Virus record (IMG/VR): IMGVR_UViG_3300042691_015370 | Location: 80,888-144,887 of that record | Length of the DNA stretch: 64,000 nucleotides | Strand: one strand, 5' to 3' | From: a virus | In this document: positions 1 to 64,000 of the stretch, in pieces | Numbering within the stretch: the first letter of the stretch is position 1 | How the letters are laid out: each line of letters begins with the position of its first letter | The notes under the pieces: generated by a model | The model's input: only the letters and a program-made list of their open reading frames with translations | Databases searched by the model: none | What the model was told of the DNA's origin: nothing | Position numbers and translations under genes: made by a program

Positions 1-3000
1 GCTTAGCGATAGGAGCAATACTTGACAAGAACTCAACCTGAGAAGCTACGTCAACACCAGACTCTGAAGCTACTGCCGTAAGCTTGTTGCCAATAAGCTC
101 ATTGCTCTCTCCGAAAGAGAGGCCAATCGCAATAGCCTGATCACTCAGAGTCTTGGTCGGCAAGTCTGCGACAACCGCAAGCTTCGCTGCGGCTTCTCGC
201 TGCTCCTTAACCAACTCTTCGCCCGAAATCGACCTATCACCAGCACCCTTAATCGTTTCTCCCAAAAATGCGCCTCTAATAGAGATCTCCATTTTTGCGA
301 TCTCATCAGCGCCGACACCAGTTTCCTTCGAAAGATCAACGATAGCCTGTTTAATGCCATCAATCTTGCCCTTAGCGTCTTCACCAAATGTTTGCGCTAG
401 CTGCGAGTCAAGGCGTGCTAGCGCAAACTTGAGTTCTTCAGCTTCCTTGAGAGCGCCAACAAGACCAGCCCCAACACCAAACAAAAGCATAGAGGGCAAA
501 GCATACTTCATACTTTGAATTGCGCCCTCACCAAACCAACCGCCCAAGCTGTCATCGCCTCGCACAGCTTGGCGGAACGCCGTAAACCGACTTGGCTTAC
601 CATTATTGCCATAAAAACGACCGCCACCGCCGTACCCACCATAGCCGCCATAGCCGCCACCGCCGCCGTATCCACCACCCATTCCGCCACCAGCAGCAGT
701 GACAGGATCTGACAAACGACCAGTTCTTCTAAACTCTTCATCAAGAATTTCTTGATCAGAAAGGTTAAAGCTCTTCTTTAATCTTTCGTACTGAGCGGCA
801 GCTTGAGCTTGTTGTTGAGCAACATCTTCTGGGCTACCAGCACCGGGACTGAACGCCTGACCCAGAGCGCCGTATGCTCTTGTAGCTGCCTTCGCTCTTC
901 TCTCTTGCCACCTAGCAGCACCCTCGTCTGCACTCAGTTCACCTGAAACGACGTCATCCCAAATGTCGGCACTCTTGCCCTCTGGGAACAGTCCTCTGCG
1001 AGCAGCAGCTTTTTGTCTTGGGGTTAAGGCTTCCCAATTACCATCACTCAAGTTACGCGCAGCCTGACGCTGGTCAGCAGCGAACTTGGCCTTACGGGCA
1101 GCAGCGTCAGACTCGGCTTTACGATCAGCATCTGCCGTTTCATTTTCGGCCCGAGCACGACGACGTTGCTCTGCTTTCTCCTGTCGCCGTTTTTCGTTCG
1201 CTTCGGCAGCCGCAGCAATAGCGGCTAGACGATCAGCTTCAGTGGCAGGACCGACAAAAGGAGTGCCACCACCATCAATAACATTAGTACCTGCACCCAG
1301 TGCTCTGCGCTCTGCGAGTCTAGCTCTTCTTGCTTCAATATATGGGTCTACTGGAGGTAGAGCAAGAGGCTGTCGTGGCCCATAAAGCGGAATTGGCACA
1401 CCAGTACCCGGAATGTCGGTACCAATCATTAACTCTCTAGCAGAGAAGCGGCGCTGTTCAGGGGTAACTCCCGGCCCCAAGGCAAGAGGTGTTGCAGATC
1501 TACCGAGTGCCTCAGCAGCGGTTGCAGCAGCATCAGTGCCCACAGCAACTGCATGCATCTCAAGAGCCGCCGTGTCCGCAAGGAGAGCTAGCCTCAGTTC
1601 TGATGCAGTAGCTGTAAGGGAATCTAATTCACTGACAAGAACGGCTCCAGAGACTCCCGTGGCAGTAGTACGAGATCTTGCTACTTCATTAGCTCTTGTG
1701 AAAATAGCGATCTGTTCTGGTGTGGCTTCTCCCGAAGCAACTAGGGGTCGCAATTCAGCAAAGTACTCACTTGGAGATAGCTTTGACTGACTCGTTGGGA
1801 ACAGTGCGTCGGGACCACTTAGTCTGTCACCTCTACCAACAATAATCCCCTGATCTTCAAGGATCTGGCGATAAGCTGGATCTAGACCCAGCATATTCTC
1901 CATACGATGCTGAGCTTCGTGCAGGGCTGTAGCCGGTCCAGCGCCGAGAGTTGCTGCACCAGCAGCACCAACCTCACGACTCGTGCCTCCACTAGCTACC
2001 CAATCGTCAACACCAGCAATCATCTCTGAGTTCATTACCCAGCGACCATCACCCGTCATTGCCCCTAGACGGCCACGGAACTCATCGCTTAGTTCTGAAA
2101 CAACCTCGGTTCTTAGATCACCCAGCAGGTTAGGTGCCCCTGCTTGCATAGAACGCATGTATGCTTCAATACCAGATGCGCTACCCAAAATGTCAGGACG
2201 ACGAGGGGTGCTATAAGCGTCAGAACCGGGACCAAGCTCTGGCGGGCGCTTGCCTTCTTGACTTCTGCGAAGTTCTTCCTCTACCTGCTGACTAATTACC
2301 TCTGCACTTGGCATAAGGCTAACTTGTCTTGGGCTTGGCCCATAAATGGTGCGGTAACCATCATTTCCATAGTAATGAGACAACTTACTGGTGCCCGTCA
2401 GGCCCCAGTTTTGAGACACCGCCTCTGTGTCGTAAAGCGATCCGTAGCTTCCAGACTTAGCATCTAGCCATTCATTATAGGCTCTAATCATCCTTTGTCG
2501 AGTACGAAGCGAGTGATCATATATGTTGTCACGGAACCCTTCAATCCACTGTACATCACCCTCGTCCTCAAGCTGCATTTGAACGAAGTTGATAGCATCA
2601 GAAGATTGGGTTTTACGGTATCTATTGGGACGACTGAATGCTGTCTCACCAGAACCAAGCTCGCCCCTGAAAGGTGGTGGGAAGAGTTCGCTATATGAGA
2701 AGGCTCCCCTGAAGGGTGGTGGCTGTGTTCTGTAGCTTGGCAGTGGCGGAGGAATAGGTCCAGTGTAAGGTGGTAGTCCCCAACCGGGGCCTGAGTATTC
2801 GGGACGAGTAACTCCGGGCAGAGAACCAGTATAAGGAGGCGGTGTTAAAGCTTGCTTATTAGCATCCCATTGAGCTTCAAAGATCTTGTACTGAGCCTCG
2901 TCGTCGGTCAAAATGCCACGACGAATCATGCGCTCAATACTTGCGGCCGCTGTTACACTAGAATCACGAAGCCGCTCCAAAGACTCTCGCAAATTGGCAG

Positions 3001-6000
3001 GTACCTCAAGCCGACCAGCAGCTAGCCTCTGCTTTTCTGTCCATTCGCTACTATCATCAACGTCGGAACCAGCAAACAGCTTGTTCCACATGATGTCTTT
3101 GACACGCTTCTGTTGAGCAATCTGCTCGGCAGTGCCACGACCAACATCGTAACCAATAACCTCTGCACTAGGTACAGGGCTAAAACGAGATACCCGTCTT
3201 GGAGAAGGACCAATAACGTTACCATATAGATCATAAGAAAGACCTATAGTACTACCGCCTAGCCCTTCACGAGCCAATCTTTCTTGAATTGCTCCTTGTC
3301 GCTGACGGCTTCTAGGGAAAGCTTCTGCAATTTCTGCACCCGGCTTATTCTCTGTTAGCATGAAGGGCAATGCAGCGTCTTCTATAGCCTGCATGGCAAG
3401 GAAGTTCATGTAGTCAGAAGACTGCGGCCTATTCGGAGTGCTGAAGATAGTGCGGCCCGTGCCTAGAGCAAGCTGCTCACGCACGAAGGAGTCAGTATCA
3501 AGACCATACAGCCAGTCTTTAAGCTCCCTGTTACGAGGACTCTTGCTCAAAACTTGTCCGAAGATATCACCCTCATTGCGAGAAACAACATCACGAACAT
3601 TCCGAGCAGCCAAGCTTGGACTACCGCCTCTACCCAATTCTGAGTAAAGATCAATGAGAGTAAATCCAGCCCTAGGATCGTACATAAAGTTACTAGCTGA
3701 ACCAGTGTCTGGACTAAGGCCCCGCATTCCAACCGCAATCAGAGATTGCAGCATGGCTCGTACCTGAACGATCTCAGGCACAATACCCTTACCCTGCCCA
3801 AGAGCCATACCGGGCGCTAGGCGAGTAATCGGGTGACCGAGCTTATCGACAGCAGCAAGTTGCTCAACACCCGGAATGCCGATTACTTGCTGTAACCCTC
3901 TAGTACGCTCTAGTAGTCGAGCATCTGCAACTTCTGGGAACTCTCCAGTACCCTCATACAGCATCTCATAAATTGAGGGGTTCTCTGGCAGCGGCTCACG
4001 CCAAACATAAGAAGATTTGCCTGCTTTGAATCCATAGGCAGCAGCCTGTGACCCAATACCAATGGGTGAACCAAGAATCTTGCCACGATAAGCGAGAGCC
4101 AACTCTTTATCAAGAGCGGCGCGTTCTTTCGATCTGGCTAGCTGCGCAGCAAGACGTGACTGAGAGGGATCACTGTATTGAGTTGAGGCACCGGGCAGTG
4201 CAAGACGTTCAGCAACACTGCGAGAAATAAGGGGAGTCGCAAGAGCTTGAGCTTCAACCAAAAGAGCCTGAGCTTCAGGACCATCAAGTCTACGCAGTCG
4301 TTGAGCGAGGTCCAAAGAGGCTTGCGGCACTCCCCTTATTTCTCTAACAGATTGGGCAGCATTTTCTACATTACCAAGAGCTTTTTCGACCAAACCGCGC
4401 TTACTGTATTGACGAGGCAACATATCAAGCTGATAGTCAATAGATGTAAATCCTCTATCGCCCGTAGTGTCGTAGAGAACATTCTTCCAATGACCGTCGC
4501 CATGGATACCCCGCAAACCCAAAGCCGCTTGAGTCCTGAAAAGCGCAAGAATCTCATCCTTAGTGGGGATGTTTCCGAAATACGTTCCCTCGTTTTGTCT
4601 ATCAACTATTTGCTTAATAGTTTGGCCGGGGGCACGACGAGTAATTGGCCTACCATCACTAACGGCAACCAACTGCTCCGCACCCGGAATTCCAATAGCC
4701 GCCTTAAGACTATCTAGTCTAGAATAGATGTTTGGATTTAGCCTTCTGATATCTCTTCTTGCAACATACTCTTGCGAACCCGCAGCAAAACCATAGGCGG
4801 AACTGTTCATACCAGTACCCAACGCCTCTTGGGTTAAGTTTCCACCTCTCAATATTTCATTTAGTGCCAAGCGATCAGACGAACGTTGCAGTTGTGTTAT
4901 GAGACGAGCATTAGAAGGAGTACTGTAAGCGTCACGCGGCATGCCAATAGCGAGGCGCTCATCTCTGGCCCAACGTTTTTCAAGATTGAGTTCACGAGAA
5001 CCCATTGCCATAGCTTGCTTATGAAGCTTATTGAAGTCCAGTGCCATACCACCAAACTGTTGGCGTAGCGGCTCATACGCTTGAGTGAACCAAGCACGGG
5101 TAAAATCATTGGACATCTGCGGGAAGGCAAGCTCAGTGGCTGCGACTTCGGCCGTCAATTCATATGGAGTTGCTCTAGAGTAGTTGCTTGGTACAAATCC
5201 TGTACCACCAACAAGACTTCTTCTAGACTGATCTTCAAACGGTGCGCCGGTCCATCTACCGCCAATGTCCGCAATTAACTGTTTACGGTTTTGTGGCACG
5301 GGCAGGAAATGTCCAGCCTCATGAGCAAACAAGGTGCCAAACAAACCTCTACCAACAAGTGCGTTTTCATTATTAACACTCTTGGGCTGTAAACCGCCGA
5401 AAAGACGACTACGAACACCCATAAATCTAGGAGCAAACCCAGACTCACCGAGCATCCTGCCATACTGCCTTTCCCAAGGACTATTAGCATCGGAAGCTAC
5501 CCTAACGCCCAAGGCACCGAACTTTGCTACACCAGAACCAAAGCGGCTATCATAGTCAGCCATCATGGAAGCCAAAACAGGCATTGGAGCATTGGCAAAT
5601 GGCCGTCTTAGCTGCGTAAGGTCAGTGCCCTTCTTGAGGATATCGGTATTAAAAGTACCATTGAATACGCTATTAAGCGCATCAAGACTTGTTTGGTTAA
5701 TACTTCGAGATACACGCGTTCTACGGGGACCGACATCATCAAACGATGGGAAGGGCTGGATAGGGGCGAACCGGCTCGTTTGAGAAAAGGCTTGAGGGTA
5801 CAAGAACTTAGCGGCAGAAACCGCTTCACGCTCACTGCTAAAGTTTGGAATAATCTTCGCAGCTTCACCGAGTGGATTAAAATTACCTGCACTAGAGAGC
5901 ATTGCATCAACAAGTGCTGGCGCATTTCTAAGAGACTTAGCCCTAGCACGAGATGCCATAAACTGCGTCGGTCCATGCCATTGCTCAATAGATGGATCAA

Positions 6001-8110
6001 CAAGAGCTTCTAGTTTGGGTAGAATCTCTCGGTACTCACGAGTCCGCTGTAGCTGTTGCTCAAGACGTTGCGAGATTGTGCCCGATCGTGGCGTCGAATA
6101 AGCGGTCTGCCCCGCACCAAGCGCTGGGATGCCAAGGTCAGCCAAAGGATCATTTGAACGAGCTTGAAGAGCTAGACGAGCACCCTTGCTAATAAGTCCA
6201 GCGTCACCAAGCTTGGTAATGTCAGCTTCCCAGATACGGCCAGAGTAGAACTTATCACCAGAGAGTCTACCGTCTAGCAATCTACCGGGCTGCACCATAC
6301 GTGCAACACCGGCGTTTGCAAATCTCTCCCATAGCGCATTAGCCTGCAATGACACAACATTATCAGACCTTGCCGTAGTAACGCCAAGCCCTGACATCAG
6401 CCTTAGCATACTATCAATGTACATCCCAGAGCCAAGACCACGACCCCGAGCGCTCGCATCAAGTGAACTTAATGCAACACTAGCAGTTGATGGTTGCCGT
6501 ACATTTGGAACATTCCAGTCAATAAAGCCACGGGCAGAATCACCGGGCTGTCCAAAGTTGTAGTTAAAGGATAGTGGAACGGTAGAATTCTGTAGCGGTG
6601 AACTATAAGCATTTCTGCCGGGAGTCAATTGACGGGACTGTCGTGCAACGTTCTGTAGAGCATTCTCCTGCTGCCAACGATTGAAAGCAATGTCGGCAGG
6701 AGTTATAACCTGACCAGAGCCAGTTGTTACTACCTGTGGTCCACCGATACGTTCACCAAACGTTCTTTGAGACAGTGAAGTGGAGGGAACATACTGAGGC
6801 AAAGCAAATGTCTGCCGATACGGCAAAGCCCCAGCTTGAGATGCTGGGGCTAGCGAAGCAGAACCGGTTGGTAGACCAGAAACCGCTGCCGCCTTGCGCT
6901 CCAGAGCATCGATCAGACCCTGCTCTGCTGCGGCGAAACGACCGTAGCTACCAGTCAGAACAGAGGTTTGTCGATCTAGGGCACGGGACTTGCTCTGAAG
7001 GGCACGAATCAGTACCTGTTCCTCAAGAGCAAGTTGACTGCCAGTATTTCCATAACCCGGCTTTGCTGGCTCAGTGGCGGGGGCTGTCGGAACCGCCCTA
7101 AGTACAGGCTGGACAGGAATAGCAATAGCAAGCTGAGCAGACTGACGCTCTTCTCTGCGACGATCTACGAGCGCCTGAGGTGCCACTGGAGCGGGGATCG
7201 CCACCATGGCGGGTTGCTGCACAGAGGTCGCAATAGGACGTGGCAGAGCGGGCTGTGAAGCCTGTACTGATGGGGTGGGAAGTTGACGTGGCCCGCCGAC
7301 AGCAACGGCCAGAACCTGATTATAGGCACGAGCAACTCTATCCCTCGTACTCTGGGCAGCAAACCTGTTGGCCGCAACAATCTCTTTCTGAGAACGAATG
7401 ACCTGATTCTGGAATGCATTGGTCTGCTCCAGCAGAGCCGTGTACTGACGTGCCTGTGCAGTCTGTCCACGGAGAATGCTTTCAAGATCCTTGTTGTACC
7501 GATCAGTGATAGCTGAACTGGTCAGTACCGGAGCGGCAGCGGCGACGTTTCTCGTCACCGACGAAGTTGTAGACGCTATGGCAATAAGGCTGGCTTCTCT
7601 GTCGAGCCGCTGATTGAAGACCTTGGAGATATCCTCAATACGAATGTTGTCCAGTACGGCAAAAAGTTGCTGTGACTTCTGAGTGAAAGCTGAAGAGAAG
7701 ACTCGTTCAATTTCTGCCTGTTGCTGTGGGGCAAAGAAGTTGAAGCCACGAATCTGTTGTTTCAGCTTGTCAAAGTAGAGATCACCGAACCTGTTCAGAT
7801 CCTGAATCTGGCGACCGATGACACGAGATGATGCAGCAAGCTGAGCCTGCATAAGCGCAGCAACACGGCCCTGTGCGGCCATGAGTTCACGCATCTCACC
7901 TCGTGAGGTGGCAATCGCAGATGTCGCAATAGTATTAGGTGATCCTAGTGCTGCAAGAGTTGTGGGGGGAGCGAGTTCCCCGGCAACACCACCAGCACCC
8001 CCTAGGGCACCGGCCTCAAGCGCACGCAACGAGTTGGCAGTCTCACGAACGCCTCTCTGAATGCCAGAGGTATCAAGATCTACACTAATAAGCCAGCGAT
8101 CTTCTGCCAT
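1..8110 (-). CDS. Tape measure protein with large N-terminal multi-enzyme cargo (runs off left edge; >2,700 aa)
   Basis: ATG at 8110 (MAEDRWLISVDLDTSGIQRGVRE) directly follows the tail chaperone genes. No track ORF occupies this frame, consistent with one open frame leaving the window. Below ~500 the translation is typical TMP core (LKEAEELKFALARLDSQL...AIVDLSKETGVGADEIA). Confidence 0.9.
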   Translation of the reverse strand, partial: MAEDRWLISVDLDTSGIQRGVRETANSLRALEAGALGGAGGVAGELAPPTTLAALGSPNTIATSAIATSRGEMRELMAAQGRVAALMQAQLAASSRVIGRQIQDLNRFGDLYFDKLKQQIRGFNFFAPQQQAEIERVFSSAFTQKSQQLFAVLDNIRIEDISKVFNQRLDREASLIAIASTTSSVTRNVAAAAPVLTSSAITDRYNKDLESILRGQTAQARQYTALLEQTNAFQNQVIRSQKEIVAANRFAAQSTRDRVARAYNQVLAVAVGGPRQLPTPSVQASQPALPRPIATSVQQPAMVAIPAPVAPQALVDRRREERQSAQLAIAIPVQPVLRAVPTAPATEPAKPGYGNTGSQLALEEQVLIRALQSKSRALDRQTSVLTGSYGRFAAAEQGLIDALERKAAAVSGLPTGSASLAPASQAGALPYRQTFALPQYVPSTSLSQRTFGERIGGPQVVTTGSGQVITPADIAFNRWQQENALQNVARQSRQLTPGRNAYSSPLQNSTVPLSFNYNFGQPGDSARGFIDWNVPNVRQPSTASVALSSLDASARGRGLGSGMYIDSMLRLMSGLGVTTARSDNVVSLQANALWERFANAGVARMVQPGRLLDGRLSGDKFYSGRIWEADITKLGDAGLISKGARLALQARSNDPLADLGIPALGAGQTAYSTPRSGTISQRLEQQLQRTREYREILPKLEALVDPSIEQWHGPTQFMASRARAKSLRNAPALVDAMLSSAGNFNPLGEAAKIIPNFSSEREAVSAAKFLYPQAFSQTSRFAPIQPFPSFDDVGPRRTRVSRSINQTSLDALNSVFNGTFNTDILKKGTDLTQLRRPFANAPMPVLASMMADYDSRFGSGVAKFGALGVRVASDANSPWERQYGRMLGESGFAPRFMGVRSRLFGGLQPKSVNNENALVGRGLFGTLFAHEAGHFLPVPQNRKQLIADIGGRWTGAPFEDQSRRSLVGGTGFVPSNYSRATPYELTAEVAATELAFPQMSNDFTRAWFTQAYEPLRQQFGGMALDFNKLHKQAMAMGSRELNLEKRWARDERLAIGMPRDAYSTPSNARLITQLQRSSDRLALNEILRGGNLTQEALGTGMNSSAYGFAAGSQEYVARRDIRRLNPNIYSRLDSLKAAIGIPGAEQLVAVSDGRPITRRAPGQTIKQIVDRQNEGTYFGNIPTKDEILALFRTQAALGLRGIHGDGHWKNVLYDTTGDRGFTSIDYQLDMLPRQYSKRGLVEKALGNVENAAQSVREIRGVPQASLDLAQRLRRLDGPEAQALLVEAQALATPLISRSVAERLALPGASTQYSDPSQSRLAAQLARSKERAALDKELALAYRGKILGSPIGIGSQAAAYGFKAGKSSYVWREPLPENPSIYEMLYEGTGEFPEVADARLLERTRGLQQVIGIPGVEQLAAVDKLGHPITRLAPGMALGQGKGIVPEIVQVRAMLQSLIAVGMRGLSPDTGSASNFMYDPRAGFTLIDLYSELGRGGSPSLAARNVRDVVSRNEGDIFGQVLSKSPRNRELKDWLYGLDTDSFVREQLALGTGRTIFSTPNRPQSSDYMNFLAMQAIEDAALPFMLTENKPGAEIAEAFPRSRQRQGAIQERLAREGLGGSTIGLSYDLYGNVIGPSPRRVSRFSPVPSAEVIGYDVGRGTAEQIAQQKRVKDIMWNKLFAGSDVDDSSEWTEKQRLAAGRLEVPANLRESLERLRDSSVTAAASIERMIRRGILTDDEAQYKIFEAQWDANKQALTPPPYTGSLPGVTRPEYSGPGWGLPPYTGPIPPPLPSYRTQPPPFRGAFSYSELFPPPFRGELGSGETAFSRPNRYRKTQSSDAINFVQMQLEDEGDVQWIEGFRDNIYDHSLRTRQRMIRAYNEWLDAKSGSYGSLYDTEAVSQNWGLTGTSKLSHYYGNDGYRTIYGPSPRQVSLMPSAEVISQQVEEELRRSQEGKRPPELGPGSDAYSTPRRPDILGSASGIEAYMRSMQAGAPNLLGDLRTEVVSELSDEFRGRLGAMTGDGRWVMNSEMIAGVDDWVASGGTSREVGAAGAATLGAGPATALHEAQHRMENMLGLDPAYRQILEDQGIIVGRGDRLSGPDALFPTSQSKLSPSEYFAELRPLVASGEATPEQIAIFTRANEVARSRTTATGVSGAVLVSELDSLTATASELRLALLADTAALEMHAVAVGTDAAATAAEALGRSATPLALGPGVTPEQRRFSARELMIGTDIPGTGVPIPLYGPRQPLALPPVDPYIEARRARLAERRALGAGTNVIDGGGTPFVGPATEADRLAAIAAAAEANEKRRQEKAEQRRRARAENETADADRKAESDAAARKAKFAADQRQAARNLSDGNWEALTPRQKAAARRGLFPEGKSADIWDDVVSGELSADEGAARWQERRAKAATRAYGALGQAFSPGAGSPEDVAQQQAQAAAQYERLKKSFNLSDQEILDEEFRRTGRLSDPVTAAGGGMGGGYGGGGGYGGYGGYGGGGRFYGNNGKPSRFTAFRQAVRGDDSLGGWFGEGAIQSMKYALPSMLLFGVGAGLVGALKEAEELKFALARLDSQLAQTFGEDAKGKIDGIKQAIVDLSKETGVGADEIAKMEISIRGAFLGETIKGAGDRSISGEELVKEQREAAAKLAVVADLPTKTLSDQAIAIGLSFGESNELIGNKLTAVASESGVDVASQVEFLSSIAPIAK

Positions 8111-8159
8111 ATTTCCTCGCTCTTAACGCACCTGCACTCTAAACCTTAACGGCTAGAGC

Positions 8160-8504
8160 TTACTTAAATCTAGCAGCATATGCATTTTCTTCCCAGTCGG
8201 CAGGATCTGACGAAGACTGAGAACTGCTGCCACTAGAGTACTTCTCTTCCCTCTTCTGTTTCATGATCTTGAAATGTGTATCAAGCTCATGGTCGAGATG
8301 CCACTTCCAATGTTCCGGCATCTCATCCTCAGCCAAATTCTCTTGCCACGACAAGATTCTCAAAGCATGATCAATAGTCAGCATAAGGTCCGCTGGGACG
8401 CTCTCAACATTGAATCCCTGTGGAAACAGGGTTTGAACGCCACCAGCGGCCTTAGCTACCGAGACAAGTTTTAGAAACTGAGGATCTCCGCTCAGTCTTT
8501 TCCC
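8160..8504 (-). CDS. Tail assembly chaperone, -1 frameshift extension (gpT-like part of G-T fusion)
   Basis: The -1 frame from the GGGAAAA site (KRLSGDPQFLKLVSVAK...) is open into the 8160..8384 ORF (MLTIDHAL...). Confidence 0.85.
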   Translation of the reverse strand, partial: GKRLSGDPQFLKLVSVAKAAGGVQTLFPQGFNVESVPADLMLTIDHALRILSWQENLAEDEMPEHWKWHLDHELDTHFKIMKQKREEKYSSGSSSQSSSDPADWEENAYAARFK

Positions 8505-9280
8505 TCTACTGGATCAGCAGTCATCTCGTTGTACTCGGTCAACAGACGATTCAGAACCTTGGCATCAAGTGCGTCAACTTCGCTGCGATCAAGGAAATAC
8601 TGCTCTTTATGATTCTCTGGATCACGTACAGCATAGAAAACCTGCCAGCGAGAGAACTCATTGACCCAAGCAAAGTCAGCCTCAGCGTCAATAGCGCGCT
8701 CAAGAGTCTTGGCGCTCAGTTCGTCATCGGAGAAATGCGTGAACTCAAGACGAATGTTTTCCTTGTCCTCTTCAGTTGCCTCGTTCACCTGATCAGTGAA
8801 CTTCACAAGCTCGTTGTAGACCCGAACTGCCTCTTCGTCCTCTGGGTCAGTGGCGTACTTGTCGTTTAGCCCCTCGTTCCAAGCGGTCTGGAGAGACTTG
8901 AGATAGTCGTTGTCAGACCAAGCAGGCTCATCAGCAAGGCGAGCCTCATTGGAGGCATAAGCTTCCTGAACCTTGGGTGCCATCAGGAACTCAATCATAG
9001 AGTCACGATCCTTGACACCAAGATCTTCTAGCTGCTCACGGAACACAGCTACCTGACGAGGGTCCGATTCAGGATTCTGCTTGAGGGCAAGAAGCTTAGC
9101 CCTAGCACCGGTAGCAGAGTCAGCGGCGTCACGCTGCTGAATGGGCGACAGCTTTGAAAGCCAAACAACAATAGGCTCATCAGTGCCGTCATCAAACGTA
9201 AGTTCCTTGCCGACTACATAGAGATCCGTCAACCGACGACGGGTAGGGGCAATAACTTCCTTAGTGGTGGTCTTAGCCAT
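8492..9280 (-). CDS. Tail assembly chaperone (gpG-like)
   Basis: Lies between major tail and TMP genes. Likely start MAKTTT at 9280 with an AGGAG RBS. Ends at the slippery site. Confidence 0.8.
   Translation of the reverse strand: MAKTTTKEVIAPTRRRLTDLYVVGKELTFDDGTDEPIVVWLSKLSPIQQRDAADSATGARAKLLALKQNPESDPRQVAVFREQLEDLGVKDRDSMIEFLMAPKVQEAYASNEARLADEPAWSDNDYLKSLQTAWNEGLNDKYATDPEDEEAVRVYNELVKFTDQVNEATEEDKENIRLEFTHFSDDELSAKTLERAIDAEADFAWVNEFSRWQVFYAVRDPENHKEQYFLDRSEVDALDAKVLNRLLTEYNEMTADPVEGKD
8498..8504 (-). other. Programmed -1 ribosomal frameshift slippery site G GGA AAA
   Basis: Minus strand reads GAG GGA AAA GAC TGA at the end of the chaperone gene, a canonical XXXYYYZ site between major tail and TMP genes. 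Confidence 0.85.
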
Positions 9281-9366
9281 ATAAACTCCTATATCCAATA
9301 CCGTATCATCACGGTAACATACCAAACGACCTGAAAAAGTTAACGGAGCAAGTCCCACACAAATTG

Positions 9367-9391
9367 AAAAGGCGGGGCATGTAGCCCCGCC
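9367..9391 (-). terminator. Rho-independent terminator after major tail gene
   Basis: GGCGGGGC-TACAT-GCCCCGCC followed by TTTT on the minus strand. Confidence 0.75.
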
Positions 9392-9418
9392 AATCCAACA
9401 ACAAATTGTCAGTTACGA

Positions 9419-10762
9419 TCAGACACGCTCACCGTTGTAAACCTTGAGCAGACCCTGATCAGACGAGAAGTTGAGAGTAGTCTCAAGCTTGGTCTGAACC
9501 CGACCCTGCATACCGGGAACTTGGAAGCGAGCATCCTCGACGTATAGCGTCTTGAGACGGCCACCATCGGGGTTGTTGATCTGGACCTCCATGGGCAGTG
9601 GCACTGACGTGTCCGGGCCGATGATCTCGTCAACGGGCTTGCCGGTCACGTAAGCAATCTTCTGCCACAGGTCAGCGGGATCGATTGGCTTAACACCAAT
9701 TGAACCAGCAACGTCAGGGGTATCGTAGTCCATTGCTACGTAGTGAGGGTTACCGAATTCCTCGTCCTGCTCTAGCTGCACTGACCAGTTAACCTCAGCC
9801 GACTGTACACCAGTGAGGCGAACCTCGGTGGGGGTGCCGTCAACGTCAGGCCAGATCACTACGTCGATGTCCTTGGGACGGATAGCGGCGGGCTTGACTG
9901 AAACGCCCTGATGGACGAGGTTGCCACCAGCGGTGCCACCAGTTGGGTTGGTACCATCACCTAGGGTGCCGGGGTTGTAGTTCTCGACGTTGACGTCAGT
10001 TGAACCGTAAACGATACGGATAACGTTGTACTGACCCTCGCCGGTGCCCTGTGGGTACTCGGAAACATTGTTCACCCAGACGGTGCCGTTTGCAGCATCT
10101 GAGTAACCGTCGTTACCGCCGTTGTTGTGGTATAGACGCTTGTAAGCACCATTGCTGGTGTTCACGAGCACGACACACATGGCGTAAACGCTGTCGCCAC
10201 CATCGTTGTAAAGAATGGGGGTGTGCTCTAGCTGAATCTTGTCACCTACTAGACCATTACCACCAGTGTATGCCTCTTCATGGTAGAAGGGCTGACCGGG
10301 GATGTAGTAGATGGAGTCACCACGAAGGGTGAAGCTCTGAGCAGCATTCTGACGTAGACCAAATCGGTACGAAGCCCGCTCTAGGGTCAGGTAAGGAACC
10401 GCAAGACCCTTAACAATGTCGAACTGGTTACGACGGGACTTGAAGGGGGAGATCACGTCAATCGGAACGTGGTTCGCAAAATCGATCTCATTCGTACCAG
10501 CAACGAAGCCGGGGTCGTCAGAGTGAGCGAAAGTAGTGGGGTCCTCATTGGTGAGGATGCACTCAAACTCGGTGGTCATATCGAACGACTCAAGGTCGAA
10601 CGAAAGATCAGGAATGTCTCGCACGGTTGCGACACTGTTCCAGTTACCAAGCTCGTAAATCTTCTCTTCAGGGATATTAAGGTTACCGGGACCACCGCTC
10701 TGAATACGGTCGATCACATAACCATTAATATCATGTAGAATAGCACCTGCTTTAATAGCCAC
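9419..10762 (-). CDS. Major tail (tube) protein
   Basis: 447 aa, GTG start with GGAGG RBS, upstream of chaperone and TMP, followed by a terminator. Beta-rich acidic composition. Confidence 0.85.
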   Translation of the reverse strand: MAIKAGAILHDINGYVIDRIQSGGPGNLNIPEEKIYELGNWNSVATVRDIPDLSFDLESFDMTTEFECILTNEDPTTFAHSDDPGFVAGTNEIDFANHVPIDVISPFKSRRNQFDIVKGLAVPYLTLERASYRFGLRQNAAQSFTLRGDSIYYIPGQPFYHEEAYTGGNGLVGDKIQLEHTPILYNDGGDSVYAMCVVLVNTSNGAYKRLYHNNGGNDGYSDAANGTVWVNNVSEYPQGTGEGQYNVIRIVYGSTDVNVENYNPGTLGDGTNPTGGTAGGNLVHQGVSVKPAAIRPKDIDVVIWPDVDGTPTEVRLTGVQSAEVNWSVQLEQDEEFGNPHYVAMDYDTPDVAGSIGVKPIDPADLWQKIAYVTGKPVDEIIGPDTSVPLPMEVQINNPDGGRLKTLYVEDARFQVPGMQGRVQTKLETTLNFSSDQGLLKVYNGERV

Positions 10763-10894
10763 AGTAAGCCTCCAAAATATTAGTCATGTTTGTTTGCCCT
10801 AACCTACTGTGTCAGCAGGCCGTATAAAATCTTATACACCACTACCTCTAGGTGTATCCTAAAGTAGTAACGGTGGGCTTAAGGACTAATAAAG

Positions 10895-12037
10895 TTAGAG
10901 GCCAAAGTCTGAAGCAAGGGAACCAAACTGTCGTGAAGTAAGGCCCCATTGGCGAAGAAGTGTGGCGAATTCGCCTCTACTCATAGCGTCTGGATCGCCA
11001 CCACTCTCAAGGAAGGCTTGCGGCGATGATGTATCAAGACTACCAGCAGCACCCGTAAACACCTTCGCGGGAGGTGTAGCAGTAGGAGCAATCTCAAACT
11101 GACCTCTACGCTCAGCAACAGCCTTTCCTGCCTTATTGGCTTTTCTGCGCCATTCATCAAGGATCTTGCTAACCTCTTGACCGTAACGGTTATTTAGGTG
11201 TCGAGCACCCTCATCAATAAAGCGGGTACCGACAATACCCTTAGACTTTCTTCTTTCAAAGCCAAGAGTAGTAAAGGGCGGAATGACATACAAAGCACTA
11301 CGTCTCGCTAAGGATGGCGAGAAAGCGCCAGTATATCCATCACGAATAGACTTAAAGTTACCCCAAGATGTAGCCACATGCGCTTTAGACCAAATGCCTC
11401 TAGCACCCGAACCCGGAGAAAGCTGAGGAACCATGAAGCCCTTGGATGGCTTAAAGCTATTGAAGTTGACATTTGTCTTTGTTGGATAACCCGGACGAGT
11501 TCCGAACTTCATATTGCCCCAAGTGGGCGTTGGCGTGGTCGCTGGCTTTGCGCCGAAGTTCAGTCGATACCACTGCTTGGCAGACTCATCTAGAATTTTC
11601 TTGTTCGGAAAATAAATACCATGAGCATCATGTTCTACAAGACTTTCACTCTGCAAAGCCTTGAGCATTGCCTTATTCGAAAAACGACGCAACTTGCCCG
11701 GATCATCCCAACGATACGACTTTCTATCGGCTCGTTGCGTTCTTTTGTAGGCTCTTACAATTTTGTCCTGAATTTCATCAGCAAGCTTGGCATGCATCTC
11801 TTCAAAAGCAGCATCAGTAGCCTCTTCTTGACCAATCACCTTAACCCAAGTGTACAAACCCTCATAAAGACGATTGTACACCTGATCAGAAACTTTTAGA
11901 CCTACCTGAATGCGAACATCCCTAAGAAGTCGCTCACTAGCTTGGCGAGCATAAAGGTATCCAAGGTACTGAGATTCACCCTGAGAAACGAATCGACCAC
12001 CTTCGTTTCTGCCCCTATTACTCCAGCCTGTAGCCAT
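10895..12037 (-). CDS. Hypothetical basic virion-module protein (possible tail completion/neck)
   Basis: 380-aa ORF co-oriented in the structural operon; function inferred from position only. Confidence 0.55.
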   Translation of the reverse strand: MATGWSNRGRNEGGRFVSQGESQYLGYLYARQASERLLRDVRIQVGLKVSDQVYNRLYEGLYTWVKVIGQEEATDAAFEEMHAKLADEIQDKIVRAYKRTQRADRKSYRWDDPGKLRRFSNKAMLKALQSESLVEHDAHGIYFPNKKILDESAKQWYRLNFGAKPATTPTPTWGNMKFGTRPGYPTKTNVNFNSFKPSKGFMVPQLSPGSGARGIWSKAHVATSWGNFKSIRDGYTGAFSPSLARRSALYVIPPFTTLGFERRKSKGIVGTRFIDEGARHLNNRYGQEVSKILDEWRRKANKAGKAVAERRGQFEIAPTATPPAKVFTGAAGSLDTSSPQAFLESGGDPDAMSRGEFATLLRQWGLTSRQFGSLASDFGL

Positions 12038-12294
12038 TACGACCTACTTAAGTTCGCTATCTGCTCAGCAAGTTCATCAAATCTGTCCATGAACTCTTCA
12101 TTCCAGATAACGTCTGAATCTGAGATCAGATCAAAAGCTGTATCGCAAAGCTCATTGATTTGGTCGAGAATCTCTTTGCGAAGCTTGTGAGCAGTCTCAG
12201 GAGGCAAGTAGTGATCACACTCTCGTTCTTTGAAGCTCAACAGTGTCGCAATAGCTCTGTCTCTTCGTTTTCCTAAAAAAGCCTTCTTATCCAT
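12037..12294 (-). CDS. Hypothetical protein
   Basis: 85-aa ORF, stop/start coupled to the next gene. Confidence 0.6.
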   Translation of the reverse strand: MDKKAFLGKRRDRAIATLLSFKERECDHYLPPETAHKLRKEILDQINELCDTAFDLISDSDVIWNEEFMDRFDELAEQIANLSRS

Positions 12295-12311
12295 CTTGTT
12301 TCCTTTTTCTG

Positions 12312-14855
12312 TTAAGGTACATATACACTTGTGACATCCCAGTCGCTTCCATTTGATGTCACCTCCAAATTTGTTCCAACAGCAGTAATTTCGTAATCGG
12401 CAGCACCATCCACCGTCTCTCCCGATTGAGCATCAAGCCTCACAACTCCCCCAGTTGCGGCCACCCTCACTTTGATCGATCGACCGGGGCAAACGGTTGC
12501 ACTTGGTAATTGAAGAACTAGTGTTGTCAGAGCAGTGTCTACAGTGATGTAGTCACCGGCAGAAACGTCATAGCCCGCACTCACTGTGACAGCGTTTGAT
12601 GGACTGCCACTCAGGATGGAGTAGGAACCAACATAGGCACCCTGACCGTTCGTAGCGACAATGGCGCCACCACCGATAGCATTCCAACCCCCGGCAATCC
12701 ACACACCGTCAGCCGTATCAAAATGCTCAGTCATCACAACTGCACCGTTGTGGATGGTGAGTAGACTCAGATCGTCCAGAACGAGCACACAAAACGTTCC
12801 GGTCTGAGCGTTGATAGCAACATTTGTAGTGGTTCCGTTGGCGTTGAGCACGCTCAGGTTATTGCCCACCACATCTGTGGCGATCCAGTCAGGACGATAG
12901 GACCGGGAGACACCTTCACCACCCGTGATGCCAGTGCGTCCCGACGGGCCTGCGACGGGTGTCATGCCGCGCTGCGTTGGGTCACCATACAGTCGAAACA
13001 AAGCACAGTACGCCCAGCGGGTGCCGGTGTAGCTAACATGATCGTAGTTGCCAATATCGGTATCGAGCATAGAGCCGAAACCAGTCGCACGAGTTGCCGG
13101 GGCGTTCAGATGCAACGTCCAGACCCCACCATTGCCATCACTGTTATTGAGGATGGTCAAATTTTGACCATCCTCAATAGCTTGACCACCGACATGGGTG
13201 GCGGTCCCGTCGAGCGGGAAGTCGGGGTCAAACGTGACGTACTTAGAGACATGCAGATGAGGCACAACAGGTGTGACCGGATGGTAGCGGTTCAGTCTGT
13301 TCTCTAGTGTATCAATACTACTTTCAATCTCAGACAAATCGATAATGGGAAGTATTTGCTCAAAGCTACTGTACCCCAGCGTAGCACCACCAATCAGATA
13401 CAGCCAAGCCACCGAAGAGCCAAGACCGGGTGCAAGCTCGAACTTTGACACCAGCCACAGACCAGCGTCAGAAGTGTTCCATGAGCGGACCTTGACGAAA
13501 GCCCCATCACCGACATGCTCAAACAGGCCGCTTGACTGACCAGAAATCTCATCGGGATTCGCTCCGAGCACGGCCAGCAAACGCGCATTGCCAACAGTAG
13601 GCAGTCCGCTGAACATACCAACAGTCCACACACCCTGAAAGAAGGACCCACCAAAATCAGCCTCTGGATTACCAGAGATGAAAGCTACTCGCATAGATCC
13701 AGCACGCTCAGCAACTTCATCAACCGCCTCAGGCAGCGTATCTGCATTCAGTCCCGAGGCAGTGTTGTCGTAGGGGTAAACCTGAGTCGTAAAGTTGCAG
13801 TCCATTCCATCGTTGGCAGTAAAAATGATGGAGTTGCCGTACTTGTCGCCAGAGCCAACATGGACAGGAGTGCCAGTAAAGAGAGAGTCAGCTTCCCAGC
13901 GGCCATTCAACTGATGCACCCTATGGAAGTAGATGTCTCCGGGTTCAACTGACGATCCCCCGAAATCATCAACCTCAAGATAGGTGGGGTGATTCGTGCC
14001 GTTGGGTTGAACTTCGAACACTTCCCAGAAGCCATTGTGAGCCTCAGTTGGCTGCCCACCAAGACCAGCGACTCTGGGAGCAGTGAGTTCGATGCCATCA
14101 ATATCAGATACGGCAGGAAGTCTCACGTCATCGGGGTCACCAGCAGCATGAGCCAGAAGCGCATCCCCATCAGTTCCATCATGATACCCAGCGGTAATAG
14201 AAGGAATGGGTCGTCGCTTCTCGACGCTGAAAGTAGTTACATCATCTACGACACTGACATCCAGCCCATATCCGGCAACAAGCTGGGAGCCAATAACTGC
14301 CTCCCTGACAAAGAGCGTGGCAGGTGCAGTGGGGTCCAAGGGATTGTTGTTCATACCAAAGAACGTGGCTGTAGCCTCAGCATAAAGGGAAGCCACAACT
14401 TGTTCACCGCCAAGCACCGGGATTCTCTCGCATGGACCAGATGCAGTGATTCTCCACAATCCAGCGCTTGGACCAGACAGTGACAACACAGTCACCCCAA
14501 CACCCATCGACCTTGGGACGTTGGCAGCCTCGACCGTAACTCCATCAAGGCTCAGAAGATCAACTTCAGTAAAGTTGCCACCAACCAAATCAACGTCTGC
14601 ACCAACAATGCCATTGGCGACAAGATGACCACCAGAACCAGAGCCACCAGAGCCATCACCCGAAATACTGGGAAGTTCCGACCAAGTAGAAGAACCGTCC
14701 CCAATCTTCAGCGTTGCTGTGTCTTCGTCATAGCCAGCCCTACCACGAGCAAGCACCTTGTCGTTGGCCTCCCATTCGGCGGTCGTGCGGACTATTACCC
14801 CCGGTCCCGGTGGTCCCTGAACTCCATCTGTGACTACAACAACTCTACTCATCAC
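12312..14855 (-). CDS. Fibre/receptor-binding-like protein with Mtd-N/hyaluronidase-type N-terminal domain
   Basis: N-terminus TTAEWEANDKVLARGRAGYDEDTATLKIGDGSSTWSELP resembles the major tropism determinant N-terminal motif. C-terminus LPSATVCPGRSIKVR...ETVDG...SNGSDW is typical of fibres. Confidence 0.75.
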   Translation of the reverse strand: MMSRVVVVTDGVQGPPGPGVIVRTTAEWEANDKVLARGRAGYDEDTATLKIGDGSSTWSELPSISGDGSGGSGSGGHLVANGIVGADVDLVGGNFTEVDLLSLDGVTVEAANVPRSMGVGVTVLSLSGPSAGLWRITASGPCERIPVLGGEQVVASLYAEATATFFGMNNNPLDPTAPATLFVREAVIGSQLVAGYGLDVSVVDDVTTFSVEKRRPIPSITAGYHDGTDGDALLAHAAGDPDDVRLPAVSDIDGIELTAPRVAGLGGQPTEAHNGFWEVFEVQPNGTNHPTYLEVDDFGGSSVEPGDIYFHRVHQLNGRWEADSLFTGTPVHVGSGDKYGNSIIFTANDGMDCNFTTQVYPYDNTASGLNADTLPEAVDEVAERAGSMRVAFISGNPEADFGGSFFQGVWTVGMFSGLPTVGNARLLAVLGANPDEISGQSSGLFEHVGDGAFVKVRSWNTSDAGLWLVSKFELAPGLGSSVAWLYLIGGATLGYSSFEQILPIIDLSEIESSIDTLENRLNRYHPVTPVVPHLHVSKYVTFDPDFPLDGTATHVGGQAIEDGQNLTILNNSDGNGGVWTLHLNAPATRATGFGSMLDTDIGNYDHVSYTGTRWAYCALFRLYGDPTQRGMTPVAGPSGRTGITGGEGVSRSYRPDWIATDVVGNNLSVLNANGTTTNVAINAQTGTFCVLVLDDLSLLTIHNGAVVMTEHFDTADGVWIAGGWNAIGGGAIVATNGQGAYVGSYSILSGSPSNAVTVSAGYDVSAGDYITVDTALTTLVLQLPSATVCPGRSIKVRVAATGGVVRLDAQSGETVDGAADYEITAVGTNLEVTSNGSDWDVTSVYVP

Positions 14856-15055
14856 ACACCTTCTTCTTCAAATACACTTGGATCTACATAATACGTAGGC
14901 TCTATAACCTCGTAAGCGCCTAAAGTTCCTTCTGGAATAAGATCCTTCATCGATGCCGGAATCCCATGTAATATAACGCCACATTGATTCGCAATTGCTG
15001 TTTCACGCACCGCATTAGATGTTGGTAATGGTTCATTCGTAATCCAGAATTTCAT
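14852..15055 (-). CDS. Hypothetical protein
   Basis: 67-aa ORF with overlapping stop/start on both sides. Confidence 0.55.
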   Translation of the reverse strand: MKFWITNEPLPTSNAVRETAIANQCGVILHGIPASMKDLIPEGTLGAYEVIEPTYYVDPSVFEEEGV

Positions 15056-17436
15056 GATGCCCCCAGAAGAACAAGCGTATTACCAGCAGAACCATTTGTT
15101 CCAGCAGTTCCAGTTCCGCGACCAGATGCTCCAGTTCCACCATTTACCTGAAGTGTGAACGAGTGCGAAGTAGAACCAGTAATTAAAGCAATGAATCCAC
15201 CACCACCACCAGCCCCACCACCGGTATTGTTATTGTCAGCCGTCCGCTGCGCGCCATCGCCGCCGTTGGCCCTGATAGTGCCACTCCCAGCTACTTCACG
15301 GGCCTTGATGAACAAGAAGCCACCCCCGGCGCCGCCACCGCCGCCAAGCGCAGAGCCATTACCACCACCCGACCCGCCGCCGCGACCCGCACAAACAATG
15401 AGAGGCGAAGCCGAGTTACGAGAGAAAACGATACCTTGCTCCAGCATAACGACATGCGACCTCAACGCCGCTTCCGTGGTTGACGACAAGGTTGCAGCAA
15501 CACCTGAGCCACCACCTGAGCCACTAGATCCCGAACCACCAGTTCCTCCTGCACCACCGAAGGCAATAATATTGCCATTCAAAGGATTGGTGGTTGGTGA
15601 TCCGGCAACACCAGCAGTGCTTGTTCCTGTGCCACCCGCTGCGCTGTTGGTACCTGTACCGGGGGCAGCTATAAAGCTTCCGCCAGTCACACCGCTGGCA
15701 CTGCCGCCGTTGGCGCTAATGGTGCCATTTACAGTCAAAGTTCCTGACACATAGATAATCCCATGGACCGTCAACACGACGCCCGGATCAATGGTCAAGT
15801 TACGATAGTGTTTGATACCATTGCCAGTGTAAAAGTTCGAAGTAATGGTGGTATCAACAGCAATAGTAACATCACCATCAGCACCAGTTCCAAAAGCCAC
15901 CGATGGACCAACTGCGCCATCTACGCCATCTACGCCATCAGCGCCATCAGCGCCATCAGCACCGGCTGGGCCGGGATCTCCTTGAATGCCCTGAATGCCC
16001 TGTAAACCTTGCGGGCCAATCAAAGAAACACCACTGGGCCAAACTCCAGCAGCCTTAGGTCCAAACAGATAGTTAGTATCTGTTCTTATGTAGAAATCAC
16101 CGTCTACTCCTTGAGTTGTGGGATCAACCGTTCCGTGTAGAACAGTCTTGCCGTCAACTCCGTTCGCACCTGCTGCGCCATCTGCGCCAGCGGGACCGGG
16201 GTCGCCCTGTGGCCCCTGTGCGCCATCTGCGCCAGCGGGTCCCTGAATGCCCTGTATACCCTGAATACCTTGGATGCCCTGAATACCCTGTTCTCCCTGT
16301 GGTCCCTCGGGACCAATCAGAGGAAGGCCCGCAGGCCAAATTCCAGAAGCTTTAGGGCCAAATAGTGTACTCGTATCAGTCCTAATGTAGAAGTCTCCAT
16401 CAACTCCTTCGGTCGTAGGATCAACTGTACCATTCAGAACAGTTTTACCATCTACACCATCTACACCATCTACACCATCGTTGCCGGGTGGGCCTTGTTC
16501 GCCAGTAGCACCAGCAGGGCCGGGATCTCCTTGTATCCCCTGTATTCCCTGTTCGCCCTGAATACCTTGAGTTCCTTGTATACCTTGCTCTCCCTGAGCG
16601 CCTTGAGGACCAACTAAAGAAGCAAGCCAATCCTGCTCAGTCCCAACAAAACCATTGGCAACAGCAACCTCGTAAGCCGATAGACCATCGTCTCCGTCTA
16701 TTCCCGGCTCACCTTGTATGCCCTGTACGCCGGGATCGCCTTGAGGACCGGGATCGCCTTGTGCGCCATCATTACCCGGTGGACCGGGATCACCGGGTAA
16801 GCCGGGTTCTCCCTGTGGTCCCTGCTCTCCCTGTGGACCTATAAGAGATACCCCAGCAGGCCACACGTCAGCAGCTTTGGGACCAAAGATAGTACTAGTA
16901 TCAGTGCGGATATAGAAATCCCCATCTATACCCTCTGTAGTTGGATCTACTGTGCCACTCAGAAAACCGCCGCCACTACCACCAGACGGACTAACGTTTA
17001 TGACACGCCAAACTCCAACATAACGAAGCAAAATAATGGCGGTGCCGTTAGGAACGACCAACTCTGTGACCATCTCGTTGCTGACGTTAAAGATCACCTC
17101 GTCATTCTCATGAGGAATGACAGTCAAGTCGTCCATCCATGCAGAGATCACAAATGCCTGTGGGGTTTCGGGCTGAGTACTGATCTCTGGGAGATTAATC
17201 GTGCCTGTGCCACCGACAACACCATCTGTAGCAGCAAGCGTAACTGTATCTCCCATAAGAGTTTGTTCTGAAGGCAGGAACAATGCCTCACCGGGTGGAC
17301 CGGGGTCGCCCTGTGGGCCGGGATCGCCGGGGTCACCGGGAGCACCAGCAGGACCGGGAGGACCCTGTTCACCGTTGACAAACACCTCAACCGGCGATTC
17401 CGTAGGTATGACGACGACTACTGTTTCATCAGACAT
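15052..17436 (-). CDS. Collagen-like fibre protein with three internal repeats and a Gly-rich C-terminal domain
   Basis: Long G-X-Y tracts. Three copies of GTVDPTTxGxDGDFYIRTDTxxxFGPKAxxxWPxGxxLIGPxG. Confidence 0.85.
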   Translation of the reverse strand: MSDETVVVVIPTESPVEVFVNGEQGPPGPAGAPGDPGDPGPQGDPGPPGEALFLPSEQTLMGDTVTLAATDGVVGGTGTINLPEISTQPETPQAFVISAWMDDLTVIPHENDEVIFNVSNEMVTELVVPNGTAIILLRYVGVWRVINVSPSGGSGGGFLSGTVDPTTEGIDGDFYIRTDTSTIFGPKAADVWPAGVSLIGPQGEQGPQGEPGLPGDPGPPGNDGAQGDPGPQGDPGVQGIQGEPGIDGDDGLSAYEVAVANGFVGTEQDWLASLVGPQGAQGEQGIQGTQGIQGEQGIQGIQGDPGPAGATGEQGPPGNDGVDGVDGVDGKTVLNGTVDPTTEGVDGDFYIRTDTSTLFGPKASGIWPAGLPLIGPEGPQGEQGIQGIQGIQGIQGIQGPAGADGAQGPQGDPGPAGADGAAGANGVDGKTVLHGTVDPTTQGVDGDFYIRTDTNYLFGPKAAGVWPSGVSLIGPQGLQGIQGIQGDPGPAGADGADGADGVDGVDGAVGPSVAFGTGADGDVTIAVDTTITSNFYTGNGIKHYRNLTIDPGVVLTVHGIIYVSGTLTVNGTISANGGSASGVTGGSFIAAPGTGTNSAAGGTGTSTAGVAGSPTTNPLNGNIIAFGGAGGTGGSGSSGSGGGSGVAATLSSTTEAALRSHVVMLEQGIVFSRNSASPLIVCAGRGGGSGGGNGSALGGGGGAGGGFLFIKAREVAGSGTIRANGGDGAQRTADNNNTGGGAGGGGGFIALITGSTSHSFTLQVNGGTGASGRGTGTAGTNGSAGNTLVLLGAS

Positions 17437-18337
17437 ACTCGTACTCCATCAAAACACCCAAGGACTGACCGAAGTTCTGAAGCACCAACTGAGTCCAAGG
17501 AGAAGCGTCCAAAGCTTGACCAGAAGAATGATTGTAACGATAACGCTCCACTAAGCCAGCAGTACCCATTGTCGTGTTCACGGCCCTTGTAGCAGCCCTA
17601 AAGCTACGCAATGTAACAGAGCCAGCGTTCTGCCCCTGATGCATCAAAAGGTAACGACCGGGCTGAAGGGTGACAGGGGTAATTGTTTGTCTCTTAGGGC
17701 CAGTGCTGCTGATAGTCAGATTGGCCTGAGCTAGCACAGCGCCAGTTGGTTGGTTACGGGTATCGGCAGCGATGATCCCAACTCTCAGGGTTGTTTCAGA
17801 TCCAGTAAATACAACCTCAGTATCAAAGGCTTTGACGGAAATGGGGGCATCTACTTCAAAACTGTTGAATGATCTGTAAGTACCAGCCGTCATGGTACTT
17901 ACTGCATACACATTTGTTGTTGGTAAGCCCAACAGGTCAGTAGATCCAGTTCTAGGCATGCCTCTAGCGAACGTGCCACCATCATTACCATCAGCACCCG
18001 GAGGACCTTGTAGGTCATCTAATAGAACTAGATTCTCCCAGTCAGGATCTCCTACTAATCGCCATTTGATGTAAGTAGCATCAGCAGATAGCTCAACCTC
18101 TCGCCCATCAGCACCATCAGCACCGTTGATGCCAGCTTGCCCATCTGCGCCTCTTGGGCCGGGGGAAACTACGCCGATAACAATGGTTTTCTCATCCTGA
18201 GCTACAGGAATCGGCACCTCTTCATCATCTGGCAATTCTTCTAACGATGTACCAACAGCGCCAGAAGGAAAGAGAAACTCATCCTCGTCTTCTACGATAA
18301 TAACTGTGTTGTCTTCATTAGGGTTCACATCAACCAT
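17429..18337 (-). CDS. Short collagen-containing structural protein
   Basis: GPRGADGQAGINGADGADGREVEL...IKWRLVGD..W motif followed by a beta-rich C-terminal domain. Confidence 0.65.
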   Translation of the reverse strand: MVDVNPNEDNTVIIVEDEDEFLFPSGAVGTSLEELPDDEEVPIPVAQDEKTIVIGVVSPGPRGADGQAGINGADGADGREVELSADATYIKWRLVGDPDWENLVLLDDLQGPPGADGNDGGTFARGMPRTGSTDLLGLPTTNVYAVSTMTAGTYRSFNSFEVDAPISVKAFDTEVVFTGSETTLRVGIIAADTRNQPTGAVLAQANLTISSTGPKRQTITPVTLQPGRYLLMHQGQNAGSVTLRSFRAATRAVNTTMGTAGLVERYRYNHSSGQALDASPWTQLVLQNFGQSLGVLMEYEYV

Positions 18338-18346
18338 CAGAACCCC

Positions 18347-18727
18347 TTATCTCGTTATTTCGCCAGTAACCTTAAACTTACCCTCTAGCGGACAGTCAAC
18401 ATCTCCACCCGGACTAACAATCTCAATATCCCATAAGTAGGAACCAATAGGGAAAGTGGAGGTAAATTCATCAGAAATGAACAAGCTCAAGGTAGCAGTC
18501 TCTGTATCAATCGTAATAGTACCATATGCGCCAGATACTGGAGGATTCTCCACATACTCTGTCTTGAGTTCAACTAACACATCTTCTGCGTCAATGTTTG
18601 CACGAACCTGCATACGAGCCGTGAAGCCAGTAAAGTCCCATAGATTATCGTGACGAGTCTTAAACGTAAACTGCTTGCGGAAAGTAGTTCCAGCTTTGCA
18701 TTTGAGATCATACTTTGATGTATCCAT
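18347..18727 (-). CDS. Structural protein (BppU-N-like fibre attachment/adaptor)
   Basis: DFTGFTARMQVR...YLWDIEIV...LEGKFKV pattern common in phage minor structural proteins. Start MDTSKY at 18727. Confidence 0.55.
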   Translation of the reverse strand: MDTSKYDLKCKAGTTFRKQFTFKTRHDNLWDFTGFTARMQVRANIDAEDVLVELKTEYVENPPVSGAYGTITIDTETATLSLFISDEFTSTFPIGSYLWDIEIVSPGGDVDCPLEGKFKVTGEITR

Positions 18728-19089
18728 TACGCCTCCCAAGCTGGTGTGGCTACGATCAGATCTCCAACCCAACGGTCACCGGGAGTAGCATCCTGAGGAA
18801 CTGAGATGTAGTACTCGTTTACAACATTGCTGGTGTTGCGTTCTGTTTCAGTAATCTTGTAGACGCTATCTGCTGGAGATACCAGATCATTCTCAATGAC
18901 CTCAACTTCCCACTTCCCTGTTGAGTCCGTCTCAGTTTGATACGTTCCCTTCAGCATGGCTTCGCCCTCAGTGTGGAGGGCAACGGCTGAAACATCAGTG
19001 TCCCAAGAAAGCGTGACAGCGACGTCAAAATCATCTTGATAGCTGCCACCGGCAGGCTTTTTGATAGTGTTGAAAATCGTCACAGCCAT
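18727..19089 (-). CDS. Hypothetical structural protein
   Basis: 120-aa ORF in the operon. Confidence 0.55.
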   Translation of the reverse strand: MAVTIFNTIKKPAGGSYQDDFDVAVTLSWDTDVSAVALHTEGEAMLKGTYQTETDSTGKWEVEVIENDLVSPADSVYKITETERNTSNVVNEYYISVPQDATPGDRWVGDLIVATPAWEA

Positions 19090-19091
19090 AG

Positions 19092-19610
19092 TCAGTCCCT
19101 GTCATCCCGGTAAGTGTCAATAATATCAACGGCAATGGTCCACCAATACTTATTGAAGCTCAGGTCCCAACTGCGATTCTTCATTACTTCAAAATCCTCG
19201 AAATCGCAACGGAAAAGGAATGAGTCATCAACTCCGAGATCCAATACTTCAAAGCTCGTATCATCATAAATATCTGTAAACTTCCCCCGGATTAGATCAT
19301 AAATGTCTCCAGTCAGGTGCTGACCAACAGCATTATTTTCAGCAAACACCTCAATGAAGGCATTGATCGTATTCTCTTGCAGGCTCCAGTCTTGGCCCAT
19401 ACCCATCTCTTCAAAAGAGAAATCTTCAATCATGACGCCAATAAGGTTAGGGGTAACTTCTTCAGAAGGCTCAACTTGATCAGCAATAATTCTGACAGTC
19501 TTGTGAGGGCGTCCAGCATCAAACCAACCAAGAGTGTCAAGCCCTTCTTCGATATGGCGCTTCAGATTGTCTTTAATTAACCGCTGTCGTTTACCACCTA
19601 CGTAAGCCAT
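19092..19610 (-). CDS. Putative tail terminator
   Basis: 172-aa acidic ORF after the head-tail adaptor and stopper; assigned by position. Confidence 0.5.
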   Translation of the reverse strand: MAYVGGKRQRLIKDNLKRHIEEGLDTLGWFDAGRPHKTVRIIADQVEPSEEVTPNLIGVMIEDFSFEEMGMGQDWSLQENTINAFIEVFAENNAVGQHLTGDIYDLIRGKFTDIYDDTSFEVLDLGVDDSFLFRCDFEDFEVMKNRSWDLSFNKYWWTIAVDIIDTYRDDRD

Positions 19611-19625
19611 AACTCACCCTTGTCC

Positions 19626-20081
19626 TTATGATTCATCGATCGCCGTAAGCCATACACGATAAATCGTGACAGGTCCCAAACCCAACGGTGGCTCCACGAA
19701 ATCTATTACGTAAGTGTTTCCACCAATTTTCGCCTGCGTTGCGCCATCAATCTCTGGAAAGTGTGTGTCCAAAATCGTGACAACTACACGAGGATTCTCA
19801 AACTGACCAATGGCCGTACCATCTGGACGACGGTTCGAAAACTCAACGGCTGCGGGAATCTGCACATCATCGTGCTCTTCTACAGAAGTTGGCACAGCAG
19901 TGAAGTCGTAAGGATTGCCCTTCTCGTCAGCTTTTGTGAAGGTGCGTTCTACGGGCCACTGAAAGGTGATGCGCTCAGACTCTGCCAATGGCAGAGCCAT
20001 CTCCATGGTCGAAGTAATGGCAGAGCGGAAAGCGTCTGCATCAAAGCCCGTCAAGAAGTTCGGATCAGTGGGATTAGCCAT
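19626..20081 (-). CDS. Putative head-to-tail stopper
   Basis: 151 aa; position and beta-strand pattern (IGGNTYVIDFVEP). Confidence 0.5.
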   Translation of the reverse strand: MANPTDPNFLTGFDADAFRSAITSTMEMALPLAESERITFQWPVERTFTKADEKGNPYDFTAVPTSVEEHDDVQIPAAVEFSNRRPDGTAIGQFENPRVVVTILDTHFPEIDGATQAKIGGNTYVIDFVEPPLGLGPVTIYRVWLTAIDES

Positions 20082-20581
20082 CAGTTAGTCCAGAAGTCCA
20101 TAAGCCCGTCACGCATCGCATAGTCCCGCTGACGGATCGAATCCACATAGATGGTGGAAACCCCATTGAGGGCCGAGAGACGCTCTAGGATGTCGTCACG
20201 CTGCTTTAGGAGAGAATCCAGCAGAGCCTTCAGTACCCCAGCGGACTGCTCAGTCTCGTACTCGACCGGGCCAGCCTTCGCCTTGAAGCGTGTCTTAATC
20301 TGCATAAGGTCGTTTTGCACTTTGTGCAGACCGCAGTAGAAGATCACAATTTGCTGAAGATCACGTCCAAAGGTTGCGGAGCCAGTGAGTGGCGAAACGA
20401 CACCATCCTCATTGCACGTAAATCCACTGATCAAACCATCGTTATATGCCATCCAAAATGCTGTCTTCAGACGACTAATCCACTCATCATCACTAACAGC
20501 ATCATAGAAATCGGCTTGGCCGGGGGCTGTAAGAGAGATAGCGAGATCTGGGATCAATTCAGAAAGATCTACGTTCGCCAT
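20081..20581 (-). CDS. Putative head-to-tail adaptor
   Basis: 166 aa, helical, with KAKAGPVEYE hairpin motif; downstream of the capsid genes. Confidence 0.55.
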   Translation of the reverse strand: MANVDLSELIPDLAISLTAPGQADFYDAVSDDEWISRLKTAFWMAYNDGLISGFTCNEDGVVSPLTGSATFGRDLQQIVIFYCGLHKVQNDLMQIKTRFKAKAGPVEYETEQSAGVLKALLDSLLKQRDDILERLSALNGVSTIYVDSIRQRDYAMRDGLMDFWTN

Positions 20582-20629
20582 GATTGCCTCCTATCGCATT
20601 AGAACGACATCCGGGGCAAAATTTCAAAC

Positions 20630-21172
20630 TCAGAAATCTACGTTACTAAAGCTCGTATTCTTCATCGGAGCGGGCGCAACAGCAGTCTGAGTGACCTCAA
20701 CTACATCCACGTTGCCACGAACCTCTGCCAGACGTGCCTCAATAGCCTTGTACTGAGCCATGGTCACATTTAGGCCAGACTCTTCTTCCTTTGCCATCTC
20801 GTTCATACGGGAAAGTGCAATGGCATTAGTGATCGTACCAAGACGGTTCTTGAACGCAGCGCCCTTGAGCTTGAAGATGTCACGCATGTCATCCTCAGAA
20901 AGAAGATTGGGATTGTTGGCAATCTCCTGATAATCCTCAGCAGTGTCAACAAGACGCACAGGCGTCAGAGTTCCATTCATGAACAGATCCTTGTCAGGCG
21001 AGGCAGCACGATCCTGATTGATCTGGCGTTCCTCGGTAGTAATCAGCACCTTTGCACCGGAACGAACCGGGGTGTGCTTCAGCTTGTTGGTGTGGGGGTC
21101 AATGGTTTGAATCCAGACCTCGCCAGCACCGGCATTAGTCCAAGTTTCCTTGTCAGTCTTGCTATCAGACAT
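20630..21172 (-). CDS. Hypothetical protein following major capsid gene
   Basis: 180-aa ORF with AGGAG RBS. Confidence 0.65.
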   Translation of the reverse strand: MSDSKTDKETWTNAGAGEVWIQTIDPHTNKLKHTPVRSGAKVLITTEERQINQDRAASPDKDLFMNGTLTPVRLVDTAEDYQEIANNPNLLSEDDMRDIFKLKGAAFKNRLGTITNAIALSRMNEMAKEEESGLNVTMAQYKAIEARLAEVRGNVDVVEVTQTAVAPAPMKNTSFSNVDF

Positions 21173-21237
21173 AAAAATCTCCTATCGTCCTTTAATCATC
21201 ATACACCATCCGCAGGTGCATTAAACACAAAAAACAC

Positions 21238-21272
21238 AATGGGGAAGAAGGCCGAAGCCTCCTTCCCCATTT
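21238..21272 (-). terminator. Terminator after major capsid gene
   Basis: AATGGGGAAG...CTTCCCCATT hairpin followed by a T-rich tract on the minus strand. Confidence 0.7.
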
Positions 21273-21291
21273 ACGTGCCACCTAACTCTTA

Positions 21292-22236
21292 TCAGAGAGA
21301 GGTATCGACAATGCGGCGAAGCCGGTCGGGACGATGAACAACGCCACCGAACTCCTTCTTGCCTAGGAAGTGCCAGTACCAGTTGTCTTCCTCAACGAAT
21401 TCCTTCGTCTTCATGCCGCCCCAGAAGGCGAACTTAGAAGCGTCGGTTGACATGACGTACATCTCGTTGTCGGGGAAGAACGGTACATCGTTCTCATCGG
21501 TGTAGTTCGTGAGCGAAACGATGTTCGCACCACGGTACGTACCGAGTAGACCACGGCGCACCATTTCCTCGTTGGTAGCAGGCAGGAAGCCTGAACCATT
21601 GTAGGAAGAACCGAGTAGCTCATCCATGATCTGCTCAGTCATCGTGGGGCGACCAAGGATGGTCACGTTACGAGTCTTGGAAGCGTCACGAACGCCAGCG
21701 AGAGCGGCGTTTAGCTGAGCTAGCGACACGCCTGACCCAGAAACGTAGCTGGGGCTGGAGTTGTCGGGGATAGCGGCTTGGAACAGAGATAGAACACGCT
21801 GGTTAACCATTGCGTCCATGCGCTGAATTGCTAGGTCAACTAGAGTAGTCGCAGTCTCTGCGAAGTTAGTCTCTAGCTTCTCTTCGAACTCAGTTACGTG
21901 GAAACCAATGATGTCACGGGGAATCTCCATGACCTCACTGTGTAGCGTGCTAGCCTCAATGTAACCACCACGAGCAAGCCAGAAAGCCTTCAGGCCACGA
22001 GTCTCTTTCACGAATGAACGACCGGTGAATGGAAGGTTCTCTACCTCAGCCATAAGCGCTAGCAGGTTCTCATGCTGGAAACCCTCATAGATGGTTTCCG
22101 TCATCTCCTGAGCACGCTCACGACGCCAAGTGGGGTTATCGAAGTTCTGAGCAGCCTCTTCGTTCAGAAGCTGTACCTTCTTGCGGAGGGCTTCAAGCTC
22201 AGGATCAGTTTTACCGTATAGTTTAATGCTTGACAT
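21292..22236 (-). CDS. Major capsid protein (HK97 fold)
   Basis: 314 aa following portal, protease, scaffold and decoration genes, with a terminator after it. GLLGTYRGANIV motif. Confidence 0.85.
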   Translation of the reverse strand: MSSIKLYGKTDPELEALRKKVQLLNEEAAQNFDNPTWRRERAQEMTETIYEGFQHENLLALMAEVENLPFTGRSFVKETRGLKAFWLARGGYIEASTLHSEVMEIPRDIIGFHVTEFEEKLETNFAETATTLVDLAIQRMDAMVNQRVLSLFQAAIPDNSSPSYVSGSGVSLAQLNAALAGVRDASKTRNVTILGRPTMTEQIMDELLGSSYNGSGFLPATNEEMVRRGLLGTYRGANIVSLTNYTDENDVPFFPDNEMYVMSTDASKFAFWGGMKTKEFVEEDNWYWHFLGKKEFGGVVHRPDRLRRIVDTSL

Positions 22237-22252
22237 TTTAGTTAACCCCCTC

Positions 22253-22810
22253 TCAGAAGTTCAGGCGAGCTTCAACTTCGCCAGTAGTAGTGTTAACAGC
22301 GGTTACGATGAGCCATGCGTTAGCGGCAGTCTCAGTCTTGGCCCAGTACCCATCAGTGTCGTTACCAACACCGGGGGTAAGGAAATCGCCAACCTCGACA
22401 CCAACAGTGGCGCCAACCTCATCAACCATTGTGCGAGCAGCAGGGTAACCAGTTCTCACTAGGAACCCAGTATCCTCGGTGTTCTTAAAGGCAACCTTGA
22501 CAGTGGTACCATTTACGACCTGAACAGCCTTCCCAGCGGGAGCGGTGTCGAAGTCGGAGTAGGTGTTCTCTGCGGGGTCTACGCCAGTGAACTGGATATG
22601 CTCAAATACTAGAATACCGCCAGTGCCGGGAGCAGGCTTAGCCTGAGCACCGGTAGCAAGCTCAACACCTAGACGACCGAGATCGTCAGTGTCACCACTT
22701 AGAACAACAGGGGCACCAATTGGCTGGGCCGTGTCGTCTAGGTAGTAGCGACCTGCACGTTCACCCTGACGAGGTGTTACACGAAATTCGAAATTACGAC
22801 CGTATGACAT
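22253..22810 (-). CDS. Putative capsid decoration/cement protein
   Basis: 185 aa, Gly/Thr-rich, between scaffold and capsid genes. Confidence 0.6.
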   Translation of the reverse strand: MSYGRNFEFRVTPRQGERAGRYYLDDTAQPIGAPVVLSGDTDDLGRLGVELATGAQAKPAPGTGGILVFEHIQFTGVDPAENTYSDFDTAPAGKAVQVVNGTTVKVAFKNTEDTGFLVRTGYPAARTMVDEVGATVGVEVGDFLTPGVGNDTDGYWAKTETAANAWLIVTAVNTTTGEVEARLNF

Positions 22811-22833
22811 TGTGGAATCCTCCTTTCAGGGGA

Positions 22834-23535
22834 TCAGTTAAGGGTACGAACGTCAACGCCAGCGTTGCGCGCACCAAATACATCGGCAGCAACGGACTTA
22901 TTGCCGTTGGACTGCTCACGAACATTGCTCATAGCCGTCTCACGCGGGATCGCTGGATTAGCGTCACCCTCGTGGGAAGCGGCAGTAGAAACCTTGAGAT
23001 CTTCGATGTAAGAATCGAATTCCTCATCGGACATTGCGACAAAGGCATCAAGGCGATCCTCAATACGCTCATCACTCATAGAGGTCTGGTCCTTGACAGC
23101 AGCACGCCGAGCCTCTCTACGAGCCTCTAGCTCAGCAGCTTCGGCCTTGGCAGTTTCCTCGGCCTCAAGGTACGCAACAAGATCGTTGTAGCGCTTCTCG
23201 GCATCGGAAACACGAATCTCAGCCTTGTCAAGCTCAGCCTGTAGCTTCTCAATCTCTGTCTTGGCCTCGGCCTCATCGGCCTCATCCTTCAGAGCCTGAA
23301 TCTGCGCTTCTAGGTCAGCGACCTTGGCTTCGGCATCTGCGCTGGCGGTGGCAACAGCCTCCTGCACCGCAGTGTTGAACTCATCTTCGGTAAAAGTCTT
23401 CATGTCACCCCCTCCAGTGGAGTTATCGTCATCTAAAGATAGATTGGGATTGCAGTGGGGACATCCCTCTGCATCGTGTTCAGCGCCTTCCGGCTTCTCT
23501 GCCAACCACTTGTCATGAAGTTCTTTGAGGTTCAT
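22834..23535 (-). CDS. Scaffolding protein
   Basis: Acidic Ala/Glu-rich coiled coil (KTFTEDEFNTAVQEA...), upstream of the capsid gene. Confidence 0.75.
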   Translation of the reverse strand: MNLKELHDKWLAEKPEGAEHDAEGCPHCNPNLSLDDDNSTGGGDMKTFTEDEFNTAVQEAVATASADAEAKVADLEAQIQALKDEADEAEAKTEIEKLQAELDKAEIRVSDAEKRYNDLVAYLEAEETAKAEAAELEARREARRAAVKDQTSMSDERIEDRLDAFVAMSDEEFDSYIEDLKVSTAASHEGDANPAIPRETAMSNVREQSNGNKSVAADVFGARNAGVDVRTLN

Positions 23536-23585
23536 AGGGAAATCCTTTAGTCGCTGAACTAAGTATCGTCAGTGTGAAATATGAA

Positions 23586-24350
23586 TTAAGTAACCGGCTG
23601 GTCTTTAAATGTTCTTTCAATGATTTTGAACATCATCATTTCCCACTCTTGGGGAGAAAGGTCAGGCGATTCACTTGCAATAGATGTCACTAACTTATGC
23701 TTTTCTTCATCAGAAATAAGCTGCGATAGCTCATTTACTGAGGCGTTCTTCCAACCGGGGCGATCAGGCGGATAGATCAGAGCACCGCCCAAAAACAGCG
23801 GCTTGTTAAGCTGACGGCTTGATTCACGGGAGAGAATGTGGTCGCAATAAGTCTCAGACATCGGACCCGCATAATCGAACTCCTGCCCACAACCATTGGG
23901 GCCTGCGCAAGTAACTGACTCAGCCACACACTCCATGCTCTGGTACAAAGCGCCAACACCGTGAGCAGCTTCAACCATGGCAAGCTCATCTGGGAAGTAG
24001 TACTTCCAGAAGGCACCAACCGTCTCGACATAAGGATTGGCATCAGCGTAATCTGGGTAGATCAACTCGGAGCTAACAATGGTGCCAACGATGGAGCGTG
24101 ACTTGTGAGCAAGATTCATTGGCGTATGACTGATGGAGTACTGACTCTCTCGCAGATCCTCCAAGGACCACTGCTGACCGTTGCTATTGGCGTTATCTGC
24201 CTCTACATAAGAACCAACGATCCAGCGAATGGCCGGGTTCTTGACGATATGCTTTGAAGCCCACTCAGATGCAGTGTCACGATCAAGGTCGATCAATCTC
24301 ACGGGTGCGCTAACAAATAATGAATTCTTGCCCTCAGTAAAAACGGTCAT
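23586..24350 (-). CDS. Capsid maturation protease
   Basis: Between portal and scaffold. NSNGQQW, MNLAH, QSMEC and FLGGALI motifs. Confidence 0.65.
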   Translation of the reverse strand: MTVFTEGKNSLFVSAPVRLIDLDRDTASEWASKHIVKNPAIRWIVGSYVEADNANSNGQQWSLEDLRESQYSISHTPMNLAHKSRSIVGTIVSSELIYPDYADANPYVETVGAFWKYYFPDELAMVEAAHGVGALYQSMECVAESVTCAGPNGCGQEFDYAGPMSETYCDHILSRESSRQLNKPLFLGGALIYPPDRPGWKNASVNELSQLISDEEKHKLVTSIASESPDLSPQEWEMMMFKIIERTFKDQPVT

Positions 24351-24376
24351 GATCGCTCCTTACGCTCTAGCTAACG

Positions 24377-26011
24377 TCAGCCTCTGTTCTTTTTTGAATC
24401 TGGTCGGCCCTTGGTATCAGGGTTCGGCTTGTTTGAATCAGCGTTGCGACCGCCACCATTACTGTTGCCTCCACCAGTGTTACCACCCGTCTTGCCGTCA
24501 ACCGGCGAATCGAATGGCACATGCACTGGAGTGAAGATATCATCATAATACTTAGCTTCACGCTGACGCTTGATAGCCTCGTCCGACTGAATGATGTCAA
24601 GCTCAGCGAGCACGGTGGTACGAGAAACCTCGCCCATACCACGAAGGTCAAGCAAGAACTGAGCAATATTGGGATCGAAGTCGAGCGCAATACGTCGCGG
24701 GTAGAACGCCATCCGTGGTGGTGACTTCAGCTTGGGATTCATCTTGAAAACTTCCGCAAAGACGTGGTTCATGAACGAATCACGAATTTGGTCACGACGA
24801 GCCTCCATCGAAGAAGCAACAACTCGCATCAACTTGATCGAATCGTCACTCGCAGTGCCAGACGAGTAATTGCCGGTAGAAAGAATCTGGAACATGCGAG
24901 AAGTGATGCGAGAATCAATGCCGTTGTACTTCTCAGCAGACAGGTAATCCAAGTCTGGAGTGATGATCTCAATCTCAAGCCTGTGATCAGACACGATAAT
25001 AGGAATGCGAGAGGTGGTCTTAACCTCGTTAGCTACCTGTTGTAGCTCTGCTGCCTGCGCTGGTCGAGAGTCATCACCCTTCTTGACCAGAATGATCGCA
25101 TTCGTGCTACCAAGGATTGTGGCACGATCCATCTCACGTAGAAGGTGCTTCAGGTCTAGAAGCTCAAAGACGGACTCCATACGCACATCAGCAAAACGCC
25201 GGTAGCTGGGTCGAGTGGAGGTAATCCGCCAGACGTTACGGGGATTTAGTAGGTATGTACGACCATCAAGATCTGACTCACCTGTGATGTCAGCAATAAG
25301 TTTTCTCTCATTCTTGTGATCATCGTCTTCAATAGGGTACCTAGCGCTAATAAGCTGACTAACCACAAGATCAGAAGAGTTGTCACCAGCAAGAACATTG
25401 TCAAATTCACGCACTTCACTACGATCAGCAAGGTATACTAGCTTTTCTTGACCAAACATGAAGTTGCCAACAGGAACAACTTTCAGAGGATCTAGGTACG
25501 TCACCCCAATAGGAACAGTCAAAGCGCCAAACTGCTTGCGGCTGCCAGTCGCCTTGAACTGCTTCTTCTGATACAACACTGCGGGGTATGCCTGAGAGAT
25601 GGTGAAAACTTCACGCCAGCCTTCTCGCAGACGCTCAGAAAGATCAATCTCATCGATAATCTGATTCCAGATATCTTCCTCAAGCTCATCATCGCATTCC
25701 ATGTTGATGCGCTTGAATGCTAGTTGCTCAGTGGTTTCAACGACACTAGAAATAACATCGTCAGTACGTACTGCATCGGCAGCTAGCCTGAACTTGTCAA
25801 AAATGTTGTCTGGCGACACCCACTTATCTCTGTTGAAGATAGTACCCTTACGGGTCGCTCCCTGACGAGACTGTGACCACTTACGCAGTGTGGCGATCTC
25901 AGGAGCCTGACTTTCAATTGCCTGCCTGATATCTTCAGTTGAAACTTCGGTATCATTGATGATAGCAATACCATATTCTGGATCGTATTCTATCTCTGAG
26001 CCTTCTGCCAT
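24377..26011 (-). CDS. Portal protein
   Basis: About 544 aa downstream of terminase and upstream of the protease. Confidence 0.8.
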   Translation of the reverse strand: MAEGSEIEYDPEYGIAIINDTEVSTEDIRQAIESQAPEIATLRKWSQSRQGATRKGTIFNRDKWVSPDNIFDKFRLAADAVRTDDVISSVVETTEQLAFKRINMECDDELEEDIWNQIIDEIDLSERLREGWREVFTISQAYPAVLYQKKQFKATGSRKQFGALTVPIGVTYLDPLKVVPVGNFMFGQEKLVYLADRSEVREFDNVLAGDNSSDLVVSQLISARYPIEDDDHKNERKLIADITGESDLDGRTYLLNPRNVWRITSTRPSYRRFADVRMESVFELLDLKHLLREMDRATILGSTNAIILVKKGDDSRPAQAAELQQVANEVKTTSRIPIIVSDHRLEIEIITPDLDYLSAEKYNGIDSRITSRMFQILSTGNYSSGTASDDSIKLMRVVASSMEARRDQIRDSFMNHVFAEVFKMNPKLKSPPRMAFYPRRIALDFDPNIAQFLLDLRGMGEVSRTTVLAELDIIQSDEAIKRQREAKYYDDIFTPVHVPFDSPVDGKTGGNTGGGNSNGGGRNADSNKPNPDTKGRPDSKKNRG

Positions 26012-26013
26012 GG

Positions 26014-26319
26014 TCAACCCTTCGCCATATCCCACTCATCTTTAACGAGTGTGCCCATTCTGGACCAAATCTTGTCTTGAAAAACACATTCGTTGAGGAA
26101 CGGTATAATTTCTTCGTATCGGAAATCTTTAGCTTTTCGACTTTCTTTAGGAGCCATTGCTGAACTCATAAACCTTGCACGCACCGAGAACGCTGAGATC
26201 ATGGGGAGAATTTCTTTGGGATCTTGAATGTCTTGAAAAGTCCACATTTTCTCAAGATAACCCATCAATTCCTCTCTCCAAGCCACAATTGTCTCGTCCA
26301 AACTTCTGGTTGTCATCAA
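26014..26319 (-). CDS. Hypothetical protein
   Basis: 101-aa ORF between terminase and portal. Confidence 0.6.
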   Translation of the reverse strand: MMTTRSLDETIVAWREELMGYLEKMWTFQDIQDPKEILPMISAFSVRARFMSSAMAPKESRKAKDFRYEEIIPFLNECVFQDKIWSRMGTLVKDEWDMAKG

Positions 26320-26615
26320 TTATCTCCAACGGTAACGTCTTTAGGACTGTAAAAATCAATAAGCTCATCGACATCAAGGATGATGTTCCCACCTTCTGTG
26401 ACAAAACCCTTGAATCTCACGACCATCATATCACTATTGGTCTTGACGACGACGTTAACGACGGCTGCATGGGCAAAGTGTTCGTCGCAGAGCACGACAC
26501 TGAGTTTCTTAAAGGGGTCGATTCGCAGCAGACCGTCCTCGCCGCAAATGAAGCACTTACAAAAAGACCATTGGTGGGGGCTTCCAGATATCTTCTTTGC
26601 TTTTAACAAATTCAT
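26316..26615 (-). CDS. Hypothetical protein with CxxC...CxxH motif (start uncertain, overlaps terminase end)
   Basis: KCFICGE...LCDEH; fills the gap between terminase and the next gene. Confidence 0.4.
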   Translation of the reverse strand: MNLLKAKKISGSPHQWSFCKCFICGEDGLLRIDPFKKLSVVLCDEHFAHAAVVNVVVKTNSDMMVVRFKGFVTEGGNIILDVDELIDFYSPKDVTVGDN

Positions 26616-28245
26616 TAATCGCTTCTTGCTGGTACGCAAGAACAGCCATACGGCACGCATCAAGAGTGTGGAATTGCCCTGCGCTGTATAGCTTTTTGCG
26701 ACCGTAAGCGTCCAAAGCCGATTTAGAATAGGTCCAAGTTTGGCCCTGAAACTCTCCAATAATCGATTTGTCATATGGGAGAATAAGTCGATACTGGTCC
26801 ACCATACCTCTGAGAACATCGGTACTCCATTCTAGAACGTTGCGCTTAATGGCTGCCTCTTCCCATCCGTTTGGATCGTTTTCATCGATTTTGACACCAT
26901 CGTCAAACTCAGCGATTACCTTCTCAGAAAAGTTGTAGCCCTTTATTCTTGGGACAATGTGCTTAATCTCTGGTCGCTTACGGGCCATATTCTGAACCTG
27001 CTGGAACAGAGGAAAGCCTGCCCCGGTCGCATCAATAGCAAAGGCTCGTGGCCTATACAGATCAAGCAAATGAATAATTGCATCTGCCTGATCATCGGTT
27101 GCAACCTTCTTCAAAAGAATTCTTGCCAGCAACTTCAGCTTTGTGGGATTCTTGCCCTGCGGGGCTTCTGCAAATACGACAATGGATGATGGAGCAAGTG
27201 TCCAACCAACGTCCATGCCAATCCAAAAGTTCTCATACTTTAAATGACTACCGGGCATATCCAACAATTGCTCAATACACTCAACGTCACGCACCATAGA
27301 CTCATCAATAGATGGACTAACATACTCATTAAGGTTAAAGTCGCTACTGGTGTCGATATCTACATTTTCCATCAATCGGTAAAGAACAAAGATGGGTGAG
27401 TTCTGGTCACCCGGCAGACCATAGATATTACGGCGATAGTCAACAGCATCTGTTGAGCCACCATACTCACGGATATTGCGCTCTCGTTCAGCATCGTTCC
27501 AAGTAGGGCGATACATAGCTGGAAGTGCGTGAACTTTCCAGCCAGAGTCAGGCTGACAGCGCTCATCGAACCCACCACCAACACCTCTGGTCACGCCGTG
27601 AGCACGCCACCTTGCACGAGCGTCACCTTCCTTCAGTGTCGGTGCAATTTCAGCCCATGCCTGTTCGGGCCAGTCAGAAGCCTCATCCATCTCCAGCCAA
27701 ATGGGGTGAGTACCTTTGATGCCCTTACCGTCACGCTGTGGAATACGACCCATGATACGTGCGCCATTGGCAAAGTTGATCATGAATGGCCGATGCTTAA
27801 TGCCACCTCTGCCCTTGGATACCATCTCACGAGCCAACCGACAGTTCGTATACAGCGTCTCAACGTTATCGGTCACAGCATCCAAGTGGACACCCTCAGG
27901 AGCGGTAATAATCATCTCACCCCCGGGGTGGAGAAAGGGAAACGCAAAGGTTCGAAGCTTGATCGACAACGACTTACCAACCGAACGACTAGCTCGGTCG
28001 ATCTGTAGCTTGTCGTCACAACGCCACCACGCCCACTGAAACGGCCAAGCCCGGAAGCAGCCATCACCGGGCTGGAAAGTCATCTCGCCCTGTTCGTTCA
28101 GGACAGGTTCGCCATTTTCGTCAAGAATTGGTTCTGTCTTAGTATCATCAATAAAGGCAAACTCAGCCTGATCCAGACCAGACTCATCAGACAAGATTGC
28201 CCACAAGTAGCACTCTTCTTCCGATAAAGCTTCGTAGACAGCCAT
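26557..28245 (-). CDS. Terminase large subunit
   Basis: Walker A-like ASRSVGKS, Walker B LEMDEA, RNase H-like IGMDVG and AIDATGAG, C-terminal HTLDA. Confidence 0.92.
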   Translation of the reverse strand: MAVYEALSEEECYLWAILSDESGLDQAEFAFIDDTKTEPILDENGEPVLNEQGEMTFQPGDGCFRAWPFQWAWWRCDDKLQIDRASRSVGKSLSIKLRTFAFPFLHPGGEMIITAPEGVHLDAVTDNVETLYTNCRLAREMVSKGRGGIKHRPFMINFANGARIMGRIPQRDGKGIKGTHPIWLEMDEASDWPEQAWAEIAPTLKEGDARARWRAHGVTRGVGGGFDERCQPDSGWKVHALPAMYRPTWNDAERERNIREYGGSTDAVDYRRNIYGLPGDQNSPIFVLYRLMENVDIDTSSDFNLNEYVSPSIDESMVRDVECIEQLLDMPGSHLKYENFWIGMDVGWTLAPSSIVVFAEAPQGKNPTKLKLLARILLKKVATDDQADAIIHLLDLYRPRAFAIDATGAGFPLFQQVQNMARKRPEIKHIVPRIKGYNFSEKVIAEFDDGVKIDENDPNGWEEAAIKRNVLEWSTDVLRGMVDQYRLILPYDKSIIGEFQGQTWTYSKSALDAYGRKKLYSAGQFHTLDACRMAVLAYQQEAINEFVKSKEDIWKPPPMVFL

Positions 28246-28246
28246 G

Positions 28247-28765
28247 TCATTGCACCTTTGAAAACTTCAGATACCATGCAGTAGCAGTTTCAGGAGAATC
28301 ACGTAACAACGAGTCTATCACAACAATCGTCTTAGCAATCCTATATTCAATAAAGAAGGACGGATGCTTCTTGAATGCATGAGCAATCTTTTCCATCGTC
28401 TCAAACGAAGGATGGGCATCACCTTGGAGCAAGCGCTGAACATAGGACTTTCCGAGTCCGGTCTTGGCGGCGATTCCTCTGATAGAAAAACCTTGTGTCA
28501 TGTAACGGAACGTCTCATGAAAATCGAACTCAGAGAAGTCCTCGTCACTGACACGAGCCAACCGCTGCAAGGCTTCGGCACGATCAAGAGTCGGGCGTTT
28601 ACCCGGCCTTGAACCACGACTGCCAGATTTCAAAACATCGCCCAACAGACGTGCAAAGATGTCCGAGTCTTGGCGCAAAAGATCAGACCAGTTGACATCC
28701 ACAACCTCTGGATACTGTGACGTGATGCGTCTGTACTTTTCCTCCCAAGGAATCTTCTTAGCCAT
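28247..28765 (-). CDS. XRE-family HTH protein
   Basis: SIRGIAAKTGLGKSYVQRLLQGDAHPSFETMEKIAHAF. Confidence 0.8.
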   Translation of the reverse strand: MAKKIPWEEKYRRITSQYPEVVDVNWSDLLRQDSDIFARLLGDVLKSGSRGSRPGKRPTLDRAEALQRLARVSDEDFSEFDFHETFRYMTQGFSIRGIAAKTGLGKSYVQRLLQGDAHPSFETMEKIAHAFKKHPSFFIEYRIAKTIVVIDSLLRDSPETATAWYLKFSKVQ

Positions 28766-29420
28766 TAATCTCTGTCCTAATCCAATATTGCTGATTTTCA
28801 CGGAGAGCAGCATCGATCTCGTCAAACTCTTTGAACTGGTCTTTCAGCCAACCAACAATGTCTTCCAAGTTCGCATTAAACTCTTTGCGCTCAGCCGCAT
28901 TGGAGTTCTCATATAGAGTGATTAAACCACGCAGTTCCATCAAAATGGTAATAGCACGCACAGCTTGCTTGTTACGAGTAATGCCCCATTCCTTCGCTCT
29001 TACTCCAAGATTCTTGACATAATCAGCTACAGACTCACCCTGATCCTTGTCACGAGTAGCCTTGTCGATACCCAAGTCTTTCTTGATTCCACGAATCTCT
29101 CGGGAAAAGATGTCTAGTGACTTCTGTAATTCATTAGCATTAATCTTACGACCCTTGTAATCCTCACCCATCGTCAGCCATTGACTAGCCCGGTAGGCAG
29201 CAATTTCAAAGGTAAGAATACGATCAAGTTCCAAAAGATCAGAAATGTTCTTGAAACTATTATCCTGACGGTATCGATCAGCGATGCGGTTATAGTGCTC
29301 TAATTCATCAATGGTCATCAATGTGACCTTGGCACCGGATGGAGATGTAACTTCAAAAGACTCTTCATCATCAGCTTCATCTTCATCCATGATGTTACCG
29401 ATGTTGAAATCCTGATTCAT
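28758..29420 (-). CDS. Putative terminase small subunit
   Basis: 220-aa helical ORF upstream of TerL, with IKKDLGIDKATR resembling P27-type TerS C-termini. Confidence 0.5.
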   Translation of the reverse strand: MNQDFNIGNIMDEDEADDEESFEVTSPSGAKVTLMTIDELEHYNRIADRYRQDNSFKNISDLLELDRILTFEIAAYRASQWLTMGEDYKGRKINANELQKSLDIFSREIRGIKKDLGIDKATRDKDQGESVADYVKNLGVRAKEWGITRNKQAVRAITILMELRGLITLYENSNAAERKEFNANLEDIVGWLKDQFKEFDEIDAALRENQQYWIRTEING

Positions 29421-29473
29421 AGGGTTCCTTTCGTCTCAAAGATCTGTATCGGAATGAGGGACATTTAATTGAC

Positions 29474-30508
29474 CTAAAGATTGCTCATAACGTCCAGATA
29501 AACCGATTTGAGACTCTGCCAAGAATGCTCTTGTGCCCATTGATCAGCCCACTGAGAATACTCAATAACCTTGTCAGGATTTCCCCTTAACCAAAGAATC
29601 TTTTCGGCAATATCTCTAGGATCAGATTCCCAAACATCAATGGTATTGCGGGTTTCAATCGTCTTTATTTTGTGTGCAGGTACTCGCAATTCTTCAGGCA
29701 CCCAAAAAGTCTGAGGGGAACAATCAGACACGATAATGGGCATACCACACGACAAAGCTTCTTGAATAGGAAGACACAAGCCACCAAACTTCCTAGGAAA
29801 AAGAAACACATCTCCCGATTCATACAGTTCGGCTGGAGAATCAACTGCACCTACGGTGAACTTAATATTGCGCTTGTTGCGAATGTCTCGGATGGGACGC
29901 TGAGATCTAATGTTGAGAGTTATATTCTCATCGATGTAGTCCATTGCTTTGGCTGACAAGACCGTTCCATTACGGTCCTCCATTGCAACAGTACCAGCCG
30001 TATGCAGAAGTGAACCGAGACTGGTTCGTGGCTTGTAGGGAAACATCTCTCTATCAACTGGCACAGGCAAAAGCTGAACATTGCGTCCGGGCAGTTGTTC
30101 TCTCACGGTGTCGAGGTACCAAGGAGAGGGAGCGGCAAACAGATCAGGCTCAGGTAATGAGTTCCTGCTGTAGTCAAGGAACTCAAAATTGAATTGCAGA
30201 ACCGTCTTTACAGAAAGTTCTCTAGCTCTTTCAAAGAGCCAATAGTTATATGGCGTCTCACAGGTAAAGACAACATCAAGGTCACGCAAGAAATCCTCAA
30301 TCACCGGATCACTCTGAACTGTCAGATCTGGATAAAGTCGATCATTCCACATCTGAGCACCGGGATACAAAGACATCACCGGCTTGCGACGAGAGTGTCG
30401 TGACAGGTCAACAACCAAGGTCTTAGATGGCTGTAGGTGCCGCCAAAGGGCGTGAGTCTGAACCGACAGACCGGTGAAATCTGCCCGAGCTATGAGTCCG
30501 ATTCTCAT
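29474..30508 (-). CDS. GT-B (GT4-like) glycosyltransferase
   Basis: DVFLFPRKFGGLCLPIQEALSCGMPIIVSD signature. Confidence 0.9.
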   Translation of the reverse strand: MRIGLIARADFTGLSVQTHALWRHLQPSKTLVVDLSRHSRRKPVMSLYPGAQMWNDRLYPDLTVQSDPVIEDFLRDLDVVFTCETPYNYWLFERARELSVKTVLQFNFEFLDYSRNSLPEPDLFAAPSPWYLDTVREQLPGRNVQLLPVPVDREMFPYKPRTSLGSLLHTAGTVAMEDRNGTVLSAKAMDYIDENITLNIRSQRPIRDIRNKRNIKFTVGAVDSPAELYESGDVFLFPRKFGGLCLPIQEALSCGMPIIVSDCSPQTFWVPEELRVPAHKIKTIETRNTIDVWESDPRDIAEKILWLRGNPDKVIEYSQWADQWAQEHSWQSLKSVYLDVMSNL

Positions 30509-31026
30509 ACCTTTACCGCCCAACACAGAATGTTCGGATGAGCGTTAACCTGCATACTCTCTACCTCAAAACCAACTTCTTTCAGATACCACTTAAGAGT
30601 ACCCTGATCAAAAAGAGCATAGTGAGAATTGAAACGCCAACTTGCCTTGTCCTGAATGTAGTCTTGGTCATACTGACCACCCATCAAAATCCAAGCCAAC
30701 GAAACAAGCGGCAATGGATCTAGATCGCTTCTAGTTCCGATTCTGCCTCTCATGTATCTCTTGATAGCCTCAGTTGCCTCAGGGACCTGAATGTAAATGC
30801 GAGCACCTTTTACCATAACTCTGTGCCACTCAGTGAGAGCAGCCTTTGTGTCACGATAAGAAATGTGCTCAAGTACGTCCACAACTTTCATCTCAGTGAC
30901 AGTGTTTGCCCTCAGCGGAAGCTCTAGGGCATCAGCCACAAGATCGGGAGACTGTGCGACATCAATGTCGAGATGCAAGTCATAAAGTGGATCTGGATTT
31001 TTGCCGGAACCTAGTTCTACTTTCAA
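30505..31026 (-). CDS. Class I SAM-dependent methyltransferase
   Basis: VELGSG motif I, DVLEHI, EWHRVMVKGARI. Confidence 0.85.
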   Translation of the reverse strand: MKVELGSGKNPDPLYDLHLDIDVAQSPDLVADALELPLRANTVTEMKVVDVLEHISYRDTKAALTEWHRVMVKGARIYIQVPEATEAIKRYMRGRIGTRSDLDPLPLVSLAWILMGGQYDQDYIQDKASWRFNSHYALFDQGTLKWYLKEVGFEVESMQVNAHPNILCWAVKV

Positions 31027-31703
31027 TACCTTATCCCATAAATCATGCCACCTGTAGATGGTCTACCCAAAACTTCCAGATGACCCCATTCAGCAATAGT
31101 TGTCAACATATGACCGAAACGTGCTTCAAAATTTGGAATATCGCTGACATCTGGGCCGTGAAATTCCATCACAAGGCGACGAACCCCACTAAGCGAAGAA
31201 GCGTCAATACTGTCAAAGCAGTCGTACTCCCCGCCCTCAATGTCCATCTTCAAAACAGCAATCTCACTAAACTGTCTAAGGACGTCAGCAAACGACTCGA
31301 CAGCAAAGTCATTGCCCTCTACAACGTATCCAGAACCTGAAGCAACTTCGTTGTTGGTTATACTACCATAACCACTAGCAAAGCCTAAGGCAACATTTCG
31401 AGCTTCTACCGGCACAAGACGAGTGTTCTCCTGCAATTGCTTGAAATTACTAGCTTCAGGCTCAAATGCCACGACCTTTTTAGCGCCAGCAATACCTGCC
31501 CAAAGGGAGAAGGCTCCGATATTTGCTCCCACGTCCAGAACAATTCCGCCAATGACATGATCTGAATGCATTCTGTACACATTCTCACGCCAGACCTCAT
31601 CAACAACAATGTCATCATCGGTATTGGGTCGAATTAAGATTTTAGCAGAACGACCCTCTTGATCCAGAAGATGAACCAAACCAGACTGACCTCTATAGCT
31701 CAT
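31023..31703 (-). CDS. FkbM-family methyltransferase
   Basis: LDVGANIGAF, VVAFEP, LKMDIEGGE, MEFH. Probable start MSYRGQ at 31703. Confidence 0.9.
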   Translation of the reverse strand: MSYRGQSGLVHLLDQEGRSAKILIRPNTDDDIVVDEVWRENVYRMHSDHVIGGIVLDVGANIGAFSLWAGIAGAKKVVAFEPEASNFKQLQENTRLVPVEARNVALGFASGYGSITNNEVASGSGYVVEGNDFAVESFADVLRQFSEIAVLKMDIEGGEYDCFDSIDASSLSGVRRLVMEFHGPDVSDIPNFEARFGHMLTTIAEWGHLEVLGRPSTGGMIYGIRY

Positions 31704-32643
31704 AGCCCATAACTCCAAAAGCTTGAATGAGACGTTCTGTATACGTGCAGTTAGCACGAACAAAAGCCTGACCAGTAGCAGCGATCCGCTTTCGCTCAGC
31801 ATCATCTTCAACGTACTGATCAATGAGCGACTTCAATCCTGTAAAATCGCCATAATCATAAAGCCTCAGGTGTTCGCCATCAACAAACTCTTCTTCCAAG
31901 CCAGTAATTCGTGGATGAATGAGAAATCCTCCACGACCGACCGTTTCATAAACCCGGTCTGACCAGTAGTAGGGCTTCTTGAAACCGGGGCATAGAGTAT
32001 CACCAACAACAACCTTAGCTGAGGCGTAAAGATCATTGAGGTCTTGACCTCGGACCAAGGACTCAGGATGGCCGTGCTTCACGTAGCGATCCTTGTAAGT
32101 CTTGCTCAGCCATTGGTGTAGCTTGTTTCTATAGGGCCATTCCTTGTGATAGCCGTGAACTGAGCCGACGAAAGCCACATCAGAAGCTAAACTCTCACGA
32201 TAGTTACCCGGCACACACTCAGCCTTCAGTACACCCGGCTTAATGTAGTAATGATTAATGCCAAGTGACTCAAATCTCTTAGCTGACGCAGGATCACCGT
32301 CTGGTGTGAACACGTAACCAGTTGACCAGAATGGATCACCGTGCAAGGTTGACTCACGCTTAATGCCTAGGTACAAGTCCAGATGATATGAAGCAGTCTT
32401 GATACCGTCAGACTCAAGGCGTCTAAAGGTGTCGATCAAAAAAGGCTTATCCTTGACACCCCATGTTCTCGTGTACAACAACACGTCAGCACCAAATCTT
32501 TTAACGGTGCGGCCGAGTTTCGGAAGGTCTAATTGGTCTTCCTGAAGTGGTGCAACCTCAACACCAAGACTTTCTAAAGTCTTTTGAATATGAACTTCTG
32601 TGCAAAATGATTCTCGGAAATTACCGATATAGGCAACCTTCAT
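31693..32643 (-). CDS. GT-B glycosyltransferase (CgeB/DUF3880-like)
   Basis: DVAFVGS, YWSDRVYETVGRGGFLI, RIAATGQAFVRANCTY. Confidence 0.85.
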   Translation of the reverse strand: MKVAYIGNFRESFCTEVHIQKTLESLGVEVAPLQEDQLDLPKLGRTVKRFGADVLLYTRTWGVKDKPFLIDTFRRLESDGIKTASYHLDLYLGIKRESTLHGDPFWSTGYVFTPDGDPASAKRFESLGINHYYIKPGVLKAECVPGNYRESLASDVAFVGSVHGYHKEWPYRNKLHQWLSKTYKDRYVKHGHPESLVRGQDLNDLYASAKVVVGDTLCPGFKKPYYWSDRVYETVGRGGFLIHPRITGLEEEFVDGEHLRLYDYGDFTGLKSLIDQYVEDDAERKRIAATGQAFVRANCTYTERLIQAFGVMGYEL

Positions 32644-32651
32644 TCTACTTC

Positions 32652-33260
32652 CTATCTCTTCACCAGATTTCGGTACCGTGCATACTTTGTGGCAACATAC
32701 CGATACGTTTTGCGATGCAAATCAACTTGCGAATTACGTCCCTCGTTCACGCCTACAATATACACAACACCCTCGCACTCAACTATGCGACTTCCTGCAA
32801 TATAAAGACGTAGAAACATATCCCAGTCCTCAAGAACTGGTAATGTGTCATCAAATTGCCCGTCAGTCATGAAGTCAACGAGTCTCATTGATGTTCCGAT
32901 AACCAAACAATTGGTTCGAAAAAAATCTTTGGTTTGAATAAAACAAGCGCTCTCGTCAAATGAGCCGTCCGGGTACATGCCGAGTGTCTGTGGCTTGTAG
33001 AGAATCTTCTCGTTGAGATCAACGTAGTTATCAAGATTATCAAAAAAGCTTTTGTCTAAACGGTCGTCAGCATCAAGAAAGGTCACAATGTCGGTATCTA
33101 GCTTTGCTGCACCAGCATTGCGGGCCTGAGCAAGAGATGATCCGTGTTCGGTAACGATCATGTCCGCACCCGCTTCCATGGCTGAGTGTGCAGCAATCTC
33201 AGCCCTGTCGGCCCAAGACTTGTCGCCAAAAGTTCCAATTACGACACCAAAGCTAGCCAT
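32652..33260 (-). CDS. GT2 glycosyltransferase
   Basis: ARNAGA, FLDADD, EDWDMFLRL. Confidence 0.88.
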   Translation of the reverse strand: MASFGVVIGTFGDKSWADRAEIAAHSAMEAGADMIVTEHGSSLAQARNAGAAKLDTDIVTFLDADDRLDKSFFDNLDNYVDLNEKILYKPQTLGMYPDGSFDESACFIQTKDFFRTNCLVIGTSMRLVDFMTDGQFDDTLPVLEDWDMFLRLYIAGSRIVECEGVVYIVGVNEGRNSQVDLHRKTYRYVATKYARYRNLVKR

Positions 33261-33987
33261 TGATTACCCAATCTGGAACATTACCTTCATATTGTTTGAG
33301 AACGGGTCTACGTATTATAGACATAATATGATTATTGTTATGACCGTGGTTCTTTAGATTAGCGTAGCGATCATATTTGATTTTCCTATCCTCTTCACGA
33401 GCATAGCCAAAATGCATCAGATTGATGTTGTTTGTTCTGAAAGGGTCAAGCTTTGCATACGTTGGAGCCGAGCCACAGCCCATCGCCTTCATATTCCAGC
33501 GGCCATTAGGCTGGTACTTGAACAACCGACTCGCTTTGATCTTGTTCCACAGGCCGTCATTTCGATAAAAGCACTTACTGTCGATGATGTCCCAAATCTC
33601 ATCCACCTTCATCTTTACTACGATATAGTCAAGATACTCAGCAAGCTCAATGGTCGAGTGAAGAGCCTTGCGTGGATCACCTTCTTGACTGACGAGAAAT
33701 TCGTCGGCATCAATGGCAAAAACCCAATCTTGTTCATTTGGCTTCATGGCCTCTTCAAAGGCTTGCCACGCAGCGAAACGAAATTCGCCCTCATGGTCCA
33801 TGAAGGTTTCTGACCCAGCGTCTCGCACCAATACACCATAGTCCGAGCAGATCTGAACGGTGTTGTCAGTCGAATGGTCATTAAATAGGAAAAGACCATC
33901 AAATATATCTTGATGGTGCTCAATAAACTCTTTCAAATATCTATGCTCTTCGTTCTTGGCAACAACTAAGCCGTAGACATTAGTCAT
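33253..33987 (-). CDS. GT2-like glycosyltransferase
   Basis: KNEE, NDHSTDNT, WVFAIDADEFL, HFGY. Confidence 0.85.
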   Translation of the reverse strand: MTNVYGLVVAKNEEHRYLKEFIEHHQDIFDGLFLFNDHSTDNTVQICSDYGVLVRDAGSETFMDHEGEFRFAAWQAFEEAMKPNEQDWVFAIDADEFLVSQEGDPRKALHSTIELAEYLDYIVVKMKVDEIWDIIDSKCFYRNDGLWNKIKASRLFKYQPNGRWNMKAMGCGSAPTYAKLDPFRTNNINLMHFGYAREEDRKIKYDRYANLKNHGHNNNHIMSIIRRPVLKQYEGNVPDWVING

Positions 33988-34765
33988 GTTCAATACCCCA
34001 GTCATCCATCAGTTCACGGAAGAGTAGCCGTGACAATTTCAGATGATTATGACCAGTCTGACCAATTGTACGATGCCACTCATGAACCATTTCGGCACCC
34101 TGATCGCCAACATGAAATACCTTGTAGCCAAACTTAGGCATCGCATAACAAACAGCAGTATCCTCATAATACAGGAAGTGCTCTGGCATAGCACCCTTGG
34201 CGTTCGGCCAATGCTTGCGGAACACTGGATCGTTCATAATCGCATTCCATGCTTCCCGGCGAATTATCATGGCCGACCCAATCACCATGACGACTTCAAG
34301 TACATCTCTGTACTCACCACGATCAGTTTTGGACCAACCACGATGCTTCGGCTTGGCATGAGTGCCAATAATACCGGCAGCAGTAAACTTACGAGGTGCT
34401 TTGGCTCTGGAGTACTGAAGTGGTCCAACAACCCCCACATCGGGGTTACTGTCCATAAAGCTGATACACCTATCTATACAGGCGTCATTGACGAAATAGG
34501 TATCGGAGTTGAACAGACCGATATACCGTGACTCGGTGAGACTGGCGCCCAAATTGCAGGCTTTTGCGTAACCGAGATTGGCTTTTACCGGGAGAACCGT
34601 CACGCTGTCAGGGAGACTGAGGCTATGGACCTGATCGGTTGACTCGTTGTCGATAACCACAACCTCCGAAGATGCGGTTGGCCGGTACTGGTCATAGGAG
34701 GACAGGAACCGATCGATCATCGGGTACGTATGATAATTGACAACTACCATAGAAATATCAAGCAT
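33980..34765 (-). CDS. GT2 glycosyltransferase (WbbL/rhamnosyltransferase-like)
   Basis: VVVNY, IDNES, NLGYAKACNLG, FNSD, FLYYED. Confidence 0.88.
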   Translation of the reverse strand: MLDISMVVVNYHTYPMIDRFLSSYDQYRPTASSEVVVIDNESTDQVHSLSLPDSVTVLPVKANLGYAKACNLGASLTESRYIGLFNSDTYFVNDACIDRCISFMDSNPDVGVVGPLQYSRAKAPRKFTAAGIIGTHAKPKHRGWSKTDRGEYRDVLEVVMVIGSAMIIRREAWNAIMNDPVFRKHWPNAKGAMPEHFLYYEDTAVCYAMPKFGYKVFHVGDQGAEMVHEWHRTIGQTGHNHLKLSRLLFRELMDDWGIEHD

Positions 34766-35484
34766 CAGAAACCCACCCTTTTGTCAACGCCGTTCAGCAT
34801 AGCTGGGTGCATCACATGCTTGTTACAAACTCGACCGTCCCAATACAAAGTGCCGCCAGCTTTCTGGATCTCTAGTGACCAACCAAGGTCTTCACCTCTG
34901 CGATTGTAAACATAGTCAATCGCATAAGCATTTCTTGTCATCAAATATCCACCGATCAAAATATCAACTTTGACAAGCTGATTGAGATTCTCACGCTTGA
35001 ACATGGTGCCACGATGTGGGCCAACCCACTTACCCATATTGGGATGCAAAGTACTATGCCGAGACACAAAGCACTTGGACCCAATGGCCCAAGCATCCGG
35101 CTTTTCCTCTACAGCAGAAAGCAAAGTCTTAATACCGTCTGGATGCAGCAACACATCAGAGTCAAGGCTGAAAAAGTAATCGGGCGATAGATTACGAACT
35201 TCGCCAAGCAATTCATTGCGTAGATTGACCATCTCGTAGTAGCGGTCGTTGCTCCAGCGATGATCGCCGTCACGACCAGTGAAGACTGAGTAAAAGAAGG
35301 TGACCTTGAGGTCAGTAAGCAAAGCGACAGTATCTGCATCGTCCGGGTGAACATTGCAAATGACCTCTGGTACGACACCGGCCTTCTCGCCAGCAGTCAT
35401 CAGATGCTCGTACCACTTGTCAAGAATCCAGTTTCTTCCCGCCTCGGGATTGCCGACAAGAGGGCATCCAACCAGAAGCCTCAT
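34765..35484 (-). CDS. GT-A fold glycosyltransferase
   Basis: LRNELL, DYFFSLDSDV, GEDLGW. Probable start MRLLVG. Confidence 0.75.
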   Translation of the reverse strand: MRLLVGCPLVGNPEAGRNWILDKWYEHLMTAGEKAGVVPEVICNVHPDDADTVALLTDLKVTFFYSVFTGRDGDHRWSNDRYYEMVNLRNELLGEVRNLSPDYFFSLDSDVLLHPDGIKTLLSAVEEKPDAWAIGSKCFVSRHSTLHPNMGKWVGPHRGTMFKRENLNQLVKVDILIGGYLMTRNAYAIDYVYNRRGEDLGWSLEIQKAGGTLYWDGRVCNKHVMHPAMLNGVDKRVGF

Positions 35485-35843
35485 AGATACCCAGCCTTCT
35501 TCATGAGTTCCATAAAGAGTTCCATCGGCATCATTGCCCACCAGTCTTCTGGCCTTGGCTTACCCTTGGGACGTACAGCGATGAATCCCATTTCTGAACG
35601 TGCATTGACCATCTCAGATTCAAGCTCACGAACCCAAGCAGGGATATCAAGAGCAGCACCGGATTTAACTTCGACACAGACGTTCCATCTACGGTCAGGA
35701 GCAGCCCAACCTGCAATATCGCCTTGATCAAAGCGACCCTTAAGGTGGCGGCGCTCGGCATTTGCGATCCCTTTGCTGATCAGGTACTGGACGTACTTTT
35801 CTTCTGTCTCAGCGCCCTTACTTTTGGCTGTCGATGGCTTCAT
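35481..35843 (-). CDS. Holliday junction resolvase (PD-(D/E)xK)
   Basis: KSKGAETE, DQGDIAG, VEVKS; typical actinophage resolvase pattern. Confidence 0.8.
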   Translation of the reverse strand: MKPSTAKSKGAETEEKYVQYLISKGIANAERRHLKGRFDQGDIAGWAAPDRRWNVCVEVKSGAALDIPAWVRELESEMVNARSEMGFIAVRPKGKPRPEDWWAMMPMELFMELMKKAGYL

Positions 35844-36222
35844 CCTCTAGCTCCATTTGCGCCATCATTTCACGCAGATCCTCAGAAGCTTCCTTCAGCT
35901 TGAAGGAAGTGACCTTCTCTGCGTGTTTGACATCGCTCTCAATGTTCGTCTTAGTGATTCTGAAATGGACATCCAAAGTGTCGCCCTCACTAAACGTAAA
36001 AGCGGACGGAAGCCATTCGTCTACATTATCATACATAGCTTCAAGAGCGAACTTAATACGAGAAGCAATGAGTTGACGAACAAGTGGTTCCATGTCTTTG
36101 TAAATCTCCTTAGAGTTCTGAACCTGCATGAACAGAGCTACACGGTCAAGCCAATAGGGGACCGGCTCAAGTTTGCGGTACGAAATTTGGGTCTGGACAC
36201 CGGCGAATTCGTGAACTGTCAC
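35818..36222 (-). CDS. Hypothetical protein
   Basis: 134-aa ORF. Confidence 0.55.
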   Translation of the reverse strand: MTVHEFAGVQTQISYRKLEPVPYWLDRVALFMQVQNSKEIYKDMEPLVRQLIASRIKFALEAMYDNVDEWLPSAFTFSEGDTLDVHFRITKTNIESDVKHAEKVTSFKLKEASEDLREMMAQMELEDEAIDSQK

Positions 36223-36259
36223 CCATACATTGTAAACGGTTCAGTGACACAAAAAACCT

Positions 36260-36296
36260 AAAAGGGGAGGCCCGGAAACCCGGAACCTCCCCTTTT
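36260..36296. terminator. Bidirectional terminator-like hairpin
   Basis: AAAAGGGGAGG...CCTCCCCTTTT. Confidence 0.7.
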
Positions 36297-36312
36297 GCTG
36301 CGCCTCGGTCGC

Positions 36313-36693
36313 TCAAACTGATTGCAGAAAATCAGAAAGCCTTACTGTTGCTTTAGTTCCCGCACGAGTGTTGATCTTCACTACAAACTTCAGCCCCATC
36401 ATCAACATATAAGAAGTGCTTAGCTTGTTAATAAAGTCTGATGGAGCAAAATCAACAACATACAACCACTGAGAATTAAGGCCACGCATTCTGTCAACAT
36501 CATGAACATATTTGTCATTGGGTGATGTCATGTAAGGTCTGCATGCGGGAGCGCCGAATTTGGAACAGAAGAGGCGAGTGCTTACCCCATCCCAAATTGC
36601 TTCACAAGGGTTCCACCGCTCATTGTATCTACTATATGAGCGTGGATCAAAAAACGGCTCAGCTAACTGGATATCTGAAGGATCAGAGATCAT
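36313..36693 (-). CDS. Hypothetical protein
   Basis: ORF overlapping the upstream stop codon. Confidence 0.45.
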   Translation of the reverse strand: MISDPSDIQLAEPFFDPRSYSRYNERWNPCEAIWDGVSTRLFCSKFGAPACRPYMTSPNDKYVHDVDRMRGLNSQWLYVVDFAPSDFINKLSTSYMLMMGLKFVVKINTRAGTKATVRLSDFLQSV

Positions 36694-37033
36694 CCCAACC
36701 CTCTTCCCACTCCTTCTTCGCCCGACGAGCTTCCTCACGGAGCATCTCTAGCTCAGTAGGTACGATCTGTTCGAACTCCTGCTTGGCTTCGAACTCTTCT
36801 GGACGCAGGACACGATCAGACCAAGCCACGTTACCGACACGAAGCGTCATTACGAGGAAAAAGTCGGCCTTCCCCTCACGGAGAACCTCATCGATATCAA
36901 CATCTGGAGACATAATCTCCATTTCCTGACCCGGTGCCGGTACTGCGCCAACCTGAGCAGACATGGCGTAGAGGCCAATCTTTTCAAACGCAGCCTTGGA
37001 TTCATCCAGAAGATTGTAAAAGTCGAAAGCCAT
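36683..37033 (-). CDS. Hypothetical acidic protein
   Basis: Probable start MAFDFY at 37033. Confidence 0.55.
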   Translation of the reverse strand: MAFDFYNLLDESKAAFEKIGLYAMSAQVGAVPAPGQEMEIMSPDVDIDEVLREGKADFFLVMTLRVGNVAWSDRVLRPEEFEAKQEFEQIVPTELEMLREEARRAKKEWEEGWDDL

Positions 37034-37065
37034 GAGGGGAGTATACCGAAATTTCGCCTTGCGAG

Positions 37066-37329
37066 TCAAGCGTCTCGCTGAGCGGCCATGTACTCCTTGC
37101 GGAGCGCCCGGAAACGGTCCCACGGAATCTTGTCTGGATCGTAGAGGCAGACCCATTTGTGGCGGATCTTCTCCACCATCCCTAGGTCCACAAACTCCTT
37201 CATGATGCCAGACAGTCTCTGATACGACATACCCCACTCTTTGGCAATCTCACCCTGTTTGATAGCAATCACATTGTTCTGATCGCACTTGGAGTACAGG
37301 TAACGATAGAGGGATTCTCTATCATACAT
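37066..37329 (-). CDS. Winged-helix DNA-binding protein
   Basis: IKQGEIAKEWGMSYQRLSGIMKEFVDLGMVEK. Confidence 0.7.
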   Translation of the reverse strand: MYDRESLYRYLYSKCDQNNVIAIKQGEIAKEWGMSYQRLSGIMKEFVDLGMVEKIRHKWVCLYDPDKIPWDRFRALRKEYMAAQRDA

Positions 37330-37337
37330 TTGTCACC

Positions 37338-39365
37338 TCAAATAATTGAACAGACGTCCGAATCGCAGAACTTGTCGCCCTCGGCCTCAATACCAACCTT
37401 GTACAGATTGCCAAGAGACTTGTAGGACTTCATCTTCTTTTCGATTTCCTTCTCGGTTAGATCCAGCTTCTCGTATGGCTGCTGAGGATATGTAGCCTCT
37501 TCACCCAATGGAAGGAACGACACACCCTTGAACTGACCATCCTTGGAAGCAAGTAGTGGCAGAAGCTGATCAGCCTCATCCGGCAAGAATGTGATAGTTG
37601 CAGATACCTGATTATCAGCCCAGTAGCGCTGCATCATCGCCGCAAGCTCTGCCTTTTCCCAAATGGTTACGTTACGCTCATCACGAACATCTGGACCCTT
37701 CGTGATAAAAGTAGCGACCACAGTGTTTTCTGGATCTCCCTGTGCAGGTTCGATATCATAGCCAGCCTTCTTTAGATGCTCTACAATAGGGTTGTTGACT
37801 GAATAGCGGACACGCCGAATGTAATGACCTGAAGCTGTGGGCCAGTGAACACCCGGAGTGACACCAGCAACGAGCGACACCGTACCTGAAGGCTTGATGG
37901 AAGTCTTCTTGATCGACTCACGTACAGCCAGCCACTCAGAGTACTTCTGGTCACGATGCTCAATGAACTTGTAGCCCTCATCGGCCCATGAACGAAGCTC
38001 AGCCCAGCCCTTGGTTTCCACGAACTGTGCAAGACCAGAGATGGAACATCCGATACGACGGTTACGGGCCATGACCTCGTTGGAGTCAGCCCACTTGGTC
38101 GGGAGCAGCGTCACAGCCTTGCCGTAGAGGTAAGCGTGCTTGAGCGACTCTCTGAAATCCTCATAATCCGAGTGCTTGCTCGGGAAAACCTCAACGAGAG
38201 TACATAGCTCCTTGTCCTCCAGCGACTGCTCAAGGCAAGGGTTACCGCCAGCTACACGCCAATCCTTGTCGTTACGAGGATCAACAAGGCGACCATGGCT
38301 GCGAGCAAGATCCAACCACATGAACCCCGGCTCACCATTTGTCAGAATACCGTCCACCATGGGACCATAGTTATCCCCTTCGCTGACGAAGACAGAGTTG
38401 TTGGAGTTCCAAGCCCACCCGGTGTCAGGGTCGGTGCGCTCAGCGTTCTCGGGAAGGTTCCAGTTCTTGGCATTTACATAGTCGGTATCAGTTGGGTCAC
38501 CGAAGCAGATTTGGGCTGAACGTCTGGCTCCACCGGCCACTACCGCTTTACCGATCTTGTTCATGATATCCAGAATGTCTCTGGAGGTGATGAGTTCACC
38601 CTCTCTCTTCCCTAGCTGGGAACAAAGGCTCTCATGTAATGTCATCAGTGGACCGGGACCGGAGGCCCTCCCGCCGAATCTTTTCAGTCTACTCCCAGCA
38701 GGACGCACTTCCGAGTAATCAAACTCTACCGTTGGACGATTCTTGAAAAAGTACGACTCTAGTAGTTTTCCGACCGACTCAGCCCACCCTTCACGGTTAT
38801 CGGGCACCACAAAGACCTCTACCTTGTCTGGATTAGGCTCATGTAGCGTTATATTGCCCTCTCCCTTGAGATCGTAGCCTACCCCTACTCCCCACATGGA
38901 CATCTCCATCATGCGTGTAAAGGGCAGTGTGGCTTCCTCAGCGGAATGTGAGGAAAGCTTGGCTGTAGAGAGAAAAGCGCAATTCTGAAGAGCCGACGAA
39001 TGTTGCTCTTCGTGTACGATTGGGCGTCCCATGTGTTGTAGTCCCCGACCGGGTGGCATCCACTTGAAGTGGTACATGCGATCGTAGGCATCTTTGGCTG
39101 AGGCGAGAGCTTTGAAGTCGTTCCATGGGGTGCGGTTACGTTTGCAGTGATCTTTGAGGATACTGTAGTAACCTTCGATGCATCTACGGACTGTTTCGTG
39201 CCAGCGTTCTTTGGTTCCGTCTTCTTTGAGGGCAGAGTATTTGTCTACATAGATGAGTTCTGACAGAGATTGTCCCCCGCCGATAGGAAATCCCCAATCT
39301 GGTGTCTTTTCTGCGTATCCTTCGATGAATGTATCGGGTAGTCGGAATGAGAGCAGATCAGACAT
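37338..39365 (-). CDS. nrdJ: Class II (adenosylcobalamin-dependent) ribonucleotide reductase
   Basis: PPGRG, NCAF, GGNPCLEQSL, ELCTLVE, SIKPSGTVS and C-terminal FCDSDVC; monomeric RTPR type. Confidence 0.93.
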   Translation of the reverse strand: MSDLLSFRLPDTFIEGYAEKTPDWGFPIGGGQSLSELIYVDKYSALKEDGTKERWHETVRRCIEGYYSILKDHCKRNRTPWNDFKALASAKDAYDRMYHFKWMPPGRGLQHMGRPIVHEEQHSSALQNCAFLSTAKLSSHSAEEATLPFTRMMEMSMWGVGVGYDLKGEGNITLHEPNPDKVEVFVVPDNREGWAESVGKLLESYFFKNRPTVEFDYSEVRPAGSRLKRFGGRASGPGPLMTLHESLCSQLGKREGELITSRDILDIMNKIGKAVVAGGARRSAQICFGDPTDTDYVNAKNWNLPENAERTDPDTGWAWNSNNSVFVSEGDNYGPMVDGILTNGEPGFMWLDLARSHGRLVDPRNDKDWRVAGGNPCLEQSLEDKELCTLVEVFPSKHSDYEDFRESLKHAYLYGKAVTLLPTKWADSNEVMARNRRIGCSISGLAQFVETKGWAELRSWADEGYKFIEHRDQKYSEWLAVRESIKKTSIKPSGTVSLVAGVTPGVHWPTASGHYIRRVRYSVNNPIVEHLKKAGYDIEPAQGDPENTVVATFITKGPDVRDERNVTIWEKAELAAMMQRYWADNQVSATITFLPDEADQLLPLLASKDGQFKGVSFLPLGEEATYPQQPYEKLDLTEKEIEKKMKSYKSLGNLYKVGIEAEGDKFCDSDVCSII

Positions 39366-39452
39366 GGTGCCTCCAGAAAGGGCGTGAGCTTTGACTAAAT
39401 AAGGAACGGCCGAGAGAGGTTGAATTTTAACAGACCTCTTTTTTGTGAAAAG

Positions 39453-39617
39453 TTAAGGGTGCCGGGGATCTGGCAGAACTTGCGACTCTCGCATCGCTTT
39501 CTTGCAACCAGCCTTCATGCGAGAAGGATGCACCCAATACGGCAAGTCTGGGCGAATCTTGTCATCCAACCAGACACCTTTATGGCAAGCGGAACAAAGC
39601 CCATACTTGACCGTCAT
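39453..39617 (-). CDS. Small Cys/His protein (54 aa, not in track)
   Basis: MTVKYGLCSACHKG...WVHPSRMKAGC; ATG overlaps the upstream TGA. Confidence 0.5.
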   Translation of the reverse strand: MTVKYGLCSACHKGVWLDDKIRPDLPYWVHPSRMKAGCKKAMRESQVLPDPRHP

Positions 39618-39853
39618 CTTCTTGCTAACCGCTCAGATCGTCTCTTTGCCACATTGATAACATCGGCATACTGTGCTTTTAGCATGTCTACATCATCTTT
39701 GCTGACATTGTTCACTTCTAAAATGCCGCGACCTTTGTCATCACGGATAGAAATGACCCTTAAGTCCTCTTTCAGAGGAATGCGAGGATTGTAATGAGTT
39801 ATCGAACATACATCGTTGGCTTCAATGTATGAATTAGCAATCTTAACGAGCAT
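39614..39853 (-). CDS. Hypothetical protein
   Basis: 79-aa ORF in the operon. Confidence 0.5.
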   Translation of the reverse strand: MLVKIANSYIEANDVCSITHYNPRIPLKEDLRVISIRDDKGRGILEVNNVSKDDVDMLKAQYADVINVAKRRSERLARR

Positions 39854-40088
39854 CGATCGTTACCTTGTAGCCGATTTCATCAAGAATAAGATTCAACAAA
39901 TCCTGCATCTCCACAGGAGTATCGAACTGACGAGTCCACATCAAGGTGTTATCACTTGTCCTGATGTCCAATACACATCTTTCCCCCGGAAGTAGTGTAT
40001 ATCGATCCCGCCCAATAGTATGAGCGTACATAAAAGCAATAAAATCTGGATTGATCAGAACGTCATCTAACTTAATGAACCTTCTCAT
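39843..40088 (-). CDS. Hypothetical protein
   Basis: ORF coupled to the sigma gene stop. Confidence 0.5.
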   Translation of the reverse strand: MRRFIKLDDVLINPDFIAFMYAHTIGRDRYTLLPGERCVLDIRTSDNTLMWTRQFDTPVEMQDLLNLILDEIGYKVTIDAR

Positions 40089-40816
40089 GCTAAACAATGC
40101 TCCCAAATACTAGAAAGGGCTGAAGTGTGGATCTGGCAGGTACGTGATTCAGTAACACCCATGAGATCGCCAATCTCACGTAAAGAAAGATCTTGTACAT
40201 AGTACAGGCTGAGGACGGTGCGGGATTCGTCGTTCATTTCACCGAACGCGGCGATCAGCTTACCTTTAATCTCAGAATAATCCTCAGTGACAACGTTTTG
40301 ATCTGGAATGATGTCTGAAAGAGAGAACTTAGTTCCATTGATGTTTACAAGGTCATCTAAGTTGGACATAGTGGCAGAAGAGGTTTCCCCGGCGATCTGA
40401 TACACCTCTTCAACATCCCACCCCAAAAGCTGTGCCACTTCTTCTTTGGTTGGTTCTCTGTTGAGTTCGGAAGAAAGTTTCTGTGTGGCCTTTTCGACCT
40501 CTTTGGACTTTGACCTCAGTGATCTGGGTGCCCAGTCTGCTCCACGAAGCTTGTCGAGGATTTCGCCCCTGATTCTGAAAGAGGCATAGGTTTCAAACTT
40601 GTAGCCGAATGAGTTATCAAACTTTGTGATCGCATCAATGAGTCCAAACATTCCGTCTGAGATGAGATCATCAAGCTCAATGTGTTTCGGAAGCTGTTTT
40701 GCAATAGACTTGGCATTCGCAACAACGATAGGCTCATATGCTACCATGATCTTACCCATCAACTCTTTGGATGGGTTTTCTCTATACTGGTTCAGTAGAT
40801 CTGCTCTGTCATTCAT
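40085..40816 (-). CDS. RNA polymerase sigma factor, FliA/WhiG (sigma-28) family
   Basis: DDLISDGMFGLIDAITKFD, KFETYASFRIRGEILDKLR.ADWAPRSLR, LSLREIGDLMGVTESRTCQIH. Confidence 0.92.
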   Translation of the reverse strand: MNDRADLLNQYRENPSKELMGKIMVAYEPIVVANAKSIAKQLPKHIELDDLISDGMFGLIDAITKFDNSFGYKFETYASFRIRGEILDKLRGADWAPRSLRSKSKEVEKATQKLSSELNREPTKEEVAQLLGWDVEEVYQIAGETSSATMSNLDDLVNINGTKFSLSDIIPDQNVVTEDYSEIKGKLIAAFGEMNDESRTVLSLYYVQDLSLREIGDLMGVTESRTCQIHTSALSSIWEHCLA

Positions 40817-41019
40817 TTGACAGTCCATGCCTTGTAAAAGTACCTAGAACTACCATCAAATGGAAAGGCATCACCATTCGGATACATTTCCAAATGGTCT
40901 TTAGTGTAGTCAAGTACACATAGGTCTGCATCATGACGAGAAGCAAAAACGCCTAGGACTGAAAGTCCATCGTCATAGCCACCATCTCGAAAAACTAGAT
41001 AAACTTCTTCACCCTTCAT
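40813..41019 (-). CDS. Hypothetical protein
   Basis: VYLVF...VLGVFAS...A pattern common in small phage proteins. Confidence 0.55.
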   Translation of the reverse strand: MKGEEVYLVFRDGGYDDGLSVLGVFASRHDADLCVLDYTKDHLEMYPNGDAFPFDGSSRYFYKAWTVK

Positions 41020-41281
41020 TAAATACCTCTTTTTGTACACGTTCCAAAAGTTCACGAGCAGTGTCCATATAAAGACCATGATCCAAGGCTTCGTTGATAG
41101 CTTCACGAAGCTCTTGCTTATGCAACGAATCTATTAATTTTTCAGCTTCATTAGGAAGAATAATATGACCTTCTAACCTTAAAGAAATGCTTTCTTCAGG
41201 TATCCATGTATCTAAATACCAATCCATACTATCTTCGTTGATGATAAGAGCAAGTATTTCTTCAGCAGTAATAGTCATCAT
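41009..41281 (-). CDS. Hypothetical protein
   Basis: ORF coupled to the HNH gene. Confidence 0.5.
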   Translation of the reverse strand: MMTITAEEILALIINEDSMDWYLDTWIPEESISLRLEGHIILPNEAEKLIDSLHKQELREAINEALDHGLYMDTARELLERVQKEVFNEG

Positions 41282-41646
41282 TTCCTCCAAGCCTTAATTT
41301 TCTTTCGTGCTCTGATTTTCTTATCGTTGGCTAGTCGATTCAACTGACGCTGAGTGAGAATTTCAGGCTCTTGCTTAGATCTATTCATGGCAAGAAATTC
41401 ATTTGCAAATTCCTGTAAACTTAGATCTTCAAAATCCTTGTGCATCTGATGTAACGCAATGTGACAACTATCACACAATGGAACCAAGTCTTCAAACCTC
41501 TCATCGCCAAGTCTATCATATGTTGCATGATGTAAATGCAAAGATTCCTTTGAACCACAAGATCTACACACCTTAGGATGAGCACGCCAAAATGCACTCT
41601 TCTTTCTTTTCCACTTGTCTGATTTGATATAAGTGGCGTAATCCAT
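41278..41646 (-). CDS. HNH endonuclease
   Basis: CRSCG...LHLHHATY...LVPLCDSCHIALH. Confidence 0.88.
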   Translation of the reverse strand: MDYATYIKSDKWKRKKSAFWRAHPKVCRSCGSKESLHLHHATYDRLGDERFEDLVPLCDSCHIALHQMHKDFEDLSLQEFANEFLAMNRSKQEPEILTQRQLNRLANDKKIRARKKIKAWRK

Positions 41647-42148
41647 GAAAACCCGCTCTTAAGTTTTGGCCGAGTTTGGGCTTGGTAAAATCTGGCTCGT
41701 TCATCATAACTCAAGGAGATCGCTGCCAGAAGATAACCGGGCAAGGCCCGATGACATTAACAGCAAGGCTCTGAATGGGTGGGTTCATCCGTTATCGATA
41801 CCTGAGAAGAAATTCCCTAACGAGGACTAGCTGTGTTGCTGCGATCGAAAGACCAGTATACCAGCCTCAACAGGGTGTGAGTAGAAGGCTCACCGAAGGC
41901 GCTGTACCGGCAGTTAAACCGGGGAGGATGATGATCTAAGAGATTAGATCATTGGTGTTCTAGAGTTACTTGTCCTAACCAGATATTGGGAGTTAGGCCC
42001 ATAGAGATCCACTGAGATGATCTCAACTCTTTCCCTTCTCAGGCGAAAGGGAAGGAACCTCTATGCCAAAAACAAGATTCTCTCCTTTAACTTAAGAGGC
42101 GACCGTTATTTGGTAAAGTACGACGGTCGCTCGACGGAGAAGCAGCAC

Positions 42149-43501
42149 ATGACAGCACCCAAGGGAGTTTCAGACCACCCAGCCAGAGAACAGATGGAAG
42201 CGATTTGGCGTGAAGGTGGTCGAGCCAAAGAGATTGTTGAATGGCTGGAAGCTGAAGGCTTGCCGGTTTTGAAGCAGACAACAATCGCTCGCTACGGTCA
42301 GCGATACTGGACCGAGAAGTTCAAAATCAACGTCAACCCAGTACATTCCGAAGATCTCTCGTACATGATTGACGAGATTGAACAAGCCGGTCTTGGCAAG
42401 GTGACAAAGATTGGCTTCTCCAAGAAGAGATACCCCGGCTGGGACAAAGAAGACGGTGTATCAATTCCTGTAGAGAAAGAATCTGTCTCTCAGACAATTG
42501 AAGTGGTGCCGCAGAACATTCCGCAGTTCGATCTCGGCACAGTTGGAAGTTTCAAGATCAAGGTTACGAAAGCGGATCGTGAACCCAAAGCGACGGGTTT
42601 CAAAACCATGATCGTGATTCCAGACCAGCAGTTTGGATATCATCTTGATGTAGATGGTGAGCGAACGACGACTCACGACGAAGCTGCCATCGATGTTGTG
42701 TATCAAGTCATAGGATACATGCAACAGAAATATGGGGTTGACACAATAGTGAATCTGGGAGATGCTCTGGACCTCCCCGGATTCTCCAACCACCGCTCGG
42801 CTCCCGGCTTCATGGGACCGGCTCCTGTGCAGCTAGCTATCGACCGCTACACAACCGAGGTTGCGATCCAGCGGGAACTTGCGCCAGATGCCGATATCAT
42901 CGCCTTCTTCGGCAACCACGAGGATCGCCTGAACAACTCGCTCGTTGACAAGCTACCCGGTTTGCACGGGATTTCCCGAGGCAACGAACGACGCCCAGTT
43001 TTGTCCATAGCGAGTTTATGTCGATTTGACGAGTACGACATCACAGCCATCGACACCTATCCAGATGGCGAGTACTGGGCGAATGACTACCTGCGATTTG
43101 TGCATGGTAGCGTTGTCTCATCTGCACTCGGTGGAACCGCTGCGAAGTATCTAGCCAAGTCGCACGTTTCAACCGTGTACGGCCACATTCACCGACAAGA
43201 GTTCCTGATGGCTCAGGTTGAAAATCGTGACAACACAACCATTTTTGCTGGCTCACCGGGATGCCTGTGTCGTCTAGATGGTGTTCTGCCATCATCTCGC
43301 ACAGGAGTCTCACCAAGAGGCGGTCAGGCCGGTATAGCAAGGGAAAAGTGGCAGCACGGTCTGTTCATTATCAACTATGAACCAGAAGGCCAGCAGAGAG
43401 CTTTTTGTAGTCCTCTTTTTATCAATAACGGCGCAACCGTTCTAGATAATAGACTATTCACCGCTACCGTTACACCCAACGGACAAGCTCTCAAGAACTG
43501 A
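42149..43501 (+). CDS. Calcineurin-like metallophosphoesterase with N-terminal HTH-like region
   Basis: IPDQQFG, LGDALD, GNHEDR, FVHG, GHIHR. Probable start MTAPKG. Confidence 0.85.
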   Translation: MTAPKGVSDHPAREQMEAIWREGGRAKEIVEWLEAEGLPVLKQTTIARYGQRYWTEKFKINVNPVHSEDLSYMIDEIEQAGLGKVTKIGFSKKRYPGWDKEDGVSIPVEKESVSQTIEVVPQNIPQFDLGTVGSFKIKVTKADREPKATGFKTMIVIPDQQFGYHLDVDGERTTTHDEAAIDVVYQVIGYMQQKYGVDTIVNLGDALDLPGFSNHRSAPGFMGPAPVQLAIDRYTTEVAIQRELAPDADIIAFFGNHEDRLNNSLVDKLPGLHGISRGNERRPVLSIASLCRFDEYDITAIDTYPDGEYWANDYLRFVHGSVVSSALGGTAAKYLAKSHVSTVYGHIHRQEFLMAQVENRDNTTIFAGSPGCLCRLDGVLPSSRTGVSPRGGQAGIAREKWQHGLFIINYEPEGQQRAFCSPLFINNGATVLDNRLFTATVTPNGQALKN

Positions 43502-43508
43502 GGTCGTT

Positions 43509-43784
43509 ATGGAAGATCTAGAACCAGAAGACGATCAATATCCAGAAGATGACATGATCACAGAAATGCCAGATCTTCAGATCATCACACTTGTATTCGA
43601 CAATAGTACGGGCGACATCCCAAGTCTTGATCTCGGTAACGTAAGTCCGTTTGTGGCGATCACTCTGCTACAATCGGCAATAAATACCTTGGAGATGTTG
43701 ATTCCGCCAGTCGATGTGAGCTATAAAGGGCGGGTCGTCTGTTCCTCGTCATTTGAGATCATTGATGATGATTGTGACGACTAA
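43509..43784 (+). CDS. Hypothetical acidic protein
   Basis: 91 aa with GAGG RBS. Confidence 0.55.
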   Translation: MEDLEPEDDQYPEDDMITEMPDLQIITLVFDNSTGDIPSLDLGNVSPFVAITLLQSAINTLEMLIPPVDVSYKGRVVCSSSFEIIDDDCDD

Positions 43785-43968
43785 ATAAATGAGTTGCATA
43801 CAACCGATATTGTAAGTATGCAACTCAACCACGACTATATTATATTGGGCAAAAAGGGAAGCTAACCGGAAATTCTCCTAGAAACCATCAGGCAGATGGG
43901 GGACAGGAATTGGAAGGAACTGAGCAAACTTTTTAGCCGTTGTAACGATATTTTTTAATTGCATGAAC

Positions 43969-44006
43969 CCCGAAGCCCCGGCACCTTTACTAGTCGGGGC
44001 TTCGGG
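43969..44006. terminator. GC-rich hairpin between convergent units
   Basis: CCCGAAGCCCCG...CGGGGCTTCGGG, 12-bp stem. Confidence 0.6.
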
Positions 44007-44009
44007 CGT

Positions 44010-44180
44010 TTAGAGCCACTGATTAGCTTGCTCTGCCTCTTCGAAGCGATCCTGATGCGTATAGAGATCGTTCCAGCAGTCAACACACAGACCGGGTGTC
44101 TTTGACATGGCGTAATCAATCTCGCCACACTCCAAGCAACACTCGTCTTCATCTAACCAATCTTCAAAATCTCTAGCCAC
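44010..44180 (-). CDS. Small zinc-finger protein (56 aa, not in track)
   Basis: GTG start; CLECG...LCVDCW. Confidence 0.55.
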   Translation of the reverse strand: MARDFEDWLDEDECCLECGEIDYAMSKTPGLCVDCWNDLYTHQDRFEEAEQANQWL

Positions 44181-44192
44181 CTCAGGCCCTTC

Positions 44193-44591
44193 CTATAAAC
44201 GAATGAGTAAAGCGGTGTCATCAAGAGCACCTGCTTCAGTCTCCAGAACGTAGGAGTACGCCTCTGGAGAGAAAAGTGGCTGATCGTATCCAGCCTGATA
44301 GGTTCCTCGTTTGATCAAGGAACCATCGTGGCGGTACCAGCCAATATCAAGATCCATCATCATGTTGTTCATGGTGAATGGAGTGTAAGATGGACGCTCG
44401 TAGACAAAGAGCATCCCGTCAAGATCAATGTAAGCAATGTCATTCAAACCCATTGCTCGTTCTTGTGCAGAGATGGCAACATAGACCTCTAGTATTCTTC
44501 CATCAACCAGAGGCAAGTCTATGACGTTTTTATTGAGAAGAATGTTCGCCGTCTCTGTGAGGGCATTCATTCTAGATTGCCAATCGCTCAT
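44193..44591 (-). CDS. DUF192-family protein
   Basis: ERAMGL, DGMLFVY, FTMNNMMMDLDI, YVLETEAG. Confidence 0.85.
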   Translation of the reverse strand: MSDWQSRMNALTETANILLNKNVIDLPLVDGRILEVYVAISAQERAMGLNDIAYIDLDGMLFVYERPSYTPFTMNNMMMDLDIGWYRHDGSLIKRGTYQAGYDQPLFSPEAYSYVLETEAGALDDTALLIRL

Positions 44592-44878
44592 GATATCGTA
44601 TCGTCACTGCGGACAAGCGAATACAATTGATCCTCATCCTGAAAAAGCATGACATTTATACCATCATCAACAATCAACGCATGATTGTCGGCAAAGACAA
44701 GCGAGTCCTCTAACTCGTCATCACGATTTGGTTTCATCATCATATGATGCAATGATAATATGAAGTCACAATCGCATGATTGAGGGTCCGTTTTGGAGAA
44801 ACGTACATCCGTTCCACACTTGAAACAGAAGAAACTGACTCCATCGTCTTCTTCTAACGTTAACTCTTCGCTAACCAT
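44588..44878 (-). CDS. Hypothetical Cys-containing protein
   Basis: 96 aa; CFKCG...CDC. Confidence 0.5.
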   Translation of the reverse strand: MVSEELTLEEDDGVSFFCFKCGTDVRFSKTDPQSCDCDFILSLHHMMMKPNRDDELEDSLVFADNHALIVDDGINVMLFQDEDQLYSLVRSDDTIS

Positions 44879-45075
44879 CCCATTATTGTACTAGACCGCC
44901 AAACTTGTAGAAGTTAAGGAATTCTGAACCACGTTTGGACAAATGTCACAAGGGACCACTTGACTTTCGGTAGCTAATTTTGAGAGAATGGAAAAGTTCC
45001 ACCGATCGGGTCATATCCACCCGGCATGGGGGTAGTGGATCAGGAGGGCCAACGTCCACAACCAAAGGAAGAAAA

Positions 45076-45465
45076 GTGAACTCAACGCTCAAGAAACAGC
45101 GTTCAACTCAATTTGAGATGGAGTGTCGAAGGAAGCACGTCTTAGAGCGGCTTCAGGAAGGACCAAAGTCCATCCAAGATTTGTTTGGTGATACTGAATG
45201 GTCATACTCACAGGCCATCATCACCATTCGTAAAATGGTTCAAGATCACGAGATCTACCAAACTGGCAAAAATGGCAGAGAGGTCATTTACGCCATTCGT
45301 GAAGGCGACGAATTCTCATACCCCGACTTTGAGAAACTGTCCCAGCACATCTCTCAGGGAGATACCGCAAGGATTGTAGGACTCCACTTGCTGGAAAACG
45401 ACGGTTTCAAGATTGACATTCGTTTTCCAAACGGTGATGAAGTCGAAGCTTTGCTAGTATCATAA
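45076..45465 (+). CDS. Winged-helix protein
   Basis: LQEGPKSIQDL...IRKMVQDHEI...GREVIYAI. GTG start with AAGGA RBS. Confidence 0.6.
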   Translation: MNSTLKKQRSTQFEMECRRKHVLERLQEGPKSIQDLFGDTEWSYSQAIITIRKMVQDHEIYQTGKNGREVIYAIREGDEFSYPDFEKLSQHISQGDTARIVGLHLLENDGFKIDIRFPNGDEVEALLVS

Positions 45466-45557
45466 ACAATCAAGCCTTCCTCCCCAAAAGGACCCTGCCA
45501 TTGCGGTGGGGTCCTTTTGTGTGTATGGCTGTCCGTAAATCCATAGAGGTATTTGCT

Positions 45558-45950
45558 ATGGACTTTTGGGGTTGTGAGTTTGTTGAAGAGAATGCCGAAC
45601 GTCTGGTGCCACAGTTCGCCAGCGGAATTGTGGACCTTGAAATGGATCTGCTAGGGCAAATTGTTGACACTAGGTACATCAGAGAAATAGCAATCAAGGA
45701 TGCTGAACAGATACAGGCACTCACGGCAGACATTGCTCGTCGGGGGATTCTGAATCCGGGCCTGCTGATTTATGACGATAAGAAGGTTCGGCTCAAGGAC
45801 GGTAACCACAGGTACGTCGCAGCCAAAAACCTCCAACTACGAACGTTCCCGGTGACGCTGGTACGAACCTCAAACATTCAGGCTCCCGGTGCCTCGCTGG
45901 AATTCGTCCTCCACTACCTCCTAACTTGCCGTCACCCGAAGCTTTGCTAA
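45558..45950 (+). CDS. ParB/Srx-like domain protein
   Basis: DIARRGILNP...LKDGNHRYVAA. Confidence 0.75.
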   Translation: MDFWGCEFVEENAERLVPQFASGIVDLEMDLLGQIVDTRYIREIAIKDAEQIQALTADIARRGILNPGLLIYDDKKVRLKDGNHRYVAAKNLQLRTFPVTLVRTSNIQAPGASLEFVLHYLLTCRHPKLC

Positions 45951-45983
45951 ACTTGTCGCAACTACGACAAGCGGAGGGCCGGG

Positions 45984-46235
45984 ATGGTCGCCAGAAAAGG
46001 GAAAGAGTCTCCTTACCAGCCAAGCGGTGAGGTAGATCGTATTATCTCTTTAGGGGGAGGAACGTATGCCTACGTGTTTGACGCAAATGGTAAGACACAT
46101 CACCTGCGACGTGACTCCGATGCAATGGTTGCTGTCTGTAGAGAGGCTGATGCTGCAATGGGAGGCCGAATTAGCGCACAGCTTACGAGAATGGGTTGGA
46201 CAGATGTTGTGGAGAGAATGAGCGAAGATGGCTGA
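45984..46235 (+). CDS. Hypothetical protein
   Basis: 83 aa with GGAGG RBS. Confidence 0.55.
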   Translation: MVARKGKESPYQPSGEVDRIISLGGGTYAYVFDANGKTHHLRRDSDAMVAVCREADAAMGGRISAQLTRMGWTDVVERMSEDG

Positions 46236-46403
46236 CGAACCAGAGTACGTTGACACAATCTATCTCATTGAGCACGATGGTGATAACTTCCCGGCAACTG
46301 GTGATCAGGTATTAGCGTATATGACAAATGCACAGGATCTGAGTGGCTGCAAGGTTTCACGCTGGGAATATGATGCAGTATCTGAAACTTGGGATTGCCT
46401 TTC

Positions 46404-46883
46404 ATGATCACCAAGAAGGACAAGCAGTGGCTACAAATGTGTGTAGCTGGTGCTCGCATATTCTCTACATGCGCTAAGGCACAGTTTATGTGCATAATTG
46501 TTGACGAGCAGGGCCGCATTGCTGGCAGTGGCTACAATGGTGTACCGTCAGGTATGCTGCACTGCAAAGATGGTGGGTGTCCACGTTACCTGAATGACGT
46601 ACCATCCGGCACACCATATGATTATGGTGATGGTCTATGCTTTTCGGGCCATGCAGAACAGAATGCACTCGCTCACGCAGACGGGTCCCGTTACAAGGGA
46701 GCGACTCTGTATGTGAATGGTAGACCATGCCTTACGTGCGCAAAGATGATTGCTTGTTCCGGTATCTATCGGATTGTTATCCTTGATGAAAAGGATCGTC
46801 TACATACCGACATCATGTCCGACTTTTTAACCACAGCCAATGTTGAATTGCTTACCATCTCTCCAGAGGAACTAAATGACTGA
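46404..46883 (+). CDS. dCMP deaminase
   Basis: GYNG, HAEQNAL, PCLTCAK. Confidence 0.92.
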   Translation: MITKKDKQWLQMCVAGARIFSTCAKAQFMCIIVDEQGRIAGSGYNGVPSGMLHCKDGGCPRYLNDVPSGTPYDYGDGLCFSGHAEQNALAHADGSRYKGATLYVNGRPCLTCAKMIACSGIYRIVILDEKDRLHTDIMSDFLTTANVELLTISPEELND

Positions 46884-47595
46884 AGTAACCTTCCGTGACG
46901 ACGTAACTGTTGAGCTTATCTCAAACGTCGGTGGAGACGCCTCTGTCGTTGCTTCGGCACGAGTCTCGACCGAGGGACTGGAATCCGTTTCCTATCTCTC
47001 AGAGGGCGAGAAAGAGGGCAAGGGACTCATCAACTTTCTGATGCGCAACCGTCATGGCACTCCCTTTGAGCACAATTCCTTTACCTTCCTAGTCTCTGCT
47101 CCTATCTTTGTTTTTCGTGAGTTCCATCGCCATCGTATTGGCTGGTCGTACAATGAAGAGTCTGGGCGTTACAAGGAGCTAGATCCAGTCTTCTATATCC
47201 CCAATCGTGAGCGCAACCTCATTCAGACAGGCAAGACTGGTGACTACAACTTTGAGCAGGGTCCTCCTGAGCTTTCAGAGTGGCTACAGCTTGACATGGC
47301 CGAAGACTGCTTCTATCTGTACAACAAGTACGAGGAACGCCTGAAGCGTGGTGTAGCCAAGGAAGTTGCCCGTATGACACTTCCGGTGAACATCTACTCG
47401 TCCATGTATGCTACCTGTAATGCTCGCAGCCTGATGGCCTTCCTGAGTCTTAGAACCGAACGCGAAGACGCAACCTACCCTTCGAAGCCTCAGCGTGAGA
47501 TTGCGATGGTTGCAGAGAAGTTTGAGTTCAAGTTCAATGAACTGATGCCGTTGGTCGCAGAGGCATTTAACGCAAATGGAAGAGTCTGTCCATGA
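46876..47595 (+). CDS. thyX: Flavin-dependent thymidylate synthase
   Basis: HGTPFEH, RHRIGWSYNEESGRY, NARSLMAFLSLR. Confidence 0.95.
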   Translation: MTEVTFRDDVTVELISNVGGDASVVASARVSTEGLESVSYLSEGEKEGKGLINFLMRNRHGTPFEHNSFTFLVSAPIFVFREFHRHRIGWSYNEESGRYKELDPVFYIPNRERNLIQTGKTGDYNFEQGPPELSEWLQLDMAEDCFYLYNKYEERLKRGVAKEVARMTLPVNIYSSMYATCNARSLMAFLSLRTEREDATYPSKPQREIAMVAEKFEFKFNELMPLVAEAFNANGRVCP

Positions 47596-47733
47596 AATGG
47601 TTGTTTGAATCTAAGTTTTCTTGGTACCAAGTTTTGAGTGTTATTTTGGCCGTCACGATATTTGACCAGTATTTGGTACAACTTGCCTTTGTTATTGTAG
47701 CTAGTATGCTTGGAATCTACCTAGAGAATCGAT

Positions 47734-47919
47734 ATGTCGAATCCAGACGATGAATTGTTCTTGTTAGATGAAGAAGATATTGTCGAAAGAAAAGCGCAAT
47801 TAGCGGCAATTCAGAACACTGAAAAGCTGCGACAAGAGCAAGTTGCTAAACAAGATAAGCGTATAGCAAAGAAACAGCAGCAGAAGAAATGGCATAAACC
47901 TAAAAGACGGAGAATCTAA
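47734..47919 (+). CDS. Small hypothetical protein (acidic N-terminus, basic C-terminus)
   Basis: 61 aa, coupled to def. Confidence 0.5.
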   Translation: MSNPDDELFLLDEEDIVERKAQLAAIQNTEKLRQEQVAKQDKRIAKKQQQKKWHKPKRRRI

Positions 47920-48368
47920 TGGGCCTAGTAACGTTAAATGGACCTAAGGGGCGGGGCCTACGACAGCAGACCAACGTAGTGACCGACATCGAAACTCAAG
48001 TCAAGCCTTATCTTGATGAGGCGATCCATATTCTCAAAAGAGAAGATGGCGTCGGTTTAGCTGCTCCACAGATAGGAATTCCTTACGCTTGGTACGTTGA
48101 CAAGCTAAGTGTCCCCTACATTAATCCACAAATTATAGAGTCTTCGGACGAGACATCTGTATTTGAGGGCTGCCTCTCCGTTCCCGAGCGCTGGTACTCC
48201 ACTCAGCGTTATGGTAAAATCACTCTCCGGTTCACCAACCTCGACGGAAACGAAGAGATTCTACGGTTCTCTGGCCTGAGTGCATGGGTGGCTCAGCATG
48301 AGTGTGATCACCTCAGCGGTGTCTTGGTTTGTGACCATGGAGAGCGTGTGTACAAAGGTGAATCATAA
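47919..48368 (+). CDS. def: Peptide deformylase
   Basis: GVGLAAPQIG, EGCLS, QHECDHLSG. Confidence 0.95.
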   Translation: MGLVTLNGPKGRGLRQQTNVVTDIETQVKPYLDEAIHILKREDGVGLAAPQIGIPYAWYVDKLSVPYINPQIIESSDETSVFEGCLSVPERWYSTQRYGKITLRFTNLDGNEEILRFSGLSAWVAQHECDHLSGVLVCDHGERVYKGES

Positions 48369-48880
48369 TGCCGATCAATGGCGGAAAAACATTTATCAAT
48401 ATGGGTCAGTACGTTGTTGATCGTATTCAAACATCTGGACCGGGTGCTCTCAACATACCAGACGAGAAGATCATAGGATGGGGAAATAGGGGAGTATTTG
48501 CTGAAACCTACGAATTCGTTGACCCAAAAATCCCTAGATTCGATTATCCCTACGTCCACTTAAATTTCCTCAACGCACTTGCTAATGAGATGCGTAAAAT
48601 GTACACATCTCGCGATTTTGCATTCGTTGGCACAAACCAACTGATGGAATTCATTTTGGACCTTATGCCAACTAGCGGTGCATATATCCCCAAGCAAGGT
48701 TTTCAGCAACCTCAATACGTTGGCAATGATCTTTTTTTAGGTTTTTATAGAGGCGTAGGACTTTATACCACATCTGATCCGAACCATGGCTCTAAGGTTA
48801 TGACTGTGATGGAGATGAAATTTGATCCACCGTCAAGGAAAGAGTTGGTGCGAGTGCGATTTGAGAGACTTAGCCCTTAG
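48368..48880 (+). CDS. Protein whose N-terminal 40 aa are homologous to the major tail protein N-terminus
   Basis: 21/40 identical, ungapped, to the N-terminus of 9419..10762; the remainder appears unrelated. Confidence 0.7.
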   Translation: MPINGGKTFINMGQYVVDRIQTSGPGALNIPDEKIIGWGNRGVFAETYEFVDPKIPRFDYPYVHLNFLNALANEMRKMYTSRDFAFVGTNQLMEFILDLMPTSGAYIPKQGFQQPQYVGNDLFLGFYRGVGLYTTSDPNHGSKVMTVMEMKFDPPSRKELVRVRFERLSP

Positions 48881-50136
48881 TCTTCTAACAAACTAGAGAC
48901 TAGTTCCGCAATAGGTGAACGCTCGGATCTTGTGAGTGTAACGTGGGCAAACAGATGCTCCCCGGCCAGCGACGAGATTACTGAAGTAATTCCATCATAC
49001 TTTCCCACACGCAGGTTGTCGCGTTGTGCTACATCGTGAGTTAAAACGATCTTGGAGTTACTGCCGATCCGGCTCATGGCTGTCAGAAGTACCATTTTCT
49101 CCAAGTTCTGCGCCTCGTCCACGATGACGTAGGAATCGGTAAGGGTTCGGCCCCTTATGTGCGTAAGAGGAAGCACTTCCAGCAGTTCCCGCTCAACTAC
49201 TTCTTCAATGACGTTTTCGCCACAGATAGACTCCAAAGCATCGAAAACTGCGGCTGCCCATGGCGACATTTTCTCTTCTGCTGTCCCCGGTAGGAAGCCA
49301 AGATCTTGTCCACCAACAGCGTACAATGGCCGAAACACAACCACTCTACGGTGCATTCTGCGCTCCAAAACGGACTCCAGACCCGCAGCTAGAGCAAGAA
49401 CACTCTTGCCAGTACCTGCTGCACCACCAATGGACACAATGCCAATATCAGGGTCCATGAGTGCGTCGAGTGCGAATTTCTGCTCTGCGCTACGTCCACG
49501 AAGATCAAACACCTGTCGATCCTTGACGTGGATTATCTGTTCTCCACGCTTACGTGCAAGTGCAGAGCCATATGGTGATTTCGTGATCAGATATGTGTTT
49601 TCTGGGATGTGTAGAGTGGTTTCGTCAGTCGGAATGCACTCGTAGTCGTATAAGTCATTCAGTTGATTGTCTGAGACAGCGATTTCGGCCCATCCACTCC
49701 AGTTATCGACCATTTTGTCGGGCTGATAGTCGTCTGTTTGCACGCCTGCTACTGAAGCCTTCAGTCGTAGCGGCAAATCCTTGGTCAGTAGGGTGACATC
49801 ATCGGTTTTTGCAAGATTTGACGCTACTGCAAGGATTTTGTTGTCATTAGTGGGTTCTTTGAACGCATTTGGCAGTTCAGAGTCAAAAATGTTGTTTATT
49901 TCGACTCTAATGGACCCATTTGCACTATTTTTGACTTTTTGCGTGATATTTTGACTTTTTCGGCACTTTTCGAGCGTTTTTAGTGCATTTCGGGCTGCAA
50001 ATCCCAGTTCTGGATGGTTTCGCTTGGCTTCTAGCTCGGTTATTACTATCAAAGGTATAACCAAATCCTTATCCTTTAGGCGCTCAAACGCCTTAGGGTC
50101 AGACAATAACACCGACGTATCAAGCACATATACCAT
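48877..50136 (-). CDS. phoH: PIN-PhoH (PhoH2-like) protein
   Basis: PIN: YVLDTSVLL, NDNKIL, TKDLPLR. PhoH: GAAGTGKS, RGRTL, IVDEAQN. Confidence 0.92.
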   Translation of the reverse strand: MVYVLDTSVLLSDPKAFERLKDKDLVIPLIVITELEAKRNHPELGFAARNALKTLEKCRKSQNITQKVKNSANGSIRVEINNIFDSELPNAFKEPTNDNKILAVASNLAKTDDVTLLTKDLPLRLKASVAGVQTDDYQPDKMVDNWSGWAEIAVSDNQLNDLYDYECIPTDETTLHIPENTYLITKSPYGSALARKRGEQIIHVKDRQVFDLRGRSAEQKFALDALMDPDIGIVSIGGAAGTGKSVLALAAGLESVLERRMHRRVVVFRPLYAVGGQDLGFLPGTAEEKMSPWAAAVFDALESICGENVIEEVVERELLEVLPLTHIRGRTLTDSYVIVDEAQNLEKMVLLTAMSRIGSNSKIVLTHDVAQRDNLRVGKYDGITSVISSLAGEHLFAHVTLTRSERSPIAELVSSLLED

Positions 50137-50242
50137 GCGATAAGCCCTTCAATAGATTGTCCTTTAGCTATCGACTTTACTTTTGAACATTTGAATCGGT
50201 TTTTTCGGATGTCGATGAGATAGGGCATGAAAGGAGTGCGAT

Positions 50243-50545
50243 ATGTCTGAAGTTTTTGACAACGAGCCAAATCGGCTAGTTTCTGGCGTCGGTACCTCTA
50301 TTGTACGAACTCTGGTGCCTGTTGTGGTTGGTTCAGTTCTAGCTGCTCTTGCCTCTGTCGGGCTAGATCTTCCTGAAGGTCTGGTAACTGAGGTTGTAGC
50401 TGCTGTGATTATCACCCTCTACTACGCTGCTGTTCGTGTTCTAGAAGAGCATGTCTCGCCTGCTTGGGGTTGGCTACTCGGTGTTGCCAAGGTTCCCAAG
50501 TACGATGAGCTTGGTCCCGGCACTGGTTACGATCCACATTCGTAA
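50243..50545 (+). CDS. Putative holin
   Basis: Two hydrophobic segments, IVRTLVPVVVG and YYAAVRVLE...WGWLLG; convergent with the endolysin. Confidence 0.65.
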   Translation: MSEVFDNEPNRLVSGVGTSIVRTLVPVVVGSVLAALASVGLDLPEGLVTEVVAAVIITLYYAAVRVLEEHVSPAWGWLLGVAKVPKYDELGPGTGYDPHS

Positions 50546-50563
50546 GTAAAAGTCCATAGCAAT

Positions 50564-50602
50564 GCGAAAGGCCCGTGAGCATCTAGCTTACGGGCCTTTC
50601 GC
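50564..50602. terminator. Hairpin between convergent holin and endolysin genes
   Basis: GCGAAAGGCCCGTGAGC...GCTTACGGGCCTTTCGC. Confidence 0.7.
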
Positions 50603-50715
50603 TGTGTTGGGCTTAAATTGCTTTCTACGAAGACTTTAGGTATTGAGCTATGGTGGTAGCCAAACGGTCTAGAGGTGCGCTGAGAGGGCCATGTGGAGCG
50701 TCTCAGAGGATTCTG

Positions 50716-51468
50716 TCACTTACCGTCCCGAATGTTCTGAAGATTGGCACACAGCCACCACTTCGTGCTATCACCAACGACACCAACCGGATCAAGAATC
50801 TTCAAACCCAGCTTCTTGCAGTTCTGCTGAAAACCAGCAACGTGCATGAACGTCACTGGGCCATAAATACCATCAACCACGATCCCAGCATTTTGTATAA
50901 TGTTCAGCGACTGCTGAAGAAGCTTTATGTCCTCATTCCAAGACTTGTTGTTGAGTGGCGTTCTCACATTCTGCATCTTGGGAAGTAGAATACCTGCATT
51001 CCAGCGGCGAATAGCATTCCAGTCAGGTACAGCAGGTGCCGGTGGACGCACAACTTGCTGCACACGAGCACGAGTCAGTCTACGAGCCGCATCCCATGTA
51101 AGTTCGATATGCACATGATCCGTGTGAGGATTAACACCTGTATAGGCTGCACCTCTTGGATAGCGAGCACTGTAAATGCGTCTATTCCAGATGATCATCT
51201 GAATACCAAGGGTACCAACATGAGGCAGTAGAGCCTGTACTAGTCGAGTACCTGCTGGATTACCAACACCAGAGAACCCAACGTCAAGCGCACGACCCTC
51301 GCCATGCACTGAACGGTTCGTGCTGCCACGAACGCTACGGCAATTGTAAATACCATAGTTGCGAGCACCCTGACGAAAATCATGAACAGCCCAATCCATC
51401 AAAGCCTGTGCTCCGGGCTGAGTTCTACCGGTGCAAGCACCAGCGGCAGTGTATGCGGGCCAACTCAT
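50716..51468 (-). CDS. Endolysin: M15-like Zn peptidase plus peptidoglycan-binding domain
   Basis: SVHGEGRALD and HTDHVH motifs; IKLLQQSL...VDGIYGPVT...FQ. Confidence 0.8.
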   Translation of the reverse strand: MSWPAYTAAGACTGRTQPGAQALMDWAVHDFRQGARNYGIYNCRSVRGSTNRSVHGEGRALDVGFSGVGNPAGTRLVQALLPHVGTLGIQMIIWNRRIYSARYPRGAAYTGVNPHTDHVHIELTWDAARRLTRARVQQVVRPPAPAVPDWNAIRRWNAGILLPKMQNVRTPLNNKSWNEDIKLLQQSLNIIQNAGIVVDGIYGPVTFMHVAGFQQNCKKLGLKILDPVGVVGDSTKWWLCANLQNIRDGK

Positions 51469-51665
51469 GACTGCTCACCACCCTCATCCTCGTCATCCTC
51501 AAACGGTGGAGGGGTAGGGCAACCTACGTCATCTGCACGATACGGAGCATACCTTTTAGAAGGGAAAAGCTTGTTCAGTCCCTTGCCTATGAACGAATCG
51601 TCAATAGCCATATCCTGAGTCCTTTCATTCAGTTGCTTAACGACGACTGAAGAAAAGAATTGGAC

Positions 51666-52625
51666 TCAGTACTTGACCTGTGTTGCAACGCAAGCTGCAA
51701 TTTGTGGAGGTCTTGAACTTGTTGGAAGTAAAATGTTGCCAGTGGCGTCCACATTGGTGACATTGCAGTTGAAGTATGGACCACCAACAAAGAGCCAGTA
51801 GTTACGAGTGAAGCCAATCTCCATACCTGACACTCGGTAATTGGAGACTGCACGAGTCGAGAACGGCTCAATGTTCAAAGCCCACCAGAATGCTCCAGAA
51901 ACCTTCCCGCCAGTGACCGTTACCCGATCCGAACTGACATTGGAGATACCAGATCGTCCAAGGCAACGAGCATCTAAGTTTGTTATGGTGATATTAGAGC
52001 CAGCATCCAAAAGCGTTACGCCATCGCCCCACACGTCCCGCACCACGGCATTCTCAATCACAATGTTTCCAGCCTTGTTTTTGACATAAAATGCCGCTTG
52101 CTCTTCGGAAGCCGCCGCCCACTGCGAGTAGGTTTGTCCAATAGAAGCTGGGTTATAGGGAAGAGTGTTGGTCCACCAGCATGGGTTAGTGCCGGTGATC
52201 CTTGCATTCCTGATAGTTACGCCAGACTGCTCCATCATGATGAAAGGAGTGGTGTTGGCTGTTGGGATGATGTTTCTCACAAAAGAGCCATTGGTCCCAA
52301 AAGTAATGGTAGAGTTTGCTGGAGGCTTTAGCATTCCATTAACAATATACTGACGATCAACGAACAAAGAGCCATCATTGAGATCTGCTTGCAATGCGGC
52401 AGTTGAGTCAGTGCCAGCAATTGGAACTGTTGTTGATGGGGTTGTCGTTGTAGTTGTGCTTGTCGTCGTAGTGGTCGTGGTGCGAGGACGCCTAGCATCT
52501 GCTGTGGGTGCTGGTTGACAACTAGCCAGTAGCACCAATAGCCCTAAAATAAGTACACTTATGGTCAATAGGGTAATCAGATTGCTAGGCGTTACCTGAG
52601 CGCTGCGTTGATCTCTTGCTTTCAC
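51666..52625 (-). CDS. Lipoprotein with Thr-rich linker and right-handed beta-helix (pectin lyase-like)
   Basis: Hydrophobic signal with LASC lipobox, a poly-T linker, and VWGDGV, NITITN, RSGIS, IEP repeats. Confidence 0.75.
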   Translation of the reverse strand: MKARDQRSAQVTPSNLITLLTISVLILGLLVLLASCQPAPTADARRPRTTTTTTTSTTTTTTPSTTVPIAGTDSTAALQADLNDGSLFVDRQYIVNGMLKPPANSTITFGTNGSFVRNIIPTANTTPFIMMEQSGVTIRNARITGTNPCWWTNTLPYNPASIGQTYSQWAAASEEQAAFYVKNKAGNIVIENAVVRDVWGDGVTLLDAGSNITITNLDARCLGRSGISNVSSDRVTVTGGKVSGAFWWALNIEPFSTRAVSNYRVSGMEIGFTRNYWLFVGGPYFNCNVTNVDATGNILLPTSSRPPQIAACVATQVKY

Positions 52626-53629
52626 TGAGCTATCACCTCGAAATCGCTCAGCATCAATCCCATTCGTCCAATGGGACCAATGTTGCCATCACCCTGATCC
52701 CAGCGGCGATCCTGTGTAAGTTCAATTCCAGCAGGACCAGTACGAGCACCCTTACCACGAGTACGGTCACCGATCATCATGCCGAACTCATGCAGAGCTT
52801 GAGCTACGATCCGGGCAGCAGTGCCGGGAGCAAAACGCTGCACAACCTCTGCCTTTAAGCGCAACCGCTCACCAGCACGACAGGGGTGACCAACCCAGTC
52901 ACCATCAGTGCCACGAGCATACCCAACCTTTTCGGGAGCATAGTTCGGCAGCACTGCAAAGATCATATGGTCGATTCGACCCTTCTGAATCTCTTCCCAG
53001 CGCGCAACGAGAGGGAATTTGGGTACGTTTGCGGCCACAACACCCATTGGCTGGCCGGGAGCGTCCCATGGCTTGTTGCAATCCCAACGCTCAATACCAC
53101 GACCGCCACCATCGTAACCACACACCCAGTCACACTGACCGAATGTCTTCAGGCGGTTGAATGGCGAGCTATTCAGCACAATGGCTTCCCAGAGGATCTT
53201 ACTTTCCTCGTTCCAAGCAATGCAATGCATGTCGAACGAATTGGTGGGATCGCCACCACGACGCACCAGATTGGGAAGTGGAACCCGAGTGATCGGGAAC
53301 TTGGGGGTAAACCAGTTCCAAGTAATGGGCCTCGACATATCCCATACCTTGGTCAATGGCGTTGCATTGTTGATGATGTTGAAGGGCATGCCATAGCTGA
53401 CGCCCTCCCATGGAGCATTGCCAGCGTCAGCATCAATTGGAAGATCATAATCTGACAGAGACAACGCATTGGTGCGCTCTGTGTCAACAGGCTCTGAAAG
53501 GAGGTCGTGCTGCCAGAAAGAATCAATGTTGCCCCACGGTACGACCTTTAGGTCTGGCATGGTCGGAACAGGCCACTTCGACCAATCCAAAGCGTATTGT
53601 GAATCTGCTTGCTGAACGGTTGATGGCAT
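52622..53629 (-). CDS. Hypothetical protein (335 aa)
   Basis: Long ORF; EEIQKGRIDH...GERLRLK...ALHEFGMMIGD; function unknown. Confidence 0.65.
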   Translation of the reverse strand: MPSTVQQADSQYALDWSKWPVPTMPDLKVVPWGNIDSFWQHDLLSEPVDTERTNALSLSDYDLPIDADAGNAPWEGVSYGMPFNIINNATPLTKVWDMSRPITWNWFTPKFPITRVPLPNLVRRGGDPTNSFDMHCIAWNEESKILWEAIVLNSSPFNRLKTFGQCDWVCGYDGGGRGIERWDCNKPWDAPGQPMGVVAANVPKFPLVARWEEIQKGRIDHMIFAVLPNYAPEKVGYARGTDGDWVGHPCRAGERLRLKAEVVQRFAPGTAARIVAQALHEFGMMIGDRTRGKGARTGPAGIELTQDRRWDQGDGNIGPIGRMGLMLSDFEVIAQ

Positions 53630-53631
53630 TA

Positions 53632-54069
53632 TCAGTCTCTCTTCTTCTTTGTTGAGCCAATTACTGTCATTACGGGAGCATTTTGAGGGAAGAATGTCAT
53701 CGGCGTGCCGTCCGGTAGTTCAACAAGCCCATCACCTTGAGCACCGCCATAACCAGCAGGATGCAGCAGCAAAACTGCTCGCCACTCATAGTTGCCATCT
53801 AGGTTCATGTCAGTTCGAATCACGTTGATGTCAGCAACCGCTGCCCAAGGATCAGTCCAAGTATCTGGATCATTGATGTCGCTTGGTCCAATAACCTTTG
53901 GCTGTGCCTGAATCGAAAGAATCTCAGTAAAACCAAAATCCTCTGGTTCAAGAATTACGCCACCAACAGTATAAGGTCCCTCAACTCCAGTGACCTCAAC
54001 GATTTTGATCTGATTACCACTGGAATCACGCAGATCTGATGCAAGAATTGTATTGAATGTAATAGCCAT
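53632..54069 (-). CDS. Hypothetical protein
   Basis: 145 aa with AGGAG RBS. Confidence 0.6.
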   Translation of the reverse strand: MAITFNTILASDLRDSSGNQIKIVEVTGVEGPYTVGGVILEPEDFGFTEILSIQAQPKVIGPSDINDPDTWTDPWAAVADINVIRTDMNLDGNYEWRAVLLLHPAGYGGAQGDGLVELPDGTPMTFFPQNAPVMTVIGSTKKKRD

Positions 54070-54203
54070 ATCAAACTCCTAAAGCTTTCGGTTGTTGTAG
54101 AGCCAGATGATCCCAGCAATAGCAGCAATAGTCACAATCACATCACTGACAACATCCAACCAAAGTACGAGCATAACCATACAACGACAGCAAAACTGTT
54201 GAT

Positions 54204-54413
54204 TCAATCCTCGTACTCAACAACAGTGTCGAAGCCACCATCTACTTGCCGAACCTCAATGATGGTTGCCTCAAACTCTTCCCCGTCCATCTCAACAGTC
54301 ACGATCTTGCCCACCTGTTCCTTCAGCACCTTGCGCAGAATCTTGTCCCGAGCATGCTGAGGTAGTAAAGGGATGTGTGGTAGGTCTAATGGGAAGTGCG
54401 TTTTGATTCTCAT
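54204..54413 (-). CDS. Small hypothetical protein
   Basis: C-terminal part of a track ORF looks protein-like; start uncertain. Confidence 0.4.
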   Translation of the reverse strand: MRIKTHFPLDLPHIPLLPQHARDKILRKVLKEQVGKIVTVEMDGEEFEATIIEVRQVDGGFDTVVEYED

Positions 54414-54694
54414 ACACCATGTTACGGGCCAACATGCAAGAAATTGCATATATGCAAGCAATAATGTGAAAAATTGCAGTGATATTGCAGGATTCACACC
54501 AAAATTGCGACAAACAAAGAGTTGGAATGCAATACTTTGCCAGTGGGCAGCAGGCAATACCGCCCAGTCCCTAGTAAACACGGGGTTCGGCCCCGGGGGG
54601 TGGTGCGACGGGTCGATCCGGGGTACATTGGTGTTGTCCCCGCCGCCGAGGTGAGCGGGGGGGGGGAGCGGCAAGGCTCCCCGAACATAGGCAC

Positions 54695-54723
54695 TTGACT
54701 GCTACGCTTAGGCGTGTCATGCT
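54695..54723 (+). promoter_or_regulatory. Sigma70/SigA-type promoter (TTGACT-17bp-CATGCT, extended -10 TG)
   Basis: Near-consensus hexamers with 17-bp spacing at the start of the plus-strand high-GC region. Confidence 0.65.
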
Positions 54724-54729
54724 CGTGTC

Positions 54730-55420
54730 GTACAAGGGAGTATCGGTCCCGCCTAACAGGCCGCACCGTTAACCATCGGCAGTGCTAGTTCTGAACAGCT
54801 AGCGTGTCAGTCCACCGGGCATCCCTCATAGCCAACCTCGCTATCCTGCGATTCTGGTCCTGCCGTGGCAGGTGCATAGTCTCCCCACCTAGAGTGGCGA
54901 CGAGTGCGAACCGGACCCCAACGTGGTGCAAGCTAGATAGTCGCCCCTGTGACGAGAGGTATTGGCACGCTTCCCCTAGCGTGAAGTCTGTCCCCATGCG
55001 ACAGGTATGGACTGATGCTAGGTACGCCGTAAAGGAAGTGTGAGCTAGTGCGACGGGGAGCCTACCTAGGTAGTGCGCCACAATAGGAGCTAGCGTCATC
55101 GGTTAGGGACGGCCCGGTAAGAACGGGGTGCTACTGAGAACGGTGTGGGTATGTGTCGGACCCACGGGTGACTGGACAGTGCAACGTCAGGGACGGCCAC
55201 GGACGACTGAGTGCGAAGCCTGCCCGGAAACCAACCTAAGTGTAAGAGCGCCTAAAGCTTACCGCAACCCTAACCTACGCCCAGAGTCGAGAGACTAGGG
55301 CTTAGCAAGTGTGCCCGCTGGGCCGACCGTGCAACTGCACTCCAGAACGCTTGCTACGCCGGTCCTCCTAAGGCTCGACGTCTGCTCTGGGCGCCATGCG
55401 ACAGAGGTTCGCAGTAGCTA
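54730..55420 (+). ncRNA. Candidate large structured non-coding RNA
   Basis: No credible ORF; several nested long-range helices found by eye (see findings); directly downstream of the promoter. Confidence 0.6.
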
Positions 55421-55437
55421 GCACATGGAGGACCATC

Positions 55438-55842
55438 GTGTCCGAGAACACCGCAATCACCCCCGAGATGGCGCAGGCCGAGATCGACCGGCGTGCCGCC
55501 AACAAGGCCGCCAAGGCAGCGGCCCGCAAGCAGGGTGCCAAGAAGTTCACCCGCATCGCCGCCACCGACCCGGTGCTCATGGCCCTGTCGGGTGAGCAGT
55601 TGGACCTGCTCGTCAAGCCCGCCGAGGCCCAGCCCGAGGTGCCCACCATCAAGACCGCCCCGGCGTGGAACGAGCCGGGTGTGCGGGGTGGCGACCCGGT
55701 GAAGCGCAACCGGGCGCTGCTGGCCGACAAGCTGGTGGGTGCCGACTCCAAGGGCACCCCGGCGTGGTGGGACGCCTACCGCTCGACCAAGGACATGACC
55801 TTGGACGAGTTGGGTGTGGCGCTCGGGTTCATCACCGCCTGA
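55438..55842 (+). CDS. Hypothetical early protein
   Basis: GTG start with GGAGG RBS; strong GC3 codon bias. Confidence 0.7.
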   Translation: MSENTAITPEMAQAEIDRRAANKAAKAAARKQGAKKFTRIAATDPVLMALSGEQLDLLVKPAEAQPEVPTIKTAPAWNEPGVRGGDPVKRNRALLADKLVGADSKGTPAWWDAYRSTKDMTLDELGVALGFITA

Positions 55843-55849
55843 GATGCCA

Positions 55850-55875
55850 AGTCCTGAGCATGACTGAAACTGCTC
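55850..55875 (+). repeat. Pseudoknot motif copy 1
   Basis: AGTC-CTGAGCAT-GACT-GAAAC-TGCTC. Confidence 0.75.
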
Positions 55876-55941
55876 GCCCCTACACCTAGGGTGTGGTGCT
55901 TCGATGCACGCTAGGGGGCCACCTGCGAGAAAGGTACATGC

Positions 55942-56139
55942 ATGAGCAAGCCCGTCCCGCCACCGCCACCCACACGGCGCAACGTGTTCTCCCCGACCGA
56001 CCGTGACCCCAAGGTCACCCGTACCCGCACGGCCTACACCGTGGACCGTACCAGCCGCCCCGGTGTGGTGACCCGCTCGCACACCGAGGGCAAGCTGACC
56101 CGGCGTGAGTTGGAGCGCATGATGAAGTACCGGGGCTGA
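55942..56139 (+). CDS. Hypothetical basic protein
   Basis: 65 aa, GC3 bias, RBS. Confidence 0.6.
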   Translation: MSKPVPPPPPTRRNVFSPTDRDPKVTRTRTAYTVDRTSRPGVVTRSHTEGKLTRRELERMMKYRG

Positions 56140-56173
56140 GATCACACACCGGGCAAACGTCCATAAGACCAGC

Positions 56174-56530
56174 TTGGAGGCTGAGTTGAGCAAGCGCACC
56201 TACAACTACATGGCACCCCGTGCCCTGCGAGCGAACATGCGATCCCGCTCCAAGACCGAAGATCCGATGCACGATCCCCGCAAGCACGAGCGTCGGGTGG
56301 AGCAGATCCCGTCCGAGTACCGCACCCTGCCCGGATCACCGCAGCACATCGTGTCGAACATGCCCGCAGTGTCGAGTGTGCTGGGCATGATGGGTGAGAA
56401 GCAGGCCCGCTACCGGGTCGAGAAGGACAACAAGCGCACCGAGTACGTCGGTCGCACCTCCAAGCTCCCCGAGTGTGGGCCGAGCGCCCGCAAGTCCGAC
56501 AACCACCGAGCCGCAGCAGACGGGAAGTGA
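56174..56530 (+). CDS. Hypothetical basic protein
   Basis: GC3 bias; true start may be TTG at 56186 after GGAGG. Confidence 0.6.
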   Translation: MEAELSKRTYNYMAPRALRANMRSRSKTEDPMHDPRKHERRVEQIPSEYRTLPGSPQHIVSNMPAVSSVLGMMGEKQARYRVEKDNKRTEYVGRTSKLPECGPSARKSDNHRAAADGK

Positions 56531-56532
56531 CC

Positions 56533-56736
56533 ATGAACGAGCGCAACCGACGAACCACCAAGCCACGCCCAGCACGACCCACCATCGTCTACCGCATCGG
56601 TGGCATCAGGTGGGTGCCATGCACGCAGACCGAGGCCGAGTGGTACTACCACGCCGCCGAGGGTCAGGTGTACCCCAACGTGTGCTACCCAGTCATGCAC
56701 AAGGGGCACGCTGTCATGCCAGTCCGTCCACTCTAG
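56533..56736 (+). CDS. Hypothetical protein
   Basis: Start MNERN; GC3 bias. Confidence 0.55.
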   Translation: MNERNRRTTKPRPARPTIVYRIGGIRWVPCTQTEAEWYYHAAEGQVYPNVCYPVMHKGHAVMPVRPL

Positions 56737-56751
56737 CGAGAGGCTAGTCCC

Positions 56752-57054
56752 ATGACCGAGACAGTCAACGGTCGTCCCGTCAAGAACTTCGTCGCCATGT
56801 TCGTCCCGCTCAGCATCTGTGCCTTGCCCGAGGAAATGGGCCTCAAGGGCACGGGTGTGCAGATCCCCGGCTTCACCCATGAGGGCATGACCGTGGAGCC
56901 ACACCTCGTGACCGAGGTGATGGAGGGTCACAACTGCGTGACCGTGGAACCGGGTCGCAAGGCCCACATCTTCGCAACCCGTGCAGAGGCGGAAGCCTTC
57001 GTAGAAGCACAGACAGTCCGCAAGTCGGGCTGGATGGTCCTTCCCCGTACCTAG
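56752..57054 (+). CDS. Hypothetical protein
   Basis: 100 aa with GAGG RBS. Confidence 0.6.
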   Translation: MTETVNGRPVKNFVAMFVPLSICALPEEMGLKGTGVQIPGFTHEGMTVEPHLVTEVMEGHNCVTVEPGRKAHIFATRAEAEAFVEAQTVRKSGWMVLPRT

Positions 57055-57068
57055 GAGGTACACACATC

Positions 57069-57218
57069 ATGACCAACCCCACCAAGACCAAGCACGTCGT
57101 CCGTACCAAGACCCACATGCAGGCGTTCAGCGACGAGCGTGACCGCCGCATCGTGGACTGGGTGCTGACCGCCGAGTCCGAGGACTGGGAAGCCTCCCAG
57201 TCCCAGCCCATCGACTGA
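57069..57218 (+). CDS. Small hypothetical protein (49 aa, not in track)
   Basis: AGGAGG RBS; MTNPTKTKHVVRTK... Confidence 0.6.
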   Translation: MTNPTKTKHVVRTKTHMQAFSDERDRRIVDWVLTAESEDWEASQSQPID

Positions 57219-57279
57219 CCACAGCTACCTTGCCAGTGTGCAAGGGGTGTGGTGAGAGGAACGAGATGTTCACTACACA

Positions 57280-57545
57280 GTCCTGAGCAGGACACGAAAC
57301 TGACTCAACGATGCCACACTGTACCGGGTCGTCCGGGCAGGAGATGGACGAGCGGCTGGCCGCACGCACAGCGTTTACATGAATGGTCCTGAGTAAGACT
57401 TTAAACATCTGCTCACATAGCCCTAGCACACAGTTGCAGAGGGAATGGCACTGAGCAATGCCACACAAATTGCTCCCGCAACGTAGGTGCTACGGCAACT
57501 TGGAGTGTGAGTGATAGCTGGTCCTGAGTATGACGTAAACTGCTC
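57280..57545 (+). repeat. Cluster of four pseudoknot motif copies (57280, 57386, 57446, 57521)
   Basis: GTCCTGAGCAGGACACGAAACTGACTC; GTCCTGAGTAAGACTTTAAACATCTGCTC; TGGCACTGAGCAATGCCACACAAATTGCTC; GTCCTGAGTATGACGTAAACTGCTC. Confidence 0.75.
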
Positions 57546-57604
57546 CGCTAGGGTGACGTGTTATATCACCCCCGAGGCTACGGACGGTAAGCCGTGGCAA
57601 ACGT

Positions 57605-57699
57605 TTGTAAAGGTAGCCACCCAAGGGGCCTTAGTCAAGGGTGTAGCCAAACCGCTACTAGCAGGCTGGTGTCGTAAGTCAGCCCTACCTTTACAACCA
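57605..57699 (+). ncRNA. tRNA-sized multibranch element ending in CCA
   Basis: TTGTAAAGGTAG pairs with CTACCTTTACAA, encloses hairpins, and is followed by CCA. Confidence 0.45.
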
Positions 57700-57767
57700 C
57701 ACCATCGTATGGTGTGTCTAGTAAGCGTAACAAGGAATCGGTAGCGTCCCCGCACCCTCCGGGTGTG

Positions 57768-57862
57768 AAGAAGGGTGGGCTGATCCCTGACCGGAGTTCA
57801 CGCAGCAACCGTGCTGGTGCCGGGGTGAAGGACAGCGGGCTAGGTTCGACTCCAGCCTTCTT
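57768..57862 (+). ncRNA. tRNA-like element (acceptor-like stem plus T-loop)
   Basis: AAGAAGG/CCTTCTT stem and GGTTCGACTCC T-arm; no canonical anticodon arm. Confidence 0.45.
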
Positions 57863-57908
57863 GTTGCGCTTATTAGCTACACCAACCAAGCCCATGAGAG
57901 GGATTTGC

Positions 57909-58190
57909 ATGCCCATGCCCGAGATGCCCAACCGCCGAGACAGTGCCTTCCGTAGCCTGTCACCCACCGAGTCCTGCACGCAGAAGGTCCACACCACGGG
58001 TGTGCAGTGGGTCTACAAGTTCGACAACGGGTGGGGCGCATCCATCATCACCGATGGCTCCGGGTGTCAGATGGGGCTGTTTGAGGTGGCTCCCATCGAC
58101 CCCAAGAACGGGTTGGATGACATGGGTGTGCGGGGCTACCTGACCGCAGCCGATGTCATCGACTACCTGCGAGACATCGCCACCCGCTGA
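57909..58190 (+). CDS. Hypothetical protein
   Basis: YKFDNGWGASII...GLFEVA...GVRGYLT, a pattern seen in small phage proteins. Confidence 0.7.
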   Translation: MPMPEMPNRRDSAFRSLSPTESCTQKVHTTGVQWVYKFDNGWGASIITDGSGCQMGLFEVAPIDPKNGLDDMGVRGYLTAADVIDYLRDIATR

Positions 58191-58348
58191 ACGCAAGAAC
58201 GTCAGTCTGGCTGGATTGATCCCCGGACCTGACAACGTGTGGGTCTAGCACTAGGTAAGAATTGTTGGCCTCGTTTAGAGTGTTTGAGCCGCAATCGCCC
58301 ACACAACCATCGCAAGTTCCCAACCCGCCTTTAAGGAGGCACCCAGCA

Positions 58349-58609
58349 ATGACCACCATCACCACCCTGACCACCTACACCGCCATCTTCGCCGTGGGCG
58401 ACCACAAGCTGCCCATCAAGGTGGCCGCTGCCAACCGAGGTGAGGCGACCAACCTCGCCCGCAAGATCCTGCGGGAGCGCATCGGTGACCCCACCTACGG
58501 CAACTTCCCGATCTCGGTCGTGGAGCAGCCCGTGAAGGTGGGTGCCCGTGCCATCGCCACCAACCCCACGGTGGTGAAGCGCAAGGTGCGTACCCGCACC
58601 CAGAGCTAG
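58349..58609 (+). CDS. Hypothetical protein
   Basis: AAGGAGG RBS, GC3 bias. Confidence 0.65.
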   Translation: MTTITTLTTYTAIFAVGDHKLPIKVAAANRGEATNLARKILRERIGDPTYGNFPISVVEQPVKVGARAIATNPTVVKRKVRTRTQS

Positions 58610-58656
58610 TTCCCTAGCTAACCAACCCAACCAACCACGACGCCACAGGAGGCAAC

Positions 58657-58884
58657 GTGAGCAACACTCCCATCCGTACCGTGACGGTCAAGCCCCTCGC
58701 TCTCAAGCAGGAGCAGGGCCGTCGCCGCAACAACAAGTCCCGCCCCGCAGGCGAGAAGGTCCGCACCAAGGCGTACTACCTCGCTGCCTTCAGCAAGTCC
58801 GAGATGGATGCGCTGGTGGCCGGTGAGACTGTGACCAAGACCTACAAGTCCGGTCGCACCGAGAGCTACGTGCTCGCCAAGTGA
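58657..58884 (+). CDS. Hypothetical basic protein
   Basis: AGGAGG RBS, GTG start. Confidence 0.65.
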   Translation: MSNTPIRTVTVKPLALKQEQGRRRNNKSRPAGEKVRTKAYYLAAFSKSEMDALVAGETVTKTYKSGRTESYVLAK

Positions 58885-58889
58885 GTTAC

Positions 58890-58916
58890 CGTCCTGAGCA
58901 TGACGTTAAACTACTC
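58890..58916 (+). repeat. Pseudoknot motif copy 6
   Basis: CGTC-CTGAGCAT-GACG-TTAAAC-TACTC. Confidence 0.7.
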
Positions 58917-59056
58917 AACGGTCTAACATAGCCACCTAAACATGAGTCCAAATGCGGCAGTTTGGGAAAGCAAAGTATGTTCGGCCCCCGGTGGTGAGCA
59001 AGCAATCCGGCGCTAAGCTATTAGCGATAGTGCGACTAGTGACCACAAATAGCATG

Positions 59057-59143
59057 AACGGTTAGGTAAGTAGGCAGACGTGAATGCGCTTGGGGGTGTT
59101 ACAGCCGTCAAGAAGCGGGTTAAACTCCCGCCTAACCGTTTCA
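59057..59143 (+). ncRNA. Degenerate tRNA-like element
   Basis: AACGGTTAG/CTAACCGTT stem and GCGGG-TTAAACT-CCCGC T-arm; irregular D and anticodon arms. Confidence 0.45.
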
Positions 59144-59144
59144 T

Positions 59145-59218
59145 GCGGGTAAGCGTAGGCTGTGCCGGTCAGATTCCAAACCTGTACCGCTGGGGTTCGA
59201 TTCCCTGTACCCGTGCCA
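59145..59218 (+). tRNA. tRNA, probably Trp(CCA), with atypical D and anticodon arms
   Basis: Acceptor GCGGGTA/TACCCGT, discriminator G, encoded CCA, T-loop GGTTCGATTCC, anticodon loop TTCCAAA. Confidence 0.6.
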
Positions 59219-59242
59219 CACGACACCCTTTAAGGAGGGATG

Positions 59243-59401
59243 ATGAGCAAGCCCAAGAGCAACGTCCCTCCCACACCGAGGGCAGACCCCCGCATGTGGC
59301 GGGTCAACCAGCGTGCAGTCAAGCACGCCATCCAGCCCAAGAAGAACGACCGCAACGCTTGCCGCAAGAACAAGGGCAGGCGCAACCGAGAGGACTACTG
59401 A
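59243..59401 (+). CDS. Small basic protein (52 aa, not in track)
   Basis: AAGGAGG RBS; MSKPKSNVPPTPRADPRMWR... Confidence 0.55.
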   Translation: MSKPKSNVPPTPRADPRMWRVNQRAVKHAIQPKKNDRNACRKNKGRRNREDY

Positions 59402-59595
59402 TGAGCAAGCCGATGGGCTGGGCCACCACCACGACAAAGTTCATCCACCGCAATGGCGTGGTGGAACTTCGCTCCGACGACCCCACTGCCACCGTGTGTA
59501 GTGAGTGTGGACGTGGCTGGGACGACAGCGTGTCCACCGCAACGACGCCCGCACCCGCTGGCCGGTGTCCCTTTGAGTACGAGCACGGAAGGTAA
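59401..59595 (+). CDS. Small Cys-containing protein
   Basis: CSECGRGWDD...GRCPFEYEH. Confidence 0.6.
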   Translation: MSKPMGWATTTTKFIHRNGVVELRSDDPTATVCSECGRGWDDSVSTATTPAPAGRCPFEYEHGR

Positions 59596-59598
59596 GTC

Positions 59599-60144
59599 AT
59601 GGCTGACATCTTCGCAACCGCAGACCTACACCTTGGGCATGACTTCGTAGGCTGTGGTATCCGTGGCTTCGACACGGTGCAGGACCACGACGACTACATC
59701 ACCCATGTGTGGAACAGCACCATCCGTCCCCGTGACGAGGTGTGGTTCCTTGGTGACTTCCGCATGGGACAGTGCTCACAGGAGCGTGCCCGTAGCATCT
59801 TCCACTCACTGCATGGGATCAAGCACATGGTGCGTGGCAACCATGACCCCAAGTGGGTGACTGAGCTAGGGTGGAGCAGCGTGCATGACCTTGTGCGCCG
59901 CAAGCTGAACGGTCACACCTACATCATGTGCCACTACCCGATGCTGACGTGGCCCAATGCACACCACGGATCGTGGCACCTGCACGGACACTCGCACGGG
60001 AACCTGAACGCACCTGAGTCCACACGTATGGACGTGGGCATCGACTGCCACCCTGAGCGTCGGCCTTTCTCCATTGACGAGATCGAAGCCATCCTGTCCA
60101 CCCGTACCTACGACTTCGTAGACCACCACACCGACGACGACTAG
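59599..60144 (+). CDS. Calcineurin-like phosphoesterase
   Basis: ADLHLGH, FLGDF, RGNHD, CHYP, LHGHSH. Confidence 0.9.
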   Translation: MADIFATADLHLGHDFVGCGIRGFDTVQDHDDYITHVWNSTIRPRDEVWFLGDFRMGQCSQERARSIFHSLHGIKHMVRGNHDPKWVTELGWSSVHDLVRRKLNGHTYIMCHYPMLTWPNAHHGSWHLHGHSHGNLNAPESTRMDVGIDCHPERRPFSIDEIEAILSTRTYDFVDHHTDDD

Positions 60145-60152
60145 GAGTCATC

Positions 60153-60458
60153 ATGTTCTGGCTAGCCTCAGTGTCCAGCAACAGCAGCGACGACGGCTTG
60201 CAGGGTCCGTACAACACCCTGACCGAAGCGGCCGAGGATCGCATCGTCGCTGCACAGGTAGTGGTGAACGACAACGGCCACATCGTCAAGGACGACACAT
60301 GGTTGTGGGACTGGGAGCGCAACACTGGCTCTGCGTCCTACGCATGGAGAATGCTCCACGGTGAGGGCGAGTGGGTCGCTCGTCACAACAAGTTCGGCAC
60401 AGGCTGGCAGAGCCACAACCCTGTGCTCCCGCCCGGACACTACAAGGATGGCCGATGA
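60153..60458 (+). CDS. Hypothetical protein
   Basis: AGGAG RBS. Confidence 0.55.
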   Translation: MFWLASVSSNSSDDGLQGPYNTLTEAAEDRIVAAQVVVNDNGHIVKDDTWLWDWERNTGSASYAWRMLHGEGEWVARHNKFGTGWQSHNPVLPPGHYKDGR

Positions 60459-60640
60459 GGATTGAGTACGTGTCATCCGTAAGCGAGGGCATGGTGCGGT
60501 TCTACCGTTCGGATGATGGCTACGAGGGTTTCCATTTCATGTCCCTCTCGTCATTCAGGGAGTACCTCGCACAAGAACGAGCAAGTCTCGACAAGCTAGA
60601 GACAGAGCTAGCTGAACTCATGGAGGACGAAGATGTTTGA
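60455..60640 (+). CDS. Hypothetical protein
   Basis: ATGA overlap. Confidence 0.5.
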   Translation: MRIEYVSSVSEGMVRFYRSDDGYEGFHFMSLSSFREYLAQERASLDKLETELAELMEDEDV

Positions 60641-60935
60641 TTGCCTGCACATCGACAACCACAACGTCCCGCTCTGCGGGGCCGCTGGCTTCGACCGTGA
60701 CATGGTTGTGGCCGAGGCGACCTTCACCGAGAATCCCTACGGGGACCGTCGGTGCTGGGAGTGTGCCAGCATCATCGGAGTAGACCTGACTCCTACCCTG
60801 CCCACCATCGACCCGGAGGATGACTACGAGGGTGACGACACTGCCGAGGCTCTGCGGCATGACCGTCTAAGCTCAGAGTTCTGTGGATTCTGTGCCACCC
60901 GCCACCACCCCAACCAGCCCTGTCAGGAGGACTGA
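60633..60935 (+). CDS. Hypothetical Cys/His-rich protein
   Basis: CWEC and CGFC...HH..QPC. Confidence 0.55.
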   Translation: MFDCLHIDNHNVPLCGAAGFDRDMVVAEATFTENPYGDRRCWECASIIGVDLTPTLPTIDPEDDYEGDDTAEALRHDRLSSEFCGFCATRHHPNQPCQED

Positions 60936-60936
60936 T

Positions 60937-61122
60937 ATGTGGATCACCATGGGCACCAAGTTCAGCGACCCCGCTGATGAGAGCATCGTCTGGGAAGTCA
61001 ACCCCGGCTCGGTGTTCGATGACGACACCTTCCAAGCAGAACTGATCGCCGGTCCTGAGGGCAGGCTCGGTGAGATGACGCTGTTCACCCGTGCAGACAT
61101 CGAAGCGGGACTGTTGCCATGA
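60937..61122 (+). CDS. Hypothetical protein
   Basis: AGGAGG RBS. Confidence 0.55.
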   Translation: MWITMGTKFSDPADESIVWEVNPGSVFDDDTFQAELIAGPEGRLGEMTLFTRADIEAGLLP

Positions 61123-61313
61123 GTGAGCGTCAGTTCACAGACCGTCAGTTGATCGTCAAGCTGCTTGACGAGAACCTCAAAGCCCTACACCCGAGTCGTG
61201 GCAAGGAGAACGCACGACTGGTGCGCCTTGTGTGTGAGGAAATCGGTGCCTGTGAGGACGATTTCTTGGCACGACACATCAAGCGAGACAAGAAGGCATG
61301 GGGCCTTGACTGA
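61119..61313 (+). CDS. Hypothetical protein
   Basis: ATGA overlap. Confidence 0.5.
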   Translation: MSERQFTDRQLIVKLLDENLKALHPSRGKENARLVRLVCEEIGACEDDFLARHIKRDKKAWGLD

Positions 61314-61478
61314 GGACAAGGTGTTCTTCTACGTCGTGCGGCACTTGGGCAAGGACGGACATGAGGTGTATGTGGGACCGTTCGACTACAAGTTCCAAGC
61401 ACGCAAGTACCTGCTAGACGAAACTGGTTCACCGAACGGTGGGCTAGTGATCCTCGTACTGACACCCAAGGACAGCAA

Positions 61479-61748
61479 GTGAGAACACACGTCGAAGTGC
61501 GGCCCACGATGCAGCAGACCATCGACATCACAAGGGCACAGGATCACGCATGGGGTGTGGGTTCATGGGGTGCTGGTGAGTTCTGGGGCATCATCCTGAA
61601 GAATCTGGATGGCAAGTTCGATGTCCAGATCAACAACAACATGGGCATCCATCCCTTGATGGGTCAGACGAGTACCTTGGAGAATGCCAAAGCTATGATC
61701 CGCAAGCATATTGAGTTCGCTGTCCACTGCACACCTGAGAGAGACTGA
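61479..61748 (+). CDS. Hypothetical protein
   Basis: GTGA overlap. Confidence 0.5.
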   Translation: MRTHVEVRPTMQQTIDITRAQDHAWGVGSWGAGEFWGIILKNLDGKFDVQINNNMGIHPLMGQTSTLENAKAMIRKHIEFAVHCTPERD

Positions 61749-62333
61749 CATTCCTACCGCAACTGTCGGTGTCGTAGACGTAGAGCTACGAGAGATGAGC
61801 AAGGGCCACTACGTTGTGGTGGTCGCACACAGCAAGTTCGGCTTGCTGTACGAGATCCAGATTGACGAGTTCGACAAAGACTCACTGGTGCAGGGCATCG
61901 AAATCGAATGCATCGACCGGATCAACAACGTGTCGCTAGACATCAACACCTTGGAGGATGTGTGAGTTCTGGGGGATACTGGTCGGTTGACTGGTATTGG
62001 CAGAGAGTCAAGGCAATGCGAGAGGCGGCAAACCTTTCGTGCCCTGACTTGCCCGACCATTGGGAGCCGATGGAACGACTCGCTTACCGTAGTGGGTGGC
62101 AGGACGCAATGAAGAAGGTCAAGGAGGCAGGCAAGTGAGTGACGTGCGATACATGCGGGTGGTTGGTCAGTGTGACAACACCACCTTCACCAAGCGACTG
62201 CTGACCTGTGGCACTGATGAGCAGACGCTGAACCTGCTCAACGACAGTTACCCCGGTGTCCACTTCTTTCAGGTGCTGGAGTGTGCAGAGTTGGGTGACC
62301 ACATCATCAAGTTCGTAGACTGAGGGAGAACAC

Positions 62334-62561
62334 ATGGCCGGTACCCTGAACACGATGCCCTTCTACGTCCAGCGTGAGTTGCTGGGCCGAGACTGGCACG
62401 AGTGCGTGTCTCAGCGTGACCTGAGGATGGTGTCGAACTACCGCAAGGTTGAGAACCGACGCACCCGTGCGCAGACCAAGCAGGCACTGCGACAGGAGCG
62501 TTACGACGATTTGCCCACACACTCCACGGCCCGAGGTTCGGCGCTGTGGCTGGCCTACTGA
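62334..62561 (+). CDS. Hypothetical basic protein
   Basis: GGGAG RBS. Confidence 0.55.
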   Translation: MAGTLNTMPFYVQRELLGRDWHECVSQRDLRMVSNYRKVENRRTRAQTKQALRQERYDDLPTHSTARGSALWLAY

Positions 62562-62571
62562 GAGGTTGACG

Positions 62572-63057
62572 ATGGATCTGATCGACTACATCTACGACGA
62601 GTGCCAGCGTCAGCATGTTGGAAACTACGGCGACTTTGCTACTGGCTGGCAGATCGCCAGAGATCGTGAAAGTGTCGGTTCTTGGCAGGAATTCGCAATC
62701 TTTGTCATGAGGATTGCAAGGGCAGTGGATTACGCCAACCTTTACCGTCCCGGTGAGGGTGAGAATCTGCGTACTTCACACGTTGGCTTCATGCACGGTG
62801 GCTCTGCTGCCCCTGCTGGCGAGGTTCGTGAACGGTTCGACCGCTGGTGCGAGTTCACTCACGAGTGGTTGCGAGATTGGGGGCCAATGGTTGATGGCTT
62901 GCAGCCCCCATACGAGATTGACTCTCTCATCAAGCAGTTGCTCGACATCCACCCGTGGGCCGATGGCAATGGTCGCACTGCAAGTATCCTTCGCAACTGG
63001 ATGCTGAGACAACTCGATGATCCCGAGCCGCTACCGTTTTACTACGGAGATACCTGA
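62572..63057 (+). CDS. Fic/Doc-family protein
   Basis: HPWADGNGRTAS motif. Confidence 0.85.
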   Translation: MDLIDYIYDECQRQHVGNYGDFATGWQIARDRESVGSWQEFAIFVMRIARAVDYANLYRPGEGENLRTSHVGFMHGGSAAPAGEVRERFDRWCEFTHEWLRDWGPMVDGLQPPYEIDSLIKQLLDIHPWADGNGRTASILRNWMLRQLDDPEPLPFYYGDT

Positions 63058-63449
63058 TGATCCTCGTGATTGATGACGAGCGCACGTTCGCTCAAGACCC
63101 AAACCTTGTTGGTTACGTTGATTGGGTGTATGCCCGCACGTCCGACGAGGGAATCGTTGCCATCGTCAAGGCATGGACCAACTACGCCCTGCACTATGGG
63201 AACATGGTCGATCTGTACCTTGACCACGATCTTGGTGAGGGTGACACGATCATGCCGGTCGTAGACTTCCTGTATGTGGCCGGAAGGCAGTCAGGTATCA
63301 TGAATCCATCTGACATGGTACGCCCACCGCAGTTCATCAGCAACATCTTCATTCATTCGCAGAACCCTACTGCGGGTGATACGATCATCCCCCTGCTCTC
63401 CCCCCTTTACAGTAACGTGCAGCGCATCCCGCTGCCCAAGCTTGTGTGA
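63057..63449 (+). CDS. Stand-alone receiver-like domain (cyclic-phosphate-processing receiver type)
   Basis: LVIDDER, LYLDHDLG, IHSQNP. Confidence 0.75.
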   Translation: MILVIDDERTFAQDPNLVGYVDWVYARTSDEGIVAIVKAWTNYALHYGNMVDLYLDHDLGEGDTIMPVVDFLYVAGRQSGIMNPSDMVRPPQFISNIFIHSQNPTAGDTIIPLLSPLYSNVQRIPLPKLV

Positions 63450-63456
63450 GGTAACC

Positions 63457-63687
63457 ATGCAACTAACCGTTGATCTCTACATCACGGACCCGTTTGACGA
63501 AGTGCAGACTCCGTGGCAGATAGAGTGGAACTATGGCAGTAAGATCGCTGCCGTCCGGTGTCGTCAGCCCTACATGGAGTGGCCGGTCGAGTTGGAGATT
63601 TCTCCCTTTGCTACGCTCGCTGGTGTGAAGCAGACGCTGACGCTGGTGTTGCGTACCCATGTTCGTGACCTGACAGGAATCGGTTGA
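63457..63687 (+). CDS. Hypothetical protein
   Basis: GAGG RBS. Confidence 0.5.
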   Translation: MQLTVDLYITDPFDEVQTPWQIEWNYGSKIAAVRCRQPYMEWPVELEISPFATLAGVKQTLTLVLRTHVRDLTGIG

Positions 63688-63893
63688 TGACTCCACGCAC
63701 TGAGAGTGTGATGATCCGTTGCTTGCAAACCTTCATGGCTTTGGTCATCGTAGGCTTTGTTGGCAACTTCGTGTACGAGGCGCACAAGATGTTCACCAAG
63801 GGTGACAACGTTGGTGGATGGATGGCTCTAGGAGTGGCGGCAGTGTTTGTCGCCATCGGAGTGCTGGGTTGGCTGGCACAGGAGGATGACTAA
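63684..63893 (+). CDS. Small membrane protein
   Basis: Two hydrophobic segments. Confidence 0.55.
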   Translation: MMTPRTESVMIRCLQTFMALVIVGFVGNFVYEAHKMFTKGDNVGGWMALGVAAVFVAIGVLGWLAQEDD

Positions 63894-64000
63894 TGGCTAA
63901 GCAGAGTTTGGTTGAGTCCTTTGAGGACTGTTACGGCGTGAAGCTTCCCACCTGTCGGGAAGTGTGCCCTGAGTGTGACGGATACGGTGAGTATGTGCAT

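Follow-up and report, generated by a model that had tools for sequence, protein, structure and literature searches.

Does a phage tape measure protein carry a pair of kinases, and what would a tail protein do with them? The usual view of tape measures is that of rulers and channel formers with, at most, wall-degrading motifs. A sequence-only reading of the window (here, the whole 64,000-nt stretch analysed, positions 80,888 to 144,887 of IMG/VR record IMGVR_UViG_3300042691_015370) had described tandem kinase-like domains inside the tape measure protein of an uncultured 145-kb phage. We favor, with a probability of roughly 0.55 for the reading as a whole, that these are twin kinase-family domains which would phosphorylate host proteins after delivery through the tail.

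The gene is a single uninterrupted ORF of 4,466 codons (genome positions 75597–88997), part of which lies in the window:

2..8110, minus strand: first 2,703 codons of the giant tape measure gene, which extends beyond the start of the window as far as genome position 75597

The C-terminal half of the 4,466-aa product matched TIGR01760 with 53.1 bits (E = 2.5e-14, residues ~2545–2893; cut-off 28.8 bits), and the comparison with PHROGs yielded the tape measure family phrog_28 (E = 1.7e-7). Tail-fibre genes are located upstream, small genes and a 1,598-aa ORF downstream, in an order matching that around the two relatives P0002 and P0003. With the TIGR01760 score above the cut-off and tail genes around it, the protein is a true tape measure, in line with the earlier assignment. 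Two kinase-like modules lie in the stretch that follows its conserved first 500 residues and precedes the tape measure core:

4178..4927, minus strand: kinase-like module 1, residues 1062–1311 (AF2, Foldseek and VIA; 81.7 bits with the family HMM)
3446..4177, minus strand: kinase-like module 2, residues 1312–1555 (paralogy to module 1; 84.5 bits with the family HMM)

All motif strings quoted in the sequence-only reading were recovered in the minus-strand frame starting at position 8110, those of copy 1 at residues 1096–1226 (window 4433–4825) and those of copy 2 at residues 1349–1488 (window 3647–4066). The folded core of module 1 comprises residues ~1083–1287 (window 4250–4864), and the family HMM match in module 2 spans residues 1333–1490 (window 3641–4114). 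The two modules share 36% identity over 188 columns (BLASTP, E = 1e-25), and a chunked self-BLAST of the whole protein returned the same pair again (1051–1225 against 1301–1487). A check HMM made from 14 stand-alone homologues only, which gave the scores listed above, found exactly two copies and no third copy of the kinase domain in the 4,466-aa protein. Residues 1062–1311 and 1312–1555 are, by this similarity, paralogues, as had been proposed. The same architecture also occurs in the separately assembled P0002 (3,639 aa) and P0003 (4,213 aa), so an assembly artefact is excluded. In the tree, module 2 groups as sister of the one copy that P0003 has (support 100/99).

To identify further relatives, we searched 1.84 billion representatives with a two-copy profile and obtained 17 proteins, the two giant tape measures P0002 and P0003 and 15 small proteins. 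Weak matches to the APH, Kdo, RIO1 or ABC1 models occur among several of the small members, and two carry the name Ser/Thr or RIO-like kinase in their source records. The kinase region had no match among GenBank phages (megablast, tblastn), pattern scans yielded no relatives when IMG/VR was queried with the kinase pair or the C-terminal 403 residues, or JGI metagenomes with a 3-sequence alignment, and word-indexed homologue searches returned either a protein already known or no match. Within the reach of these searches, the kinase domains form a small, rare family, so far absent from curated libraries. Tandem kinase pairs are also found in P0002 and in the cellular protein P0004, where they arose independently. 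A complex prediction of copy 1 with copy 2 gave a score of 0.00, which counts neither for nor against pairing.

The likeness to kinases might be a chance match of motifs in a region that is merely linker or coiled-coil tape measure. The kinase region matches no Pfam, PHROG or NCBIfam model, searched as the whole protein and in nine segments, and single-sequence AF2 of both modules together reached a pLDDT of 36 and was uninformative. A single kinase-region sequence searched against the PDB gave only noise. Specifically, the kinase modules matched neither APH (PF01636), RIO1 (PF01163) nor Kdo (PF06293) at E ≤ 10, and at the same limit there was no match to OspG_kinase (PF22303; hmmscan and six-frame genome search) or Kinase-PolyVal (PF18762), both with a membership threshold of 27 bits. 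Against a chance match, however, four independent lines agree. In the PDB, the 17-sequence profile matched NleH1 best (E = 1.5e-3), then NleH2, with OspG lower down; the other 50 matches were nearly all protein kinases or APHs, and the alignment keeps the Gly loop, the basic β3 residue, the D...N pair and the ID motif in register. An AF2 model of module 1 reached a pLDDT of 79.5 and a pTM of 0.77. Searching the PDB with this model by Foldseek, the check that the sequence-only reading had suggested, returned kinases in all matches listed (at least 500, E ≤ 1e-3), with Rio2 (1zar) on top (E = 1.3e-6), then PRPK and RIO1, and with NleH2 at a TMt of 0.63; BFVD matches were nearly all viral proteins named as kinases. 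In the VIA wide search, the best 50 were all kinases (Z 11–13, ~190 residues aligned). Among language-model neighbours, the cluster of OspG family effector kinases came closest (0.95); the ten best named clusters all share its family or clan. We consider a chance match highly improbable. The modules almost certainly have the predicted bilobal protein-kinase-like fold, an assignment based on the 17 family sequences and, for copy 1, on the AF2 model. The nearest neighbours of the family are the NleH/OspG effector kinases together with the RIO/Bud32 atypical kinases.

We then located the residues of the ATP site and the catalytic center in both copies:

4811..4819, minus strand: Gly-rich loop of copy 1, G1098-x-G1100 (aligned to NleH1 G-K-G-G-N; codons checked)
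4757..4759, minus strand: R1118 of copy 1, at the β3 Lys position (aligned to the lysine of NleH1 V-L-K-M)
4481..4498, minus strand: catalytic loop of copy 1, D1205...N1210 (family alignment)
4436..4438, minus strand: D1225 of copy 1, DFG-equivalent metal-binding Asp (family alignment)
3998..4000, minus strand: R1371 of copy 2, at the β3 position (family alignment; codons checked)
3689..3709, minus strand: catalytic loop of copy 2, D1468...N1474 (family alignment; codons checked)
3650..3652, minus strand: D1487 of copy 2, DFG-equivalent Asp (family alignment; codons checked)

The Gly-rich loop of copy 2 is G1351-x-G1353, aligned to the NleH1 G-K-G-G loop. Thus the Gly loop, the catalytic D...N, the Asp of the ID(Y/L) metal-binding motif and the Arg in place of the β3 Lys, all noted from the sequence before, are present in both copies. 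Across the family, the catalytic Asp (module position D144) is kept in 16 of 17 members, and both the Asn (N149) and the metal-binding Asp (D164) are invariant (17/17), as are positions Q85, G101 and F160. The β3 column holds Arg in 10 of 17 and Lys in the remaining 7. The column aligned to the αC Glu of NleH1 is mostly Arg in the family and holds no conserved acidic residue. Directly before β4, E1145 is conserved in 15/17 members and might substitute for the αC Glu.

The suggestion that copy 2 is a diverged copy, possibly a pseudokinase, did not hold: copy 2 is, if slightly, the better match to the family profile (84.5 bits, versus 81.7 for copy 1), and we rejected the idea that it is degenerate. 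Its loop (G-L-S-P-D-T-G-S-A-S-N...I-D-L) is nearer to the family consensus than the H-G-D loop of copy 1, the His of which is peculiar to this copy and not a family feature.

Both domains might instead be pseudokinases, which would at most bind nucleotide and serve as scaffolds, binding modules or spacers. Exchange of the β3 Lys for Arg usually abolishes activity in canonical kinases, and the mammalian pseudokinase KSR carries Arg at this position. Here, Arg occurs in both copies and in 10 of the 17 family members, the column aligned to the αC Glu of NleH1 lacks a conserved acidic residue, and KSR pseudokinases are among the weak PDB matches. However, the catalytic Asp, the Asn and the metal-binding Asp persist at the frequencies given above across proteins only 20–35% identical, and a β3 position that is always basic, alternating between Lys and Arg, is unexpected for a decayed site. 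We regard two pseudokinases as rather unlikely.

Alternatively, the domains might be active enzymes of another kind than protein kinases, such as APH-, Kdo- or WaaP-like small-molecule or envelope kinases, RIO-like ATPases or AMPylases. Some family members weakly match APH and Kdo models, and the H-G-D...N of copy 1 resembles the Brenner motif found in APH and in choline kinases. Foldseek ranks Rio2 first, and RIO kinases act largely as ATPases; the language-model neighbours include WaaY and Kdo clusters. Yet sequence and language-model comparisons alike place the protein kinases NleH and OspG nearest, the His of H-G-D is confined to copy 1, and envelope substrates would lie in the periplasm, which has no ATP. 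Such an activity appears distinctly unlikely. For catalytically competent phosphotransferases, the odds seem somewhat better than even. Both domains would then be ATP-binding enzymes that pass phosphate on, with host proteins as the most likely acceptors.

The kinase modules are two of about seven modules that are fenced by the conserved peptide L-G-x-G-x-x-A-Y-S-T-P. The pattern [YF]S[STDR]P occurs seven times in the 4,466-aa protein, compared to 0.24 expected in shuffles. Three of these linkers, identified by the motif count, delimit the kinase modules:

4916..4927, minus strand: Y-S-T-P at residue 1062, N-terminal border of module 1
4166..4177, minus strand: Y-S-D-P at residue 1312, border between the kinase modules, corresponding in position to Y-N-Q-P at residue 919 of P0003
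3434..3445, minus strand: F-S-T-P at residue 1556, C-terminal border of module 2, corresponding in position to Y-N-R-P at residue 1170 of P0003

A role of the joints as sites of DNA recombination was rejected: the nucleotide sequences of the seven share no more than 56% identity, and their Ser codons differ, so it is the peptide that is conserved. Two further modules of the same protein contain an HExxH motif and are candidate peptidases, based on this motif and a language-model lead; searched against the PDB, both alone and as a 2-sequence profile, they gave nothing meaningful. The same was true of modules 503–670 and 1556–1824 against the PDB. As effector domains, the remaining modules of the tape measure are leads only.

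Comparison with the related phage L003 showed flanking genes with 77–82% identity and tape measure ends with 54% and 71% identity, but kinase modules with only 29–40%. At linker positions, two additional modules have been inserted. The modules thus turn over between related phages in a cassette-like manner.

Among known proteins, NleH1, NleH2 and OspG (PF22303; 4lrj, 4lrk, 4q5e) resemble the modules in having a small kinase fold without an activation segment, with the Gly loop, the basic β3 residue, D-x4-N followed by Y-D, and I-D in register. They are also carried into another cell by an injection device, as would be the case for the phage modules. The modules differ in the absence of a PF22303 match, in having Arg rather than Lys in β3 and more C-lobe helices, and in their tandem arrangement inside a phage tape measure, for which the target would be a bacterium. 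RIO and Bud32/PRPK are the top structural matches, of similar size and likewise without an activation loop; however, the modules do not match the RIO1 model, lack the flexible loop and the N-terminal winged helix of RIO, and have the β3 Arg.

Enzyme domains inside tape measures are known from T5 Pb2, mycobacteriophage TM4 and staphylococcal phages, in the form of peptidoglycan hydrolase motifs. These are similar in that an enzyme domain lies inside the tail ruler and is released at infection, but their work on the cell wall requires no ATP, whereas the 4,466-aa protein has a multi-module cargo of ~2,000 residues with ATP-dependent folds usable only in the cytoplasm.

The closest concept to a tape measure bearing such modules is the phage polyvalent protein (Iyer et al. 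2017, PMC5512222), an injected protein in which minimal kinase domains have been described. Polyvalent proteins have at least two effector-type domains in a phage polypeptide linked to virion genes, and the two kinase-fold domains make up that number here. The concept further includes entry into the host by injection and processing by a peptidase of the protein itself. Kinase-PolyVal (PF18762) is likewise a reduced kinase domain in a long multi-enzyme protein among virion genes, with metallopeptidase modules alongside (here the candidate HExxH modules) and a proposed role in the host after injection (PMC5512222). In contrast, the modules do not match PF18762, keep the C-lobe helices and have no insert between the His and Asp of the catalytic loop, and their carrier is a tape measure, a word absent from PMC5512222. 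The Ser/Thr kinase gp0.7 of phage T7 targets host proteins early in infection (PMC5512222), but it is made after entry and not present in the virion, and no sequence relationship of the modules to it was detected.

How might the domains reach the host? In folded form, three copies of a ~25-kDa kinase domain should be too bulky for the inside of a siphovirus tail tube, so delivery would need unfolding, storage elsewhere or prior cutting. The cargo might stay behind, being cut from the precursor in the producing cell to act late or be discarded, with only the ends building the tail. This would agree with globular domains too large for the lumen, with two HExxH modules and seven conserved linkers as candidate cleavage sites, and with the processing known for the tape measures of lambda and T5. 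On the other hand, effectors fused to a virion protein are a recurrent signature of injected polyvalent proteins (PMC5512222), and the fast module turnover between near relatives fits a conflict with host defences at entry. We consider retention of the cargo unlikely. For the delivery of twin kinases that we favor, the domains would exit the tail together with the tape measure before the DNA follows, as proposed for polyvalent proteins, and the HExxH modules would possibly cut the cargo at the linkers beforehand. Delivery into the host with the tape measure has a chance just short of even.

A more elaborate version would make the tape measure a dedicated delivery vehicle. The ~2,000 cargo residues would be carried in an unfolded state within the tail lumen or behind it, the two HExxH modules would cut at the seven L-G-x-G-x-x-A-Y-S-T-P joints after entry, and among the modules freed, two active kinases, with Arg for the β3 Lys, would phosphorylate host defence or translation proteins. 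The separate origin of tandem pairs in P0002 and P0004 might then indicate that two kinase copies act together. This full sequence of steps is doubtful.

The family is new to curated libraries, and its natural alternation of Lys and Arg in β3 makes it a convenient system for asking whether a minimal kinase can work with Arg. With the conserved joints there is a defined candidate cleavage site, testable with recombinant protein without the uncultured phage. The three copies of ~2,000 residues of globular cargo against a 4-nm lumen pose a physical puzzle. The tail may carry ready-made kinases into the host; if this is true, enzymes for host takeover or against host defences can be stowed in advance in the tails of long-tailed phages.

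The 4,466-aa giant tape measure protein carries two kinase-like domains side by side, at residues 1062-1311 (copy 1) and 1312-1555 (copy 2), and this observation of the sequence-only reading is confirmed. The motif strings quoted there were all found in the sequence. The two domains are paralogous, as claimed (36% identity, E=1e-25), and their pair is the strongest internal repeat within the protein. The assignment of the carrier as a tape measure also held, with TIGR01760 matching the C-terminal half (residues ~2545-2893) at 53.1 bits against a cut-off of 28.8, and phrog_28 matching the same half. Immediately ahead of the tape measure core lies a Gly/Tyr-rich low-complexity run of G-G-Y-G-G repeats (window 608-694, minus strand).

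The window represents the final 64 kb of one linear virus contig of 144,887 bp in IMG/VR (~89% complete). The carrier gene and the tail genes upstream of it are arranged as follows.

Carrier gene and upstream tail genes (window positions)
Start at 8110, running off the window, minus strand: giant tape measure gene, 4,466 codons, one unbroken frame in the genome
12312-14855, minus strand: 847-aa protein with a tail-spike-like N-terminus, following the tail-fibre gene
15052-17436, minus strand: collagen-like tail-fibre protein, 794 aa, with strong matches to many PHROG tail-fibre families

Genes for terminase, ribonucleotide reductase and PhoH follow further along the genome. The G+C content is 0.57-0.61 at window positions 54001-62000 and 0.45-0.53 elsewhere in the window, and this segment could have a different origin.

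Searched alone, neither module matched Pfam, PHROG, NCBIfam or PDB sequences. A profile of the two copies, run against 1.84 billion representative proteins, retrieved only 17 relatives. Two of these are giant proteins, P0002 (3,639 aa, with a tandem pair) and P0003 (4,213 aa, with one copy), both tape measures of independently assembled relatives. The other 15 are short proteins that stand alone, 188-592 aa in length. Several of them match APH, Kdo, RIO1 or ABC1 models weakly, and two are annotated at the source as RIO-like or Ser/Thr kinases; the genomic neighbourhoods of those examined are ordinary and bacterial.

Four lines of evidence concur on a kinase-like fold. In a search of the PDB with a profile from the 17-sequence family alignment, NleH1 was the best match (E=1.5e-3), followed by NleH2 and, lower in the list, OspG, and almost every other match was a protein kinase or an aminoglycoside kinase. 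The family lines up in register with NleH1 at the Gly loop, the beta3 residue, the D...N-x-x-Y-D motif and the I-D motif. An AlphaFold2 model of copy 1 built with the same alignment reached a pLDDT of 79.5 and a pTM of 0.77. With this structure, Foldseek returned at least 500 PDB matches at E<=1e-3, all of those listed being kinases (Rio2, PRPK, Mnk1, Src and NleH2 among them), kinases filled the best 50 places of a VIA-align comparison with 48,161 chains (Z 11-13 over ~190 residues), and the BFVD matches were almost exclusively viral proteins bearing kinase names. In a language-model search the closest neighbour was the OspG family effector kinase cluster (0.95); the other neighbours with a name come from kinase-like families as well. 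The kinase fold predicted for both domains is thus supported. The models for APH, OspG_kinase, RIO1, Kdo and Kinase-PolyVal (PF18762) gave no match at E<=10. Because each of these curated models fails to match, we file the domains as a new small family of the protein-kinase-like superfamily, outside all of them.

Both copies retain the Gly loop, the catalytic D...N and the metal-binding Asp that had been read from the sequence, and the beta3 Lys is indeed replaced by Arg in each.

Active-site and conserved positions (family alignment, copy 1 module numbering; residues of the tape measure protein)
Gly loop: copy 1 G1098, G1100; copy 2 G1351, G1353
beta3 basic residue: R in 10/17, K in 7/17; copy 1 R1118; copy 2 R1371
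Gln 85 (E-Q-L): 17/17
Gly 101 (hinge): 17/17
Catalytic Asp 144: 16/17; copy 1 D1205; copy 2 D1468
Catalytic-loop Asn 149: 17/17; copy 1 N1210; copy 2 N1474
G-F 159-160: 17/17
Metal-binding Asp 164: 17/17; copy 1 D1225; copy 2 D1487

In canonical kinases, a Lys-to-Arg exchange at beta3 is usually inactivating. Within this family the beta3 column is invariably basic, switching between R and K, which argues for retained function of the site over decay. The column aligned to the alphaC Glu of NleH1 is non-acidic in most members. The suspected divergence of copy 2 was not borne out: an HMM built solely from 14 stand-alone proteins scored it at 84.5 bits and copy 1 at 81.7, and the odd one out in the alignment is the H-G-D of copy 1 rather than the S-P-D of copy 2. 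We consider real phosphotransfer by the domains slightly favoured, at a probability of about 0.55.

In a maximum-likelihood tree, copy 2 and the lone kinase domain of P0003 are sisters (support 100/99). The two copies of P0002 (residues 588-754 and 864-1003) pair with each other (93/95), as do those of P0004, a Saccharimonadales protein of 592 aa (residues 92-278 and 352-530; 97/91). Since each pair forms its own sister group, tandem pairs look to have arisen independently at least two times, in P0002 and P0004, apart from the copy 1/copy 2 pair, whose origin this tree does not settle. This hints that pairing of the kinase domains is useful, although many branches of the tree are long.

The modules between the conserved ends of the protein, its cargo, are bordered throughout by a joint peptide, L-G-x-G-x-x-A-Y-S-T-P, found in 7 copies against 0.24 expected from shuffles (counted with the pattern [YF]S[STDR]P).

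Joints and further cargo features (window positions)
2204-6631, minus strand: joints at residues 502, 671, 1062, 1312, 1556, 1825 and 1966
3143-3466 and 2282-2659, minus strand: second internal duplication, residues 1549-1656 and 1818-1943 (37% identity, E=2.5e-8)
5309-5323, minus strand: HExxH motif H-E-A-G-H, residue 930, in its own module
1907-1921, minus strand: HExxH motif H-E-A-Q-H, residue 2064, in a separate module, conserved in P0003

At the corresponding borders, P0003 carries another form of the joint, L-P-x-P-E-V-Y-N-[RQ]-P. Because the joint DNA is at most 56% identical and the Ser codons differ, selection at the joints acts on the peptide, a candidate cleavage or docking site. 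Compared with the P0003 locus, the upstream genes are 77-82% identical and the tape measure ends 54% and 71%, the kinase modules just 29-40%. The kinase and HExxH modules adjoin in P0003; in the 4,466-aa protein two extra modules lie between them, both inserted at joint positions. These are the paralogous modules of the second duplication, absent from P0003 and with no Pfam or PDB match. HMM and PDB sequence searches lent the HExxH modules no support. For the first of them, a language model returned viral lethal-factor-like and M90-like zincin clusters as neighbours (0.93), a lead only towards a zincin-like module. Near residue 555 (window 6098-6610, minus strand), the stretch R-G-R-G-L-G-S-G is reminiscent of the GNAT acetyltransferase loop for acetyl-CoA; the surrounding module had no match in Pfam, NCBIfam or PDB. 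The sole GenBank phage relative is the mangrove-soil phage GX15bay (Caudovirales, MK557849.1; TerL 44% identical). Because its 2,098-aa tape measure has no cargo modules, HExxH or joints, the cargo array resembles an insertion confined to one lineage.

The tape measure shares its architecture with the polyvalent proteins of Iyer et al. 2017 (PMC5512222). In these, a virion protein is fused to a series of effector domains, reduced kinases and metallopeptidases among them, for which entry into the host alongside the DNA has been proposed. Tape measures are unmentioned in that work, and our literature search found no description of a kinase domain inside one. The tail lumen is expected to be too narrow for domains in their folded state, so delivery would require unfolding, earlier cutting or another location. 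On a less favoured rival reading, the cargo would be cut off inside the producing cell. On the reading we consider most likely, in the manner of polyvalent proteins, the kinases would exit the tail together with the tape measure and would then work in the cytoplasm of the host, which can supply ATP.

Follow-up and report, generated by a model that had tools for sequence, protein, structure and literature searches.

A short open frame among the metabolic genes of an uncultured phage of about 145 kb begins with a diverged copy of the N-terminal segment of a tail tube protein and then runs into sequence with no detectable relatives. This frame, ORF170 (48368..48880, plus strand; 170 codons, ATG to TAG), has the look of a genuine gene, chimeric and restricted to this phage. 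Its codons 1-46 (48368..48505) correspond to codons 1-46 of the phage's tube gene (10625..10762, minus strand), a segment strongly conserved across the tube family and referred to here as the arm; for its codons 47-170 (48506..48877), sequence and structure searches gave neither relatives nor a fold. The window, meaning the whole stretch of DNA that was analyzed, is the final 64 kb of a 144,887-bp IMG/VR viral contig estimated by CheckV to be 89% complete. Our tentative reading, to which we give somewhat less than an even chance, is that ORF170 would display a linking element of the tube, either to tube subunits or to some partner that recognizes it.

The partner in this comparison is the 447-aa protein encoded at 9419..10762 (minus strand), which the sequence-only reading had taken for the major tail protein. 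Structure prediction agrees: its modeled fold places it among the tail tube proteins of the T5 pb6/P74-26 type, with two tube domains in tandem. With the family alignment as input, AF2 gave a model (pLDDT 69, pTM 0.70) whose top Foldseek matches were the P74-26 tube (8ed0_A, 4.6e-6) and T5 pb6 (5ngj, 1.1e-5). This model aligned over 424-479 columns to 8ed0_A, 5ngj, 9iny, and 8hrg, and DT57C was also among the full-length matches. Single-domain tubes matched over about 150-170 columns only, and Hcp and the SPR tube domain each matched half of the model. The location of the gene, upstream of those for a 288-aa acidic protein and the tape measure protein (more than 2703 aa), is typical of a tube gene. 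The 288-aa protein (8492-9358, minus strand) is very acidic and sits between the tube and tape measure genes, the place of the tail assembly chaperone; it matched no family and is unusually long for such a chaperone.

No Pfam or PHROG family was found for the tube protein, although its own family numbers more than 1358 metagenomic proteins. The sole phage relative in GenBank, QBQ74873.1 of Caudovirales GX15bay (43% identical; contig L001, 20001-21218), is labeled an "epimerase," almost certainly a mis-annotation. In GX15bay, the "epimerase" gene comes just ahead of one for a 285-aa protein, then a small gene and one for a "minor tail protein" of 2098 aa, an order shared with the window.

The tube, 288-aa, and tape measure genes belong to a long structural module on the minus strand of the window, which also includes a frame of 314 aa, probably encoding the capsid protein, a number of small genes, and two tail-fibre-like proteins (794 and 847 aa). 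After this module comes a region of nucleotide metabolism and accessory genes, in the order class II ribonucleotide reductase, sigma-70-family factor, dCMP deaminase, ThyX, peptide deformylase, and ORF170. A convergent PIN-PhoH gene lies beyond ORF170, and then a gene for a peptidoglycan-binding protein. The sigma factor is full length, with regions 2, 3, and 4 (40085-40828, minus strand), and the ribonucleotide reductase is of the B12-dependent class (37338-39365, minus strand). The sigma factor is WhiG-like, a hint that the host may be an actinobacterium. The GC content is 0.56-0.61 at 54000-64000 of the window, the end region of the contig, and about 0.45-0.53 elsewhere in the window.

ORF170 has the features expected of a translated gene. 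The peptide deformylase gene directly 5′ of it (47919..48368, plus strand; PF01327, E 2.7e-29) overlaps its start by 1 base, the deformylase stop and the ORF170 ATG sharing the sequence TAATG, and a Shine-Dalgarno site, AAAGGTGA, is found at 48354-48361, 7 bases 5′ of the start. At the other end, the frame fills the gap up to the convergent PhoH gene (48877..50136, minus strand; PF13638 and PF02562) and continues 4 bases into it; because the two stops overlap by these 4 bases, there is no room for a terminator between the converging genes. Scans for promoters and terminators returned nothing exceeding shuffled sequence. The product of this neighboring gene is a PhoH protein with a fused N-terminal PIN domain (PIN_4 plus PhoH).

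Codon usage, scored as log-odds trained on the other long ORFs of the same contig, averages 0.23 per codon over the whole of ORF170 and 0.21 over codons 47-170 alone. The contig's long ORFs score 0.28 ± 0.16, windows taken in frame from real genes 0.32 ± 0.15, and wrong frames -0.62, with just 0.4% of the wrong-frame windows attaining the ORF170 score. An identical protein, with the same flanking gene order, is present in four other assemblies, and the DNA is 100% identical in the three that were fetched; the arrangement is therefore not an assembly artifact.

We think it very unlikely that ORF170 is not a gene as drawn, that is, either untranslated or translated from a start downstream of the arm. 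The evidence for translation is computational, and there are internal Met codons at positions 12 and 75. However, the Shine-Dalgarno site and the TAATG coupling both point to Met1, and so the copied segment begins at the true start, as the sequence-only reading had assumed, rather than lying upstream of it. A start at Met12 would still retain the best-conserved block of the arm, residues 15-35, and a start at Met75 is disfavored since it would leave unexplained why codon positions 1 and 2 of the arm are conserved while position 3 is random. That pattern is itself a signature of coding, and it stands against an untranslated frame together with the gene-like codon usage, which wrong frames fall far short of.

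The match between the two N termini, noticed from the letters alone, is well supported by several methods. The alignment is gapless from Met1, with 21/40 residues identical (22/46 if the GTG start of the tube gene is read as Met), and the shared motif lies at an equal offset from Met1 in both proteins. BLASTP gave an E value of 3e-11, and the Smith-Waterman score was 101, compared to 29.5 ± 4.5 for 2000 shuffles. When a 28-member family profile was compared with ORF170 by hhalign, columns 1-46 only were aligned, at 48% identity and a probability of 97.4%; an HMM of 120 family members matched residues 1-45 only (39.5 bits). The rest of ORF170 had been judged unrelated to the tube, and so it proves: the Smith-Waterman score of residues 47-170 against the tube protein was at chance level, reached by 955 of 2000 shuffles, and a BLAST alignment apparently extending to residue 92 was not significant by itself. 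The separation of the two genes, put earlier at about 38 kb, is 37.6 kb, on opposite strands, with ORF170 following dCMP deaminase, ThyX, and deformylase genes.

Two other accounts of the chimera were considered and rejected. The 3′ part of ORF170 shows no frame-shifted homology to the tube gene in other frames, and the idea that ORF170 derives from the first tube domain in its entirety lacks support, since Smith-Waterman, HMM, and hhalign comparisons find nothing past residue 46. The regions 5′ of the two start codons have no similarity to each other. With no similarity past residue 46, no tube beta-sandwich domain is detectable, and ORF170 thus falls outside the tube family; from the sequence comparisons, it derives from a single segment of the tube protein.

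What does this segment do in the tube? Residues 1-46 are among the best conserved of the family, with the motifs DRIQ, GPG, NIPEEK, and YELGN, and despite this high conservation, the monomer model gives residues 1-9 and 20-51 a pLDDT below 50. The low-confidence stretch is bordered by model strands, at 10-22 and 47-59. If the canonical topology is used to map these positions, the copied segment would comprise the tube N-terminus, strands beta1 and beta2, and Loop1, the long beta2-beta3 hairpin. Tube monomers of P74-26, SPP1, YSD1, and lambda have a flexible, autoinhibitory N-terminus and Loop1, which in the assembled tubes form intra- and inter-ring contacts (PMC10034513). As a separate matter of composition, GC3 is 0.39 over codons 1-46 of the tube gene (10625-10762, minus strand), compared to 0.62 for the remainder of the gene and an average of 0.67 for the arms of relatives.

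The copy is old or foreign. Identity between ORF170 and the phage's own tube arm is 28/46 (61%) at codon position 1, 31/46 (67%) at position 2, and 10/46 (22%) at position 3; where ORF170 and tube arms have the same residue, 5-10 of about 22 codons are the same. Each tube arm sampled shares 45-54% identity with the ORF170 arm, and some foreign arms (25/46) are slightly nearer to it than the phage's own is (21-22/46). These sequence comparisons speak against a recent duplication within this genome; the whole contig carries only the two arm copies. They also bear on the suspicion, raised with the original observation, that the shared segment might be a neutral recombination scar: since silent sites are saturated, the similarity is not a fresh scar. 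Since the donor tube gene is unsampled, all of this saturation could have arisen in the tube lineage. The GC content of the ORF170 arm (0.435) is close to that of the phage's own tube arm (0.442), with a mean of 0.544 for the arms of relatives, a weak hint of an origin within this phage's lineage.

Divergence along the arm is strikingly uneven. As means over 129 unique family arms, residues 15-35 of ORF170 are as close to the family as its members are to each other (0.72, compared to 0.74 for family pairs), whereas residues 1-14 (0.24, compared to 0.63) and residues 36-50 (0.19, compared to 0.73) are not. We refer to residues 15-35, YVVDRIQTSGPGALNIPDEKI (48410..48472, plus strand), as the core block. 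Of 21 columns conserved at 90% or more, 15 are retained in ORF170, 11 of them in one unbroken run, for which the permutation P of 0.026 is modest and comes from a test framed post hoc, with the data already seen. Of the conserved segment DRIQ..G....NIP.EK.YELGN, ORF170 keeps D18, R19, I20, Q21, G24, N29, I30, P31, E33, K34, G39, and N40. The near-invariant YEL (Y36, E37, and L38) is replaced; with this and the residues beyond it lost, the copy is not a faithful Loop1.

A core at 0.72 next to flanks at about 0.2 is not the pattern expected under uniform neutral decay. Taken with the intact frame, this uneven divergence favors selection on the ORF170 frame and on the core block, although it falls short of proof because the donor is unsampled, ORF170 has no homologues, and the three fetched contigs show no polymorphism. 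Selection on residues 15-35, the mapping of this block to beta2/Loop1, and any binding by ORF170 are all things that we infer.

The strongest competing explanation is that ORF170 is a by-product of illegitimate recombination: a piece from the 5′ end of a tube gene would have inserted between deformylase and PhoH, its frame running on into sequence of unrelated origin. Translation may then occur, but the arm would have no arm-related function and its similarity would be residual. While we consider this doubtful, such a functionless chimera is nearly as likely as the tube-linking reading. Mosaic orphan genes are abundant in phage genomes, and much about ORF170 would fit one. Its GC content is 42.7%, compared to 48-50% in the adjacent genes, and its stop lies inside the 3′ end of the PhoH gene.

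ORF170 is also a singleton. A phmmer search of 1.84 billion representatives returned only ORF170 itself and an 82-aa fragment, the latter a frameshifted tube gene, and a word search of 5.8 billion sequences returned ORF170 itself only. Among 35 related viral contigs, of which eight are 90% complete or better, ORF170 matches one site per contig, the N-terminus of the tube gene, and there is no second copy of the arm; it is therefore not a recurrent solution. Relatives whose PhoH is 67% identical have neither ORF170 nor the deformylase gene at the site, and synteny around PhoH and the deformylase gene is not conserved in relatives. All short arm-bearing proteins trace to truncated or frameshifted tube genes. 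Two relatives of the tube gene from other metagenomes (L004, 433-681, and P0138) are interrupted some 50-100 codons in, by frameshift or mis-assembly, and the short ORFs that result could pass for genes of the arm alone.

The C-terminal part is likewise compatible with a by-product in having no predicted fold. ORF170 had no match in Pfam, PHROGs, PADLOC (E ≤ 0.1), or GenBank phages. A sequence search of the PDB gave two chance-level matches (E above 1), neither of them DSAD1; a weak match to A511 Gp105 (E 1.3) was taken as chance. The ESM Atlas, searched with the whole protein and with residues 47-170, gave only sub-threshold, unnamed viral clusters. An AF2 single-sequence model reached a pLDDT of 33, and with this unreliable model, Foldseek found no tube protein and nothing at E ≤ 0.001; secondary-structure elements fall at similar positions in the ORF170 and tube models. 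Complex prediction with the full tube protein scored 0.00, a value obtained without controls that counts neither way on binding.

Several observations are hard to reconcile with a by-product, however. The core block has stayed at the full level of the family, while equally conserved flanks have decayed to about 20%. A 170-codon open frame with gene-like codon usage is unlikely under neutral drift after such divergence; in simulations of substitution-only drift at 0.16 per site, 170 codons remained free of stops in 7.5% of cases. In addition, the coupling of the start to the deformylase gene is exact, and a good Shine-Dalgarno site precedes it.

By homology, the first 46 or so codons of ORF170 derive from the 5′ end of a tube gene belonging to the phage's own tube family, and they are joined to 124 residues of other origin. 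From there, one can envision the tube-linking reading as follows. Since ORF170 keeps a piece of the linking element, it would interact with a tube subunit or with the socket that receives the element; we imagine that the 21-residue core block docks at the arm/loop site of a neighboring subunit. Once docked, ORF170 might modulate tube polymerization, by capping, delaying, or poisoning it, or might anchor its novel C-terminal part to the tube protein. A more specific version, rather unlikely in our estimation from sequence, would make ORF170 a loop-only mimic of the tube that plugs the tube socket, controlling or poisoning polymerization for the phage's own timing or against co-infecting relatives, or that engages a host sensor reading the loop.

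A host sensor also figures in the possibility that ORF170 is an anti-defense decoy, made with the early or metabolic genes, showing the tube loop to a sensor of unassembled tube protein, and occupying that sensor without triggering it. We consider this improbable. Tube protein in its monomeric form is known to trigger immunity, and DSAD1 is a known phage inhibitor of DSR2; Loop1 of the phage SPR tube (Q34-K57) inserts into the DSR2 sensor domain and is needed for activation (PMC10981675). A place among metabolic genes, outside the late structural module, would also suit a decoy. However, the core of the SPR tube suffices for DSR2 binding, and a tube with Loop1 deleted still binds (PMC10981675). 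With the core binding the sensor and Loop1 triggering it, a decoy of the DSR2 type fits least well; an inhibitor consisting of the loop only could even act as a trigger, and ORF170 has no PADLOC match.

If the arm of ORF170 is functional, this would be a natural case of a phage reusing the element that links the subunits of a virion protein, and not its fold. It could then serve as a probe for the control of polymerization in long tail tubes and as a candidate for how phages hide or exploit a tube loop read by sensors such as DSR2. Apart from function, ORF170 documents one route to a new phage gene, in which a 5′ fragment of a structural gene is joined to novel sequence, and the analysis identifies a large family of tail tube proteins (more than 1358) for which Pfam and PHROGs have no model.

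Among known systems, the closest to the parent are T5 pb6 (5ngj) and P74-26 gp93 (8ed0), whose fold the 447-aa protein matches over its full length; ORF170 carries a copy of the matching N-terminal segment of that parent. Unlike these proteins, ORF170 has no detectable tube beta-sandwich, is encoded outside the structural module, and has lost YEL. In its architecture, ORF170 resembles the anchor modules of tail fibres and tailspikes, in which a short conserved N-terminus that docks at a fixed site on the tail is joined to an unrelated C-terminus. Those modules, though, are encoded by tail-module genes, recur, and have known positions in the virion, whereas ORF170 is a singleton among metabolic genes. 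The system of SPR Loop1, DSR2, and DSAD1 offers a third comparison (PMC10981675): there, what a host sensor reads can be a short loop of the tube, and phage proteins compete at that sensor. It differs in that the tube core binds and Loop1 activates, whereas ORF170 carries a piece of the loop without the core.

What the first reader, a model, noticed from the sequence alone, without database searches (positions are those of the whole stretch)
54730..55420. Candidate novel large (~650-700 nt) structured RNA as the first product of the early promoter
The region has no credible ORF and follows TTGACT-17-CATGCT. Nested helices found by eye: GCG(A)TTCTGG 54848-57 with CCAGAACGC 55342-50, closing ~500 nt; GTGGTGCA 54923-30 with TGCGCCAC 55074-81; CACGCTTCC 54966-74 with GGAAGTGTG 55034-42; CCTAGC 54975-80 with GCTAGG 55017-22; GGTTAGGG 55101-08 with CCCTAACC 55268-75; CGGTAAG 55115-21 with CTTACCG 55258-64; and an AGTC-GAGA-GACT GNRA hairpin. 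G-U pairs favour the plus strand. I could not find RNase P, tmRNA or group II intron hallmarks. Size and context recall phage GOLLD/ROOL RNAs, but it may be a new class.
Basis: partly seen in the sequence, partly recalled or inferred. Interest (0 to 1): 0.8.

Follow-up and report, generated by a model that had tools for sequence, protein, structure and literature searches.

The report
Long non-coding leader behind early promoter
An uncultured 145-kb phage has about 707 bases with no gene between its likely early promoter and its first early gene, much like the abundant non-coding early RNA of mycobacteriophage L5, but nothing here shows it is a new large structured RNA.

Summary
Window 54731-55437 is truly non-coding and lies behind TTGACT-17-CATGCT. 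That promoter's -10 and discriminator match 11 of 13 bases of the experimentally mapped L5 Pleft early promoter.

The claim of a large structured RNA is not supported statistically:
- The whole-leader fold is no better than shuffles (z -0.5 to -0.9).
- Stems of 7-9 bp are no more frequent than in shuffles.
- The 500-nt closing helix and the GNRA hairpin are not in the predicted ensemble.
- Rfam gives nothing at E<=10, so GOLLD, ROOL, RNase P, tmRNA and group I/II introns are all negative.

Three sub-domains fold with high pair probability. One reaches z -3.4, but its boundaries were chosen post hoc.

Only one syntenic relative could be fetched (L005). It also has an ORF-free leader, about 940 nt, before the homologous gene. 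That leader is strongly structured (z -5.5) but shares no detectable sequence with this one, so covariation cannot be tested.

Best reading: a long early 5' leader or non-coding RNA analogous to the ~500-nt Pleft RNA of L5/D29, whose function is unknown. Interest is moderate.

The parts
54696..54724 (+). Sigma-A-type promoter: -35 TTGACT (54696-54701), 17-nt spacer, -10 CATGCT (54719-54724)
   Evidence: Read. The L5 Pleft promoter is TTGACA-18-CATTCT followed by tgtgtc and then +1 A (TSS mapped according to PMC5712189). The -10 plus discriminator is identical at 11 of 13 positions. The generic sigma-70 scan did not flag it, because it matches only 3 of 6 positions of TATAAT.
54731..55437 (+). 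ORF-free leader or candidate non-coding RNA, 707 nt. Composition A .22, C .29, G .31, T .18. The predicted TSS at 54731 is by analogy with L5.
   Evidence: non-coding. (no Rfam family). (fold not better than shuffles). (composition).
54784..54803 (+). Small 5' hairpin whose two arms each contain CTAG
   Evidence: Sequence; CTAG positions.
54923..55081 (+). Domain 1: long irregular hairpin containing reader helices H2, H3 and H4
   Evidence: MFE -66.5 against -52.6 +/- 4.1 in shuffles, z -3.39, 0 of 200 shuffles as stable. Pair probabilities 0.90-0.99. The boundaries were chosen post hoc.
55101..55275 (+). Domain 2: branched domain closed by reader helices H5 and H6
   Evidence: z -1.73, 15 of 200 shuffles as stable. 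Pair probabilities 0.95-0.998.
55278..55393 (+). Domain 3: branched domain closed by a perfect 9-bp helix (55278-55286 with 55385-55393).
   Evidence: MFE of 55255-55460. The 150-nt window 55250-55399 has z -3.16.
55356..55368 (+). Possible anti-Shine-Dalgarno segment, 85% complementary to 55427-55439 (SD plus start codon)
   Evidence: Inverted repeat I6. It is not used in the MFE, so it is only a possibility.
55427..55440 (+). Shine-Dalgarno GGAGGA (55427-55432) and GTG start codon (55438-55440) of the first early gene
   Evidence: The start is supported by the alignment with homologues and by the database gene call P0001.
55438..55842 (+). First early gene, 134 aa. It belongs to a small family with a nearly invariant G-x-RGGDP-x-K core. 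The fold is helical with no known match.
   Evidence: AF2 pLDDT 90.6. No PDB match. No Pfam or PHROG hit.

Best explanation
Window 54731-55437 is the long untranslated leader of the phage's rightward early transcription unit. Host sigma-A RNA polymerase would start at the Pleft-like promoter (TSS about 54731). It would first make about 707 nt of ORF-free, purine-rich RNA, which folds into a 5' region plus three consecutive closed hairpin domains. It would then reach the first early gene at 55438.

By analogy with the ~500-nt Pleft RNA of mycobacteriophages L5, D29 and StarStuff, the leader probably accumulates as a stable RNA, possibly processed, and acts as RNA early in infection. Only part of the transcription would read through into the early genes. 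A possible anti-SD pairing could also limit translation of gene 1.

Shown: the stretch is non-coding, the promoter resembles Pleft, and a relative has a syntenic ORF-free leader. Inferred: that it is transcribed, that the RNA is stable, and that it has any function in trans. It is not a member of any curated RNA family, and it is not demonstrably a conserved tertiary-structured RNA.
For: The stretch is non-coding. The promoter's -10 and discriminator are 11/13 identical to the mapped L5 Pleft promoter (PMC5712189).

Precedent: in L5/D29/StarStuff a ~500-nt ORF-free region lies between Pleft and gene 89. It is the most abundant and stable transcript, is processed to 100-400-nt species, and is toxic to the host.

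The only syntenic relative, L005, has homologous gene 1 (44% identity) and gene 2. It also has an ORF-free stretch of about 940-970 nt beginning at TTGACT. That stretch is strongly structured, with z -5.5.

The three leaders have nearly the same purine-rich composition. The window is A .22, C .29, G .31, T .18. L005 is .25.26.30.19. L5 is .24.25.32.19.

The plus strand folds more stably than the minus strand in all three, by 10, 23 and 30 kcal/mol. GNRA/UNCG tetraloop hairpins number 4 on the plus strand against 2 on the minus in the window, and 6 against 2 in L005, which includes two 5-bp UACG hairpins. Domains 1-3 fold with high pair probability.
Against: There are no expression data for this uncultured phage. 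The whole-leader folding energy is like shuffled controls. There is no sequence similarity to the L005 leader or to the L5 RNA, so homology is unproven and covariation is untestable. The L005 promoter has a good -35 but no convincing -10. No terminator-like 3' end lies before gene 1. The actinobacterial host is itself an inference, from a WhiG-like sigma factor, the high-GC early genes and the Pleft-like promoter.
Confidence: 0.55

Rival explanations
1. A genuinely new class of large (0.7-1 kb) structured RNA with a conserved architecture. It would be positionally linked to the RGGDP-motif early gene and would evolve too fast in sequence for pairwise detection.
For: A long ORF-free leader is kept in position in two phages whose flanking protein is only 44% identical. 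The L005 leader has z -5.5 with several tetraloop-capped hairpins. Domain 1 of the window has z -3.4. CTAG is enriched in both leaders, with 11 in 742 nt (z 2.5) and 18 in 971 nt (z 4.2), against none in the coding rest of L005.
Against: The window leader as a whole is no more stable than shuffles and has no excess of stems. No local similarity to L005 exceeds shuffles (p 0.17). The L005 minus strand scores as well as the plus strand (z -6.8), so its helices may equally be DNA-level inverted repeats. There is no G-U strand asymmetry. Nothing is found in Rfam.
Confidence: 0.15
2. A DNA-level element rather than an RNA. Examples are a spacer next to the genome terminus or cos site, a replication origin activated by transcription, or a platform of protein-binding inverted repeats in the divergent control region.
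For: The stretch lies at the divergence point of leftward and rightward transcription, with an abrupt GC change. This has the same topology as the cos-proximal Pleft/Pright region of a circularised L5 (PMC5712189). A G10 run lies 30 nt upstream of the promoter, and the L005 contig starts with C8 148 nt upstream of its TTGACT. The helices are strand-symmetric. GC skew is locally positive at 54950-55250.
Against: The stretch lies downstream of the promoter, not upstream of it. There are no iterons or dispersed operator-like repeats. The AT-rich repeat boxes sit upstream at 54430-54545, outside the stretch. The L5 counterpart is shown to act through its transcript.
Confidence: 0.12
3. Functionless or decaying sequence, such as remains of lost early genes or a tolerated spacer. 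In that case the helices are what any 60% GC sequence of this length gives.
For: Folding energy and stem counts are like shuffles. The ORF length distribution is that expected of random 60% GC sequence. Nothing is conserved with L005. The same early block holds other ORF-free stretches and a degenerate tRNA.
Against: Phage genomes rarely keep 0.7-1 kb of inert DNA. A long ORF-free stretch sits at the same place in a distant relative. There is no six-frame similarity between the two leaders, or to any part of the genome, that would mark a pseudogene. The L5 precedent shows that such regions can be the most expressed part of the genome.
Confidence: 0.15

Closest known systems
Pleft non-coding RNA of Cluster A mycobacteriophages (L5, D29, StarStuff; Dedrick et al. 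2017, BMC Microbiol 17:225, PMC5712189)
   Same: It is the first product of a sigma-A-type early lytic promoter with a near-identical -10 and discriminator. Several hundred ORF-free bases precede the first early gene. The purine-rich composition is the same. No canonical terminator lies before the first gene, as the authors also report for L5.
   Different: There is no sequence similarity. The window leader is longer (707 nt against about 500). The L5 RNA folds better than shuffles (z -3.7), whereas the window leader does not. L5 carries repressor stoperator sites inside the RNA, and no dispersed repeat of that kind is found here. L5 has no CTAG, against 11 in the 742-nt window stretch. Expression, stability and toxicity are known for L5 only.
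GOLLD and ROOL large RNAs (Rfam), often prophage-associated
   Same: The size range is similar, the setting is a phage, and the stretch is non-coding.
   Different: There is no match at E<=10 to these or any other Rfam model. There is no conserved core with the syntenic relative and no excess folding stability.
Long structured 5' leaders with expression platforms (riboswitch-like or antitermination leaders such as HK022 put)
   Same: It is located directly downstream of an early promoter, and an anti-SD segment could pair with the SD and start codon.
   Different: It is far longer than any such element. No family match is found. The anti-SD pairing is not favoured in the predicted ensemble.

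Membership tests
GOLLD / ROOL / HEARO / OLE / raiA (large bacterial and phage ncRNAs in Rfam) | Match to the family covariance model | tested here: not met
   cmscan of the whole window at gathering thresholds gave 0 hits. cmscan of 54300-55700 at E<=10 with permissive filters gave 0 hits.
RNase P, tmRNA, group I and group II introns, tRNA | Match to the covariance model, or an ARAGORN call | tested here: not met
Cluster A mycobacteriophage Pleft non-coding RNA | Starts at a sigma-A-type early lytic promoter of the Pleft type | tested here: met
   The window has TTGACT-17-CATGCT-cgtgtc and L5 has TTGACA-18-CATTCT-tgtgtc-A(+1). This is similarity only; the TSS is not mapped here.
Cluster A mycobacteriophage Pleft non-coding RNA | Several hundred ORF-free bases between the promoter and the first early gene | tested here: met
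   707 nt.
Cluster A mycobacteriophage Pleft non-coding RNA | Sequence homology to the L5/D29 RNA | tested here: not met
   The local alignment score is within shuffles (26.0 against 25.9 +/- 3.3). blastn against 50,697 phage records gave no match.
Cluster A mycobacteriophage Pleft non-coding RNA | Very abundant, stable transcript processed to smaller species, with about 90% of transcripts ending before the first gene, and toxic to the host | not testable with these tools
   The phage is uncultured and no transcript data are available.
Conserved structured RNA (generic criterion) | Folding energy below shuffled controls | tested here: not met
   Whole leader z -0.49 and -0.86. Only sub-domains reach z -3.2 to -3.4.
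Conserved structured RNA (generic criterion) | Covarying base pairs among homologues | not testable with these tools
   Only one relative (L005) was retrievable and it cannot be aligned.

The most novel reading that the evidence does not exclude
Uncultured actinophage-like viruses carrying the RGGDP-motif early gene keep a 0.7-1 kb multi-domain hairpin RNA as the first product of infection. It would be a fast-evolving functional counterpart of the toxic L5 Pleft RNA. It would act in trans on a host target, for example as a sponge or decoy during takeover. Its CTAG-bearing helices would be a class signature.
Probability: 0.2. Interest if true: 0.6.

Novelty: new variant of a known kind. Interest (0 to 1): 0.35.

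Why it matters
The function of the hugely abundant early non-coding RNA of L5/D29-type phages is still unknown. If this leader is transcribed and functional, such RNAs would not be a peculiarity of Cluster A mycobacteriophages. They would be a recurrent, sequence-unrelated feature of early operons in distant high-GC phages. That would give comparative material for asking what they do. As it stands, the window copy offers no statistical evidence of a defined structure. Its value is as a lead, and the L005 leader is the better one. It is not a discovery of a new RNA class.

Tried and rejected
Hidden coding: TAG=Q and TGA=W recoding open no long frame. No SD-led small ORF of 13 aa or more lies in the leader. 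The 104-aa minus-strand ORF has no homologue.

Known RNA families: none found.

Search for homologues:
- Neighbouring proteins and the gene-1 alignments A2-A4 were run against IMG/VR, JGI metagenomes and GTDB genomes. One search returned an error. Only L005 was found.
- Three terminase relatives (L002-L004) are fragments without this region.
- blastn and tblastn against 50,697 phage records gave nothing.
- A scan for the Pleft-like promoter pattern in IMG/VR returned one L5-like contig and chance hits.
- The scan's own index had no look-alike.

Other ideas tested:
- Dispersed operator or stoperator-like repeats: none.
- CTAG as a protein-site motif: the flanks are not conserved. Because CTAG is its own reverse complement, any helix arm carrying it has a partner CTAG, which accounts for part of the excess. 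The genome-wide maximum of CTAG density is here, but it is not extreme.
- A 6S-like mimic: domain 1 has no central bubble.
- Gene-1 fold as a clue to function: confident helical model but no PDB match.
- A 10-nt identity between the window's 5' end and the L005 ribosome-binding site: expected by chance.

Full report
**Context.** The window is the last 64 kb of a 144,887-bp IMG/VR virus contig, classed as linear and 89% complete. The finding sits where transcription diverges. Genes to the left are on the minus strand: PhoH-PIN at 48877-50136, an endolysin-like gene at 50716-51468, three unknown genes, and a small gene at about 54204-54413. From 55438 the genes are on the plus strand. GC content rises from about 46% to about 60% at roughly 54550. 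The last 10 kb of the contig is 57-60% GC against about 50% elsewhere. The phage has no close cultured relative. Its terminase is 44% identical to that of a mangrove-soil phage. An actinobacterial host is inferred from a complete sigma-70-family factor (noted earlier in the scan as WhiG-like), the very high GC3 of the early genes, and the promoter described below.

- Third-position GC shows no frame preference between 54540 and 55380. It jumps to 0.92-0.95 in one frame from 55440.
- The longest ORFs are 104 aa on the minus strand and 79 aa on the plus strand, as expected for random 60% GC sequence.
- Neither ORF has a Pfam hit. The 104-aa ORF has no homologue and was not even called as a gene in the 5.8-billion-protein collection.
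- Reading TAG or TGA as sense opens no long frame.
- No Shine-Dalgarno-led small ORF of 13 aa or more is present.

The first gene starts at GTG 55438 behind GGAGGA (55427-55432). This agrees with its homologues and with the database gene call. The leader therefore runs from about 54731 to 55437, 707 nt.

All seven helices exist at the stated coordinates. Five of them (54923-30/55074-81, 54966-74/55034-42, 54975-80/55017-22, 55101-08/55268-75 and 55115-21/55258-64) are in the MFE with pair probabilities of 0.90-0.998. The 500-nt closing helix has pair probability 0.00 and the GAGA hairpin 0.06. The hairpin competes with a perfect 9-bp helix (55278-86 with 55385-93) that closes a third domain.

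**Is it more than chance?** As a whole, it is not.
- The tool's fold of 54730-55420 gives -269.5 kcal/mol, z -0.49, with 6 of 20 shuffles as stable.
- My own run on 54731-55437 gives z -0.86, with 11 of 50 shuffles as stable.
- The minus strand gives z +1.1 to +1.3.
- Stems of at least 7, 8 and 9 bp are not more numerous than in dinucleotide shuffles: 107 against 144, 43 against 54, and 20 against 19.5.
- Sliding 150-nt windows hover around z = 0, except 55250-55399 at z -3.2.
- Domain 1 (54923-55081) taken alone gives z -3.39, with 0 of 200 shuffles as stable. Domain 2 gives z -1.73. These boundaries were chosen after seeing the helices, so the values are optimistic.
- G-U pairs number 23 on the plus strand and 25 on the minus strand, so the claimed G-U preference for the plus strand is not there. 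The plus-strand MFE is still about 10 kcal/mol lower.

**Known families.** Rfam 15 gives no match in the whole window at gathering scores. It gives none in 54300-55700 even at E<=10 with permissive filters. ARAGORN finds nothing. GOLLD, ROOL, RNase P, tmRNA and group I/II introns are thus tested and not met.

**Relatives.** The 134-aa product of gene 1 belongs to a very small family. It has 4 clusters by word search and 21 representatives at E<=1e-3 among 1.84 billion. The family has a nearly invariant G-x-RGGDP-x-K core. It has no Pfam or PHROG hit. Its AlphaFold model is confident and helical (pLDDT 90.6), with no PDB match.

Scans of IMG/VR, JGI metagenomes, GTDB genomes and cultured phages returned only one locus with this gene. 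That locus is L005, a 2518-nt metagenome contig. L005 is truly syntenic, because both gene 1 (44% identity) and the following small gene are homologous.

Upstream of its gene 1, L005 has an ORF-free stretch that begins with TTGACT at 148 and runs to the start codon at 1119. The long non-coding leader is therefore kept in place. The two leaders nevertheless share no detectable sequence:
- The best blastn E-value is 0.29.
- The local alignment score of 32.5 lies within shuffles (29.1 +/- 3.4, p 0.17), and the global score gives z 0.6.
- No six-frame similarity is found.

Unlike the window leader, the L005 leader is strongly structured. It folds to -407.8 kcal/mol against -349 +/- 11 in shuffles, z -5.5. 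Its minus strand scores equally well (z -6.8), so energy alone cannot tell RNA structure from DNA inverted repeats.

The features the two leaders share are compositional:
- Both are purine-rich on the plus strand.
- CTAG is enriched in both: 11 in 742 nt (z 2.5) and 18 in 971 nt (z 4.2), with none in the 1.4-kb coding rest of L005.
- GNRA/UNCG-capped hairpins are more frequent on the plus strand: 4 against 2 in the window and 6 against 2 in L005, including two 5-bp UACG hairpins.

Because CTAG is its own reverse complement, a helix arm that carries it always has a partner CTAG. This explains part of the excess.

**The precedent.** Dedrick et al. 2017 (PMC5712189) studied mycobacteriophages L5, D29 and StarStuff. 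They showed that the early lytic promoter Pleft is followed by about 500 bp with no ORF longer than about 30 codons before gene 89. This region gives the most abundant transcript of the whole genome. The transcript is stable and is processed to species of 100-400 nt. More than 90% of transcription does not continue into the genes, although no canonical terminator is evident. The region is toxic to M. smegmatis, and its role is unknown.

I fetched the L5 right end as locus L124. Upstream of the mapped TSS, L5 reads TTGACA, 18 nt, CATTCT, tgtgtc, then +1 A. The window reads TTGACT, 17 nt, CATGCT, cgtgtc, then G at 54731. The -10 hexamer plus discriminator is identical at 11 of 13 positions. The L5 RNA has almost the same base composition as the two leaders. 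It folds with z -3.7. It has no sequence similarity to either leader and contains no CTAG. This is the closest known thing. It is an analogue in position, promoter and composition, not a demonstrable homologue.

**Most likely explanation.** The stretch is the long 5' leader of the early operon, transcribed by host RNA polymerase immediately on infection. It is likely to persist as a non-coding RNA of the L5 Pleft kind (confidence 0.55). The non-coding nature, the promoter similarity and the syntenic persistence are shown. Transcription, stability, processing, attenuation before gene 1 and any action in trans are inferred. A segment at 55356-55368 is 85% complementary to the SD and start codon and could limit translation, but the predicted ensemble does not favour it.

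**Rivals.**
- A real new class of structured RNA whose sequence has diverged beyond pairwise detection (0.15).
- A DNA-level element at the junction of the two genome arms, for example near the physical ends (0.12). A G10 run lies just upstream of the promoter, and the L005 contig starts with C8 at the corresponding side.
- Inert or decaying sequence (0.15).

**What could not be done.** The short contigs that encode P0002 and P0003 (54-59% identical gene 1) and the near-identical variants of P0001 could not be fetched. They are the obvious material for a covariation test.

**Verdict.** The sequence-level observation is accurate, but the by-eye helices are what chance gives. It is wrong in emphasis, because there is no evidence for a GOLLD/ROOL-like or novel structured RNA. 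I rate it a new variant of a known but poorly understood kind, with moderate interest (0.35).

Noticed in passing
window 55851, 57279, 57386, 57521, 58890; loci L006-L123: The ~27-nt motif repeated in the early block (GTCCTGAG-Y-A-N-GAC, 2-3 nt, AAACT, then GCTC) is not private to this phage. The hits span very different GC contents, almost always with 3-nt spacing, and are followed by unsearched GCTC or ACTC. They are mostly intergenic, often 25-60 nt before an ATG, and some contigs carry 2-4 copies. The loop GAGCA/GAGUA can pair with the downstream UGCUC/UACUC as an H-type pseudoknot. Some copies show double changes and many show G-U pairs. No Rfam hit at E<=10.
   Followed up: partly
window 54430-54548: The AT-rich divergent control region carries about five ATTGCA-type boxes. 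It also has the perfect palindrome TGCATATATGCA at 54445-54456 and a 22-nt imperfect inverted repeat (54428-49 with 54527-48). These are likely operator sites for a regulator.
   Followed up: partly
window 54550-64000: The last ~10 kb of the contig is 57-60% GC, with third-position GC up to 0.95 in short genes, against about 50% GC for the other 135 kb. The change is abrupt at about 54550, next to a G10 run (54657-54666). This may reflect a different origin or a different expression regime for the early block. An assembly join was not excluded.
   Followed up: partly
window 57180-57850 and 58860-59220: There are further ORF-free stretches in the early block with the same base composition as the leader. 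A sub-threshold tRNA lies at 59145-59215 (Rfam tRNA 21.7 bits, E 0.38), while ARAGORN calls no tRNA in the whole window.
   Followed up: partly
L005:181-1118: The leader of the syntenic metagenome contig is far more structured than the window's (z -5.5). It has 18 CTAG, two 5-bp UACG-capped hairpins and a 35-nt-arm inverted repeat at 902-995. It is the better candidate for a structured early RNA.
   Followed up: partly
L124:834-929 minus strand (mycobacteriophage L5, record about 51133-51228): The 3' end of the published L5 Pleft non-coding RNA region weakly resembles a tRNA (Rfam tRNA-Sec 22.1 bits, E 0.23) and ends in a T-arm-like GGGTTCGATTCCC. This might bear on how its 3' end is formed, which the authors say is unclear.
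   Followed up: no
window 55438-55842: The first early gene defines a tiny metagenome-only family of 21 representatives among 1.84 billion proteins. It has a nearly invariant G-x-RGGDP-x-K core and a confident all-helical model with no PDB, Pfam or PHROG match.
   Followed up: partly
window 54204-54413 minus strand: A small gene of about 69 aa shows clear codon periodicity. It is the first gene of the leftward unit and has only a weak Tudor-knot-like Pfam hit (E 0.036).
   Followed up: no
window 54581-54595, 49143, 58979: A GC-rich hairpin motif (GGGTTCGGCCCC) recurs three times in the window. The copy at 54581-54595 is terminator-like on the minus strand, just upstream of the early promoter.
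   Followed up: no
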